DNA of 64,000 nucleotides. Source: Raja brachyura. Lineage: Eukaryota. The translations under genes and the position numbers were made by a program. This document shows, one piece after another, positions 1 to 64,000 of the stretch (position 1 is its first letter; each line of letters starts with the position of its first letter). A model generated the notes under the pieces. It did not search any database. It had not been told where the DNA came from and worked only from the letters and a program-made list of their open reading frames with translations. The stretch lies in assembly GCA_963514005.1 (NCBI GenBank), contig OY740802.1, positions 37,882,001 through 37,946,000 on the forward strand, read 5' to 3'.

Positions 1-860
1 TTCCTCCAAATCCAAGGCATAGCAATGGGCACGCGCATGGGCCCCAGCTATGCCTGCCTCTTTGTAGGGTACGTCGAACAATCCTTGTTCGAGGCGTACC
101 GTGGCCCTATCCCCAAACTCTACCTCCGCTACATCGACAACAGCATTGGTGCTACCTCCCGCACCCATGCAGAACTCACTGACTTCGTCCATTTCACCAC
201 GAACTTCCACCGGCACTCAAATACAACTGGACCATTTCCGACATCTTCCTACCGTTTCTAGACCTCACTATCTCCATCGCAGGCGACAGACCTCTGACCG
301 ACATCTACTACAGACACACTGACTCCCATGGCTATCTGGACTGCACTTCTTCCCACCATGTGTCCTGTAAGGACCCTATTCCCCTACTCCCAATTCCTCC
401 ATCTATGCCGCATCTGTGCCCAGGATGAGATTTTCCACACCAGGGCATCAGAAATGTCCTCATTCTTTAGGGAACGGGGGTTCCCCTCTTCGACTATAGA
501 TGAGGCTCTCACCAGGGTCTCTTCTATACCCGTGACTCTGCTCTCACTCCCCATCTCCCCCCACTTGTAACTAGGGCAGAGTCGTCCTTGTCCTCGCCTT
601 CCACCCTACCAGCTGTCACATACAACAGATAATCATCCAACATTTTCGCCACCTCCAACGGGTTCCCACCACTGGCTACATCTTCCCATCTCCTCCCTTT
701 TCTGCTTTCTGCAGAGACCGCTCCCTCCGCAACTCCCTGGTCAATTTGTCCCTTCACACCCTAACCACTCCCTCCCTTGGTACTTTCCCGTGACACTTGT
801 CGCTTTACCTCCCCCCTTGATTCCATCCAAGAACCTAAGCAGCCTTTCCAGGAGAGGTGG
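1..860 (+). mobile_element. Penelope-like retroelement fragment (RT to start of GIY-YIG region), frameshifted
   Basis: Frames give FLQIQGIAMGTRMGPSYACLFVGYVEQ...YLRYIDN and PYSQFLHLCRIC...ERGFP, typical PLE RT motifs. Broken by frameshifts. Confidence 0.88.
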
Positions 861-884
861 TTGGGTAGCCGACATTTTTTAAGT

Positions 885-1126
885 TGGCGCCGTGGTGGAT
901 CGGTGGAGTTGCTGCCTTGCAGCTTCATAGACCATTTTCCCTGTGACCATGTAAGGTTTTTCCAGGTGCTCCAATTTTCTCCCACATTCCAAAGACGTGC
1001 AATTTTCTAGGTTAATTGACTTCTGCAAAATGTCCCCTAGTGTAGAGTATGGGTGATCATTGGTTGGCACAAACTCGGTGGGCTGAAGGGCCTGTTTCCA
1101 CACTGTATCTCTAAACTGAACTAAAT
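885..1126 (+). mobile_element. tRNA-derived HE1-like (V-)SINE, decayed
   Basis: Head GTGGAGTTGCTGCC and CR1-type tail GGGCTGAAGGGCCTGTTTCC...CTCTAAACTGAACTAAA, shared with the other copies in the window. Confidence 0.75.
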
Positions 1127-1689
1127 ATGGATTGTCTATGTGCTGGATCGGAGTTTGGGTCCCAGCCCCCTGCACCTTTACTGTTACACTCTGGAATCTG
1201 GGCCATGTGGCCAATGTGCAATTTGTGGCAAGGTTCAGGAAAGATCTGCAGCTTAATAATTTGTGTAGATTGGGGAGTATGGTGCCTATAGTGCCTCGGT
1301 CAATGTGAGCGAACTGAAATAGGTTGGTCTTGCCGACCCAGATATTGATGGTGATAGTACAAGCCAGCCCACAGGCCTTGTCAGGATTATTTTTCCCCAA
1401 ACAACCATAAACACTCTGAACCTTAGAAGATCAAGGAAGTTCAAGGTTAAAGAACCCCTAATTGCAGATGGGTGAGGTACAGATTTGACATGATTCTGGT
1501 CAAGTAGTGGGCTGGGCTTGAGGGTAAATGGTCTCAGCTCTGTTCTCATGAACTAGGATTTGTGAGCTGTGGATGAGCCTGTGGCTGTCTCCATCCAAGT
1601 CTGAACTACTGACTTGCTGCTCGAGTGTCACGGTAACACCAGATCACCAAACTGTGGGGCGTGCGTTGTCCTCTCCCCGATATAAATCT

Positions 1690-1810
1690 ATGTAGGAAGG
1701 AACTGCAGATGCTTGTTTACACCAAAGATAGACACAAGATGAAGAAGGCTGTCAGCGTGACACATCACCCATTCCTTCTCTCCAGAGATGATGAGTTACT
1801 CCAGCCGATT
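1690..1810. mobile_element. Short inverted Penelope terminal-repeat remnant with ~14-bp TSD
   Basis: AGGAAGGAACTGCAGATGC...CCATTCCTTCTCTCCAGAGATG, flanked by CCCGATATAAATCT (1676-1689) and CCCAATATAAATCT (1811-1824). Confidence 0.65.
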
Positions 1811-2201
1811 CCCAATATAAATCTGCCAGGACTCGGCAAGACTGGCTGGCATGAGGATGGGTGAAATGTGGTGATCTTCCCTGTATCCATGTCTACACAC
1901 CTGCAATCATAAACCAGTCCCATGCCAAGCTAATTTGGAATGTCTCAATCCAATTCCTATGGAGAATGACTCCAACTATTCCAGATCGGCAACATGATGA
2001 TCAGGCAATGGGCTGGCTCTCGGTTACTGATAGCAACATGGATGGCATTTTAGTCATGTGATAGTCATATGAAGTAACTTTATTCTAAATAAAATGTTAT
2101 CCAATTCATGAACTCTGAGTTCCTTTGGGATGATATTATCAGTTCTGGATTGTTAAACCAATGACTTTAAATCTTCTGCATCTCTTGTCCTGTAATTTCA
2201 G

Positions 2202-2324
2202 TTGTGCCAGAATCACTTGCAGGACTCCACGGCCGTATTGGACTTCCAAGCTGTGAACAAGGCTCTGTTTGCCGAGGCAGTGGAACTGCGCAAAAAGCTG
2301 AGCCATATCACAAGTGCAAAAAAA
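2202..2324 (+). CDS. SPIRE-like: Spire-like exon: C-terminal end of KIND domain
   Basis: tttcag|...|gtaagg, 123 nt, phase 0-0. LCQNHLQDSTAVLDFQAVNKALFAEAVELRKKLSHITSAKK vs recalled SPIRE1 LCAAHL...YQAVCRALFAETMEL...IKSAKE. Confidence 0.93.
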
Positions 2325-2634
2325 GTAAGGGGACCTTTAACAGCTGCAAGCATTTTGTACAGCACCTTTGTTCATGTGGTTAAAAAACCCAAGGGACTTC
2401 ACAGCAGGCCAATGAAACATTCAGGCAAATTAAAGAATGTCAGGAAGAAGAGAGAACGCCAGAATAACGTCATTATTCTCAACATTTGTTGCCTCGGGTT
2501 GTCCAACGGGTGTTTGGATAGAATTGGTGAATTGGTGCAGGGCATGTGGTGAATGATGTTCATGCTGCTAAGGTGCACTTGCGATGGGGAGTGTTAGGAT
2601 ATTGATTAGGATGTAGATCAAGCTATTTATATTC

Positions 2635-2840
2635 ATAGTCGTACAGAGTGGAATCAGGCCCCTTGGCCTGACTTGCCCGCATCAGCCAACATGGCCCAGC
2701 TACACTAGTCCCACCTGCCTGCGTTTGGTCCATATCCCTCCAACCCTGTCCTATCCCTGTACCTGTCTAATCGTTTTTTAAATGTTGCAATGGTCCCTGC
2801 CTCAACTACCTCCTCTGGCAGCTTGTTCCATACACCCACA
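2635..2840 (-). mobile_element. CR1/HER1 LINE 3' fragment
   Basis: Reverse complement of the CR1 3' end (CCCTGCCTCAACTACCTCCTCTGGCAGCTTGTTCCA), also seen at 38330-38690. Confidence 0.75.
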
Positions 2841-3432
2841 GTATACTATCCTAGATGTTGTCAGACATCTTATTGATCACTAATCCGTGAAAGCAGGGAA
2901 GATTCAATCTTCCTCTGATGTTCCTTATTGATGGAAAGGTTTTGAGGTTCAAGGGGATTTGCAGCCAGGATAGTTTTGGCTGGTCCTGTTAGGTTTCTGA
3001 CCAACGAGGCCCCCATGGTCTGTGGATGTGGATGAATAGTACGTGAGCATTAAGGAGAGGTGGTTGGCTAGCAGACTTTTGTTCAGAGGTTTGCCGCATT
3101 CTTCATCATCTGAAGAATATCAGTGTGATCTGAAAACACTCTCAGCAATAATTAGAGATCACCCCAATGTGAACATTGGTGATGGAAGGTGACTAACTTG
3201 GGTGAGTTCCGTTGGAGAGAGGAGACTACACTGAGTGTCAGTAGTATCCTACGACTACAATAATTGCCATTAATAGATTAAATGTTTCCATTTATGAACA
3301 GTATCAGCTGGTTACTATCCTCATTACCCTAGCTTGAATATTCCTTGGATGTGTAAGCCACATGGCCCCTTGATTTTATAGCAACTCGCTATTCTTGCCT
3401 TTGAATTTTTTTCTTTTGATTGTATTACAGAT

Positions 3433-3746
3433 GCACGGTGGCGCAGCGGTAGAGTTGCTGCCTCACAGCACCAGTGACCCGGGTTCCATCCTGACTACGG
3501 ATGCTGTTTGTACGGAGATTGTGCGTTCTCCCCGTGACCTGCGTGGGTTTTCTCCGAGACCTTTGATTTCCTCCCAACTCCTAGTACCTTCAGGGTTTGT
3601 GGTTTAACTGGCTTGGTATAAATGTCAACTGACCCTAGTGTGTGTGTGTAGGATAGTGTTAATGTGCGGAGATTGTTGGTCAGCTCGGACCCGGTGGGCC
3701 GAAGGGACTGTTTCTGCACTATATCTCTAAACTAAATTGAAACTAA
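3433..3746 (+). mobile_element. HE1-like tRNA SINE, near full length
   Basis: A-box-like GGTGGCGCAGCGG, B-box-like GGTTCCATCC, central domain, tail TCTCTAAACTAAATTGAAACTAAA. Confidence 0.85.
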
Positions 3747-4204
3747 ATGATTCCGACTTAATCTAAACAGTTTAGCAGGTACTGGTGAGGTAGTTGCCAT
3801 CTAACCGCATTGCCATTCCCTCTGTGGGTAATTGAATAAGCTGAGGGAGCAGTAATTACATTTAGCCTGCGTTTTGCAAATGCTGCATACTTGGGCATCT
3901 TCTAATTTTGCCAGCCGGCTGAGTGCCAGCAGTGAAGCTACCTTGAGCTAGCTTGTGTGAAGGTAATGCTGCAGTGCTGAACCTCGCTGTTCCATAAATG
4001 GTGGAGTCATTTACATTTACATTTCCACACACTCTGTTGTCAACATGGAGCTCACCCACCACTAACCATACATTTCAGGAAGATATGGCCCGCTCAGAAA
4101 CACCTTGCACCCTTTAATCTCTGAGGAGAATTGAATTGGATAGAATGATTGATGTAGAGGATTTTAGCAAAGCTTCAGACAAGATCCCACGGGGCAGTGT
4201 AACT

Positions 4205-4675
4205 CCCCTTCCCATTCCCACGCTGACCTTCCTGTCCTGGGCCGCCTCCGCTGTCAGAGTGAGGTCGAACACCAATTGGAGGAACAGCACCTCGTATTCC
4301 GTGTGGGCAGCGTACAACCCAGTGGTGTGAATATTCATTTCTTTAACTTCACGTTACCCTTGCATCCCTTCTCTCTCTGTCTCTCCCCAACCCTAGTTGT
4401 GCTAATTTCACTGGCGTCCTGATGAGTTTCATTGTCTGTAACTTCTTCTCACCTAGCCCACTGCTAACAATGGACTGTTGCCTTGATCATTGTTACATTT
4501 TTGCATATCTTTCATTTATTTGTTCTATATCTCTCTATATTGTCGTCTACACCTCTCGCTTCCCTTTCCCCTGAATCTCAGTCTGAAGGTGTGTCTTGAC
4601 CTGAAACTTCTTCCATTTCTTCTCTCCAGAGATGCTGCGTGACCCGCTGAATTACCCCAGCATTTTGTGCCTATC
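4205..4675 (+). mobile_element. Penelope 3' fragment (GIY-YIG C-terminus plus terminal repeat) inserted in a decayed CR1 piece
   Basis: TTGGAGGAACAGCACCTCGTATTCCG encodes LEEQHLVFR. It is followed by the terminal-repeat motif CTCTCCAGAGATGCTGCGTGACCCGCTG. Confidence 0.75.
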
Positions 4676-4766
4676 CCATAGGGCAGGTTGGTCAAAAATG
4701 AAAGCGTCTAAGGGAGAGGGGTGAATTGGATCTGAGACTGCCTCAATGGGTGCAAGGAGGGGGTAA

Positions 4767-5072
4767 TTTAGTTTAGAGATTCAGAGTGGAAACGGGCCCG
4801 TCAGCCCACCGAGTCGCATCGACCAGTGAGTGATTCTCGCACACCAGCACTATTAGTCACACTAGGAACAATTTGCACTTATACCAAGCCAATTAATATA
4901 AACCTGTACCTCTTTGGAGTGTGGGAGGAAACCGAAGATCTCAGAGAAAATCCACACGGGTCACGGGGAGAACGTACAAACTCCATACAGACAGCACCCG
5001 TAGGCGGGATCAAACCCGGGTCTCAGGCGCTGCAAGGCAACAACTCTACTGCTGCTCCACTCTGCCACCCCC
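4767..5072 (-). mobile_element. HE1-like tRNA SINE
   Basis: Reverse complement of the 3433-3746 family, starting TTTAGTTTAGAGAT. Confidence 0.85.
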
Positions 5073-5495
5073 ATTGTAATGATTGGTAACGGTATGGATC
5101 TACAGAGTTGAATAATATCCCTTGCTTTATGCAGCATATAATAATGAAATAGACCACACTGTACAGGCCGCAATGTAGATGTTGCATGATAATACAGATC
5201 TTGGCTGTGTTCTTCATGGTGAGAAAAACAATCCGATATAGAATGTCTGCCAAGGAGTTTTCACCCTAAAACACTAACGTTATTCTCCCTGTAGAAGCTG
5301 CTTGACCCGACTGTTTCCAGCACCTTGTTTCAGATTTTCTTCCTCAGATTAAGTACTTGGAGTACCATATTGCTGATGGCATGGAATAGGTTTGGTGGAT
5401 CCCAACTGGCTGGGCTTGAGTCTAATACTAACAGTACAAATGTGACCTCATTGAGTTGTTTAACCTGGTGTATTATTGATAATTCATTTTTGCAG

Positions 5496-5558
5496 ACTCT
5501 GAAAATACTGCTGGAGGAAGACTCTCTTGATAAAGCAAGCCTGGAGTCTCCATGTTGG
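5496..5558 (+). CDS. SPIRE-like: Spire-like exon: KIND-WH2 linker
   Basis: ttgcag|...|gtgaga, 63 nt, phase 0-0. TLKILLEEDSLDKASLESPCW ends in the conserved W (SPIRE1 NLKKIQEM...KNADW). Confidence 0.85.
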
Positions 5559-5622
5559 GTGAGAACTTCAGAAACTATCTCCACCATCCCACCAGTTCCT
5601 GTTTGCTCACAGTTAACTAGAG

Positions 5623-6152
5623 CAGGGGTGGGCAACCTTGTTCTGTATAGGGGCCGGGACACATGTCTGCGAGCGGATGGCGGGCCACATCTATCACATG
5701 TACACATGGATCCTGGCCCCATCCCGACACTGATGGCAGGCATCAAATCACGTGTTCACATAGATCCTGCCCCACGCCCCTAATTACGGGCACTCACCAA
5801 CATGGCTTATCCACGGACCATTGCCTTGGCTCTGTCCTGAAGGCGGTGACTCAAATACTCACTCGTTCGTCCCCGACCTATTGCCAACCCCGATCCCGAC
5901 AGTGAAGGCCAGAAGGTGCGCGGCCGTGCTGGTGGCTTTGCGCAGTATGCGGTACAGCCAGAGTTGGGCGCTGCTCGCCGCTCACCGCTGCTCGGCGGCT
6001 CCGCCATTGTGGCCTCCAGCGCAGGCCTCCTTTCGTTGTTACGTCACCATGCCATGGGCCCTGGAGGTACCGGAGATGATGGAAGTCTGCGGGCCGGATG
6101 ATTTTGGTTACGGGCCGCATTCGGCCCGGGGGCCACAGGTTGCCGACCCCTG
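5623..6152. mobile_element. Non-autonomous hAT (Charlie-like) element
   Basis: TIRs CAGGGGTGGGCAACCT / AGGTTGCCGACCCCTG. 8-bp TSD AACTAGAG (5615-5622) / AACTAGCG (6153-6160). Confidence 0.88.
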
Positions 6153-6620
6153 AACTAGCGGATTCCAATCCTCTGGTTAGTTTGGCGATATTATTGGCTC
6201 AGTCCCGTTTTAAGGATAAAACCTGCCCAACCCTTGGACTGGTTGAGTGCTTCACTTGAGGGAGCTTTGCATAATTCTGAATGGAACTCAAAACCTGTCT
6301 CAGTGCTGGTGGACAGTTAAACACCCCAAAGCTCTGCAAAAGGAAGCTCTCTTCAGATCCGCACATTCATTTATATCTCAAAGTAGTATTCAGCCAGCCA
6401 CCATAGAAAGTATTTGTTTTCACTGTAAATTCTTATTGTTCTGTAGAAACCTGGAAACACATTTCAATCCCAATGGTAGTACGTGCAGCTCTTTCTCTCT
6501 TCAATATTCTGTCCATTTCGCTGGCTGGAGTTGCTTGGTCTTGAGGCACAATGGCCACTTCATCCCTTTCCCATCCCATCGTTTCTTCGTCTCACTGAAA
6601 ACCAACTGCTTTAAGCCTTG

Positions 6621-7208
6621 AGGGCCAGGCCCACCTGCATGCAACTCAATGCGATGAGCGCGACCTAACGTGGTCGCTTGAGCCATTTAGCGTTGTGGGG
6701 CCAGTCCCACTTCGATCGCCGGAGCCGTGCGGAATTGTGCGGAGTTCGTCCTGACATCGCGCGGGGCTCCGAAAAACTGACCATGTTCAAAAATTCGGCA
6801 TGGCAACGGCTTGTCGGCTCGCAGTCGCCTCGACACATTACACACCAACTCGACGTCATGCCTGTGTCCCTCTCTGTGTGTGGCTCCGTGACCCTCTCTG
6901 TGTGTGGCTCCGTGACCCTCTCTGTGTGTGGCTCCGTGACCCTCTCTGTGTGTGACTCCGTGACCCTCTCTGTGCGTCCCTCTGTCCTGGCGAACTTACC
7001 TTTAAGACTTCGCTCCAACTTTGCGCCGCGTTGCGCCACTCGCCCGACCTCCGCGCGGCCCCCGCTGCCGGTTTGGTCGCGCTCGCCGCATGCAGGCGCA
7101 TGCTGGTGGGAACGGCCCTGTACAGGGATCACCCGACCTCCGCGCGGCCCCCACTTCTAGTTTGATCGCGCTCACCGCATGGAGTCGGACACTGGTAGGA
7201 CAGGCCCT
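6621..7208. mobile_element. PIF/Harbinger-type MITE (older copy)
   Basis: Homologous to 16549-17081. Degenerate TIRs AGGGCCAGGCCCACC / GGTAGGACAGGCCCT, flanks TTG/TTA. Confidence 0.82.
6866..6987. repeat. 24-bp minisatellite (~4-5 copies) inside the MITE
   Basis: Unit CCGTGACCCTCTCTGTGTGTGGCT repeated. It explains the (VCGSVTLS)n and (PHTERVTE)n ORFs. Confidence 0.9.
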
Positions 7209-7678
7209 TTAATCTACCCTGGTCCCTGAGCAGGCTGAGCCAGCAGAGCAAGCCCCAGTATACGTCACTAACCCAAACCAGCAAAGATTTAATGAGATAT
7301 GTGATCAGCTTTGCTCTTCGCAAATGATCTTGCTGCTGGTTTATTGCTGAAGACTGCGTAAAGTATCAAATTTCACCAACCTCTGGTTTTTCAAGTATGT
7401 GGTTAGGCAGCTACAACATTGCAGGACAATTACAAAATGGAATGGATTTTGCTTCATGATTAGGAATTTTTAAATGGGGAAAGTGAACGGTAGAAGAGGT
7501 AAACAGCTCTGAAATGGTGCAACCATTGCGAGTTTGTACTCTAACCTGTTATCCGCGGCAAGCTGTGACAATGTTACTTTTTCAAAAAATCTTTTGTCGA
7601 TTAATTTTTTAATTTGATGCATACATGGCACAATTTAAAAACCTCAATGCTTGGTTTAGTTCAACCCTGCTTTGATCA

Positions 7679-7918
7679 AATGTTCAAGAAGGAACCGCAG
7701 ATGCTGGAAAATCGAAGGTAGACAAAATTGCTGGAGAAATTCAGCGGGTGCGGCAGCGTCTATGGAGCGAAGGAAATAGGCAACGTTTCGGGTCGAAACC
7801 CTTTGGGTTTCGACCCGAAACGTTACCCATTTCCTTTGGGTTTCAACCCGAAACATTACTTATTTCCTTCGCCCCATAGATGCTGCTGCACCCGCTGAGT
7901 ATCCAGTAATTTTGTCTA
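7679..7918. mobile_element. Palindromic Penelope terminal-repeat remnant with 13-bp TSD
   Basis: Inverted arms centred on GGGTCGAAACCC-TTT-GGGTTTCGACCC. TSD CCTGCTTTGATCA at 7666-7678 and 7919-7931. Confidence 0.8.
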
Positions 7919-8055
7919 CCTGCTTTGATCACTTTTGCCTTGATTTAATGGTGGAGCTGGCAACAGGCTGACATTGCAAGGCTCCCGTTCCTGCCCAAAT
8001 TGTTTTCCGTGACTGATGAGCACGGTCCTTACCATCTCCCTCGTCTCTCACCCAG

Positions 8056-8220
8056 AGCAGAGAGTGGTTTCAGCTGATGAAGGAGGTGCGGGGTGGCGTG
8101 CGGCTGCGTGACACCAGTGAGAGAAGTTACACGCCTGTTCCCGCGAAGCCACAGCCATCTTCATTCATGAAAATCCTGGATGACATAAAATACAAACGCT
8201 ACATCCTTCACAAGGTGGCG
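8056..8220 (+). CDS. SPIRE-like: Spire-like exon: WH2-A and WH2-B
   Basis: cccag|...|gtgagt, 165 nt. SREWFQLMKEVRGGVRLRDTSERSYTPVPAKPQPSSFMKILDDIKYKRYILHKVA aligns without gaps to recalled SPIRE1 [20 protein letters not shown]...LMDDIRCKRYTLRKVM. Confidence 0.95.
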
Positions 8221-8894
8221 GTGAGTTGACTACCTGCTGAGTGTGAGGGTCGGCCTGCAGTCATGCAGTTTGGGGGTGAGGATGTGGGCTTTTTGATCGG
8301 AAATGCCATTCCAAAGATTCTTGTTGAAATGCATCAGTCTTGGAATCCTGCATGTGGCGGCAATTAGAGTAAAATAACATCTGACTTGTACAACTAACAT
8401 AAATTGTGGTGGGTTATCAATTGTCAAATCCTCTTTGTCGCCTTCCCCTCTGTAAATGTACAGAGCTTCATGTGCTTCCAATGAGCTACCTAGGTCGTCT
8501 TTGTGTAATCATCACAAATAAACCTTGGTATTTGCTATTTTCTGGCTCCACTGTGCATCGGGCTTTGGAATGCATGATGCAGCAGCCGTTCACACACACG
8601 TGTACTGACGAAAGATCAAATTGGTTAAGTGCTCTGACAGAAGTTAACCATTCCGAATACTGAAACTGCATTAGTTGAAGACCAATACAATGATGCAATA
8701 GGTTGGGATTCCCTGGTGTCCTACTGATACCTATTGGAACTTGGACACGACATGGGGATTGGGAAAATGAAGGAAGCAAAGGTGGGGTACTTGGCAAAGA
8801 GCTGAGCAGTCAGGTGCAGGTACACTTCCCTAGTGTAAAGTAACGGATGGTGGTGGTGAAACAATAGATTTGACTTGTATTGCAAAGCTAATAT

Positions 8895-9440
8895 TGTTCA
8901 GCAAAGCAAATTGCTGGGGGAACTCGATGGGTCTGGCAGGATCCTGTGGAAGCAAAGGGATAGTTGACATTTTGGGTTGAGATTGGACTGTAATTGGACT
9001 TTGTGTGGAGAGGGGAGATGGGCAGAATGAGGCAGAGGCTGGCAGGTGATGTCAAAACAAAGTGAGGTGGGAGATGGTGAGTGAAAGCTAGGGGAATAAG
9101 ATGAAGAGGGGGAAGGAAGGGCCACTCTATCCTCCCCCTCTCCTACCTGGCTCCTTCTTTCCTCTTTTTTGTCTTTGTTCTGCTTTGTCTCTAGTTTCAT
9201 GCACCCGCCACTGCCTCCCTAACCCACTCCTTCCCCACGGACTTCATCTATCCATCCCCTCTCTCATTTACCTTCACCCATCGTCTACCTGCCTCTGCCT
9301 CATCCCTCCTCCTCGACTTTATTCTTTCTATCTCCCCTCTACACTCAGTCCTGAAGCAGATCTCAATCTGAAATGTTGACCATCGCCTTGCCTACACAGA
9401 TGTTACTTCATCCACTGAGTTCCTCCAGCAGTTTGCAGAT
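8895..9440. mobile_element. Decayed inverted Penelope terminal repeats
   Basis: GCTGGGGGAACTC...GGCAGGATC arm and the opposite ACAGATGTT...CTGAGTTCCTCCAGC arm, with a purine/pyrimidine switch near 9120. Confidence 0.55.
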
Positions 9441-10077
9441 GCTTTAATCTGAAGCAAAGTCTTTAGTCTCTCTTATAATCTTCAGAGCTTCAAGCTCCAT
9501 CAATTATTGACTATATTTCACAAAATATATAGTTGATTGTTATTTGAACGTATAATTATCTTGCATTCAATATTAGTGCTGGGCCTATATTGTCGATTAA
9601 TAGAATTTAAGGAGGCAAATATCTGTTGAGGATCAAGTCTGAAATGACTCTCCATAAATAAGATGAGTGCAGATAGCTCCGGCTACACTTTAATTGCATT
9701 GGATGCCATTTCTTCTGCGACAATTTGTTTGCTCTTTATCGACGATTGCTCTTTCTGTTTGTGCTGTTTTAATTGAGCAATAAATGTGTGTCCGAAGGCT
9801 TCACTAAGTTGGCAGAGTGTCCAAAGGATGTGATGTGCAGAAATGGCCAATAAAAACCTTCCTGTCGCATGTCTTTGTAGCTTTTGGGCAATATTCCAAG
9901 TTCTTGCCAGAGATCCTTTCCACTTTAATGATGGTGATTAAATATTAATAGAACCCTTTAGCTAAAACTGCTGTCCCTGTACAGCCCAGTGTGGCTTTCG
10001 GTGAGGCTAATGTAGACAGTTAGCCAAAAGGACCACATTTCTTTCAAATCTAACTTCACTCTTGTGTTCATTTTCAG

Positions 10078-10152
10078 CTCATTAATGATGAACCGAGAGC
10101 ATCTTGCAAAGCGGTGCTGGACTTGGGCCTCTTGAGGTCCCTGTTGAAACCT
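10078..10152 (+). CDS. SPIRE-like: Spire-like exon: degenerate WH2-C
   Basis: ttttcag|...|gtacgt, 75 nt, phase 0-0. LINDEPRASCKAVLDLGLLRSLLKP vs recalled [29 protein letters not shown]. Confidence 0.85.
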
Positions 10153-11029
10153 GTACGTATAAGTTGTTTACCTGTATACCAATATACAAAGCTCAATAGT
10201 TTAGAATGACTAATATACTGTAAGACCTAACAAATGAAAGAAAATTGATTTATTTGGCTGAATGCTTAAATAGAATTTGTTCCCCATGTTTTTGCATGAG
10301 AAAACAGGAGCAAGATGAGGCTACCAGACCCCTCAAGCCTGTCCCACAATTCAGTGTGATAATAGCCAATATTCCCCAGATCTTCACGCCTCTAGTAATT
10401 TACCAGTACTAGCAAGCATTTAGTTTATCAGTACTAGTAATTTAGTAGTTGCTAGTAAATTGCAACTGCTATTAGTTGTTAATAACTAGTTGTTTTCACA
10501 TAGCCCTCAGTTCCTGGATCTTTCACATATTTATGTGTCTGCGCTTTAAATACATCGAATGATCCAACCTCCACCATCCTTGAGGTCAGGTAATTCACCA
10601 TTCACTCCCCTCTGAGAGAAGACATTTCTACACGCCTTGGCTTTAAATGACAGACCTCTTATTCTCTACCTCTGTCTCCTTGTTGATGATATTCCCAAAT
10701 ATCTCAGCAACTGTCAAGACTCCGCAGTGAGCAACTTGTAACATGCACGGCTCTCTGGCCATGTACACCACTCCTAGCTATCATGTCAGTATACAACACC
10801 TCGCGCCATCACACAACCATTTGTAATATATTTAATCCTCTATGCATATTTACCAACAACCTTTCATTTTTTATGATTGCAAGTACAGAGATGTTTATAG
10901 TGGCCTACCTTTTGGCGGCTGTGTGATAAAAGTCAAACTTGATTTAATGCATTGGGATATAATTATCAAGTGTTTGCATTGATTATGAAAGTTAGATATT
11001 ACTGCAGAATGTAAGGAAACACTCAAGTT

Positions 11030-11352
11030 GGTTTAGTTTAGTGATACAGCATGGTAACAGGCCGTTCAACCTACCGAATCCATGCCAACCATTGATCACC
11101 CGTACACTGGTCTGTGTTGGACCACTTTCTCACCCACTCTCTACACACTAGTGGCAATTTACAGAAGCCAATTGGCTTGCTGTGCACGTCTTTGAGATGT
11201 GGAAGGAAACCAGAGCGCCTGGAAGGAACCCACATGGTCTCAGGGAGAACATCTAAACTCTACATGGACACTACACAGCACTCGAGGTTAGGATCGAACC
11301 CAGGTTTCTGGATCTGTGAGGCAACGACTCTACTGCTGTGCCATTGTGCTGC
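11030..11352 (-). mobile_element. HE1-like tRNA SINE
   Basis: Starts TTTAGTTTAGTGATACAGC and ends TACTGCTGTGCCATTGTGC; same family as 4767-5072. Confidence 0.8.
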
Positions 11353-11418
11353 CCGTGTGCCACTGTATTTAAAATGGTTGATGCTACAAAGCTGAGTGCT
11401 TATTTTGCGCTTTGTCAG

Positions 11419-11545
11419 GCGACTGCAAGGAAGCTCCGAGACGTGCCGCCCTCCAGCCCTTGTTTGCATGAGATGCTGATGAGCGAGATACAATCGGCCG
11501 TTAAAAAGCTGCAACCAGTGTCCTCTGATGGGGAAGACCAATCAT
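11419..11545 (+). CDS. SPIRE-like: Spire-like exon: linker-3 and WH2-D
   Basis: tgtcag|...|gtaagt, 127 nt, phase 0-1. ATARKLRDVPPSSPCLHEMLMSEIQSAVKKLQPVS vs recalled [34 protein letters not shown]. Confidence 0.93.
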
Positions 11546-13319
11546 GTAAGTTCACGAGGGCATGCGGGGATCTGGTCTCTGGATCTCCTTTCTAAAGTGT
11601 GTGTGTGGGGGGGGGGGGGGGAGGGGGAGGGTGCGTGTCTCTCAAGACCATCTACTTTCCTAGTTTACTTGGAGATTCAACTGGTGACTAAGAGAAAAAT
11701 TTAAAAAATATATAGTCATGAGGCAGGAGTAACCAACCACTTTGCTCTTCATTTGTTCAGTCTGGTTAATCGTCTACCTCTACTAATTCTTCCCATGCCT
11801 CTTGATTTTGGTACCAGAAAATGATCTGCCTTGTATAAGCTCAATGACTTGGCATCCACAGCCCTACTGTGGAAGGGAATTCTGAAGGTTCCACTTGGAG
11901 AAGTGTTCAATGGTCGATCCTCCATCCACCCCACCAGCTCTGCAAGCAGTGAAACATTACGCACATGCATCTGTTCAACCTTTAAGAATTTTCTTTTGAG
12001 GGTGATGATATTTCTGAGCTTTTTGATAAGGCGCCACTCAACACCAGCAAACCCGAAACACATGGCGCAGGTAGAGGGAACTGATATGAAACTGCTCAAG
12101 TAATTGGCACCAGGCAGTTGTGACGAATGCTTGTTTTGCATTCTGGCAGAAGAAGAATGGTGGTTTAACATATTGTCCAGCTAAACTCCTGTGTTACCTG
12201 CTTTTATTTTGGTATACCACCCTATTTTCTGAACTCTTTCTCCTGAAAGTTAAATCTCCATGATCTTAGTTAATCTGCAACTGCATTTTCAGTGACTGTT
12301 TAATCAAATCCGTTCACTTCTATTGATGCTACTAATTCATTCATATTGTTGTGACTACTTTTCACATATTCCTATCACATGGAAATGTCAATTGGCCTTG
12401 AGTCTAAGGGCACTGAACAATCCCATTCCCCAATAACTTTTCCAAGCACCTACTCTCCACACATTCCCATTGGATTAGTTCTACATTCCCATCCAATCCC
12501 ACAGTCCACTCGCTATATATGACACATTGTGATCAATGAACCATCCAACTTTGAGATGTGGGAGGAAACCAAATCACCTGGGGGAAAGCCATGTGGTGAT
12601 GCAAACTCCATACAGACAGCACCCGAGGTCCATATTGAACCCTGGGCTGTGGGAACGGAGGCAGAAGCTCCACTCGTTCTGCCACCAACCACTACCTGTT
12701 CTCAACCCCATGCACACAATGTCATTGTAAAGATTTTATCTCCTGCACTTGCTCTTCATCAGACCTTGACCAGGTGTATCCAATTTCTTTAACAATGCAT
12801 GAAAGCAGCTGTGATTAAGAACATTATAATGCTTTCACAGCTTTAAGAACAGACTTCTTCAAAAATGCACCTTGCTTTCAGCAGATCTTCAGTGCCATGG
12901 ATCGGTTGCTAATCAAGTGAAACGTGTATATAACGTACTAGCATGAAGATAGAATGGCCCACTTGTCCCTGGCAATGGTTTGTGCCAGATTGAGAGCCAT
13001 AAACTAGTTCTAGCCGTATAATGTAATGTTCTATAGTTTGCCCCTTTTGCGACTTGTAGATTGCAGATGAAAGCTGAGGGCCCTGGTAATTTTGCACTGT
13101 AATAGTTGAGCTCTGTGTTCATTGAATTTGTTCCACATTGTGGCAATGTAATTGAATGTTTGGGCGTTCTCCTGTGTAAATAGCTTAAGTGATTTTCTGC
13201 ACTAGCTGCCTGTGAATCAGTGCTCGGCTTTCCAAAGTGTGTGCTTTCTGGCCAACACTGGGGTTGAAATAGCAGACGGTTCCATATTTCAAATGCGTGT
13301 TTATTTCCCGCCTTCCTAG

Positions 13320-13450
13320 TGAGCAGTCCGGATAGTTCCGTACAAACCAGGCTACAGTATCAGGACCTTCATTCTGACCACAAGACAGCTGGTCAACACC
13401 AACAGATGAGGAGATGCAGGAAGCCACAATTCATGGACCCGGAGACTGAG
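13320..13450 (+). CDS. SPIRE-like: Spire-like exon: central linker (position of the myosin-V binding motif)
   Basis: ttcctag|...|gtaaga, 131 nt, phase 1-0. The only open frame is (L)SSPDSSVQ...QQMRRCRKPQFMDPETE. Sequence similarity is weak but the phases are correct. Confidence 0.7.
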
Positions 13451-14137
13451 GTAAGAGCTGGAGATGCAGAAATCACGAGATGCAGCCAGGGAAATCGCAT
13501 CCACCCAAGGACTGATTGCTGATCACACGTGGTGGATTTATCCAGCTGCATTACTTGATGGCATCAGTTGGATTAATTAGACACTGTAATTTGTCCCCCA
13601 GTGTAAGTGAGTGGCAAAAATCAAAGGGGAGTTGCCGGGCGTATGAGAGGGAATAAGTCGAAGAGATGCAGGGAGATCGGGCACTGGGCAATGGACTGGT
13701 TGGGACACAGGGAAGTGCAGATGCTGGAATCGTACAACACAAAGTGGTGGAGTAACTCAGCAGATTAGACAGGCAGCATCTGTGGACAGAATGGATAGGT
13801 GACATTTTGGGTTGATCCTGTCAGTGTGTTTGTAGGAAAGGAAAGAAAGTTGGAAAAAAGCTCTTGGAATTGTTCTGCCTGTATCTGGCTTGGACTCGAG
13901 GGGCTGAATGGTTGCCTTCTATATTGGAATCAGTGCATCAGTGCAATCTGAGCAGCCGTATTAGACGATTTTGCATACTTGAATTAAACTTAAATGGGTA
14001 TTCTTCCCCTATGGAGCTTTGCTATTTGAACCAGATTTGGTGTTTTTATATCTGTCTATTTTCTCAATCCCTTCTGGATGCAAATGTGTTAATTACTGGT
14101 TGGTTCTCTCCATGTTGATGGCACAATGTGTTTCTAG

Positions 14138-14210
14138 GAAGATCTCTCTGGCTTGGAGCAGAACAGTGCACGGGATGGCCAAACACTGGATGTGGTCTAT
14201 AAACATGCAG
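14138..14210 (+). CDS. SPIRE-like: Spire-like exon: central linker
   Basis: tttctag|...|gtaggg, 73 nt, phase 0-1. EDLSGLEQNSARDGQTLDVVYKHA is needed to bridge the phases of the neighbouring exons. Confidence 0.65.
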
Positions 14211-14452
14211 GTAGGGGTCCATCTGGTGTTGGATGGGGTCAAGAGGGCACAGATCATCTCGGGCAGGATCGGGAATAGTGAGTTTGAGATGCCGTGAGGC
14301 ACTCTGTATATATGTGGAACTATAAGAGTCTGAGGAAGAGAAACTGAGCAGGAATCTTGCAGGTCCTATAATTAAAGTGTTGATTTTTGACCATTGGCTA
14401 ATTCCCATTTCTCTGCTGCCCCCTCTCCAACACAAACTCTTCCTGTCCCTAC

Positions 14453-14958
14453 TAGGGTCGCCGACTTTCTCACTCCCAAATAAGGGACAAAAGGTCAAAA
14501 TATGGGACAAATTCCCGACGGCAATTCTTCTGCCGTGGCTGGGTGAATGATGAGTTGGCCCGGGTGCCGGACTGCACACAAAGCCCAGGCGGCGGGCCAG
14601 CTGAGGAGTTTTTGCCTGCGTGACATCGCGCACAAAGTCCGGCACCTCATCCAACTCGTGAATCATTGGCCATGAGAAGGAGGGGTGGTGGTGTTGGTGG
14701 TAAGCGACGGTCCGAAGGTCGGAAAGCTGGCCGGGCTGCCGACCAACGGGGTCACGGGCGAGGCGCTGCTGCTGCACTCCATCAGCTGCACTACGTCATG
14801 GCGGGTGAGGCGGGGCCGGACGCGGCGCTCCGACCCGACAGTCCCCTCGACCCAGTATTAGCAGTCAAATATGGGACAAGGGCGGTCCCGTATGGGACAA
14901 ACCAATTTAGCCCAATATACAGGATGTCCCGGTTAATACGGGACAGCTGGCAACCATA
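14453..14958. mobile_element. Non-autonomous hAT element
   Basis: Ends TAGGGTCGCC / GGCAACCATA with repeated GGGACA subterminal motifs. Degenerate 8-bp TSD GTCCCTAC/GTCCCCAT. A second partial copy starts at 41081. Confidence 0.8.
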
Positions 14959-15090
14959 GTCCCCATTGACAGTGTGCTCCATACAGGGACCTCATTTTGT
15001 TTAATATGTTACTCCAGTTAATTATTGTTCTTGTCCAATGTTCTTTTTTAAAAAAAAAGTTTAAAAAAATCTTTTCTGCTTCTTCTCCAG

Positions 15091-15233
15091 ATGTGTCAAC
15101 AGAAAGGGAGTCAACAAAGCCTTCATCCTGGCTGGATGTGACGCTTGTGAGGCATTCGATCAACAAATATAAGTTCCAATATCCTTTACAAGCAGGCAAA
15201 CCTTTTGGCATGGGTTATGAATTTGTAGAAAAT
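15091..15233 (+). CDS. SPIRE-like: Spire-like exon: pre-Spir-box linker
   Basis: ttctccag|...|gtaagc, 143 nt, phase 1-0. Contains RHSINK (recalled SPIRE1 RRHSIEK). Confidence 0.8.
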
Positions 15234-16288
15234 GTAAGCTCCAGTTAGCTTTGCATTCTGTTTTCCAATAATTAATGAAACTGCTTTATTGAATTGTAAA
15301 CTTCTGAGGTTTGCAAAATGTGCATGGTTTTTGACATTTCAACAAGATTCTCAGCTATTGAAAACCACACTGCAGCTGCTGGATATCTGAAATAAAGACT
15401 TGAAGTGCTGGAAACACCCCGCAGGTCAGGCCGCATCTGTGGAAAGAAAAACAGGGTTAACATTACAAGTTGTAGATCCTCCAGTATTAAATGTTAGCTC
15501 TGTTTCTCTTTCCACAGATGCTGCCTGACCGGTTGAGTGTTTCCAGGAGGATTTTCTGTTGATTTGACAACAAAGTGATCTGCTTCAGTAATCAGGATAG
15601 GCGAGGGGAGAAATGAATGACATACCAGCCAATCACTGATGTTTCTCTTTTTGCTATTGGAAATGTAGTTTGAGTCTCGCTTGTTGATTTTAAAATAATA
15701 TCACTTTGGGTTTAAGAGTTCCCAGACAGAGTTTTGGTTTTAATTTAAGGAAGTTCAACTCTCAGTATTAAATGGGTGGCAAATTAATGACCTTTTACAG
15801 ACAAAAATGAGAACCTTATAAATAGAGAGTTGTGCAGGTCTGGGGATTGGTTCTGCGGGAAGCAACCGAATAAACAGGTTTGAATATTTCTCTCTGGGTT
15901 ATGAGATGAAAAGCCTTTCAACTAGTAGTGAGATGTAACAATTAACAGGACAGGAAAAGTTAGAAAAGTTAGTAAAAATGTGTAAATGGAAGGCATCACC
16001 TTGGGAATTGTACACAAAGGTTGCTTGGTATCCTGATGATATGCATTACAATTGAAGGAACATAAAAATGATATTTCTGCTGACTCTCCTTTAGTGCTGA
16101 TATGTGGAGGTCACATTTTTTGAATGCTTTATTTTAAGTTGGTAACTATTTTGTGACCATTTCAACAGTTTCCCGTTCTAAAGCTCTGAAACGATTGCAA
16201 TGACGGCCTTTTCATTTTAACAGCCGGATGTGTGAAATGATCCCGATGCATTTCTGGCTAAACTCGATCTGATTTTTCTCTTGTTCAG

Positions 16289-16393
16289 GAGGAATTCCAC
16301 TTTTCTTCATCGCTCTACGTTAAGGAACTCGCGTGTGTCTGTCAGACCATCGCCAAGAGAGAAGTGAGAAACCGTAAAATGGTGAAAGACAAG
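16289..16393 (+). CDS. SPIRE-like: Spire-like exon: Spir-box (shortened)
   Basis: tgttcag|...|gttagc, 105 nt. EEFHFSSSLYVKELACVCQTIAKREVRNRKMVKDK vs recalled [31 protein letters not shown]...KGK. Confidence 0.88.
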
Positions 16394-16548
16394 GTTAGCA
16401 CTGAAATGCCTGATTAGACTGCAATGATTTCCCGCAACCTCAAATATCTGGAAAAGACACACCTGTGTTCATATGGTCCCATGCATTACTGGGCTGTCTT
16501 AGTTCTTGCTATATGGTTCTTGCCATACAAGAAGGCTTAGGTGTTTAA

Positions 16549-17081
16549 AGGGCCTGTCCCACCAGCATGCAACTCCATGCGATGAGTGCGACCTAACGTG
16601 GTCCGGTTGAGCCGTCAGGCGTCGCGGGGCCGGTCCCACTTCGTTCGCCGGAGCCGTGCGGAATTGTGCGGAGTTCGTCCCGACATCGCGCGGAGCTCCG
16701 AAAAACTGACCATGTTCAAAAATTCCGCACGGCAACGGCTTGTCGGCTCGCTGTCGCCTCGATGCATTACACACCGCCTCGACGTCGTGCCTCCGTGAGC
16801 CTCTCTGTTGGTGCCTCCGTGACCTTCTCTGTAGGTGCCTCTGTGATCCTCTCTGTGTGTGGCTCACTTTGCCTCACTCAAGTTCGCCTCACTTTGCGCC
16901 GTGTTGCGCAACTCACCCGACCTCCGCGTGACCCCTGCTGCCGGTTTGGTCGCGCTTGCCGCATGCAGGCGCATGCTGGTGGGACGGGCCCTGTACGGGG
17001 ATCACCCGACCTCCGCGCAGCATCAGCTGCCGGTTTGGTCGCGCTCACCGCAAGGAATCGCATGCTGGTGGGACAGGCCCT
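16549..17081. mobile_element. PIF/Harbinger-type MITE
   Basis: Perfect 22-bp TIR AGGGCCTGTCCCACCAGCATGC. 3-bp TSD TAA at 16546-16548 and 17082-17084. Confidence 0.9.
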
Positions 17082-17600
17082 TAAGGATGAACAATTCAAG
17101 TTTTCATTATTATTATCTTTATTGTGAATGGGTTTGAATGTGGCTCCATGGGGCTTGGCAGCCTCCCAAACTGCCAAAGGAGGTGGTAGAATTGGGCAGA
17201 ATCGCAGAGGCAGGACTTCAATAGGCATGGCACACAAGGTGGCAGACCTAGTCACACAATGGGTAAAATGGGCGAGCATGACTGATGGGCCGAATGGCAT
17301 GTATTTGTGTTGTATGAATGAGTCTATAACCTGCTGGGACTTTGGGTAGTGGATAATTTGATGTCACCTACTCGCAGAACAATTGGCAGAGGAGCAACTG
17401 TCTTGTGGAGGGTAGGTTTGAACATTTGGCCAACAATCTACAGGTGTTTTTTCTGCTCTCTGGGAGCATTGAGTAGTCCTGAGCTCAGCAACATTGAGAA
17501 GCTGTTGGAGATTGGAATGTATGCCTGGGATTATTACTGTTTAAACTGAAAAACATTTCACATGTTGTCGGAGACTAAAATGAAAATCCTTTTTTTTCAG

Positions 17601-17666
17601 TTTTGTTTCTATTGTCAGAGAGAGTTTTTCTTCACTTGGGCTCTCACCTGTCACTTCTGTAAAAAG
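17601..17666 (+). CDS. SPIRE-like: Spire-like exon: first half of FYVE-type zinc finger
   Basis: ttttcag|...|gtacga, 66 nt. FCFYCQREFFFTWALTCHFCKK vs recalled [24 protein letters not shown]. Ends in phase 0 rather than the expected phase 2. Confidence 0.93.
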
Positions 17667-17829
17667 GTACGACTATTGTTAAGATTTTTTTTAGTTCACC
17701 AATGTGTTAATGTAGAGGCTTGTGCACATCCAGCAGTTTATAACTATTCCAGAAAAGAAATGTAGACATTTGCAAAAGGAACATAACAGAAGGAGACACA
17801 AAGAACTGCAATTTTAAAGGAATTTTAAT

Positions 17830-18100
17830 GGAAGCAGACCCTTTGGCCCATTGAGTCCATGCTGTTCACCCATTCATGTTGGTTCTATATTATCCCACTT
17901 TCTCATCAACTCCCTAAACACTAGTGGCAATTTTAGAGGCAATTAACCAACCAACCCATACATCTTTAGGTAGGAAATCAGATCATCCAGAGGATCCCCA
18001 CATAGGCACAGGACGTGTAAACCCTGCACAGACAGCACCCAAGGTTAGGATTGAACTCTGGCATCTGAGGCAGCTCTACCAGCTGTGCCACTGTACCACC
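17830..18100 (-). mobile_element. HE1-like SINE, decayed
   Basis: CAGACAGCACCC...GAGGCAGCTCTACCAGCTGTGCCACTGT motifs. Confidence 0.7.
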
Positions 18101-18709
18101 AATGCTGGAATCTTGAATAAAATACGGTGCTGGAATAACTCACTGGTCAGGCAACATCTCTGGAGGACATGGATGGGAGAGGTTTTGGGTCGGGACCCTT
18201 CTTCGGAATTGGACTGAAGAGTTCTGACCCAAATCATTACCTATTCATTCCCTCCAGAGAGACGGCCTGACCTGCTGAGTTACTCCAGCACATTGTGGTG
18301 TTGTGGACGGAGCTTAAGTTCCACCATACAGATAGGAACGTATCGCTTTGCTTAGCTACTTGGGTTCTACATTCTAGATTTAATTGTTCTACCCATGGGT
18401 GAAGGTTGCAGACTCGGTGCAATGGGTTAAGGGGAGCCGCCTATTCCAAGTTGGGTGTGGGCTTAACAAGGACAATATGGATCTTTTGGTTTTGGACTCT
18501 TGGATGAAGGCAGTCTAAAAGCATTCAATGTCTTTTACAGCAATAATACGAATACAACTGACATAATTCCAATCAAGAAGTTAGACTTCCTTGGCCAAAG
18601 GCCTTTGTACTAAATAACTATTGGGTTGAGTAACGTTGCCTGATGTTAATCCAATCTATGGGCTTCAGTCTCCTTGCATAATTAATAACAAATGTGTTTC
18701 ATTTTACAG

Positions 18710-18737
18710 ATAAATCTGTTCAGAGTGCTCTACGAAG
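18710..18737 (+). CDS. SPIRE-like: Spire-like 28-nt FYVE micro-exon, read in a shifted frame
   Basis: ttttacag|ATAAATCTGTTCAGAGTGCTCTACGAAG|gtaaga. The ancestral frame reads *ICSECSTK (SPIRE1 PVCSQCCKK). The frame actually inherited reads INLFRVLYE. Confidence 0.88.
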
Positions 18738-19377
18738 GTAAGATTGCCAAAACTACTCGAAGTGTAAAGTTCCTATTATCCAAATCAAACTTGATTCCCC
18801 ACCACCACAATATGTATCTGTAATTGTGAAAGCTCTAGCATCTGAAGGCTGATTATTAGCATGCAAACTATTTTAAATTGGGGTATTCATTTAACAGTAA
18901 ACAATGTACAGACAAATAAAAGTTCACTGACTGAACACTGTAGGTTTAAACGTTGATATGTCTCAATGTATCAATCTTGCGTGCCTGAGGATGAGAGAGG
19001 TTCCTCCATTGTGAATGCCTGTATTTTGATCCATAGAAACTGTTCTAGCTGCTAAGAGAGTGTTCTGCATTAAGAATAGCTCTAATGTTGTCTCTAATAT
19101 TCCTTGGCAAACAGGGCAGCGTTGGATTAGAAACTCCCTTTCTCTCATTCCCAACTTATCACTTGCTGTGATTCTCATTACTTTTATACTCGTCAAAGCT
19201 GCTGCTACCAATCCATCCTTCAAGGTGCTTTTGACACCTCTTGGCAAACACACTTGTCTCTACTTTTCCGTTTAAGTGCTTGAAGCTTGCCTTTGAATGC
19301 ACTCCTCCCAGGTGTTGTCTGGCAGTGCCTCCATTCTGCCACTGGGAATGACGCTTAACCCCATCCACGGGGGTTAA

Positions 19378-19562
19378 GAGGAGGTCGTTGAGGCAGGGAC
19401 TATCCCAACATTTAGACATGTACATGGATAGAACAGGTTTGGTGGGATATGGACCAAATGCTGGCAGGTGGGACTAATGTAGCTGGGACATGTTGGCTGG
19501 TGTGGGCAAGTTGGGCCGAAGGGTCTGTTTCCACACTGTATCACTCTATGACTCTATCTATG
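19378..19562 (+). mobile_element. CR1/HER1 3' fragment
   Basis: GAGGCAGGGACTATC...GGGCCGAAGGGTCTGTTTCC...CTCTATGACTCTAT tail. Confidence 0.78.
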
Positions 19563-20943
19563 ACACAGCCCAGTGACTGAATAAAGACACTGCCATGTAT
19601 GGTTAGGAAAGTTGCAGATATTGGAATTCTGAAATAAAAATAGCTGGGGAAACTCAGCAGGTCAGGCAGCATTAGTGGAGAGCAAGGCAAGGTTAAAGTT
19701 CCAGTTTGAGGAGCATTTGCTGTATACCTTGTACTTGCTGATCTAGTTTTGGCTTCATCTCCCCAAATCTTTTGAATGTAATTATTTATTTTTCAATGCT
19801 CTTTTCTCTGCTACTCGACTTCTTTCCATCTCTGCAGCTTGTTCGCATCATGTTGCCATTGCCCGTCTCTAAATGCTGCCCTTCTCCCTTCAGCACTACC
19901 TGCCCTGATCTTTAATGTGTGGTGCAGATGTTTGCAATGGAGATCTATTCTCCTGGACCTTCCGTTTGTTGTTCCTTTTTCTGACATCGTTGCAGGCCAT
20001 GTCTTTGGCCAAGCATCAATCTAACCCTTTGCTCCAGGTTCCATGCTGATTGAAGATGCAAAGTGCAGTCTCTCGAGGTTGATTTACTTTCCTCTGGGGG
20101 AAGTTGGTCTTTATCTCCACTGGAGTGAGGACAAACAATGAGCATTTTACCTCTGGGTGATGTGCAGCTCTGATTAGCTGCACAATGTAGCTAAGGGTGC
20201 TGCCCACACCCGAGGATATGTCAATGTTGCTATCTCCCCAACCTTGAGCTTCACACCTGCACTTGTCTGAATACAATCCCAAGTTCATCCACGCTGCCCA
20301 AGAGAAGTGAGACTTGGTTGGCACTGTGTGCCCAAGTTTGCCAGGTTGACCAAGTACTGCCGTCCATCACTAGGGTTTTGGGGCAGATGTATGGTGGGTG
20401 TATTAGTAACCTATTAGTAACAAAGGTTTGCTGCGTTTGTTTGGCTGATATGTGTGGAACTAAATCCTCCACTCTCTGGTGCAACGCAAGAACTAAAGCT
20501 GTGGCAACACCATTTCCAACTGAGCCTTCTGATACAGACATTGTGTCATTCCTGATATCATGGAAAAGTTAGTCCTTTCAAATAGGCCCCATTCTATCGC
20601 GTGGCCAAGAAAGATGTGGAACATTTGTGCTGATGATGCTGAAATCCAAACTTAATAATAGGCTAAATCCTACATTAGTGAATTAATGCACCTCTTGCCC
20701 ACTGGATCAATGGTGAGAATGGGGCACTTCCAATGCAAGTAGGTGATGCCTCAGTCAGCAAAAGAGAGTTGATCCCATAACTGGCTGAAGCCTATGTGAG
20801 GAGAACACTGAATCACAAGCAGCTGCTCAATTCAATTAGTTCCACACAAATTATCTTTAAATAGCATAGATTAAAGAAAAGGAGGAATGGATGTGAAAAT
20901 ATTATATTATGAATAAACTCATCTAGCTATTCATATCTTGTAG

Positions 20944-21073
20944 ATGCAAATCCTCTCCCATGTATGCACCTTCCTGTAATCTGTAAGCCATTGGCAGCGA
21001 CTGCAGATGCTGGTGTCCAGGTAGAGACGTGCCGATGTGGATGGGAAAAGGTACAACAGTGGGACACGTCCGA
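20944..21073 (+). CDS. SPIRE-like: Spire-like exon: FYVE insertion loop
   Basis: cttgtag|...|gtgagt, 130 nt, open in phase 1-2: (D)ANPLPCMHLPVICKPL...WDTS. Aligns to recalled MRLPSKPYSTLPIF if 1 nt was lost near the exon start. Confidence 0.8.
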
Positions 21074-21124
21074 GTGAGTATTGTCACAAGTTCCATTAGT
21101 TGAACTTCAGCATCAACATACTAT

Positions 21125-21882
21125 CTAAATGGCGTGAAGTTGGGAAAAGGGGTAGTACAACGGGATCTGGGGGCCCTTGTACATCAGTCTATGAAAGTAA
21201 GCATGCAGGTACAGCAGGCAGTGAAGGAAGTGAATGGCATGTTGGCCTTTATAACAAGAGGAATCGAAATATAGGAGCAAAGAGGTCCTTCTGCAGTTGT
21301 ACAGAGCCCTAGTGAGACCACACCTGGAGTATTGTGTGCAGTTATGGTCCCCTAATTTGAGGAAGAACATTCTTGCTATTGAGGGAGTACGGCGTAGGTT
21401 TACAAGGTTAATTCCCGGGATGGCGGGGCTGTCATATGCTGAGAGAATGGAGCAGCTGGGCTTGTACACTCTGGAGTTTAGAAGGATGAGAGGGTATCTC
21501 ATTGAAACATATAAGATTGTTAAGGGTTTGGACACGCTAGAGGCAGGAAACGTGTCCCCGATGTTGGGGGCGTCCAGAACCAGGGCCCACAGTTTAAGAA
21601 TAAGGAGTAAGCCATTTAGAACGGAGACGAGGAAACACTTTATCTCACAGAGAGTGGTGAGTCTGTGGAATTCTCTGTCTCAGAGGGAGGTGGAGGCAGG
21701 TTCTCTGGATGCTTTCAAGAGAGAGCTAGATAGGGCTCTTAAAAATAGCGGAGTCGGGGATATGGGGAGAAGGCAGGAACGGGGTACTGATTGGGAATGA
21801 TCAGCCATTATCACATTGAATGGCTGTGCTGGCTCCAAGGGCCGAATGGCCTACTCCTGCACCTAATGTCTATTGTCTATTG
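21125..21882 (+). mobile_element. CR1/HER1 LINE, 5'-truncated (end of ORF2 plus 3' UTR)
   Basis: ORF 21297-21800 YRALVRPHLEYCVQLWSP...RVVSLWNSL, followed by a (TATTGTC)n tail. Confidence 0.93.
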
Positions 21883-22270
21883 TTGTACCTTTAGTGTTGT
21901 GCAGAGATTTTCCTGAGTACATTTTGTTAGGATACTAATATTTTCATGGCAATTGCTTAGTTTAAACTAACTGACTGCCTTTAGGAGCCAATAAATGTTT
22001 CCTGGTCCCTTTGTAACCAGGAAAAAAGTTCACCATGTTGACAAAATAGGAAATTGTCCAGTTTTCCCACTTGTATATAATAGTCATGGAGTTGGAATAG
22101 TCATTGCACAGGAATATGTTGACAAGTTGTGCAACTGAACTAGTACCACTTGCCAGCACCTGCCCAACAACTCTCCAAACCTTTCATATCCATGTAGCTG
22201 TCCAAGTGTTTTTAAATATCAAAATTGTACCCATCACTAACATTTCCCATGGAAGCTTATTCCACGCACG

Positions 22271-23040
22271 TGTTAATCTGCTCCTAACGCTTACCCCCCA
22301 CCCCTTAGTCTAGTTCAGTAAAAACACTAAGTCAAGCACTGGAACAACTAAACTTTATTTTTGAACGAACAACAAATTGCCCTATACGATGCCTAAACCA
22401 CCACGGGTTAGATCCATGTCTCTGCCTGGCCAAACCCTTCAGCCTCAAGCAAGCAGACACTACCAAAAGGTCATGCAGATCCAAGCGCCCTTCCACCGAT
22501 CCAAATGGGGGCTACCTTTTATAGGTCAACCAACTCTGAGGGGCCAAACTACACAGGGAGGGGTGGTTCCCCTTGCAAGCCAATTACACATATTGATTAC
22601 ATTAAAGTATTATTGACAGTCCCCCAACCAATTACCAAGAATCCCAAACAATGTTTCTCCAGAAGCTTCCGGAAGGCAGTCAATTAACTGAATAATGCAA
22701 CATTGACCCTGGCAGTACAAACAATTCGGCAAGGACTTCACACTTCGGCCAATCACCAAACAGCAGGGCAACTGTCTTGCAACATTATTTACAATCCCTT
22801 TGCAGCAATCCAATCAAAGCAATGCATTTATCAACCTTGAAGTTTCTTTGCAGTGTCCTCATACATATTATCAATTGAGAGGAGAGCTGGATCTTTCCCC
22901 ATTCTGCATATCAATCTAGGGCTCAGACTGGCTGACGCCACCCACAGCCTGTAATTTTCCACAGACCAAGGTTAAGCAAATCTTACAAATGCGGGGATCC
23001 TCCATTTTATAGTGTCTTCAATTTGGTCAATATTAATACA
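22271..23040 (-). mobile_element. Probable solo LTR inserted in a decayed CR1 3' fragment
   Basis: TG...CA termini with 4-bp flanks CACG/CACA. TATAAAA (~22520) and AATAAA (~22356) are in the right order on the - strand. CR1 sequence resumes on both sides. Confidence 0.6.
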
Positions 23041-23425
23041 CACATGCCCTCAGTGGTGGGGAAAAAAATCCCCTCAAGTCGTTTTGAAATCTTTCCCCTC
23101 TCACTTCAGACCTATGTCTTCTAGTATTAGATACCTCTACCCTGGAGAAAAGACTATGGCTATCATCTTATCCATGCCCCTCATGATTGTAGAACGCTCC
23201 AAGGTCATTCCTCAGCTTCCTATGCTCAAGGGGGGAAAAAGATAGTCTCTCCTTTAACTCAAACTCTTCATTCCCGGTAACATTCCCAGAAATGAGTTGC
23301 GCGCACCCCAGTTTAAAGAGAAATTTCTTTAAACTGGAAAGCAGGGTAACCAAAACTACATGTAGTACTGCAAACATTGCCTTGCAACATCTTGTACAGC
23401 CATACATGACGTCCCAACTCGATCA

Positions 23426-23512
23426 TTGAATGCCTGTTGGGAAACTGTATCAATTTAGTGTTTGTCCTGTGCGTGTGTGTTGGAGATATTAACATTATCC
23501 TTTGAACCTATC
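23426..23512 (+). repeat. 87-bp exact direct repeat, copy 1
   Basis: Identical to 24539-24625. Confidence 0.92.
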
Positions 23513-24538
23513 GACCAATTAAGTCAAATCACTTGAGCAAAAATGTGACCATTGAAGTCAATTGTGCCATGTTCACTACCTTGTCTACCTGCGTTGCTAC
23601 TTTCGGGGAACTAAGTGCTCACTCCTAGGTCTTTCTGTTCTACAATGGTTCCCAATTCAATTACAATACAACCAGGGAAGGACTTGCATGATATTTCACT
23701 AAATTAAACATAGTCTACTATTCATTGGCCTAGTTAGAAAATAGACAATAGAACAAAACTGCACAGGAACTTGTCCTTCAGTCCACAATGTCTGTGCTGA
23801 AAATGCTGCCACGACAAACTCTTGTCTGCCTCCACATAATCCATATACAAGGGTCTAGACCCAAAATGCCACCCATTCCTTCTCTCCAGATCTACTGCCT
23901 GTCTGCTGAGTTACTCCAGTATTTTATGTCCATCTTCAATTTAAACCAGCATCTGTAGTTCTTTCCTACACATTTTGTCTGTTTGTCTGTTCCCTCCCTT
24001 CCCTGTATATCCTTGTGCCTATCCAAAAGTCTTCTAAACTTTATTATGGAATATGCCTCCATCACCACTCCTGGCACTTTGTTCCAGGCACCCACCACCC
24101 TTTGTGGAGGGGGGGGGGAGAATAACCACGGTTACACTGTGGCCTAACCAAGGTCCTGTGAAGCTGCATAAGGACCTCCTGACTTTTACACTCAGTACTT
24201 CAACCAATGAATACCATGTGCTGCTATTACCACTTTAACTAGTGTGTTGCCACTTTTGGGTCATTATTGTTGGATATTGTGAACATCTCCCTTGCAGTTT
24301 GACTTAGATTAGATAATTGACCTAGATTAGATAATTACTGCAAATCGGAGTAAATAACAAATGGTCTAAGCGGTTGTGCATCTGTGCACTTGGTGTTAGG
24401 TTGCCAATTGGCCTCCTGCTAGTTTTGCTAGGCTGTGCAGTTGGATTAACATGAATTTTTAACTTGAAGATCTTGAGCATTCCGTGCTTAAGGGAAAGTA
24501 CACCAATTAACCAATACCTCATTTTGGTCTTGTAAGTC

Positions 24539-24625
24539 TTGAATGCCTGTTGGGAAACTGTATCAATTTAGTGTTTGTCCTGTGCGTGTGTGTTGGAGAT
24601 ATTAACATTATCCTTTGAACCTATC
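24539..24625 (+). repeat. 87-bp exact direct repeat, copy 2
   Basis: Identical to 23426-23512. Confidence 0.92.
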
Positions 24626-24925
24626 TCCAGCTTGGAGCTGTATACAGCATTGATTGTGATCATTAATGCTTTAATTCGTACATTTGCCGATTTTCTCCAT
24701 TGTAGGACTGTGGCAATATGCAAATTGGTGAATGAATTCGATTAGGCATTTGTAATATGAAACGTTTACTGTTCAATGCCCAGAAAAGGTAAAATGGAAG
24801 TGATCCTGGCTGATTTGAAAAATCCACGCTTTAAACATTGTGCTGGATGTTCTCCAAAAGTTAGCAATGCTTCTGCAGAAAAAAATCTGCTGATTTAAGG
24901 AGCAAGAAGCAACATGCTAGAGGAA

Positions 24926-25573
24926 TGTGAGATATGGTTTGTGCTCACAATCACTGCTCAGAGACTAAAGCGTGGAAACAAGAAATGCTTTTTATTTGCG
25001 AATCTGCAGAATTGGGTGCCTCTCCAAATTGAGACACCCCGAAGTCAGAAAAGTAAAGCCCCTTTATACACACAATTCTGCTAGCATAACCTCCCCTTCT
25101 GGCTCTCCCCAATCAGAGCACTGAGGTGCACAGTCTATAGGTACGTCCCCCAGTACCACCCACATCATACATAGCATGTTCATACATGTGCATGGTAATG
25201 AGCAATTTCTCGACTAGGGGCGTATAAGTAATATTCATTCATTTCATTAAGCATGCCCAGTTGCAATTGACCTGGCCTAGTTTTCTCACCTCCAACTGAC
25301 CTATCTCAGTTTTTTTTATATCTAAACTAAAGCTAGTCTCTACTGACGAGGGTCCCTTTCATCCCTAGTCCCTACTGACAAGGGTCCCATCTATCGCCCT
25401 CCTTCTACGCTATACTATGCCATCCATCCTCACTCAAGGACAGTTGTGATAAACCCACTCCCAGCTATGTCAACGTCCTCTCCCTGGCCTCTATCGGCTA
25501 GAATCCTGTTTACAAGTTAGAATCCTCTCCTGAATCCTTACAATAGTAGGGTTTAATCACTTTATCCCTCACA
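24926..25573 (-). mobile_element. Solo LTR
   Basis: Inverted termini TGTGAG...CTCACA and a perfect 4-bp TSD GGAA (24922-24925 / 25574-25577). TATA-like (~25065) and AATAAA (~24993) on the - strand. It splits a Penelope repeat (GCTAGAGGAA|CTCAGCAGGTCAGG). Confidence 0.85.
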
Positions 25574-28500
25574 GGAACTCAGCAGGTCAGGCAGAATCTG
25601 TAGGGAGGATTGGATGTTTTGGATTGGGGCCTTTCATCTGGACTCGAGCCTCTCAGCATCTGCAGTTTGTCTCCATTTTAATGCCTCATTGCTGATCGAT
25701 GGAAGTTTGGTCAGGGCTGCCTGCAAGTGTTAATTAAAGTATGAAAAAACTGGAGTGAATGCCATGCAAGAAATCTTCCCTAGACGTGGGACTGATTACA
25801 AATCCTGGAAATAGTGGGCAAAGATTGCTTTGTGGAAGATTGTGTGACTTCTTGTCCGTTTTGGTGATTAGCCCACGTCTTTGCTACATTTGTAAGCACT
25901 TTAAATGTGATGGGCTTTCCTAGATGCTGTTAGCTGCTAAATTCAGCCTTTCTCTTACAGAATGGTGGTGTCATATTTTGTAATATTTTGTTGCATTTGT
26001 TTTAAGTTGGAAACCCAAGGTGCAGAGTCAAGAGCCGGCACGTTTGATTGAACACTGTTGAGCTGGATGTGAGAAATGAAGTAAGTGAAACCCATGTTCA
26101 TTTCAACCCAAAAGAAAGAAAAATGCGATGTGAATGATTGTGATGTGTGAGTGAACTGGGTGATTACCTTGCTCTGGGTCCATACTTAGAACTTGTTGGA
26201 TAAGGTGGAAACGGTGATGAATAGTGATTGCCAACATTAATTGCCCCACAGGTACTGGATGCCAGCCATTTGAAGCATTTGTACATCAATTAAGAGGTTC
26301 TTTATGGAACTTTAATAATCCATTGTTGCATTTTTCCAAATTGCAATTGATGTTGGAACCATGGATCTTTCTCAACTAATGAAGATGGAGTAAGATGATG
26401 ATGAGACGTTTATCTTGGAATCCGCACTTCAACTTTCTATGTCTGGCAATGATATCTGCAAAACTAAAGGGAATAGAAAATGGCTGCCTCGTCGCTGTGT
26501 AGAATTAAAGCTATAATTACGACTACAGCTGTAGAAAAGTACTTTCAAACAAAAAGGGTTGCAATTTTATTGATATTTAATGCCTGAACCCTTAAACTCC
26601 ACTATAGGAATACTTTGGACTTGTGAGACTATTGATCCATTTCAGTACCTCCGACATGACTAAAATCTTCAATGAATTATAAATCTCAATCTGGATTAGG
26701 AAGTGGTTTGCAGTTCTATTTTTGCATTGCAAGAATGTTTCCACTGAGGAGCTGCTACGACCCCCGTCTCACAAAGCACCACATCTCCAAGGGTTCACCA
26801 CTCTTGTCTCTTTCTTGGATTGACACGGATGATTAACCATCTCCCCTCCAACTCCGGTTTGAACGGGCACCATTTGCTCTCCAATCACCCCCCGCCCCCC
26901 CACAGTAATGTAACTCGGCTCCACTGAAAACGCAGGATGCCCAATGTGGTTTTCATTTATTCATATTTTGTATAATTGATGTCTTCATCTGAATTGTGCT
27001 TTCTTCAGGTTGGGAGTTGGGAATGGGTGCTGATGAGCATCAGAGGTGAAGGGTTTAGGGTGCGATCCTTCTCAATTCTAGGATCTGTCGTTTCCTAATC
27101 TAGATGGTGAACATTATTCATTTTATGAGGCGTGTGAAAGGGGTATCTCGCTGCCACAAATCTGACTGTATTCTGATATAGAATTATTTTGTAACCCAGC
27201 TGTATATTTTATGGATTTAGCCTTTGTGTATGCTGATTTATTTAGGCATGAATTGACGTAAATGGAGAGAGCTCTTTTGAAATAATTTTACTACTATTTT
27301 AATAGGGTGAATTGGTTGTGATCTTGGATCCCTTTATCAATCTTAGCACGTAGATTTTATTGTATAATTGTTGAACACTTATTTATTGGACACATTTTTA
27401 TGTTTGATGTGCACTTTGAGCAAGATCCTGTTATTAGAATTGTAATCACTTGTGCTCAATATCACTGCACTGTTCCCCTTGCGGTACACTACCTGTAGTA
27501 GCATGATCCGCTGCCCAGGGCTCGCAGGGAGCCCAGCGTCATTTCACAACTGGAAAGGATGTAATATTCTATTTATTGATCTGCCTATATTAGATGTACT
27601 CCTGACTCTTTAATGTGGAACTAAAACAAATGTGCAGAATAAAATATTTGGTTATTTTTGTATAATGGCTGCAAGTGAATGGCGCATGTTCTGTGGTGGG
27701 TTCTCCCGAGGAAGTAATATGGCTCTTTGAAACACTCGCTCACGCCTTTCCTTTAGTCTGATTGTTTCTCAAAGGACGGGCATAATTACATGGTGAAAGT
27801 TCTTTATTAGAAACTGATTCCGTCACTCGAGTTGAGAATTTCTGAACTTAATCTTGAGAAATCTTTCTTCTATTTCCCCCCCCTTTACTTAAGTTGGTTA
27901 TTTTATCTGACCTTTGGTTATTAACTCCAATTGCCAGAGGGAAATGTCTCTCCTTTTTGCTTCATCAATGCTTTAAGTGTCAATTGCCAGATGTCTCATT
28001 GATATTCCTTTTATTCTTGAGAAAACTGGCTTCTAATCGGCGACTGATCGCTGAAGTCCCTGGAGATTTGGTAAAACTCCTCTCCATTCTTTCCCAGACT
28101 CTTGATGTCCTGAAATGTAGGCCCCAGATCTCTAGATGCTCTTACAGGTGATGGCTAATTAGATATTAGCACAAAATTCCTGATTGTGTTGTCTTACTCC
28201 ACAAAACTGGGAATTGTACACATCTTCTCATTGTTATTCGCCACCTTCAAAGGTTAGAAATATTGGTTCGAGGTCTCTGAGATTGTGTTGCCTTGGATTA
28301 ATAGCATATCGGTTTATACATCAATTTGCTGTGAAACTTAACCGGATGAATAGCAACTATTCCATGATATCTGTGGGAGTTGGGAAGCAAACAGTGTCAT
28401 AATCCAGTGGAGTTTCTGGGTGATAGTTGTAATATTGTTGAAACTTTCAATGTTAAGAATCTATTAAACTCTTGTTGGAGTTCATTGCCCAAGACTTGAA

Positions 28501-28679
28501 TGTCAATTGTTTATCAACCCTCGCCTCCCTGCCTTGTGTGGACTTGGATAGATACATTGTATTGTTACAATGAATTGAATGCGACAATGATTGGAGTAAC
28601 TCCACTTTGTGACTCTTCACAAAGTACCCAACGGAAGGTTTGAATTCTTTTCCACAAGATGTTATTGCAAATTTGTCCT

Positions 28680-29200
28680 TTATAGGCTGGAGTGTAGCAT
28701 TTAAGAGTTGGCACATTATGTTGCAACTTTAAGTGCTAGTCAGGCTGCACTTGAGTATTTTGTGTAGTTCTGGTGGTCATACTATAGCAAGGATGTGATT
28801 GTGCTGGAGTGAATACAGAGGAGATTCACCAGGATGCTGCCTGGTTTGGCGAATGTTAGTTTGGGGAGAGATTGGATAGGTTTGGCTTGATTTCCCTGGA
28901 ATGAAAGGGGTTGAGGAGCGACCTGATAGAAGTATATGAGATTGAGCGGCAAGGATAGGATAGATGGTGAATTATTTTGGCATGGTCGGAATTTCAAAGA
29001 AAGTTGTCCAAGACTTGCGTTGAGAGAATGGCGTTTAAGGTGATCTGAAAGTTTTTTAGAGGGGTAATATCTGTCGAAGAAGGTGATGGGAGTGGATACA
29101 ACTGCTGCTTTTAAGAGGTATTTAAAGAAACATTAGAGGAGGCAAGGCATAAAAGTAGTCCTAATGTGGGGAAGTGGAATTTGTAGATGGACTCACCCGG
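28680..29200 (+). mobile_element. Old CR1 LINE 3' fragment
   Basis: Degenerate LVRLHLEY.../QRRFTRMLPG (CAGAGGAGATTCACCAGGATGCTGCCTGG) with stops. Confidence 0.75.
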
Positions 29201-30140
29201 CAGCATGTGGGGTTATTGGTGTTGCCCTGGCTTTGTCAACCAGCCCCCTGCCCCTTCCACTGTAAGGACTGATGTTGTGGGCATCATGTGTGAGACCCAA
29301 CCATCCCTCCACGCAATGCCTCTCGCTCCTGGGGCTCTTCACCTGCACAGGATTGATTTCAGATTCCACACATAACCCAGGTCAGATCTCCTGTCACCCA
29401 TTGAATGTAGCTCTCCAGTTAAGCAATTCCAGGGATGCTGTTCATTTATTCAAATGTCGTGAAGGGGAGCGTTCCCTCTCACCACTGCCATCTGCAACCA
29501 CATCTAGTGACTAATTCTGTAAAGGTCAGGCATTGAGTGCACTTCAATGATTTCCCTGTTTTTTCCTTTTTTTCCCCTTTTGTTCCACTACTATTCCCAT
29601 TTTAAAAAATACATTTGTTGGAGTCTGCCATTGTCCCTACTGTACACGTGTGTTTCTCTGTATTCCCTGCAGACTTGCTGCTGCTCCACATTGGCTACAG
29701 AGTGCCCTCAGTAGAGTGGTACCATCACAAATGTTGTTCATCTCCACCCGGATGGATGTCTCCTTGACTTTCGCATTCTATCCAGCATGATATCTTGCAC
29801 TGTATTTTCAACAACACCCCCTTTTTCCTTTAGAACTTCCTGACTGCCTCGTTTCCAAGAATCTTTAATGCTCAATCCTTCCCTTCGTAGCACATCTCAT
29901 TGGTCAACCATGTCTATTTGTGTTGGCGTCCCCTAACCCCGTCCCCCCTCCCACCCACATCATTGACCACACTGTATTGGGATGTAGATAGCATATTCTT
30001 TACTGTGCCTGCTCTCTACTATCTTTTTTTAAGTAATCCTCATACTTTCTGTTGAATGTATTGTGTATGATCTCTCGTGGGATGAGGGCACAGGTTTGGA
30101 AGTATAATATATCTGGAGATCCAGGTACATAAGTTCTAGG

Positions 30141-30268
30141 CAACGTTTCGGGTCGAAACCCTTCTTCAACCCGAAACATAGCCTATTTCCTTCACTCAAT
30201 AGATGCTGCCTCACCCGCTGAGTTTCTCCAACATTTTCGATTTTCCAGCATCTGCAGTTCCTCCTTAA
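30141..30268. mobile_element. Penelope terminal-repeat remnant with 14-bp TSD, inserted in the tail of a - strand CR1 fragment (to ~30605)
   Basis: Flanks ACATAAGTTCTAGG (30127-30140) and ACATAGGTTCTAGG (30269-30282). Confidence 0.75.
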
Positions 30269-30874
30269 ACATAGGTTCTAGGAGCAGAATAAGGCCATTC
30301 GACGGCCATTCAATCATGGCTCATCTATCTTTCCCTCTCAGCCCCATTCTCCTGCCTTCTCCCCGTAACCCCCGACACCCTCCCTAATCAAGAATCTGTC
30401 AATCTCTGCCTTAAAAATATCAATTGACTTTGCCTCCACAGCCAATGAATTCCACAGATTCACCGCCCTCTGACTAAAAAATTTTTTTTTTAAATCCTCA
30501 TCTCCTTTCTAAAGGTATGTCCCTTTATTGTGAGGCTATGGCCTCGGGTCCTAGACTCGCCTACTTGTGGAAACTTCCTCTCCAAATGTACTCTATCCAG
30601 GCCACATTACTGTTACACCTTGAAGCACATTAACCTGGACTGAGATCTACTTGTACCACTTTGCTGATAGACTTGGATTGTGACTATTGCTAATCTTTGG
30701 CCATGGGGAAATTTTAATGTAGCTGACTCCATACCTATGATCACCAAAAAACTCCTGTTGGTTCCAGATCTGACAACAGGGCCAATTTGGTTAAGGGGAT
30801 GCTTGACCTCCTGTCAAAATGTGTTTTGAGAAAGAGAGAAAGGTTCTGCAGTAAGGAAACAAAAATATGATGTT

Positions 30875-31768
30875 AGAAACATAGAAAAATAGGTGCACGA
30901 GTAAGCCATTCGGCCCTTCGAGCCTGCACCACCATTCAATGCGATCATGGCTGATCATCCAACTCAGTATCCCGTACCTGCCTTCTCTCCATACCCCCTG
31001 ATCCCTTTAGCCACAAGTGCCACATCTAACGCCCTCTTAAATATAGCCAATGAACTGGCCTCAACTACCTTCTGTGGCAGAGAATTCCAGAGACCCACCA
31101 CTCTCTGTGTAAAGAATGTTTTCCTCATCTCGGTCCTATAGGAATTCCCCCTTATCCTTAGACTGTGACCCCTTGTTCTGGACTCCCCCAACATCGGGAA
31201 CAATCTTCCAGCATCTAGCTTGTCCAACCCCTTAAGAATTTTGTAAGTTTCTATAAGATCCCCCCCCCCCCTCAATCTTCTAAATTCCAGCGAGTACAAG
31301 CCGAGTCTATCCAATCTTTCCTCATATGAAAGTCCTGACATCCCAGGAATCAGTCTGGTGAATCTTCTTTGTACCCCCTCTATGGCAAGGATGTCTTTCC
31401 TCAGATTTGGAGACCAAAACTGTACGCAATACTCCAGGTGTGGCCTCACCAAAACCCGGTACAACTGCAGTAGAACCTCCCTGCTCCTATACTCAAATCC
31501 TTTCGCTATGAATGCTAACATACCATTTGCTTTCTTCACTGCCTGCTGCACCTGCATGCCTACTTTCAATGACTGGTGTACCATGACACCCAGGTCTCGT
31601 CGCATCTCCCCTTTTCCTAATCTGCCACCATTCAGATAATAGTCTACCCTCATGTTTTTGCCACCAAAGTGGATAACCTCACATTTATCCACATTATACT
31701 GCATCTGCCATGCATCTGCCCATTCACTCAGCCTATCCAAATCACCCTGCAGCCTCCAAGCATCCTCC
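30875..31768 (-). mobile_element. CR1/HER1 LINE, young, 5'-truncated
   Basis: ORF 30964-31770 (LQGDLDRL...[10 protein letters not shown]...RPHLEYC...WNSLP) and a (TTTCTATG)n tail. Confidence 0.95.
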
Positions 31769-32429
31769 ATGTTCCACTTGGCTCCTTACCTTTACTTAAA
31801 CGTAGTGGAAGACAGTATTGACACTTTCCCAACCAAAAAAATGAAAGCTGATATTTAAGTCTTGTACCTTTGCTTAATTTCAACCTAAAATTGGTCACTT
31901 TGGTTCTAACCAGCTTTAGGGGGTCATTTTCCAGTATTGTAAGTACATTTGACAGACCAAAACTGGGTTGAATCAACATCAGTTATTAACTGATGCAACT
32001 GCAATGATTTTTGTTGCTGTTTCAGGGTCGAGTGTTCCTGGACCATATTGCCACGTAGTCTCATTGTAGGTTTTTCTGGGTTGCCGTTCAAACTATTTAC
32101 GATATGTGTACATTTCTGAAAACCAGCTTGGGAAGGACATTTCTGTTTGAGTGAAAGTAGGAGCAGCAATAATGGGCATCTGGGACTGGATGATAAATGT
32201 TGGCCTTGCCAATTAAGCTGGATTCTTCAAAATCAGTACGTTTTGTTTAAAAAATCAAATGCACAGCAGTTACTTGGCCAGCTTTTTCTGACAGCAGTTT
32301 TCAAACCCAATCTCTGTCAGCAGGAATGATACTCGCCCACCTGCAGATTACTCTTCAAGGTGCACACCAACCTTTGCCTTGAAAGTAGATCACTGGTCTA
32401 ATGGACAGGTTTGGGTTGTTTTCTCTGGG

Positions 32430-32775
32430 GAGACTGGATAGTAGTCTGTAAAGTTACGAGTGGCATAGATAGGGTAGATAGTCAGAACCTTTTCTCAAAG
32501 GATGGAAAAATCAAATAGGAGAGGACATCGCTTTAAGGTGAGAGAAGCAAAGTTTAAAGGAGATGCGCAGGACAAGTTTTTCTACACAGAGGCTGGTGAG
32601 TGCCTGGGATGCACTGCTGGGAACGCTGGTGGAGGTAGATACGACAGTGGCATTTAAGAGACTTTTAGTTGGGCGTGTGGGTATGGAGGGTTATGGATTC
32701 TGCGCAGGAAAGTAAGAGTTGGTCTTGGCATCATATTCTGCACTGACATGGGCTGAAGGGCCTGTTCCTGTGCAC
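32430..32775 (+). mobile_element. Old CR1 3' fragment
   Basis: AGAGGACATCGCTTTAAGGTGAGA...GGGCTGAAGGGCCTGTTCCTGTGC. Confidence 0.7.
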
Positions 32776-34034
32776 AATGTCTTCAGGATTGCAGCAGAGA
32801 ATGGATGGAAAGACCAGTGCTGGTGAGCAGGCTAGGGGCTAACTTCCCATGCCCTCTGGGTCATGGAGGCCAAGTGATTTTGCCGTTGGAGGGATGGCAC
32901 ATTGATAGGCCGATGTCAAGGCTTTGGAGTGGTCGAGTTTGCGGGGGGGGGCTACTAGAGCCTGATCTAATGCAGCCTGGAGCTTCACTGGATCGGGTCC
33001 CATCCCGATTGTCTAAGTGTGTGGAATGGATGCAGCCAGCGGCAGCGGTGGAGGACATTGACACTGCCTAGCCAGGGTGACCCCTGCAAATCTGACCTGG
33101 TGCTGCCACCAGGCAACACTCTAACATTTAAAACAAAAATCAGACTTGAAAGGTGGAAGGTGGTGCCTGAAACATGGCGACGCTCGTGAACAGACTCTGT
33201 GGTCTGCTATCTTCACTCTTGTATTTGGTATAATTGTGCCTAATGTAGCATTGTCACTGAACTGCATGCCTAAAAGAATTTTACTGTACCTGGATACATG
33301 TGACAATATAGTACCATTAAACCATTGAACTGCTGTACGTTCTATGGTCCTTCATTGTTACTTGGCCGAGTCCTGGAACTCTCAACCCGATAGCACTCTG
33401 GAGGTACCTTCTCTAGAGGAACTGCAAAGGTCCAAGAAAGTGGCTCAACATCACCTTCTTGAGGAGCTGGATGTGGCAGTACATTTGGACACATGCAGCC
33501 CCTGACATGAGAAAAGAACGCAGTGATCTTAGCCCCTCGTTGCTGTTCTGCCATTCACTGAGGCACAGGCTCGTCTGCACACAACAATGTTCCCCATCTG
33601 AAAGAGAAGGTGCTGGCTCGAAGGGCCAAATGGCCTACTCCTGCACCTATTGCCTATTTCTCTTAATACCTTGCGTTAGCAATTTATCAATCTCACATTT
33701 TAATTCCAATAATTGCTTAAGCATCAATTGTGGCTTGCGGACATTGGCGTTTTGAAAGGTTACTTTTACTCTTTCTATTTGCTGTGACACTTGCACAAGT
33801 AGCCTTGCAGCAGATGGGGTAATTAGTCATTAGCTGGCCTGATGCAGCTGACCAAGGAATATTCTTTCATTAATGCTATTCTCTGGCTTGGGGAATTTAA
33901 TTAACAGTGCACCGCCAACAAATATTGTTTTATGGATCTTAATTGGGTGGTATGACAGAGTATAAATAAATTACTGTATTGATTGTTTTTCTTTAACGCT
34001 GAGGTGTTTTTTTCCTACTCTGCCTTCAAAACCA

Positions 34035-34380
34035 AATAGACAATAGGTGCAGGAGTAGGCCATTTGGCCCTTCGAGCCAGCACCTCCATTCAATATGATC
34101 ATGGCTGATCATCCCCAATCAGTACCCCGTTCCTGCCTTCTCCCCATATCCACTGACTCCACTATTTTTAAGAGCCCTATCTAGCTCTCTTGAAAGCATC
34201 CAGAGAACCTGTCTCCACCACCCTCTGAGGCAGACACTCGCCACTCTGTGAGAAAGTGTTTCCTTGTCTCCGTTCTAAATGGCTTACTCCTTATTCTTAA
34301 ACTGTGGCCCCTGGTTCTGGACTCCCCCAACATCGGGAACATGTTTCCTCCCTCTAGTGTGTCCAAGCCCTTAACAATCT
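34035..34380 (-). mobile_element. CR1/HER1 3' fragment
   Basis: Near-identical in reverse complement to 21515-21882; AATAGACAATAG tail. Confidence 0.9.
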
Positions 34381-34769
34381 GATGACTGGTTTCAAAAGTA
34401 ATGGATTTGTGAAGCACTTTTCATGCATCAGTGACAATGTTCTTCTACTCTCTCTCCCTTCTTCCCTCCCCTCCCCACTTCCACCCTTCCCTTGTACTCC
34501 CTTTACAGAGGAATGCTCTTTGTCTGTGTAAGTATTAACAGAGTGGACACCATTTTCAATCCCTGAGCACAGATCAGGGTAAAATGCTCAATCTCCTTTT
34601 CAACACATGGTTGTATCTTGAATTGATAACTACTTTCAACAAACAAGCCAGCCTCCCACCCATTGACTAAATCTTCACATCACATTGTCTTGGGAATGGA
34701 GCAGACATAATCCAGCTGCCTGGATTCGTTGGACAAAGATGGATATATAAGGATCTTATATGGTTTATA

Positions 34770-35420
34770 TGGATGCTGGTTTACGAGCTAAGGGCACAAA
34801 GTGCTGGAGTAGCTCAGAGGGTCAGGCAGCATCACTGAAGAACATGGATAGGTGAGGTTTTGGGTCGGACCCCATCTGCAGATGGATTGTGGTGGGGGAG
34901 AAAGGTGGAAGAGGAGCTGGACAGAGCCGACCGATGACCGATGGATTCAAGTGGGGTGCACTGGCAGATAGTTGGACAAAGGTGCAAAACCAAAAAATGT
35001 GAATTAAGGATAGGAGAGACGCCAATTGTGAAGCCAAATGAAGGCATGTGGGTGGAAGGGGATGAATGTGAGTGTCCAGGTGCAGTACAGGGAAGATGGG
35101 GGGGGAAAGCATCTTGTCCGGAAACATCACGATATCTAAATAAAAAAGGGAGGTTGTTAGTTACCTAAAATTCAATTAATTCAATGTTCATACTGTTAGT
35201 TTGTAAGCTACCCAAGTGGAATATCAGATACTGTTCCTCCAGTTTGTGTGTTGCGCCCCTTTGGCAATGGGAGAGGCCCAGGACAAAGGTTAGAATGGGA
35301 ACGGGAGCTGCAATGATCAGCAACCAAGAGGTCCAACAGGCCTTGGCGGACAAGCGCAAGCGTTCAGCAAAATGGTTGCCTGGTCTTCGCTTGGGTTTGC
35401 CGATGTAAAGGAGGCTACGT
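34770..35420 (-). mobile_element. Penelope 3' fragment
   Basis: Minus-strand KLEEQYLIFHLGSLQTNSMNIE (GIY-YIG end) plus terminal repeat. Confidence 0.75.
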
Positions 35421-36129
35421 TGGGAACACTTAAATGCAGTAAATGAGCGGTAGACAATTTGGGTTGGTTTCTCTGGAATGCTGGAGATTGCAGGGAGACC
35501 GGGTACAAGTATGTGAAGTCATGATTGGTTCAGATGGTGTAGACGGAATCTTTTTCCCCAGGCTGGGAACATCAATGGCCCGAGTGCAAAGGGGAGATTT
35601 TTACAAGGTGCTGGGAGCTTGATACAAGCTGCCACATGGTGGTGGAGGCAGATACGATAGAGGGTTTTAGATGGGTACATGGGTATCCAGGGAATGGAGG
35701 GATATGCATCGTGTGCAGACAGCTGAGATTTGATTAACTTGGCACTGTGTTAAGTACAGACTCAGCATCTATGTGTTCCCCTCTGTAATCAGGCTTCTGA
35801 ACAGTCCTTCAATAAGCTTGGGTATGGTCAGATTCTCCAACCTACCTCATTGTGGACATTGGACTTGCTCTCTGGCACTGTAACGCTGCAATGTTGAGAA
35901 TTATATTCTGCACACGCTATCTTTCCCTTTATTCTCCCTATTGTACTTGTGTTTGCTTTTATTGTGGTTATGTATAATAGTATCTGATTGGACAGCATAC
36001 AAAAAGCTTTTTATTGTACCTTAGTCTGTATCAATGTTGCACAATAAACCTAAATCTCAACATTATGGGCCCCAGGACTTGTTCCTGTGCTGTATTGTTC
36101 TATATTTTATAATCGGGCCGACTTGCATC

Positions 36130-36535
36130 CTGTTTAGGAGGGAACTGCAGATGCTGGTTTACACTGAAGAGAGACGCAAAATGCTGGAGTAACTCAATGG
36201 GACAGGCAGCCTCTATGCTGAGAAAGAATGGGTGACATTTTGGATCGAGACCCTTCTTCAGGCTGAGAGTCAGGGGAGAGGGAAATTGGAGGTGCGGATG
36301 GGTACAAAGAGAATGTAAGGTGTGAAAATGACAGACCAAAGCAGACGATGATCAAGGAAATGTAGAATGGTTCATTGTTGGCTGAGGGGAAGGTGACAAC
36401 GAGGCATGCAAACAGTAAAATGAGGAGGACAGTGAAACTAGTCAGAGCTAGGGTGGGGGAGAAACTGGAAGAGGGGGGGGAAAGCAAAGGTTACTTGAAG
36501 TTGGAGAAATCAATATTCTTTCTGTTGGGTTGGGC
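36130..36535 (-). mobile_element. Penelope 3' UTR/terminal repeat fragment
   Basis: AGGGAACTGCAGATGCTGG...GACCCTTCTTCAGGCTGA...GGTTACTTGAAGTTGGAGAAATCAATATTC. Confidence 0.78.
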
Positions 36536-37129
36536 AGCTTGCATCTGGGAGGACATCATGGACATAAACTTTTTTTTTCATCCACTGTAATTGACTCACT
36601 GATTTTCCATCACTCATAAGTGAAGGTGCAAAGTTATGAAATATTCAGATGCATTGTTTCAGCTGACGGTGCCCAAGTCCTCCAATGCCCTCACTAGTCA
36701 CCTCCGAACCCACTACAATGGGGTGAAAGCAAGTCATCCTCAATCCCAAAGGACTGCCTAAGTGTTGAAATTACAATTTGGATGATGTGCCTCTCAGTAT
36801 CTTTTCATGAGTTTAAAATTGGCTTCCGCTCATGTTAATGACTTTTGCATCAACTTATGAGGTATTGTGATAGTAATGGTAATCACTAATGGGAATGACA
36901 GTAATCGCTGGTGGCAAAACATCAGTGGTGTGTGAGTCGGAGCTTTCTCCATGTAGCCAGTCAGTGAATGTGGACTCCAGTTTCTCTCTATGACAGTTGT
37001 GGTGAATGCCCAGGGTTTATGATAGTTTTCTGCCATAGTTATTGGAGTCAATTAGAAAGACATTGAAAGTGTTCCTGGTCTGGAAAAAAAACACGTGTTT
37101 CCATGTATTGGTCAAATTTAAAGCAAAAC

Positions 37130-38170
37130 AACACGTCCCTCGACAGGCCCCAGGTAGTCAAGATGGGAGGGAATACATCAAAGTCCCTCGCCCTGAGCAC
37201 AGGATCCCCCCCCAGGTTTGCGTCCTCAGTCCCCTACTGTACTCCCTGTACACACATGACTGTGTGGCTAGGTTCAGCTCCAACTCTATAAATCAAGTTT
37301 GCTGATGACACTGTGGTGGTGGGCCTGCACTCTGGTGTCAGGACAACAGCCTCCTCTTGAATGTCAGAAAAACTAAGGAGCTGATCGTGCACTTTAGGAG
37401 GGCACAACATCCAAGGACGTACGCACCATTGAAGATAAATGAGGATTCCGTGGATAGGGTGAGCTGCTTTAAATACCTGGGACTCCACATCGCAGAGGAT
37501 CAGACATGGACATCATACGCTGCAGCACTGGAGAGTAAGGCAAGGCAGTGCCTTTACCACCTCAGGCAATTGAGGAAATTCAGAGTGGCTCTGAGGATCC
37601 TCCAGTGCTTCTACTCAGTGGCTGTGGAAAGCATCTTGTCCGGAAACATCACGATTTGGTTTGGGATCTGCTCTGCCCATGCCCATGCCCATGCCCAGGA
37701 CAAGAAGGCTCTGCAGAGAGTAGTGGGTTCAGCCGAACGCACTATGGGAACTACACTCACCCCCCCCCTGCAGGAACTATACATCAGAAGGTGCAACTCC
37801 AGAGCCAACAAGATCATGGGAGACCCCTTCCACCCTAGCAACGGACTGCTCCAGCTGCTACGGTCAGGCAAACGCCTCTGTTGCCATGCTGTGAAAACGG
37901 AGAGGATGAGAATGAGTTTCTGCCCAGAGGCCATTAGGACTGTAAACTCCTGTCTCACCAGGGACTAACTTTACCGTACCAATTTGCTGTTGTGTGGTGT
38001 CTTTTAAAAATTGCTGTTTTTTCTTTTTTTTCTCCCACAAATATGTAATATGTGATTCTGTTCCATTCTGTGTTGTAGTTTTTTTTTGCACAATCCGCAA
38101 GCCTTGCCACTTTTTCATTTCACTGCACATCTCGTATGTGTATGTGACGAATAAACTTGCCTTGACTTGG
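37130..38170 (+). mobile_element. Rex1/Babar-like LINE, 5'-truncated and frameshifted
   Basis: PQVCVLSPLLYSLYTHDC, KFADDT, LNVRKTKELIVHFRR, FKYLG and VESIL motifs. Tail AATAAACTTGCCTTGACTTG. Confidence 0.85.
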
Positions 38171-38329
38171 CCTTGTTTGATCTGGTACTCCAAAATCTCT
38201 GCACTCTTCCAGCTCAGGGCTTCAATTCATGTCCAATTTTAATAATTTAGATTATGGGTTGTCATGTGTACTGAGATGCTATGAAAATCTTTGCTTGCAT
38301 GCTATCAAGACGTTTTGTCCGATAGATCA

Positions 38330-38690
38330 TGTGCACAGAGTATAAGATCATGAGAGGAATGGATTGGTTCAATGTACACAGTCTCTTGCCAATAGTAGGT
38401 GAATCGAAGACTAGAGGACATAGCTTTAAAATGAAGGGGAAAAGATTTAATAGGAATCTGAGGGGTAACTTTTTCGCACAAAGGTGGTGGATGTATGGAA
38501 CAAGCGGCCAGAGGAGGTAGTTGAGGCAGGAATTAGCTCAACAGTTAGACAGGTACATGGATAGGACAGGTTTGGAGGGTTATGGACCAAATGCTGACAG
38601 GTGGGACTAGTGTACATGGGACATGTTGGCCGGTGTGGGCAAGTTGGGCCGAATGGCCTGTTTCCACACTGTGTCACTCTATGACTCTGA
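38330..38690 (+). mobile_element. CR1 3' fragment
   Basis: YKIMRGMD...TRGHSFK...RNLRGNFF and a CTCTATGACTCT tail. Confidence 0.85.
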
Positions 38691-38701
38691 GATGAATACA
38701 T

Positions 38702-40825
38702 AGAAACATAGAAATTAGGTGCAGGAATAGGCCATTTGGCCCTTCAAGCCTGCACCGCCATTCAATATGATCATGGCTGATCATCCAACTCAGTATCCCG
38801 TACCTGCCTTCTCTCCATACCCTCTGATCCCCTTAGCCACAAGGGCCACATCTAACTCCCTCCTAAATATATCCAATGAACTGGCCTCAACTACCCTCTG
38901 TGGCAGAGAGTTCCACAGACCCACCACTCTGTGTGAAAAAATTCCTTCTCATCTCGGTCCTAAAGGATTTCCCCCTTATCCTTAAGCTGTGACCCCTTGT
39001 CCTGGACCTCCCCAACATCAGGAACAATCTTCCTGCATCTAGCCTGTCCAACCCCTTAAGAATCTTGTAAGTTTCTATAAGATCCCCTCTCAATTTCCTA
39101 AATTCTAGGGAGTATAAACCGAGTCTATGCCGTCTTTGTTCATAAGACAGTCCTGACATCCCAGGAATCAGTCTGGTGAACCTTCGCTGCACTCCCTCTA
39201 TGGCAATAATGTCTTTCCTCAGATTTGGAGACCAGAACTGTACGCAATACTCCAGGTGTGGCCTCACCAAGACCCTATACAACTGAAGTAGAACCTCCCT
39301 GCTCCTATACTCAAATCCTTTTGCTATGAAAGCTAACATACCATTGGCTTTCTTCACTGCCTGCTGTACCTGCATGCCTACTTTCAATGACTGGTGTACC
39401 ATGACACCCAGTTCGCGCTGCATCTCCCCTTTTCCTAATCGGCCACCATTTAGATAGTAGTCGGTTTTCCTATTTTTGCCACCAAAGTGGATAACCTCAC
39501 ATTTATCCACATTATACTGCATCTGCCAAACATTTGCCCACTCACCCAGCCTATCCAAGTCACCTTGCATTCTCCTAGCATCCTCCTCACAGCTAACACT
39601 GCCCCCCCAGCTTAGTGTCATCCGCAAACTTGGAGATATTGCCTTCAATTCCCTCATCCAGATCATTTATGCATATTGTAAATAGCTGGGGTCCCAGCAC
39701 TGAGCCTTGCGGTACCCCACTAGTCACTGCCTGCCATTGTGAAAACGACCCGTTAACTCCTACTCTTTGCTTCCTGTTTGCCAGCCAGTTCTCTATCCAC
39801 ATCAATACTGAACCCCCAATGCCATATGCTTTAAGTTTATATACTAATCGCTTATGTGGGACCTTGTCGAAAGCCTTCTGGAAGTCCAGATACAGCACAT
39901 CCACTGGTTCTCCCCCATCCACGCTACTAGTTACATCCTCGAAAAATTCCACAAGATTCGTCAGACATGATTTACCTTTCATAAATCCATGCTGACTTTG
40001 TCCAATGATTTCACCACTTTCCAAATGTGCTGCTATCCCATCTTTAATAACTGACTCTAGCAGTTTCCCCACTACCGATGTTAGACTAACTGGTCTGTAA
40101 TTCCCCGTTTTCTCTCTCCCCCCCTTCTTAAAAAGAGGGGTTACGTTTGCTACCCGCCAATCCTCAGGAACTACTCCAGAATCTAAAGAGTTTTGAAAGA
40201 TTATCACTAATGCATCCACTATTTCCGGAGCTACTTCCTTAAGTACTCTGGGATGCAGCCTATCTGGCCCTGGGGATTTATCGGCCTTTAATCCATTCAA
40301 TTTACCCAACACCACTTCCCGACTAACCTGGATTTCACTCAAGTACTCCTTTGACCTGCGGTCCCCTGCTATTTCCGGCAGATTATTTATGTCTTCCTTA
40401 GTGAAGACGGAACCAAAGTAGTTATTCAATTGGTCCGCCATATCCTTGTTCCCCATGATCAACTCACCTGTTTCTGACTGCAAGGGACCTACATTTGTTT
40501 TAACTAATCTCTTTCTCTTCACATATCTATAAAAACCTTTGCAGTCAGTTTTTATGTTCCCTGCCAGTTTTCTTTCATAATCTATTTTTCCTTTCCTAAT
40601 CAAGCCCTTTGTTCTTCTCTGCTGGTCTCTGAATTTCTCCCAGTCCTCTGGTATGCTGCTTTTTCTGGCTACTTTGTACGCATCATCCTTTGCTTTGATA
40701 CTATCCCTGATTTCCCTTGTTATCCACGGATGCACTACCTTCCCTGATCTATTCTTTTGCCAAATTGGGATGAACAATTTTTGTAGTTCATCCATGCAGT
40801 CTTTAAATGTCTTCCATTGCGTATG
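38702..40825 (-). mobile_element. CR1/HER1 LINE, 2.1 kb, full RT domain, frameshifted near 39600
   Basis: ORFs 39593-40885 ([36 protein letters not shown]) and 38887-39666, offset at a C7 run. Possible TSD GAATACAT (38694-38701 / 40826-40833). Confidence 0.95.
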
Positions 40826-41080
40826 GAATACATGAGTACAACAGGCAGTGCAAAAAGAGGAAGGAATCCGAGTGCAGGATATCATGTTCCAGCTACTGAA
40901 AAAGTGCCAATGGTGGCTGTGACTTCGGCCTTGGGAACCCTGGCGTTGGCTTCATAAAAAAAATGCCCCTCTTCTGTTTGGAATGAGCTGCCAAAGGAGG
41001 TAATTGAGGCAGGGATTATCGCAACGTTTACGAAACAATTAAACAGCTACATGGATAGGACAGGTTTAGAGGGATATGGG

Positions 41081-41290
41081 TAGGGTTGCCAACTTTCTCA
41101 CTCCCAAATAAGGGACATTGTCAAAATAAGGGACAAATTCCCGAAAGCAATTCGTTGACCGACTCGGCCGTGGCTGGGTGAATGATGAGTTGGCCCAGGT
41201 GCTGGACTGCACACAAAGCCCAGCCGGAGGACCAGATGAGGAGCACCATTGAAGGTGCTGTATTAATTGCAATTTGTGAAACCAGTCCAG
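41081..41290. mobile_element. Truncated hAT element (left end), same family as 14453-14958
   Basis: TAGGGTTGCCAACTTTCTCACTCCCAAATAAGGGACA start; no right TIR found. Confidence 0.75.
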
Positions 41291-42571
41291 TTGCAAGAAT
41301 AAAAAATGTGCCTTCACTGCCAGGGTAGTGATCCAGCAAGGAAAGCCATCTGCACATGATAGGACCCATAAAGTGAAAGGAGGCCATGCCTCGCGTTATC
41401 TCCAGGATCACCTAACTCGGTCAAGCCAAGTCACTCATGAATTTCTAAATCTGGCCAAGGTTGAACGTCGCCAGCACCAAATGGTAGCTGAATGGTAAAC
41501 CGTAGAGTTTAGACAACACTTGGGACTAAACATGTAATAGACAGTCTTGATTTGGTCACCAGGACCAAAATAGATGCTAAAATATTGGCTACCAGTTGTA
41601 CATTCTCCCAACATTCTGTTCCAATGTAGTGGGAGGATCCAATGACCCTCATGACAATGACAATTAAAGATAATTGTTTTACTCCTAAATGCTTAAAGAA
41701 ACGAGGACAAAAACTGAAAGAAGTAATTGTTGGTTGCGTCAAAAAAATTCCATTGTTGTTTAAAACAAAATAAAAGCTCTTGTCTAAGGATTTCCATTTT
41801 GTTGCCTTTGCTATTTTGTTAATGTCTATGTTGTTTCTTCCTCTTGTTTGATTGTTAAATGTATTCGGGTTTGTCCTGTCTTTTTCCTTGCTGGCCTTTT
41901 CCTGCCTCTCTCTTTGCTGGCACCAATTCCTTTTATCTTATTCAAAAGTCCATCCCTCGATGATCGATAGCATTCCCTGGAGTGGAGTACATGGAGCCTG
42001 ACATCCGTGCGATCAGAGGTCAGATGCATGGCAATTTTGAAGGCAGTTCATGAAACGGAAATAAGAGGCAAGCAACTGAAGCCAGTCTTGTGGTAAGTGA
42101 GACTCGTGCACGATACGGGCGTTTGGATCCATAGATTGAAATTGGAAGTATTAGATATTTATCTTTAATTGCTGGCTGCTCTATAAAGAATTAATGAATT
42201 CCCCCGACTTCAATGGGAACTGAATGTTATAAAAGGTGCACCACTGATGGTCGACATGCATTTGGTCCCAGTCACCAAATTAGACTGGGAAGATGAATGA
42301 ACCACTGAGCTGGTGCTTAGTGACTCTTCAAAGTGAACAAGGCAAATAACGTTAAGGAATGTTTTAGAATGGAGGAGTTTCTTGTTGATAACATGGTGTG
42401 TATCACAAATGCAAATTTGTGGGGTTGTTGGATGCTTGGAAATACTTTCTTGGAAGTAAAACAGAATAGCGGAAGTACCCGTTCAACGGTGCGTTATTAT
42501 CAAATGTGCAAATGCACAGTGACATTCTTTTTGTACCAACCGGCCAGTAGAGTACTGTCATACCTAAGCAC

Positions 42572-43787
42572 CAAGCACGTGCCGTGAGTAATTACACAGG
42601 GTAGGCAGTCAGTCGGCTTTTAAAAATTAAATTAAAAAAATCTTAAACCGCGCATGCGCAGATTGTTCTCTCCGTTAACATAAAAAATAAAAATAAGTAA
42701 CTATTCAATTTGCCAAGGCTTCTAAATGTCCTTCATTTTTTAATTACTGAATGGATGGGGGACGGAGGATGAAGGCAGGTGGAGAGATGATGGGATGGTG
42801 GGAAATACGGGAGCACACCGGGACAGTGAATCAGTTGTCATCTTATTAAATGACAATACTAGTTCAAGGGACCAATTGGAGGGAGAGTTCCTTTCACAGC
42901 GTGTGGAGAGTCTGTGCCAGGGGTTAAAGATGCAGGGAGGGCAGGAGTGTTTAGAAGGAGGGGGTCGGAGATCATGTCAGTAACTCGCTCACCGCTGCCG
43001 CAGCGCTCTATGCACGGACAGCAGAACTGGCCGCCACTTCCGGGGAGGGAAGCTTCTCGTGTGACTGCGAGCGGCCGCCGGGACCCGACAGCAGAACTGG
43101 CTGCCACTTCAGCACTTTCTGCCGGTCCCCTTTCACCTCTGGCAGTGCTCTCCGTCTGATCATCTCTCACCTGCCGCTCGCCGGCTTCGCTCATGTCAGC
43201 CACTTCCCGCGAATCCTTAAATTCCGACAGCTGAGTAACCTCAATTGGTCCCATGATTGCGCTGTTGGAATTTAAGGATTTGCGGGAAGCGGCTGACATG
43301 AGTGAGGCCGGCGAGCGGTAGGAGAGAGGTTTTCAGATGGAGAGCACTGCCAGAGGTGAGCGGCGACCGGCAGGAGCTGAGGTGGCAGTTGCTCGCAGCC
43401 ACCCAAGCTAATTCACTCCCCAGCCACAATGACTGGAGCGTCGCAAGTGGGTTACTGGCCCCGATCCACTCCTGCTTCCCCACAGGCTGTGAAAAGTGCA
43501 GTAGGCTGCTGCGCATGCGCAGTGCTGCAAAGGCAGAATTTCAGCTGGCTTCAGCCCTTGTCATTGACGGCTTGAAGCAGTGCTGACGGCACATGGGCTG
43601 CACAGACCTTCGTGTGTTGCAAATGCTGCGGATGAAAGGCACGGAGAATTATGCCTACCTAAGAGATCAATCTCTTAGATAGGCATAATTCTCCCATGCC
43701 TTTACTATTTATATTTAAAATTACCATTTTGTAATTTTAGTCGGGGTAGGCAGTGCCTACCTTGCCTACCCTGATGGCACGTGCCTG
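42572..43787. mobile_element. Non-autonomous hAT element (1.2 kb) with internal hairpins
   Basis: TIRs CAAGCACGTGCC / GGCACGTGCCTG. Perfect 8-bp TSD CTAAGCAC (42564-42571 / 43788-43795). Confidence 0.9.
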
Positions 43788-44289
43788 CTAAGCACATCCC
43801 AATGAGCAAAATGTGCAGAAATAGCTCACTGAGCCCGCATGCAAGAGGTGCCATCTTTTGGTGTAATTTTCCAGTCCACGCTATAGTTCCTATGAGCGAC
43901 TACTGGTCCAGGCAAGCCCCAGGCTGCTGCAGGGCCTCCAGACGTCGCCTTCCATGAACGTGTGGATTGACCTGCGAACCGATGTCCCTCCCCTCGCCCA
44001 CATTTGCGCACAGGAGTACCTCCCGCCGCCGATCTAGAAGCCTGCTGGGGGCTGCCCGACACACCAAAGTTCACCTTGTTGATGTGATCAAAAATTGTAA
44101 AATGTATGTTATGGAACCTCCCATGTGGTTTGCAGAGATCCAGACAATGAATAACCTTGGAATTCATTATCTAGAACTTTTGATTTCAACCCAGGAGTTT
44201 TACAGTGCCGCAGAGAATCGTGGTGGAGCCCAGAAGATTTGGGAGCATTTCATAAATCAGGAAAGGACGACTCAAACCGAAGAGGGGGA

Positions 44290-45850
44290 AGATGGTTTAA
44301 GAGAGTAAGCTAGTCAACAATATGAGGAAAGCAGATGATGCTTGTACACATATACAATCTGGAACAGATTGGCTGAGACAAACATTGATCCATTGAAGGA
44401 TGAGACTATAATAAGGAAATGGCAGAGACTTTGAACAAATATTTTATATTTGGCTTCAATGTTGAAAACATTTTTGTTTAAAAACAGTAGAAAATCTTGG
44501 CGCTAAAAGGAAGAAAGGACATTGTTAGCCTGAGGAAGTGGCTTCAATCTCGTGGCTGGCACTCTGCACAAACAATTGCTACTCATATTATTCTGCAGGC
44601 ACATCACCAAATCATCTATCACCCAAGGTCCCAGAATATCATAGTCACAGAGTGATGATGCAGCACTTTAGCCCACCGTTCTTCAGCCCACCGACCGTTT
44701 TGCCCTTGTCTATTTAAGTGTCAGTTGAAATTCCTCGTGAATGTAATGATTGTATCCGTTTACACATCTTCTGGCAGCATGTCCCAAATATTGACTATTC
44801 TTCATGTAAAAATTCTACCCCTCGGATCCCGATTAAAACTTTTACTTCTCACCTTAAACCTATACTCTCCTGGTTTTTTTTTATCCCCTTATCATGGGGA
44901 AAGTATGGTTATGTGAAAAGAAAATTGTGTTGGTCAGATTTTCAGTACTTCTTTGAGGATGTAACCTGCAGAGTGGATTAAATGGAACCTGTAGATTTAG
45001 TTGACTTGGACTTCCAAAAGATATTTGATGACATATAAGGGTCCTACACAGGGTAAGATCTCATGGCATTAGGTGGGACATTTGACCAAAGATAGTGTGT
45101 AGGAAGGAACTGCAGATGTTTATGAAGGAACTGCAGGTTCTGCAAAATTGAAGGTAGACAAAAATGCTGGAGAAACTCAGCTGGTGCAGCAGCATCTATG
45201 GAGCGAAGGAAATAGGCAATGTTTCGGGCCGAAACCCTTCTTCAGACTGATGTGAGGGTGGGGGAGGGCGGGAAGAAGAAAGGAAGAGGAGGAGCCAGCG
45301 GGGTTGAGGGAGTGCTGAGAAGTGGAGGAGACAGTGAGGACTATCTGAAATTAGAGAAGTCAATGTTCATAGCAAACGTGGCTATGGTACTGCAGATGCT
45401 GGTTTAAACTGAAGATAGACAGAAAAAAGCTGGCGTAACTCAATGGGTCAGACAGCATCTCTGGAGAAATTGAAAAATTGCCTCGACCTGAAATGCCACC
45501 TATTCCTTTTCTGTCTGAGCAAAGATAGAGGATTGGTTAACGAACAGAAAACAAATGGGATACATGGGTCATTTTCAAGTTGACAAGCTCTAACTAGTGG
45601 ATTGTTAAAGAGATCAGTCCTGGAGTCTTAGCCATTTACAATCTACATTAATGATTTAGATGAACAAGCTAAGAGTGCTGCAGCCAAATTTGTTCACAAT
45701 ACATAGACTGGTGGGAAAGCAAGTTGTGAAGAGTCTGCAAAGGCTTATGGATAGATTAAGGAAGTGGGCAAAACCTGCAGATGTTGGATGGTGTGGGGGT
45801 CTTCACTTTGGTAGGAAGAATAGAAAAACGGAATATTGTTTAAGTGGTTA
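44290..45850 (+). mobile_element. Old CR1 ORF2 relic interrupted by Penelope terminal repeats (~45095-45515) and other fragments
   Basis: Degenerate FFEDVT, LDFQK.FD, IEDWL, IYINDLDE and HFGRKNRKTEY motifs in order. Confidence 0.7.
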
Positions 45851-47309
45851 GATAGAGAGAGAGAGAGACACAGACGATGGCTGAACACATGGATTTGGGA
45901 GTCTTCTTGCACTAACTGTTTACCGTGCAGAGAGAGCAGGTTGATAATGTTGAACTACTGTAAAGAGGCTAGAGTGTGAAAGTAGGTGTTTGAAAGCCTG
46001 ATGTAGTGCCACGTGCAAGATTGTATAAGGAGAATATTAAAATCAAGCAGCAAAGTTAGATCACACATACTGTAGCATAGTGACAATGACAGGAGAACGT
46101 TGTTGAGCCAACACTTGGAGTACTGTGGTCTCCTTATTTAAGGAGATATGTACTGTCACGGCCAAGTTGTTGGGAAGGTTCACTGGGATCATTAATGTGA
46201 TGAAGATGTTGACCTCTGAGGACAATTAAACAGGTTGCACCTGTTCCCATTGATGAGTGAGGGGCGATGGTTTTGAATGATGAAAGATACGGAGGATGAT
46301 TGTTTTCTCTGCCAGATATTTGTAATTCCCCGCTCAAAGACTTGTGGGGACAGAATCACTGAATGTATTACAGGCTGAAATATTGTTGGAGGTGAGGCTC
46401 GTGCACAAGAGTGGGGGAAAAGGAGCAGAAGCCAAGATCAGATCAGCTATACTTTTGTTGAATAGTGGAGCTGACAATGTGGCCAATGATACTCTTATGT
46501 ACAGGTCTAGCCGTCTCTCTGTCCAAACTATCCCTGCTTGTGCACTTTCCCTTTCTTGCAGTTTGACTATAAGATTAAAAATCTGCAAAGCATGCTAATC
46601 AATGTAATCAATTTTGAAATCTGCTCAAAGTCTTCACTCTATCTTTATGTTGTGGGGTTATTGCTGGCCTGTCAATCAATATTTAAGAGCATTATGTATA
46701 TTCAGCATTGATCAGCGTAAACACCTCAATGTTTAGAGCTCAAGGAGATTGGAGAAAGCAGGATCGCAGAGATTTAAAAATAAATGTGAAATCTTCATCA
46801 CTGGGCCCCCCGAAACATCATCTATCCATTTTCTCCACAGATGCTCAGTTACACCAGCATTTTGTGTCAATCTTTAACATTTTAAGGAATGGAGTCATTA
46901 ATATCAATTACTGCAAAATTATTAAACATAAACAAAACTCAGCAATAGAGCCCTCCAGTCTTCCGGCACCTCACCCATATTTAATGGCTAATAAATCCCA
47001 GCCAGGACACTTGCAATTTCTTCTCTAGCTCCCCAGTGACCCCAGATTTATCTGATCAGGCTCCAGAGATAGTCTACCTTCATACGCATCAGGACCTTCA
47101 GCCCTCAAGACATTTCTAGTGACTGTCCCAAGTTCCCTGATCCACATATCGTTCTCCACACTAAAAACAGAGGGGAAATACTAATTGAAAATCATGCCCA
47201 CCTTGCATGGTTCCACACAGAGTTGACCGCTTTGATTCCTGAGGGGCCCCATTCTCTCTGGTCATCCTGTACCCCTTGATGCCCAAGCAAAATATGAGGT
47301 GCTTTTAAC

Positions 47310-47705
47310 AATGGAGGAGGCCCAGGACAGAACGGTGTCTGGAACGATATATGAGGTGGAAGAACAGCACCTCATATTTCACTTGGGCAGCTTCCTCCCC
47401 CCACAGCAGTATGAATATTGACTTCTCAGACTTCAAGTAACCTTGCTTTCCCTCTCTCGCCATCCATTACCCTTTGCCAGTTCTCTCACCAGTCTGACTG
47501 CCCCTCTGATTATATTGTATCTCTTTGCTTTGTTGTCACCTTCCCCTGTGAACAATAATCTATACATTTTCCTTGATCTTGATCTCTTACACTTCTTTAT
47601 CTCTCTAACTCCCTATCCCCTGACGCTCAGTCTGAAGAAGGGTCTCGACCCAAAATCTACTCTTTCTATCCAGACATGCTGCCTGTACTCCAGCATTTTG
47701 TGTCC
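47310..47705 (+). mobile_element. Penelope 3' fragment with small 5' inversion
   Basis: EEQHLIFHLGS followed by CAGTCTGAAGAAGGGTCTCGACCC. Confidence 0.72.
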
Positions 47706-47872
47706 ACCCTACAAACCTGTTCATCTCTGGAATGTTGGAGGAAACTGAAGATCTCGGAGAAAACCCACGCAGGTCATGGAAGGAACACACAAGCTCCGTA
47801 CAGACAGCACCTGTAGTCGGGATCAAGCCCGGGACTCTGGCGCTGTGAGGCAGCAACTCTACCGCAGCACCA
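47706..47872 (-). mobile_element. HE1-like SINE (5' half)
   Basis: GAAACTGAAGATCTCGGAGAAAACCCACGCAGG...AACTCTACCGCAGCACCACC. Confidence 0.8.
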
Positions 47873-48724
47873 CCGGTGTCTTTTCTCCTTCCCCATCACT
47901 TGGGGATGAGAACAATTTATGTGAGGCTGAAGCTGATGGGATATATATATATACACTGCAGTTTGCTGTGATATTGTGATAAAAGATTTAACACATGTAT
48001 AGTGGAAAAATTATTTTAAATTTGCAGCATTATGTACAGAGAATAGTTAGGGACATTAACATTGATTGACTCGGTCAAGTTGTTGACATTTTTGTTCTAG
48101 TCCCAGAACTACAAGCACAGAACTTGAAAGTGAATACCATTTTCGAGCAGGTCTTCCTTTGGTCCATTAATTCCAGCGAGTCTTTCAGAGTTGTAATGAG
48201 ATGTCAGGTTAAAGTTATATCGGAAGCAAACAGAAACAGAATATGATGAAAATACTCGTCGGGTTCAGGCAGTATCTTTTAGCTTTAAAGATGCAGCATG
48301 GAGACAGGCCTTTCAGCCCACCAAGTCCACACCATTCATCGATCACCCGTTCACACAATATACACACACACTGAACTTTTCTTCTTGCTTATTAGATGGG
48401 TTATAGTGTACTATGTTTACATATTCTGTTGTGCTGCTGCAAGTAAGAATGTCATTGTTCTATCTGGGACATATGATAGGTATGTTACAAAACTTACCTT
48501 GAGCAGCGCTGCAGTTCTGCCGCTCCCCGTGTGCGTGACTTTGGCGCCTTTCAGAGGGGGGCGGGCTTAAAGTGCCGTTTTTCTGCAGACAGGGAAAATC
48601 GATCCGTCGGGCGATTTCGTTGCGGAAGAAAATTCGCTCCGACATTTCATTCATGAAGGTATTTTTTAATTACGCAAGATTATTTATTAACTAGAGTAAT
48701 TTAAAAATCACCTTCAAAAGCCAT

Positions 48725-51700
48725 CCGGAGTTCGGGGGTAAGGTCGGGTATGTCGAGCTGAGACATGTGAACCATTATAGACCACCTTAAATAAAATGCA
48801 GGACTTAAAAAAGAATTTGGGGAATGAGGGAATAATCTTTGGCAGTTGGAATGTTAAAGGTCTTAATGAACCTATTAAAAGGGGTAAAGTATTGGCACAT
48901 TTGCAAGCACTTAAAATCGACGTTGCGTTCCTTCAAGAGACGCATCTAAAAAAAGATGCCGAGCATAGATTAAAGGCTAAATGGATTGACAAAATATATC
49001 ATTCCTCTTTTACTCATAAATCTAGAGGCGTAGCAATACTGATACGTAAAGGTACTTTATTCAAACATACATCAACTATAATTGATAAAGATGGAAGATT
49101 TATTATTGTAACGGGTGAATTATATGCCCAAAAAGTAATATTAGTCAATATATATGGCCCAAATTTTGACAGTCCAATTTTTTTAAAGAAAATATTTAAT
49201 ACAATTCCTGATCATGCACAACATAATTTAATAATTGGAGGAGATTTAAATTGTACTTTAGATCCTTATTTAGATAGATCGTCAGGACAGAGGAAACTTA
49301 AATCACACTCCAGTGATTTAATAAATGCATACATTGACACTAGTAAAGTTAGAGATGTTTGGAGAATGGAACACCCATCAGGACGAGATTATTCATTTTA
49401 CTCCTCGGTACATAAAACATATTCTAGAATTGACTATTTCCTTGTAGATATAAAGCTTATTCCATACATCTATAACTCTAAATACCACAGTATCATTATT
49501 TCAGATCACGCTCCATTAACATTTAATATTAAATTTAATGATAACATGAAAATACGAGGACAATGGAGACTTAATCCACAAATTTTGAAGGATAAGTCAA
49601 CCAATGAATATATTATAAAGCAGATTAAGACTTTTTTTGAAATAAACGATAAACCAGAAATATCTCCATCCCTACTATGGGAAACTTTTAAAGCTTTTAC
49701 TCGTGGAATTATGACATCTTCACAAGCATTTCACAACAAAGAAAAGCGGAAGGAACAAAATATTCTGGAAACGGAGATAAAACAATTAGATATAGAAAAT
49801 GCCCTCAACCCTACAATGATAACACATAATAAAATTACTGCATTAAAATATAAATTAAATAAGATATATGCTGACCAAGTGGTTAAATTATATCAATACA
49901 CAAAACAAATACAATTTGAATTTGGGGACAAACCACAAAAATTACTGGCTCGCCAATTACGAAAAATACAGGGAGAAAAAATAATACATCGGATTAAATC
50001 AGAAAATGGTGAATTCCTAACACAGAATAAAGATATTAATGAGAGATTTTTACAATATTATAAAGATTTATATTCTTCCAAAACGACTGAAAATCAGATA
50101 GGAATTAATACATTCTTAAATGACTGTAATCTAATAGGATTGGGTGTAGATGATGCAAAACTATTAAATGCTGAATTAACAGTTAAAGAAATTGAGGATT
50201 CTATTATATCATTAAAAAACGGGAAAACTCCAGGACCAGATGGTATTGGTTCGGAATTTTATAAATCATACACGGATCTGATAACACCTTATTTGAAGAC
50301 ACTTTACGAATATATATATGCGCAACAGAGGTTACCAGAAACACTAAACGAATCCATTATAACACTCATACCAAAAATGGATAAAGACCTAGATGATCCG
50401 GGATCATATAGAGCTATTGCTCTCTTAAATACGGATCAAAAGATATTAACTAAAATATTAGCTAAAAGATTAAGTGTAGTGATTAATAAAATAATACACC
50501 CGGATCAAACAGGATTTATACCTAAACGATACTCATCATATAACCTGAGACGATTGTTTAATATTATATACTCGAAAAGGAGTTATAATAAAGACTTAGT
50601 AATAATATCGTTAGATGCAGAGAAAGCTTTTGACCAAGTTGAATGGCCATATTTATTTGCGGTTATGGAAAAGTTAAATTTGGGAGACAAGTTTATAAAA
50701 TGGATCAAATTACTATATACAAATCCAACTGCTAAAATCTTAACCAACCAAATGATATCTACCAAATTTAATTTATTTCGAGGATGCAGACAAGGTTGTC
50801 CCCTATCACCATTGTTATTTGCGTTGGCTATAGAGCCATTAGCCATTCGGGTAAGATTACACCCCGAAATTTTTGGATATGAAACTAGCGAAACAAGAAA
50901 TAAAATTTCTCTATATGCAGATGACGTATTATTATATATTAAAAAACCAGAAATTAGCATACCTAATTTATTGAATTTAATAACTCAATTCGGCTTGTTT
51001 TCTGGATACAGAATCAATTGGAATAAAAGCGAACTTATGCCATTAACACAAGATAATTTAACTACATTAAAACAATTTCCTTTTAAAATTGTTAATGAAC
51101 AGATTAAGTATTTAGGAATTCACGTTACAAAAAAATATGATTCTTTATTTAAATATAATTTTTTACCTATACTAAATAAATTATCTAAGAATATTTTATA
51201 TTGGAGAACACTACCTATCTCAATGATAGGTAGAATTAATGCGATAAAAATGATTTTTCTCCCACAATTATTATATTTATTTCAAATGATCCCGATATAT
51301 CTTTCTAAGAATTTTTTTAAAAAGGTTGACTCTATAGTCACTAATTTTATTTGGGACTATAAAAGCCATAGAATAAATAAAAAATATTTATGTAAATCGA
51401 AAATTAATGGAGGTTTAACTTTACCTAATTTTATATATTATTACTGGTCAGTTAGTATTAAGAATATGAACTTTTGGTGGGTTGAACTGGATGAAAATCC
51501 AAACTGGTTACTTATGGAAAAGGAAGACTGCTTACCGTATGAAATCAGTTCCATATTATTTTCTAAAATTAAAATATCTAAGAAAATTTATCGTGAAAAC
51601 CCAATAATTAATAGTGAAATTAATATTTGGAGACAGTTAAAAAGAACGTTAAAACTAGAAGATATCCCATTAGTTCTTCCCATTGCTAATAATGTAAGTT

Positions 51701-52924
51701 TTAAACCATCCCTGGAAAATTTAGGATTCTTACAATGGAAAAATAAAGGGATTAATAAGATCAGTGACCTCTATAGGGACAATCTGTATCTTTCATTTAA
51801 AGAAATACAGGAAATATATGGACTACACTCTAAACATTACTTCAGATATCTACAAATAACTAACTACATTAAAACAACTGCACATGAATATAAAAAGAGA
51901 AAGACGGGAACTCTAGATGAATGCTTGAATAAACACCCAAACACGGAAAAATTAATATCATACATTTATAATATTTTATTAGAAAATGATATACCCAATA
52001 CGGAAAAGTACAGACAACTATGGGAAAATGAAATAGGTGAAACAATCGAACCCGATATCTGGGAGGAAAGTTTACGATATATACATAATTGTTCATTAAA
52101 TTCTAGACACTCTCTGATACAATTCAAAGTTTTACATAGATTGCATTTTTCAAAATCTAAATTACATAGAATGTTTTCTAATGTATCTCCTATATGTGAC
52201 AAATGCCAATACCCAGAAGCTAATTTAACACATTCTTTTACAACTTGTATAAAAATTACGAATTTTTGGTTGAAAATATTTAAGGTAATCTCGAATGTTG
52301 TAAATAAGAATTTAGTTCCAGACTCAAAATTAATAATATTGGGAATTTTAGAAAGGGATCAATTACTCACGACAGCACAAAGAACTTTCATAGATTATAG
52401 TTTAATAATTGGTAAAAAATTAATTTTACAATTTTGGAAAGGCCCCATACCCCCTACAATCAAATTGTGGATTTCAGGAATGGCTGAGACTTTACACTTG
52501 GAAAGAATAAGACTTGCACTTTTAGGCAAGTTGGACCAATTTAATCTGATTTGGTCTCCATTCCTTGAATATCTTAAGGGACCAATATGACTCTGTTTGT
52601 GGACCTGATCGAGACCTGAACAAAGGATTGAACGAAGAATAATACATTATTGATCACGGATATATTATTATATAAATTCTGTTTGTAGAATATACCACTG
52701 TTATTTTATTTACTTTTCTCTTTTGGTTACTTTATAACTATTTTTATGTTAACCATTTTTCACACTTTCCTACTTTTCACTAAAAAAACTACAATAAAAT
52801 GTTTAGAAGTATATATAAGAAAATATGGTAATTATTACCTATCTCTTTAACAAGAACGTTGTTCTTATATGTACTTATATTTGTACTTACACTTGTACTT
52901 ATACTTCTAATAAAAAAATTATTC
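48725..52924 (+). mobile_element. L1-clade LINE, 5'-truncated just upstream of ORF2
   Basis: 11-bp TSD TCAAAAGCCAT (48714-48724 / 52925-52935). T-rich 3' UTR ending AATAAAAAAA. No ORF1. Confidence 0.93.
48796..52590 (+). CDS. L1 ORF2p (APE endonuclease + reverse transcriptase + C-terminal CCHC), intact, 1264 aa
   Basis: SWNVKGL, LQETH, GGDLN, SRIDY and SDH (APE); KTPGPDG, LDAEKAFD, GCRQGCPLSPLLF and YADD (RT); CDKC-x8-H-x4-C. Confidence 0.97.
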   Translation: MQDLKKNLGNEGIIFGSWNVKGLNEPIKRGKVLAHLQALKIDVAFLQETHLKKDAEHRLKAKWIDKIYHSSFTHKSRGVAILIRKGTLFKHTSTIIDKDGRFIIVTGELYAQKVILVNIYGPNFDSPIFLKKIFNTIPDHAQHNLIIGGDLNCTLDPYLDRSSGQRKLKSHSSDLINAYIDTSKVRDVWRMEHPSGRDYSFYSSVHKTYSRIDYFLVDIKLIPYIYNSKYHSIIISDHAPLTFNIKFNDNMKIRGQWRLNPQILKDKSTNEYIIKQIKTFFEINDKPEISPSLLWETFKAFTRGIMTSSQAFHNKEKRKEQNILETEIKQLDIENALNPTMITHNKITALKYKLNKIYADQVVKLYQYTKQIQFEFGDKPQKLLARQLRKIQGEKIIHRIKSENGEFLTQNKDINERFLQYYKDLYSSKTTENQIGINTFLNDCNLIGLGVDDAKLLNAELTVKEIEDSIISLKNGKTPGPDGIGSEFYKSYTDLITPYLKTLYEYIYAQQRLPETLNESIITLIPKMDKDLDDPGSYRAIALLNTDQKILTKILAKRLSVVINKIIHPDQTGFIPKRYSSYNLRRLFNIIYSKRSYNKDLVIISLDAEKAFDQVEWPYLFAVMEKLNLGDKFIKWIKLLYTNPTAKILTNQMISTKFNLFRGCRQGCPLSPLLFALAIEPLAIRVRLHPEIFGYETSETRNKISLYADDVLLYIKKPEISIPNLLNLITQFGLFSGYRINWNKSELMPLTQDNLTTLKQFPFKIVNEQIKYLGIHVTKKYDSLFKYNFLPILNKLSKNILYWRTLPISMIGRINAIKMIFLPQLLYLFQMIPIYLSKNFFKKVDSIVTNFIWDYKSHRINKKYLCKSKINGGLTLPNFIYYYWSVSIKNMNFWWVELDENPNWLLMEKEDCLPYEISSILFSKIKISKKIYRENPIINSEINIWRQLKRTLKLEDIPLVLPIANNVSFKPSLENLGFLQWKNKGINKISDLYRDNLYLSFKEIQEIYGLHSKHYFRYLQITNYIKTTAHEYKKRKTGTLDECLNKHPNTEKLISYIYNILLENDIPNTEKYRQLWENEIGETIEPDIWEESLRYIHNCSLNSRHSLIQFKVLHRLHFSKSKLHRMFSNVSPICDKCQYPEANLTHSFTTCIKITNFWLKIFKVISNVVNKNLVPDSKLIILGILERDQLLTTAQRTFIDYSLIIGKKLILQFWKGPIPPTIKLWISGMAETLHLERIRLALLGKLDQFNLIWSPFLEYLKGPI

Positions 52925-54911
52925 TCAAAAGCCATGAGCGCCGACAACGGGAAGGATTTTGCGTAGGGGAGAAAAAAAGGTACACAGTTTATTTTTATAT
53001 TAAAAGTTGGTTTTTATGGAGGCTTTAATCATATTTTCATGTTGCGAAATGGGGTCCAAAAAAATGTATGTATGACCAACAGTATTTTTCCTCCCGACTT
53101 CACCGCAAACCGCAACCTTCCAATCCACCGCATTCCACTAAAACCCACTCGCTAGTTGATTTAAATGGCCATTAATTTACAGGCATAAAACACTAAATTC
53201 CTTCCATTTGGCCCAGAAATTCATGAAAATGAGATTTAAAAATTATGTTATATTGTGGATTATTGTGTGAATGTTATTTGGACACTTAGGCAATTAAAAA
53301 AAAGTTTATATTTTCTTAAGAAATGGATAGATGTTTAGATCTTGTAATTGAATTTTGTAATTAGCTACAATTAGATAACTAACTAATTATATGCTTTAAT
53401 TTCAGGTCATGCAAGTAAGATTGTTTCATATTTGTTTCAGAATGCTTCAATCTATAATAACTGAAAATTTCATTGAGTTATCTTAATTTTTAAGAAAGTT
53501 ATGGGCTTTTAACGGTTCTAGATCACAGCTTTTGAGTTAAGTCAATTGAAAGGCAATGGGGAACAAGATGCTAATTTCCGAGTATGCAAATGGTCATAAC
53601 TTTCTTAATGCTGAAGATATGAAAGTGAATTAGGTGTCAAATTAAACTTCTTTTTATGCTTTATCTGATGGGATAAATTGCAGACTTGATTTTTAAAATC
53701 TCAAAATTTTGTAACATTGCTACATATGACAATAAAACACTCTTGACACTAGTTCTATGTTATCCCACTTTCACACCCTCTCCCTACACACTAGGGGCAA
53801 TTTACAGAGGTCAACTAACCTACCAACCCGCATGTCTTTGGGATGTGGGAGGAAACTGGAGCACCCGGAGGAAACTATAACAGAGTCACAGGGTGAACAA
53901 GCAAACTCCACACAGAAAGTAACCGGGGTCAGGATTGAACCCGGGTCTCTGGTGCTGTGAGGCAGCAGCTCTACCAACTGCACCAATTTTCTGTTTTTAT
54001 ATGTGGAGGAAAACGACAGGAGTAACATTTCAAAGTAATAACTTTTCATCGGAACGGTCTCGATAAATATTCTCTCCACGGCACTGATGGAGCTGCTGAG
54101 TGTTTCCAGCAGCTTTTAATTTTATTGCAGATTCCCAGCATTTACTTGTACTGGAAGCACTTGAGTTCTTTAATGAAATGGATGTCATTTGTGATGGTGG
54201 TTATGGGTTTTTTTGTACAAAACAATAAACAGAGATAAAATAATGATAGTTGTCACCACTCAATAGGGGTGCAATATGTTAGTGTTCTTCCTGCCCTCTT
54301 TGCAAGTTGCTGGCGGAGCAGATTCAGGCGGGGACCACTGACAACACCAGCTGAGGTTGGTTTATACTCTGGGAAAACATGATCAATCAGCACAGCTTGT
54401 ACTCCCTGTGACAGTGTAAGTCTCGGACCAAGGTGGAGCTGGATTATCTACCAGGGACTTCTGGCCAAAAGTGGAGGCAAAGGCTTTGGAAAAGTCTTTT
54501 GTTTGGCTTTTTCATTCTGGGCTTCTCCACCAATCTTGAGGATGGGAATGTTCTCAGAGCATCATGCTAATTATTTAATTGTCCGCCAGCATTTCAGCCC
54601 AGAGCTTCAATAACACAAACAAGATGCAAAATGAGGTTACCCCATCCTTCAACACTCCCTCCATCCCGTTCTCACTCTGACCCCTGAATCTCTGCTTCCT
54701 GAACTGTTCCCAGAAGCTCAACATAAGCTTGAAGGACCAACACCTGTTCCTCTGACTGTCTACATTAGACTTCCAGTTTCCACAGAGTTCAAAATTATTA
54801 TTTTTTAAAGGGTATTAGTATTTGATATTATCTGAACGGACATGTTTTGTTCTACCTAATTGGAAAGTTATCCTATCTCTCTGTCTTTTCACCCTTTTTT
54901 ATTTTCAGTAC

Positions 54912-55745
54912 TGCAGGAGTGGGGCGCCATTGTGCATGGCTGCTCTGCCTGCAGTCTGTCCTTTCACCCTTTTATTCAGTGGGTTAAAAAACTTTAGTTT
55001 GGAGGTTTTCTAGCTCTTTTATGTGGGGGGAGGGGAAGGGGGAATCTGTATTTCTCAGTCCCTACCTGGTCGGAGAGGCGGCTTTCCTCCAGGCCGCATC
55101 TTCACCCCTTCCTCACGGCCTACCATCAGGAGTGGAGCGGCGTTTCCTGGCGGGACCGGCCAGAACGCCAGCTTCAGCGGCGACACAGCGCAGAAGCACC
55201 ATCACGGAGCAGGCGATGCCTTACCGAGGACCGTCGTGTGGTGAGCTCCGGAGTGCTGAGACCGCCAAATCCAACATGGAGCGCCCAGCCGCGGGTGGTG
55301 CTGACTTTAAAACAGCGCGGAGCCTGGGATCTCTCGCTGAGTTCGCCAGTGTCGGAACTTCGACCAGCGCGGCCCGTGGACTTCGGGAGCCGCGGTCTCC
55401 GGGGAGGAAGCGGCCGTTCCAGACACTCCAAGCCGCTGAAGAGTGTTCTCCCGATGCCGGAGCTCCATCATCCGGCGAGAGGGCCTGAAACGTCGGGCCG
55501 CCGTCGCGGCGACTGCGAAGGCCTCAAATAGGCCCCGACCTCGGGTAAACACAGAGGAAGAGGACTGAACATTTTAGTGCCTTGCCTCTGAGTGGAAAAT
55601 GCTGATTCTGCTGTGGGGGGAACACTCATGTTAAATTCTACAGTGTTGTGTCTTTTCTCTTTTTTATTTTATACGGATGTATGGAAACCTAATTTCTTCT
55701 ATGTAAAGCGCTTTGGTTTCACTGCAATGATTTAAATGTGTTTTA
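54912..55745 (+). mobile_element. CpG-rich non-autonomous retroposon of unknown family
   Basis: The head GTGGGGCGCC...GCAGTCTGTC plus T-rich and G-rich tracts resembles the reverse complement of 58700-58905. LINE-like tail TGTAAAGCGCTTTG. Confidence 0.5.
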
Positions 55746-56314
55746 TAATTACAATTTACGTACGTACTTGCTTACTGTGTTTCACACCATCTGTAGAATG
55801 GTCGTGATACCCACTGTCTGCCACTACCAACCGCCTTCTCAAATCCCCTTCTCAACGCCCGACCTTTCAGCAAACACCACCTTGTGTACTATTCTCCATT
55901 TACATTTTCATTTGCATCATAAAACGCCCAACCTTTCCCAGTCCTGATGCCATACCATCAATTTGAAGCATTGGTCTGAAAGCAGCTCGCTGGGCATATG
56001 CCGGACTTCCCCACCTACAGACCTGGTTATAGAGTGCGAATGGCCTCCAGCTTGGTTCTTGGATTGACCTTTGAGCCGAGCAGTATATGGAATACCCTGA
56101 GCTGAGGGACTGGATACACTCTACATCTGATCCCTCAGCTGCACCAGCTGATGTTGTTGAGCTGGAAAGGTGCAGTGAAGTTTCATAAGGATGTTTCCAG
56201 GATTTGAGGACCTGAGCTATAGGAAGAGGTTGAGCAGGCTGGGACTTGATTCCTTGGAGTGCGAGGATGAGGGGTGTTCTTATAGAGGTGTACAAAATCA
56301 TGACAGATATAGAT

Positions 56315-56470
56315 ACAGGTTTGTAGGTTAATTGGCTTTGGTGTGTAGGATAGTGCTAGTGTGTAGGATAGTGCTAGTGTGTAGGATAGTGCTAGTGTAC
56401 GGGGATCGCTGGTTGGTGTGGACTTCGTGCACTGAAGGGCCTGTTTTTGCACTGTGTCACTAAATTAAAC
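56315..56470 (+). mobile_element. HE1-like SINE 3' half with three 18-bp tandem copies
   Basis: (GTGTGTAGGATAGTGCTA)x3 at 56341-56394; tail ACTAAATTAAACTA. Confidence 0.8.
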
Positions 56471-56619
56471 TATCTGTACTAAAGTTGGTAGTAGAGAATA
56501 ATGAGACGGGAAGAGGATTGACACAGGGAGCTGGCAGGAAGTTAATGGGTTGAATGGCCTCCTTCCATGTTGTACGTGTGCACGTGAACATATTTCTTGA
56601 CATAATATATAAGCAGGAG

Positions 56620-56900
56620 TTTAGTTTAGAGATACAGCGTGGAAAACAGGCCCTTCAGCCCGCCGAGTCCGTGCAGGCTAGCAATCCCTGCTCACTAACA
56701 CTAACCTACGCGCACTAGGGACAATTTACATTTATACCAAGCCAATTAACCTACAAACATGTATGTCCATGGAGTTGTGGGAGGAAACCTGAGAAAACCC
56801 ACGCAGGTCATGGGGAGAACATGCAAACTCCGTAGAGTCAAGCGCTCATAGTTAGGATCGAACCTGGGTCTCTGGCACTGTAAGGCAGCAACTCCGCCCA
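56620..56900 (-). mobile_element. HE1-like SINE
   Basis: TTTAGTTTAGAGATACAGCGTGG...GTAAGGCAGCAACTC. Confidence 0.85.
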
Positions 56901-57903
56901 TAATTCAGCTAATTCTGCTCACTCAGCCTTCCCTGCTGCTGGTTCACCTCTTGATGATGGGAAGGAGAAGATCAGGAAGAAGAACAAACAGGAAGGTCAC
57001 AATCCCTCTCCTGAAAGCAGTAACTGCACAGAAGGGAATGTATACGACTGAAAGCGCCTAACGAAAGAGGTGGTTACAAAGCCATGCATCGATCTCATTT
57101 AATTTAAAGGAATGTCAGTGGGAATGTTTTGTGGGGGCCCTCGCCACTGGGCACTCCATTACCAATGAAAAATATTGGCATCAGCTTACACTAGCATCAA
57201 CCGCTCCATCGGACATGGTTGAATGCAGTGTTGGTGCTTCGCTGGTGCAATTAATATCTCTGGTTCTGTCAAAGTAGCCCACATGAGTAACGGCGATCAA
57301 TTCTGTGTTTTGAATTGGAGATTCACCCCAGGGAACCAAAGAATCCCTCTTTCTGCATCGCTGATTCCAATAAATCCAAAGTAGAGTTTAACTATAATCA
57401 TAGTCAGTGTGGCATAGGCACTGACTAGAGAGCAGATGCGAGTACTGTTTGTTATAGTGTGCGGGTGTTTAGATGGTCTGTTTATTGTAGGTGGTAGCCT
57501 CGTGCAATTCTCTATCTTTTTTTCTGTGCACAATTGAAAAAACTGTTTGCTTAAATAGCAATCACTTCCTAGAATGTTACATCAGCTAAGGTAATACATA
57601 TGCTTTAAATATTTGACTGACATTTTAGTTGTAGATTCAACATAAACAAGGGCATTACTCACCCTTTCCAGGAGCCTGCTAAGAGAGTTAACTGCACACG
57701 GATGATTGGCCGGCAAGGTAGAAGGTGAGGCATGAACCCTCAGGGATTGCTGCATGGCTTCCATTGCTCCATTGCTTTGATAAAAGGTAATATTTTCCTC
57801 ATCTCCCCTCTTATTTTGAAGAAGATGCACACTAGTCATCCATTCCACTCACCACAGGAAGTCTGCACTGCTACTAAAGCCAAACCGGTAGCCTTTATTA
57901 CAA

Positions 57904-58095
57904 AGATAGACAAAAAAGCTGGAGAAACTCAGCAGGTGAGGCAGCATCTATGGAGCGAAGAAAATAGTCAAACCCTTCTTCGACCCGAAATGTTGCCTAT
58001 TTCCTTCGCTCCATAGATACTGCCTCACCCGCTGAGATTCTCCAGCATTTTTGTCTACCCTTGATTTTCCAGCATCTGCAGTTCCTTCTTAAACA
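57904..58095. mobile_element. Palindromic Penelope terminal-repeat remnant
   Basis: Inverted arms; flanks GCCTTTATTACAA (57891-57903) and GCCTGTATGACAA (58096-58108). Confidence 0.72.
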
Positions 58096-58210
58096 GCCTG
58101 TATGACAACATGTGGCTACGGATCAAGTGTTGGCTAATGGCATTAGTATGGATGGTACTAATGGTCGGCATGGGCATGGTGGGCTGAAGGGTGTGTCCTT
58201 TACTGTGTGA

Positions 58211-58905
58211 CTTGAGTTCAAGTTTGTGTTTATTGTCACATGCACCAATTAAGGTAGTGATATTTGAGTTACCATGCAGCCATACTAAGTGAAAAGCAAC
58301 AATACACACGTCACATAAAATAAAATTTAACATAAACATCCACCACAGTGGAATCAACATTCCTCACTGTGATGGAAGGCAATAAAGTTCAGTCATCTTC
58401 CTCCTTTCTTCACCTGTGGTCAGGGCCTTTGAACCCTCAGCAACTGCCGCTGCTGACGGTCCGCTGTTCAAGCCCTTGCGTCGGGATGATGAAACACCGA
58501 CGTCAGAACAGATCGGAACACTCCATAGCATGGAGATTCTGAGTCTGCCTCTTCTTAACGGAGACCGCGGGCCCCGTGGTCGGAGCGCTTTCGCTGCCGA
58601 TCCTTGGCAAAGGATTGCAGGCTCCGAGATTGTAAGTCCGCACCGCTCTGCGGCTTGAAGCTCCGGGCCGGTCTTCAGGAAAGGCCGCACCACTCCACGC
58701 TGTTAGGCCGCAGGAGAGCTGCAAAATCGCATCTCCGTCGAGGTAAGTGACTGAAAAAGTTTCCCCCAATCCCCCACCCACCCCCCCATATAAAACAGTC
58801 CAAGAAACATTGAAACATACATTTAAGACATACTTAAATAATAAAAACAGAGAAGGGACGAGACAGACTGTTGGCGAGGCGATCATCACGGGCGCCACCT
58901 GGTGG
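58211..58905 (-). mobile_element. CpG-rich non-autonomous retroposon with LINE-like 3' tail
   Basis: On the - strand it starts CCACCAGGTGGCGCCC and ends TGTGACAATAAACACAAACTTGAACTCAAG, a Rex/L2-type tail. Confidence 0.6.
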
Positions 58906-59085
58906 TGAAATATCAATGATTCTATATTAAAGGAGGATTATACAATCTTTCATGAACCAGAGAAAGAACAACAACATTTTGGAGCTTCGCTCCTGCAGGT
59001 CACAATTTGTTATTGGAGATGATTGTTTTTTTAAGGTGATTTAAAAAAAATGTAGTTTTTACATTTTTGTACTTTTCCCTTTTCA

Positions 59086-60138
59086 TAGAAACATAGAAAA
59101 TAGGTGCAGGAGTAGGCCATTCGGCCCTTCGAGCCTGCACCGCCATTCAATATGATCATGGCTGATCATCCAACTCAGTATCCTGTACCTGCCTTCTCTC
59201 CATACCCCCTGATCCCTTTAGCCACAAGGGCCACATCTAACTCCCTCTTAAATATAGCCAATGAACTGGCCTCAACTACCTTCTGTGGCAGCGAATTCCA
59301 CAGATTCACCATTCTCTGTGTGAAAAATAATTTTCTGATCTCGGTCCTAAAAGACTTCCCCCTTATCCTTAAACTGTGACCCCTTGTTCTGGAGTTCCTC
59401 AACATCGGGAACAATCTTCCTGCATCTATCCTGTCCAACCCCTTAAGAATTTTGAAAGTTTCTATAAGATCCCCCCTAAATCTTCTAAATTCCATTGGGT
59501 ACAAGCCGAGTCTATCCAGTCTTTCTTCATATGGACGTCCTGCCATCCCAGAAATCAATCTGGTGGACATTCTCTGTACTCCCTCTATGGCAAGAATGTC
59601 TTTCCTCAGATTAGGAAACCAAAACTGTATGCAATACTCCAGGTGTGGTCTCACCAAGACCCTGTACAACTGCAGTAGAACCTCCCTGCTCTTGTACTCA
59701 AATCCTTTTGCTATGAATGCCAACATACCATTCGCTTTCTTCACAGCCTGCTGCACCTGCATGCCTACTTTCAATGACTGGTGTACCATGACCCAGGTCT
59801 CGTTGCATCTCCCCTTTTTCTAATCGGCCACCATTCAGATACTTTTATGTTCTTGCAACCAAAGTGAATAACCTCACATTTATCCACATTATACTGCATC
59901 TGCCATGCATTTGCCCAGTCACCCAACCTATCCAAGTCACCTTGCAGCCTCCTAGCATCCTCCTCACTGCCCCCCAGCTTCGTGTCATCCGCAAATTTGG
60001 AGATGTTGCATTCAATTCCCTCATCCAGATCATTAGTATATATTGTAAATAGCTGGGGTCCCAGCACTGAGCCTTGCGGTACCCCACTAGTCACTGCCTG
60101 CCATTCTGAAAATGACCCGTTTACTCATACTCTTTGCC
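59086..60138 (-). mobile_element. CR1/HER1 LINE, 5'-truncated
   Basis: ORFs 59771-60094 ([14 protein letters not shown]) and 59175-59789. Same subfamily as 30875 and 38702. Confidence 0.95.
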
Positions 60139-60237
60139 TTTCCTTTCAGTCCCCGTCACCATCTGTCTGTGTACCTGTTTTAATTTTGCTTCCATTTGTT
60201 TCTTTCCATTCATATGCCAGGGTGATGGGAATTTTCG

Positions 60238-60440
60238 ATAGACACAAAATGCTGGAGTAACTCAGTGCGACAGGCAGCATCTCTGGATAGAAGGAATAGG
60301 TGACATTTTGTGTCAAGACCCCTTGTCTCGACCCGAAACGTCACCCATTCCTTCTTTCCAGAGATGCTACCTGTCCCGCTGAGATACTCCAGAATGTTGT
60401 GTCTATCTTCAGTGTAGCGTCTGCAGTTCCTTCCTACACA
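60238..60440. mobile_element. Palindromic Penelope terminal-repeat remnant
   Basis: GCTGGAGTAACTCAG...GGTGACATTTTG and the opposite arm CCCGAAACGTCACCCATTCC...CTGCAGTTCCTTCCTACACA. Confidence 0.75.
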
Positions 60441-60689
60441 TCTAATGTAATTTTCCTCCACTTGAAGGATGTACTGAAGGATATACTGGTGGACCATGGC
60501 AACGTCCCTCAGTGCAGTAGGATCTGACAGTGGATCACTAGTAGGATCACCAAGTGATTTGTAAACATGGCTCCGTAAACTGGTTTCCTCAGATGTGCCA
60601 GGTTTGACAACAAAGGCATTAATTTAAGAAAATTATCTTTGCTGAAAATGTTTTTGTTCAAACGCAAAGCATGTCTTGTTTGAACTTCG

Positions 60690-60990
60690 CAACTCTTTCA
60701 CAACTTCAGAACGTTCCAAAGTACTTTCTGGTGAGCTACTTTGAAGTGCAATGATACTGGAAAATTGGCAGCCAATTTGACGATTAACGATCTTATTCAC
60801 TAATGTCCGGATAATTTTTGTGACTTCGAATATTGACCATGTCACTGTGAAGAGCTCCCCAGCCATTCAAATTATGCAATAACTTTTTACGTCTATTAGA
60901 GATGCCTGTTTAATGGCTCATTTAAAATTCCAGGTTTGTCTGGATTTTGCAATTAAATCTCTTAAGTGGCATTGCTGAGATGAATGACTA
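60690..60990 (-). mobile_element. Ancient Deu-domain SINE (SacSINE1/AmnSINE-like) relic
   Basis: Ordered motifs TTTCACAACTTCAGAACGTTCCAAAG, CTTTGAAGTG, GGCAGCCAATTTG, AATATTGACCA and TTTTACGTC match the DeuSINE core as I recall it. Confidence 0.6.
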
Positions 60991-61221
60991 CACGATGAAG
61001 CCATCTGTTCTCTGGCTCTGAAATGTGTGTTTGAATCTTTTGGTGAGAGATTTGTCAGAAAATTAAAATTCTAACTTTTTAAAACATCAAGCCTTTGGAA
61101 TTGGAGAGTCTATCATAAAGAAAGACTGGAGACATTCAGCTTGCTTGCTGTCTTATCCCTAGGGCTTGGATGAAGCTCTGAAGAAGGGGCAGGGATGCAC
61201 TCTTGATGCACTCCGCCCAGA

Positions 61222-61512
61222 ATTTAGTTTAGAGATACAGCGCGGAAACAGTTCCTTTGGACTGCGGGTCCGCACCGACCAGTGATCCCCGTACACTGCA
61301 CTATCCACCACACTGGGGACAATTTACAATTTTTGTCAAAGCCAAATTTACCTACAAACCTGTACGTCTTTGGAGTGTGGGAGGAAACCTGATCACCTGC
61401 GGAAAACCGCGCATTCTGCGGGAGAACGTACAAATTCCGTACAGACAGCACCTGTAGTCAGGACTGGTCCCCGGTGTCTGGCACTATAAGGCAGCAAATC
61501 TACCGCTGCACC
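61222..61512 (-). mobile_element. HE1-like SINE
   Basis: TTTAGTTTAGAGATACAGCGCGG...TCTACCGCTGCACC. Confidence 0.85.
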
Positions 61513-63479
61513 CCCCCCACCCCCACCCCCCACACAATTCTTAAGGATCCAAGTATTGTTGTGACGTTGGGTGGAATGTGAATGCTAACAGGTGCTGATC
61601 TGGTGGTTGCTTTATCCTGGATGTTGGTTCTTGCCAGTTCTCGGAGCTCGGAAAGAAGCTGCTAAGAGATATTTTTATATATACGTTAATTGATATTTAT
61701 TCCCAGGAACTTGAAACTTCTGACCAACTCTACTTTGGCACCATCAGTGTATACTGGGGTTTGTGTGCTGCTTGGCTTCCTGAACTCAATGGCAATCTCC
61801 TTGTCTCGCTGATGTTGAGGAAGAGGTTATTGTCTTGGCACCAGGTTATAAAGTTCTCAATCTTCTTTCTGTACTTTGTTTCATCATTTATCTTGAATAG
61901 AGTCATGTTACTTGAGTATTCTGGGAGCTATGGTCTTTAAGTGAGTGGCGAGTATTCTACTCCATATCCATTTGTAGATGGTGGAAAGGCTTTTGGAAGT
62001 TAATGGTGAGTTACTCATCAGATATTGCTTTTACTCTGACTGTTGTATATTGGTCTTTGGTCCATTGCTGAATTCAGCAATGATAATGCTGCAGAATACC
62101 AAGGAATGATAATTAGACTTGTTGAAAATGATCATATCGTAGTACTTGTATGACACTGATATACAATGGCCAAATATGATTGTGGCTTAAAATGATCCTC
62201 AGCACACTGGCAAAGGTCAGCATACAGAATAGATACAAAAGGAACCGCAGATGCTGGAGTCTTGAGCAAAACACAAAGTGCTGGAGGAACTCGGCGGCTC
62301 AGGCAGCATCAGTTAAGGGAAAGGATTGTTGAAGATTCAGAATCCAGAAGGGTTCCAACCAGATCCAAATCCTTTGTTCATTCCCTCCACGCTGCCAGGC
62401 CAGTTGAGACCCTCCAGCACTATGTGTTTTGCCCATCATACAGACTATTCAGTGATAGACATTGAATGGCTACTCCTGCATGATAGTTGCATAATTGGTA
62501 ACCCTTCTGTTGACACATATACCAATGTGAGGTTATCCAGCGGAGATTTTAGCAATGGCTTGGCAAACCTATTTGACACCAGTAAATTCCTATGGCTCAA
62601 GGAGAATGTAGCCGAACATGTTCACAGTTGCTATCATGAGTTCTCTAACTTATTTGGTGGCTATTTTGCTGAACCTTGATGCACACACCCATGGAAAATG
62701 ACAATTTTTGGTGCAACAAAAATGTTAAGGAATGCGTTCTCAATACATCAATTTTCAAGTAATTATTCTCTCCCTAAAGTAGTCAGTCACGCCGTTGAAT
62801 TAACTGTCCTTCTGCTCCGGCCCTGACTGATGCATCTTTCTCCATATGTGGCACACATTACCCAAAGTGACGGGAGAAAATGAGAGAGTGCAATGCACAG
62901 TGTTGGGCATGAGATCCGACAAATCCAGAGGCATTGATTTTCCAGTACACTGGAGGGATGTAAGATATAAATAAGGATAAGCAAAGTGATCTGCCAACAG
63001 AGGTTGTACTCAGCAGTTGAACAATTTGGGGATAATGTTAAAAATATTTTTTGCATTTTAATTCCATTTCCTTTCAGTCTCCCTGTCAACTTCTCTCTGT
63101 GAACTTGTTTTAATTCTGCTTCCATCTCCAGTTTCGTTCCAATCATGTTCCCATCACCCTGTGCTGCATTTGCTTCATGCCCCCAGTCAACTCCAACGTC
63201 ATTTTTGATAGACGCAAAATGCTGGAGTAGCTCAGCAGGACAGGCAGCATCTCCGGATAGAAGGAATGGGTGACGTTTCGGGTCGAGACAAGGGTGGAAC
63301 AATTTACCTAAGCTTCAATCACCCTCGCATTACTTTGAACATTTTCTAATTGCTATCTGTCAAAGATGATTACGTTGTAACACAAGAATTGAACTCGTAT
63401 GAGGTGCTTGTATGGAACAGCAAATCCTGCAGAATCGTTAGCAGGAGCCTGGAAATGGGACATGGTGAATTGACCTTAC

Positions 63480-63672
63480 GAGTCAAACAGCATGGAAACA
63501 GGCCCAACGGACCCACGCTGACCAACATGCCCCATCTACACTAGTCCCACCTACCTACATTTGGCCCATCTCCCTCTAAACCTATCCTATCCAAGAACCT
63601 GTCCAAATGTCTGTTAGATGTTGTGACAGCATCTGCCTCAACTACCTCCTCCGGCAGCTTGTAACATATCAC
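63480..63672 (-). mobile_element. CR1 3' fragment
   Basis: Same family as 2635-2840. Confidence 0.75.
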
Positions 63673-64000
63673 CAGTGGCGGAACTAATTGGTGAGGCCTT
63701 GAAGCTTGAAACCTTCGCAGCCAGCAACGAGGTCTGGGTAACCGCTGTTATCTTCTTTAATGGGGTTGTTCCACGACAGGCTGACTATGCCCCCGGTGGG
63801 GGTTCAGGGGACAACGCCCTCTGCAGCTCCTGCATTCAAAATAAATTGAAAGTGATTCTCAAGCTTTCTGCTGGTAGTTTACATAACAGAAGCTTAGAAT
63901 GTTTCGAACACATAATCAGTAAAATAACCCCCAAAAGATATATATTTTCATGAAATAGACAATAGGTGCAGGAGTACTCCATTCGGCGCTTCAAGCCAGC

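Follow-up and report, generated by a model that had tools for sequence, protein, structure and literature searches.

A SPIRE3 gene in the skate Raja brachyura and a compensated frameshift in its FYVE finger

The SPIRE3 locus of Raja brachyura comprised 16 exons, all on the + strand, of which 13 lay within the window (the whole 64-kb stretch of DNA that was analysed) and three, encoding KIND, lay upstream of it. The joined exons gave an ORF of 572 aa with no stop, and all 15 introns were of the GT-AG type. This was an intact and real gene. A chance origin of the Spire signal was excluded by the identity of exon 6 to shark orthologs and by exon 14, which was the sole 28-mer this similar to the SPIRE1 exon among the 63,972 compared on the + strand of the window. 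An earlier sequence-only reading had placed 13 phase-compatible exons of a Spire gene at 2202–21073. The multi-exon + strand gene was confirmed, but the interval contained 12 exons, and the thirteenth exon of the window was located at 26007–26061.

Exons 1–3 were found 7894–7651, 4161–4130, and 1092–934 bases before the window by tblastn with orthologs and by splice sites. Exon 4 (2202–2324), the end of KIND, was located in the same way, and it matched Pfam KIND on its own (E = 0.0016), which bore out the KIND end proposed earlier. The full shark and chimaera orthologs reached 137–149 bits against a Pfam cut-off of 26.7, and the chimaera protein matched the SPIRE1 KIND in PDB at E = 4e-27. The N-terminal KIND of the SPIRE family was thus recognized by Pfam both in exon 4 and in the orthologs. 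Exon 5 (5496–5558) was the KIND-WH2 linker, with 29–42% identity to orthologs. Exon 6 (8056–8220) carried WH2-A and WH2-B and showed 65–74% identity to three named shark proteins, compared with 41 and 38% to the genome's two further Spire loci. Exon 7 (10078–10152) encoded a degenerate WH2-C (42–61% to chondrichthyan orthologs, 24–28% to the skate's own SPIRE1/2), and exon 8 (11419–11545) encoded WH2-D (51–75% to orthologs). WH2 A, B, and D aligned with those of SPIRE1/2, exons 6 and 8 being 36–49% identical to the skate's own copies, which placed the gene within the two to four tandem WH2 repeats of the family. Of the four WH2 repeats proposed from the sequence, three were therefore recognizable and the third was degenerate. 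Pfam WH2 detected none in the window protein, and chicken SPIRE1 itself was detected only at E = 0.8.

Exon 9 (13320–13450) was a linker occupying the place of the myosin-V motif (GTBM). The motif was not recognizable there, and the exon had no match in PDB at E ≤ 10. The counterpart exon at C17, the SPIRE2 locus, matched the SPIRE2-GTBM 5JCY_B at 7.6e-9. The canonical GTBM was absent from all five chondrichthyan and all 13 other SPIRE3-type sequences, with a pattern that also missed three of the nine SPIRE1/2 sequences. A loose basic-hydrophobic-acidic run persisted at this position, and such loose myosin-V-binding motifs can work (PMC11231147). The variable linker of exon 10 (14138–14210; phase 0 to 1), which was called by reading the sequence, kept the frame and was 42% identical to that of sawshark. 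Exon 11 (15091–15233) preceded the Spir-box and showed 48–67% identity to orthologs. The altered Spir-box lay in exon 12 (16289–16393), with 60–74% identity to orthologs and 28–34% to coelacanth SPIRE3 and the skate's own SPIRE1/2; its C-x-C pair was present in all five chondrichthyan sequences.

Exon 13 (17601–17666) encoded C1–C4 of the FYVE finger and the hydrophobic loop, and was 77–91% identical to orthologs. It contained one extra base in its terminal A-run and thus ended in phase 0, whereas exon 13 of the skate's own SPIRE1/2 ended in phase 2. As a consequence, exon 14 (18710–18737), a 28-nt exon sharing 20 of 28 nt with the SPIRE1 exon, was read in a new frame as INLFRVLYE; its old frame, a stop followed by ICSECSTK, held the zinc ligands C5/C6. 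The exons were phase-compatible because exon 14 was read in a frame other than that of SPIRE1/2. Exon 15 (20944–21073) started in phase 1, and a net loss of 4 nt within its first 17 nt restored the ancestral frame ahead of the SPIRE3-type motifs C-x-H-L-P and W...QQWD. The new frame covered exon 14 plus at most 17 nt of exon 15, or 12–16 codons. Exon 16 (26007–26061), the last coding exon, stopped before C7/C8, and no C7/C8 exon was found downstream of it within the window. The resulting protein had lost C5/C6 and stopped at or before C7. The Spir-box and eight-cysteine FYVE_2 finger of the family were not found in full: the Spir-box was altered, C1–C4 were kept, C5/C6 were out of frame, and C7/C8 were absent. 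The FYVE domain claimed earlier accordingly held for its first half. The incomplete finger weakens the label of a canonical SPIRE and leaves descent from SPIRE3 untouched. The sequence-only reading did not mention a fixed compensated frameshift removing half of the finger.

The frameshift was read from DNA in the skate and in organism B, and from proteins in the other species. Two offsetting indels were shared by several species on this basis: the INLFRVLYE-frame peptide was common to three sharks and the chimaera (four named chondrichthyans) with 78–100% identity. NCBI gene models agreed with the new frame. No indels occurred in exons 13–15 in the short-read contigs of organism B, and the exon differences between organisms A and B were too few for dN/dS. 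The splicing of exons 13–15 as described here is predicted from gene models and conservation. In a census of 288 proteins, 223 had C1–C4, of which 199 kept C5/C6, 18 showed the new frame (16 from the four named chondrichthyans and two further proteins), and six were classed as other. C5–C8 were all kept in the 13 other SPIRE3-type proteins. When exon 14 was compared with 24 other vertebrate SPIREs, the old frame scored above the new frame in every case. The distance from C4 to CxH was 17 in all five chondrichthyans and 18 in 11 of the 13 other SPIRE3-type proteins, the remaining two having no motif match. Exon 15 was 40% identical to coelacanth vs. 14% to the skate's own SPIRE1, and its similarity exceeded the shuffle maximum (42) in only six of the 13 other SPIRE3-type sequences. 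The C-x-H of exon 15 had been considered a product of the frameshift, and this was dropped because coelacanth and others carry it.

Exons 13 and 14 were the most conserved among chondrichthyans (77–100%, compared with 47–63% for the whole protein). Under constraint on the old frame only, eight invariant sites would be kept per lineage with a probability of 0.21 to 0.0005, depending on divergence; they were kept in six of six other sequences, which are related to each other, the sites having been chosen post hoc. Even after a very long time the old-frame cysteines were still encoded, which fits constraint on the new frame, and other species may put both frames to use. In whale shark, the model lacked exon 11 and ended out of frame, and the catshark models lacked exons 9–10 and stopped early; these defects may be annotation gaps or decay. 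The sawshark, bamboo shark, and chimaera proteins ended at a Cys aligned with C7 in the multiple alignment alone, and the end of protein P0155 was similar to that of exon 16. Because P0155 lacked a terminal Cys, conservation of this residue was not taken as a signal. The last exon showed no significant homology to coelacanth or caecilian in any frame by pairwise score.

Four protein queries recovered three Spire loci in the R. brachyura genome and no more, with SPIRE1 and SPIRE2 on other contigs. The C4 locus grouped with SPIRE1 (100/100), and C17 carried the SPIRE2 GTBM and a fused KIND exon, at a place where skate SPIRE3 kept the intron between KIND exons 3 and 4. The skate's own SPIRE2 sequence in the tree was partial (498 aa), its exon K not having been found. 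In the tree of 39 proteins, including 10 outgroup-type sequences, five chondrichthyan and 13 other sequences, among them coelacanth and caecilian copies, formed a SPIRE3-type clade (100/99). The AU test rejected joining it to SPIRE1 (p = 0.00015) or SPIRE2 (p = 0.00013). The clade was thus separate from both and contained chimaera and bony-vertebrate members. The skate protein was 47% identical to that of the chimaera and 30–31% to those of coelacanth and caecilian. Both SPIRE3 branches were long, and long-branch attraction may add to the clade support. The sequence-only reading had proposed a fast-evolving third paralog rather than the SPIRE1 or SPIRE2 ortholog; both of these were found elsewhere in the genome, and the proposal stands.

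SPIRE3 was named in print in 2019 and 2024 as the third gnathostome SPIRE, which is reported from chimaera and sauropsids and which mammals and euteleosts have lost (Kollmar et al., bioRxiv 10.1101/591974; PMC11231147), so the premise of only two described jawed-vertebrate genes was out of date. The KIND intron was lost in SPIRE2 (bioRxiv 10.1101/591974), and the skate gene shared the kept intron and the altered third WH2 with the published subfamily. From the chimaera member and this altered WH2, we infer that the clade found here probably corresponds to published SPIRE3. With SPIRE1 and SPIRE2, the skate gene had in common KIND, the WH2 cluster, the Spir-box, the first half of FYVE_2, and exon boundaries that coincide, the 28-nt exon among them; it differed in its 30–34% identity, altered Spir-box, half FYVE, and lack of the acidic KIND insert and of a recognizable canonical GTBM. 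The other SPIRE3-type proteins (13/13) had eight FYVE cysteines, whereas in the chondrichthyan copy the frameshift removed C5/C6 and truncation removed C8 or C7/C8.

Genes for PRELI and beta-tubulin were found within about 100 kb of both SPIRE3 and SPIRE1 in the skate, where SPIRE3 sat in a PRELI-ATP5E-TUBB-NELFCD block. These common neighbors pointed to a genome-duplication origin and favored the retained ohnolog among the options of the earlier reading; SPIRE3 most likely arose in an early vertebrate genome duplication. A look-up of the neighbors of bony-vertebrate SPIRE3 found nothing beyond the map position of chicken SPIRE1L on NC_006088.5, at 84.5 Mb. We take NC_006088.5 to be chicken chromosome 1, and the chicken PRELID3B-TUBB1 block is presumably assigned to a different chromosome. 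A search for papers on SPIRE synteny or the paralogon found none, and the neighbors bear on a possible origin of SPIRE1–3 in the vertebrate genome duplications, a question the 2019 preprint left open (bioRxiv 591974).

Several other histories were considered. The chondrichthyan gene could be a fourth ohnolog, sister of bony-vertebrate SPIRE3, with reciprocal loss in the cartilaginous and bony lineages. The apparent position of chicken SPIRE1L off the PRELI-ATP5E-TUBB-NELFCD block (on the chromosome assignments assumed above), an identity to the coelacanth and caecilian copies similar to that to SPIRE1, and the long stems on both sides are consistent with this. However, the branching within the clade matched the expected species order where the sequences were named, and both groups shared exon-15 motifs, a short KIND loop, and the apparent loss of canonical GTBM. 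No second SPIRE3-type locus was found in the R. brachyura genome, relocation of the gene in chicken accounts for its map position, and the 2019 preprint counts chimaera SPIRE3 with the rest (bioRxiv 591974). We therefore regard a fourth ohnolog as unlikely. A duplicate of SPIRE1 or SPIRE2 specific to elasmobranchs, the other option raised earlier, fits the database name "spire homolog 1-like" and the SPIRE1-like neighbors, but the relatives in chimaera, coelacanth, and caecilian and the AU tests make it the least probable of all.

The frameshift through the zinc ligands and the old-frame stop resemble decay, and the out-of-frame end of the whale shark model could be read likewise, as if the gene were dying or the frameshift were an assembly error. 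Yet the frame was open across 16 exons, organism B had no exon indels, the new-frame peptide recurred in four named species with separate assemblies, and the protein was still 47% identical to that of the chimaera; a pseudogene or artefact is thus highly improbable. A working gene with a vestigial C-terminal module, that is, a soluble KIND-WH2 nucleator in which the new-frame peptide has no specific role, would account for the loss of four of the eight zinc ligands and the early stop of the catshark models, and a KIND-WH2 fragment restores melanosome transport in part (PMC7359353). Exons 12–14 nevertheless ranked with the best-conserved portions of the gene in chondrichthyans, unlike a vestige, and this explanation is improbable.

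An intact 16-exon elasmobranch SPIRE3, its FYVE finger half-erased by a compensated frameshift common to sharks and chimaera, probably gives the best account of the locus, with a likely role as a formin-partnered actin nucleator that has a rebuilt membrane-targeting end. The frameshift would predate the shark-chimaera split, and the new-frame peptide would be under purifying selection. That split is dated to about 400 million years ago. KIND would still bind FMN formins and WH2-A/B/D would still bind actin, and we infer a nucleator with altered targeting. The zinc ligands of FYVE are paired as C1/C2/C5/C6 and C3/C4/C7/C8, so the two-zinc cross-brace presumably cannot form, and vesicle/RAB targeting and KIND-FYVE self-inhibition would change with it; roles of the SPIRE FYVE are described in PMC5021521 and PMC7359353. 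C1–C4 may bind one zinc, and contact with membranes may persist through these cysteines, the FFFTW loop, and the basic-hydrophobic new peptide. More tentatively, with somewhat less than even confidence, cartilaginous fishes may have rebuilt the membrane/RAB module of SPIRE3 about 400 million years ago by a frameshift across two introns, into a single-zinc or lipid-anchored module from C1–C4, a new Spir-box C-x-C, and the new-frame peptide; it would be under strong selection in a differently targeted, possibly oocyte-linked nucleator. The AlphaFold2 models were unusable, with a mean pLDDT of 30.0 for chimaera (12 rows) and 38.0 for coelacanth SPIRE3 (22 rows). ESM Atlas returned Spire clusters only for the whole protein, and its matches to the C-terminal part were under 0.9, with TM under 0.4, and gave no usable lead.

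The third vertebrate SPIRE is already published, and the chondrichthyan frameshift was not found in print. The words "frameshift," "pseudogene," and "synteny" were absent from the main texts of bioRxiv 591974 and PMC11231147, and no SPIRE3 was found in the text supplements of PMC11231147. A literature search on spire, frameshift, shark, and FYVE gave nothing on point by title and the start of the abstract; the preprint supplements and the figures of both papers may show whether the frameshift had been noticed before. Fixed compensated frameshifts are rare, with six high-confidence genes reported: RAB36, ARHGAP6, NCR3LG1, RASSF4, SPATA24, and Wds (Biba et al., 2022, PMC8935012). These share with SPIRE3 two offsetting, clade-fixed indels, 7–99 nt apart there and about 36–45 coding nt apart in SPIRE3. 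No SPIRE is among them, and the SPIRE3 case is very old, spans two introns, and strips a folded domain of metal ligands. The net loss of 4 nt, if a single event, exceeds the 1–2 nt filter of that study, and the rewritten stretch shows high conservation, in contrast to the spanned regions there, which a section title describes as less conserved. SPIRE3 offers a case, open to test, in which protein sequence arose anew from another frame within a folded domain. The skate gene is also a natural FYVE-loss variant for testing SPIRE targeting and the inactive state. The new-frame peptide belongs to the best-conserved portions of the protein, and the old frame stays readable in the DNA.

The Spire gene on the + strand of the window (contig C22) was delimited by combining a scan for splice sites, visual inspection of the sequence and tblastn searches with orthologous proteins. 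Twelve exons occupied 2202-21073, where the sequence-only reading had counted 13; the last exon was found at 26007-26061, and three KIND exons lay upstream of the window. Once joined, the exons encoded a protein of 572 aa free of internal stops, and all 15 introns were bounded by GT-AG. Many high-copy short repeats were present in these introns.

With four protein queries, at least three Spire loci were detected in the genome, on contigs C22, C4 and C17; one query gave a further match on contig C15 (E=6.3), which contained stops. The Spire on contig C4 was 73% identical to chicken SPIRE1 and grouped with SPIRE1 in the tree. The Spire on contig C17 matched the myosin-V binding motif (GTBM) of human SPIRE2 (PDB 5JCY_B, E=7.6e-9) and had a fused KIND exon, as described for SPIRE2. 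The window protein shared 30% identity with the former and 34% with the latter, 56-63% with "spire homolog 1-like" of sawshark, bamboo shark, catshark and whale shark, 47% with the chimaera protein, and 30-31% with the coelacanth and caecilian "spire-like" proteins. The KIND domain of the ray's own SPIRE1 (contig C4, 28,622,460-28,622,580) read ALDWGL, as in SPIRE2 and SPIRE3, and bony-vertebrate SPIRE1 has ALDYGL; the W is possibly ancestral for vertebrates.

The tree comprised 39 rows, hand-chosen from 288 proteins plus three script-assembled genes, and most of its labels were inferred and not taken from record names. Five chondrichthyan rows clustered at 100/100 and 13 other SPIRE3-type rows at 97/96 (two of them, coelacanth and caecilian, assigned by record name); together they made up one clade (100/99), to which neither SPIRE1 nor SPIRE2 belonged. 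In AU tests, a placement of the chondrichthyan rows with SPIRE1 was rejected at p=0.00015 and one with SPIRE2 at p=0.00013. These tests, and the presence of both genes on contigs C4 and C17, bore out the sequence-only reading of an extra paralog and not a SPIRE1 or SPIRE2 ortholog. Since both SPIRE3 stems were long, a model artefact behind the clade is possible. Signs independent of the tree were the short KIND loop, the altered third WH2 and the exon-15 motifs. The exon-15 score was 75 with coelacanth, compared with 16-29 for SPIRE1, SPIRE2 and the unplaced vertebrate rows; the shuffle maximum of 42 was exceeded by 6 of the 13 SPIRE3-type rows.

The name SPIRE3 is already in print (bioRxiv 10.1101/591974; PMC11231147; bioRxiv 2020.06.19.161109). 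These sources describe SPIRE1-3 in jawed vertebrates, with SPIRE3 present in chimaera, lost in mammals and euteleosts, and lacking the third WH2 in sauropsids. Thus, a third vertebrate Spire gene is already known, and the usual two-gene description assumed beforehand is outdated (bioRxiv 10.1101/591974; PMC11231147). The first of these preprints left the relation of SPIREs to genome duplications unsettled.

The window gene differed in its FYVE finger; a complete finger has eight zinc-ligand cysteines, C1-C8. In SPIRE1 and SPIRE2 of the ray itself, the exon carrying C1-C4 ended in phase 2, and the next exon of 28 nt encoded C5/C6. The corresponding C1-C4 exon of the window gene had one base more at its end and finished in phase 0. 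The 28-nt exon was kept (20/28 nt identical to that of SPIRE1, and unique among 63,972 window 28-mers); it read INLFRVLYE in the new, shifted frame and a stop followed by ICSECSTK in the old, ancestral frame. In comparisons with other vertebrate SPIREs, the old frame scored higher than the new one in 24 of 24 cases. Exon 15 started in phase 1, and the ancestral frame was regained by the C-x-H-L-P motif. The distance from cysteine C4 to this motif was 17 residues in all five chondrichthyans and 18 in 11 of the 13 other SPIRE3-type rows (two unmatched), which places a net loss of 4 nt within the first 17 nt of exon 15, with 12-16 codons rewritten. The window protein stopped before C7/C8; the sawshark, bamboo shark and chimaera proteins stopped at the Cys aligned with C7.

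Among 288 proteins, C1-C4 were present in 223, of which 199 kept C5/C6 and 18 showed the new frame (16 from four named chondrichthyans, plus two further rows). The remaining six were a chimaera model running into an intron, four SPIRE1-type forms without the motif and one spurious match. C5-C8 were kept in 13/13 other SPIRE3-type rows.

Assembly error as the source of the frameshift was ruled out because short-read contigs of a second organism from another study spanned exons 13-15, with every gap letter for sequencing run X3 falling within introns. Run X1, which may be the source sample, agreed with X3 on these exons. Exons 13 (77-91%) and 14 (78-100%) were the most conserved among chondrichthyans. 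Under a null model with constraint on the old frame only, the probability of one lineage keeping eight invariant new-frame sites was 0.21, 0.059, 0.008 and 0.0005 with rising divergence; the sites were kept in 6/6 other sequences, which are related, and were chosen after the fact. Counted against selection were the whale shark model (P0004), which lacked exon 11 and ended out of frame, and the catshark models (P0014/P0131-P0133), which lacked linker exons 9-10 and ended early. These defects may represent annotation gaps or lineage-specific decay.

Clade-fixed compensated frameshifts are described as rare (PMC8935012). The words "frameshift", "pseudogene" and "synteny" were absent from the main texts of bioRxiv 10.1101/591974 and PMC11231147, and literature searches on SPIRE synteny or paralogon and on a shark Spire FYVE frameshift returned nothing on this variant. 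The preprint's wording "except ... some SPIRE3" may hide an awareness of it. As far as these searches reach, the window gene is a known gene with an unreported frameshift variant.

The FYVE domain of SPIRE1/2 is reported to bind membranes, to take part in RAB27 binding and to fold back on KIND (PMC5021521; PMC7359353). Because four of the eight zinc ligands are missing, the two-zinc fold would not form and these roles would change. KIND and WH2-A/B/D were kept, and formin-coupled actin nucleation is therefore a probable activity of the predicted protein. That C1-C4, the FFFTW loop, the C-x-C newly present in the Spir-box and the basic-hydrophobic peptide of the new frame are strongly conserved points tentatively to a module rebuilt for binding membranes or a partner. 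Myosin-V binding for all SPIRE3 seems doubtful from the sequences, and structure predictions on proteins of this type were uninformative. Chicken SPIRE1L was the top down-regulated gene in selected follicles, with counts falling from 25 in small follicles to 0 (PMC7367319); this hints weakly at a function in oocytes.

On contig C22, PRELI (37.777 Mb), ATP synthase epsilon (37.80 Mb) and beta-tubulin (37.81 Mb) preceded the window gene (37.874 Mb), and the sole TH1/NELFCD match was 1.3 Mb further on. On contig C4, beta-tubulin (28.43 Mb) and PRELI (28.50 Mb) flanked SPIRE1 (28.54-28.71 Mb). The nearest scored tubulin on contig C17 was 4.6 Mb from SPIRE2, and PRELI matched five contigs of the genome. 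We take the C22 and C4 blocks to correspond to human 20q13 and 18p11, two regions that are paralogs from genome duplication, and we infer that SPIRE3 arose by this route. NC_006088.5 is presumably not the chicken chromosome matching the PRELI/ATP synthase epsilon/tubulin block. Chicken SPIRE1L is placed at NC_006088.5:84500921-84516885 (84.5 Mb; supplement of PMC7367319), apparently off that block. Either relocation of the gene within the chicken lineage or the existence of a fourth ohnolog would account for this position. An array of several dozen tubulin C-domain matches, nearly identical to one another and some of them truncated, was seen on contigs C47 (0.32-1.83 Mb), C294 and C1519; it is a candidate expansion or pseudogene array.

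An uninterrupted ORF of 1269 aa was located in an AT-rich stretch at 48781-52587 (+) of the window. It contains an endonuclease domain (E=3.9e-15) as well as a reverse transcriptase domain (E=8.9e-39) and is apparently an intact non-LTR retrotransposon ORF2. Reverse-transcriptase fragments, which we assume to be CR1/L2-like, were found at 21128-21797, 30967-31785, 38890-40951 and 59178-60124. Outside the window, at about 38,014,961 (-) of contig C22, an open stretch of 308 aa (L020), presumably resembling a RuvB-like helicase, is possibly a processed pseudogene.
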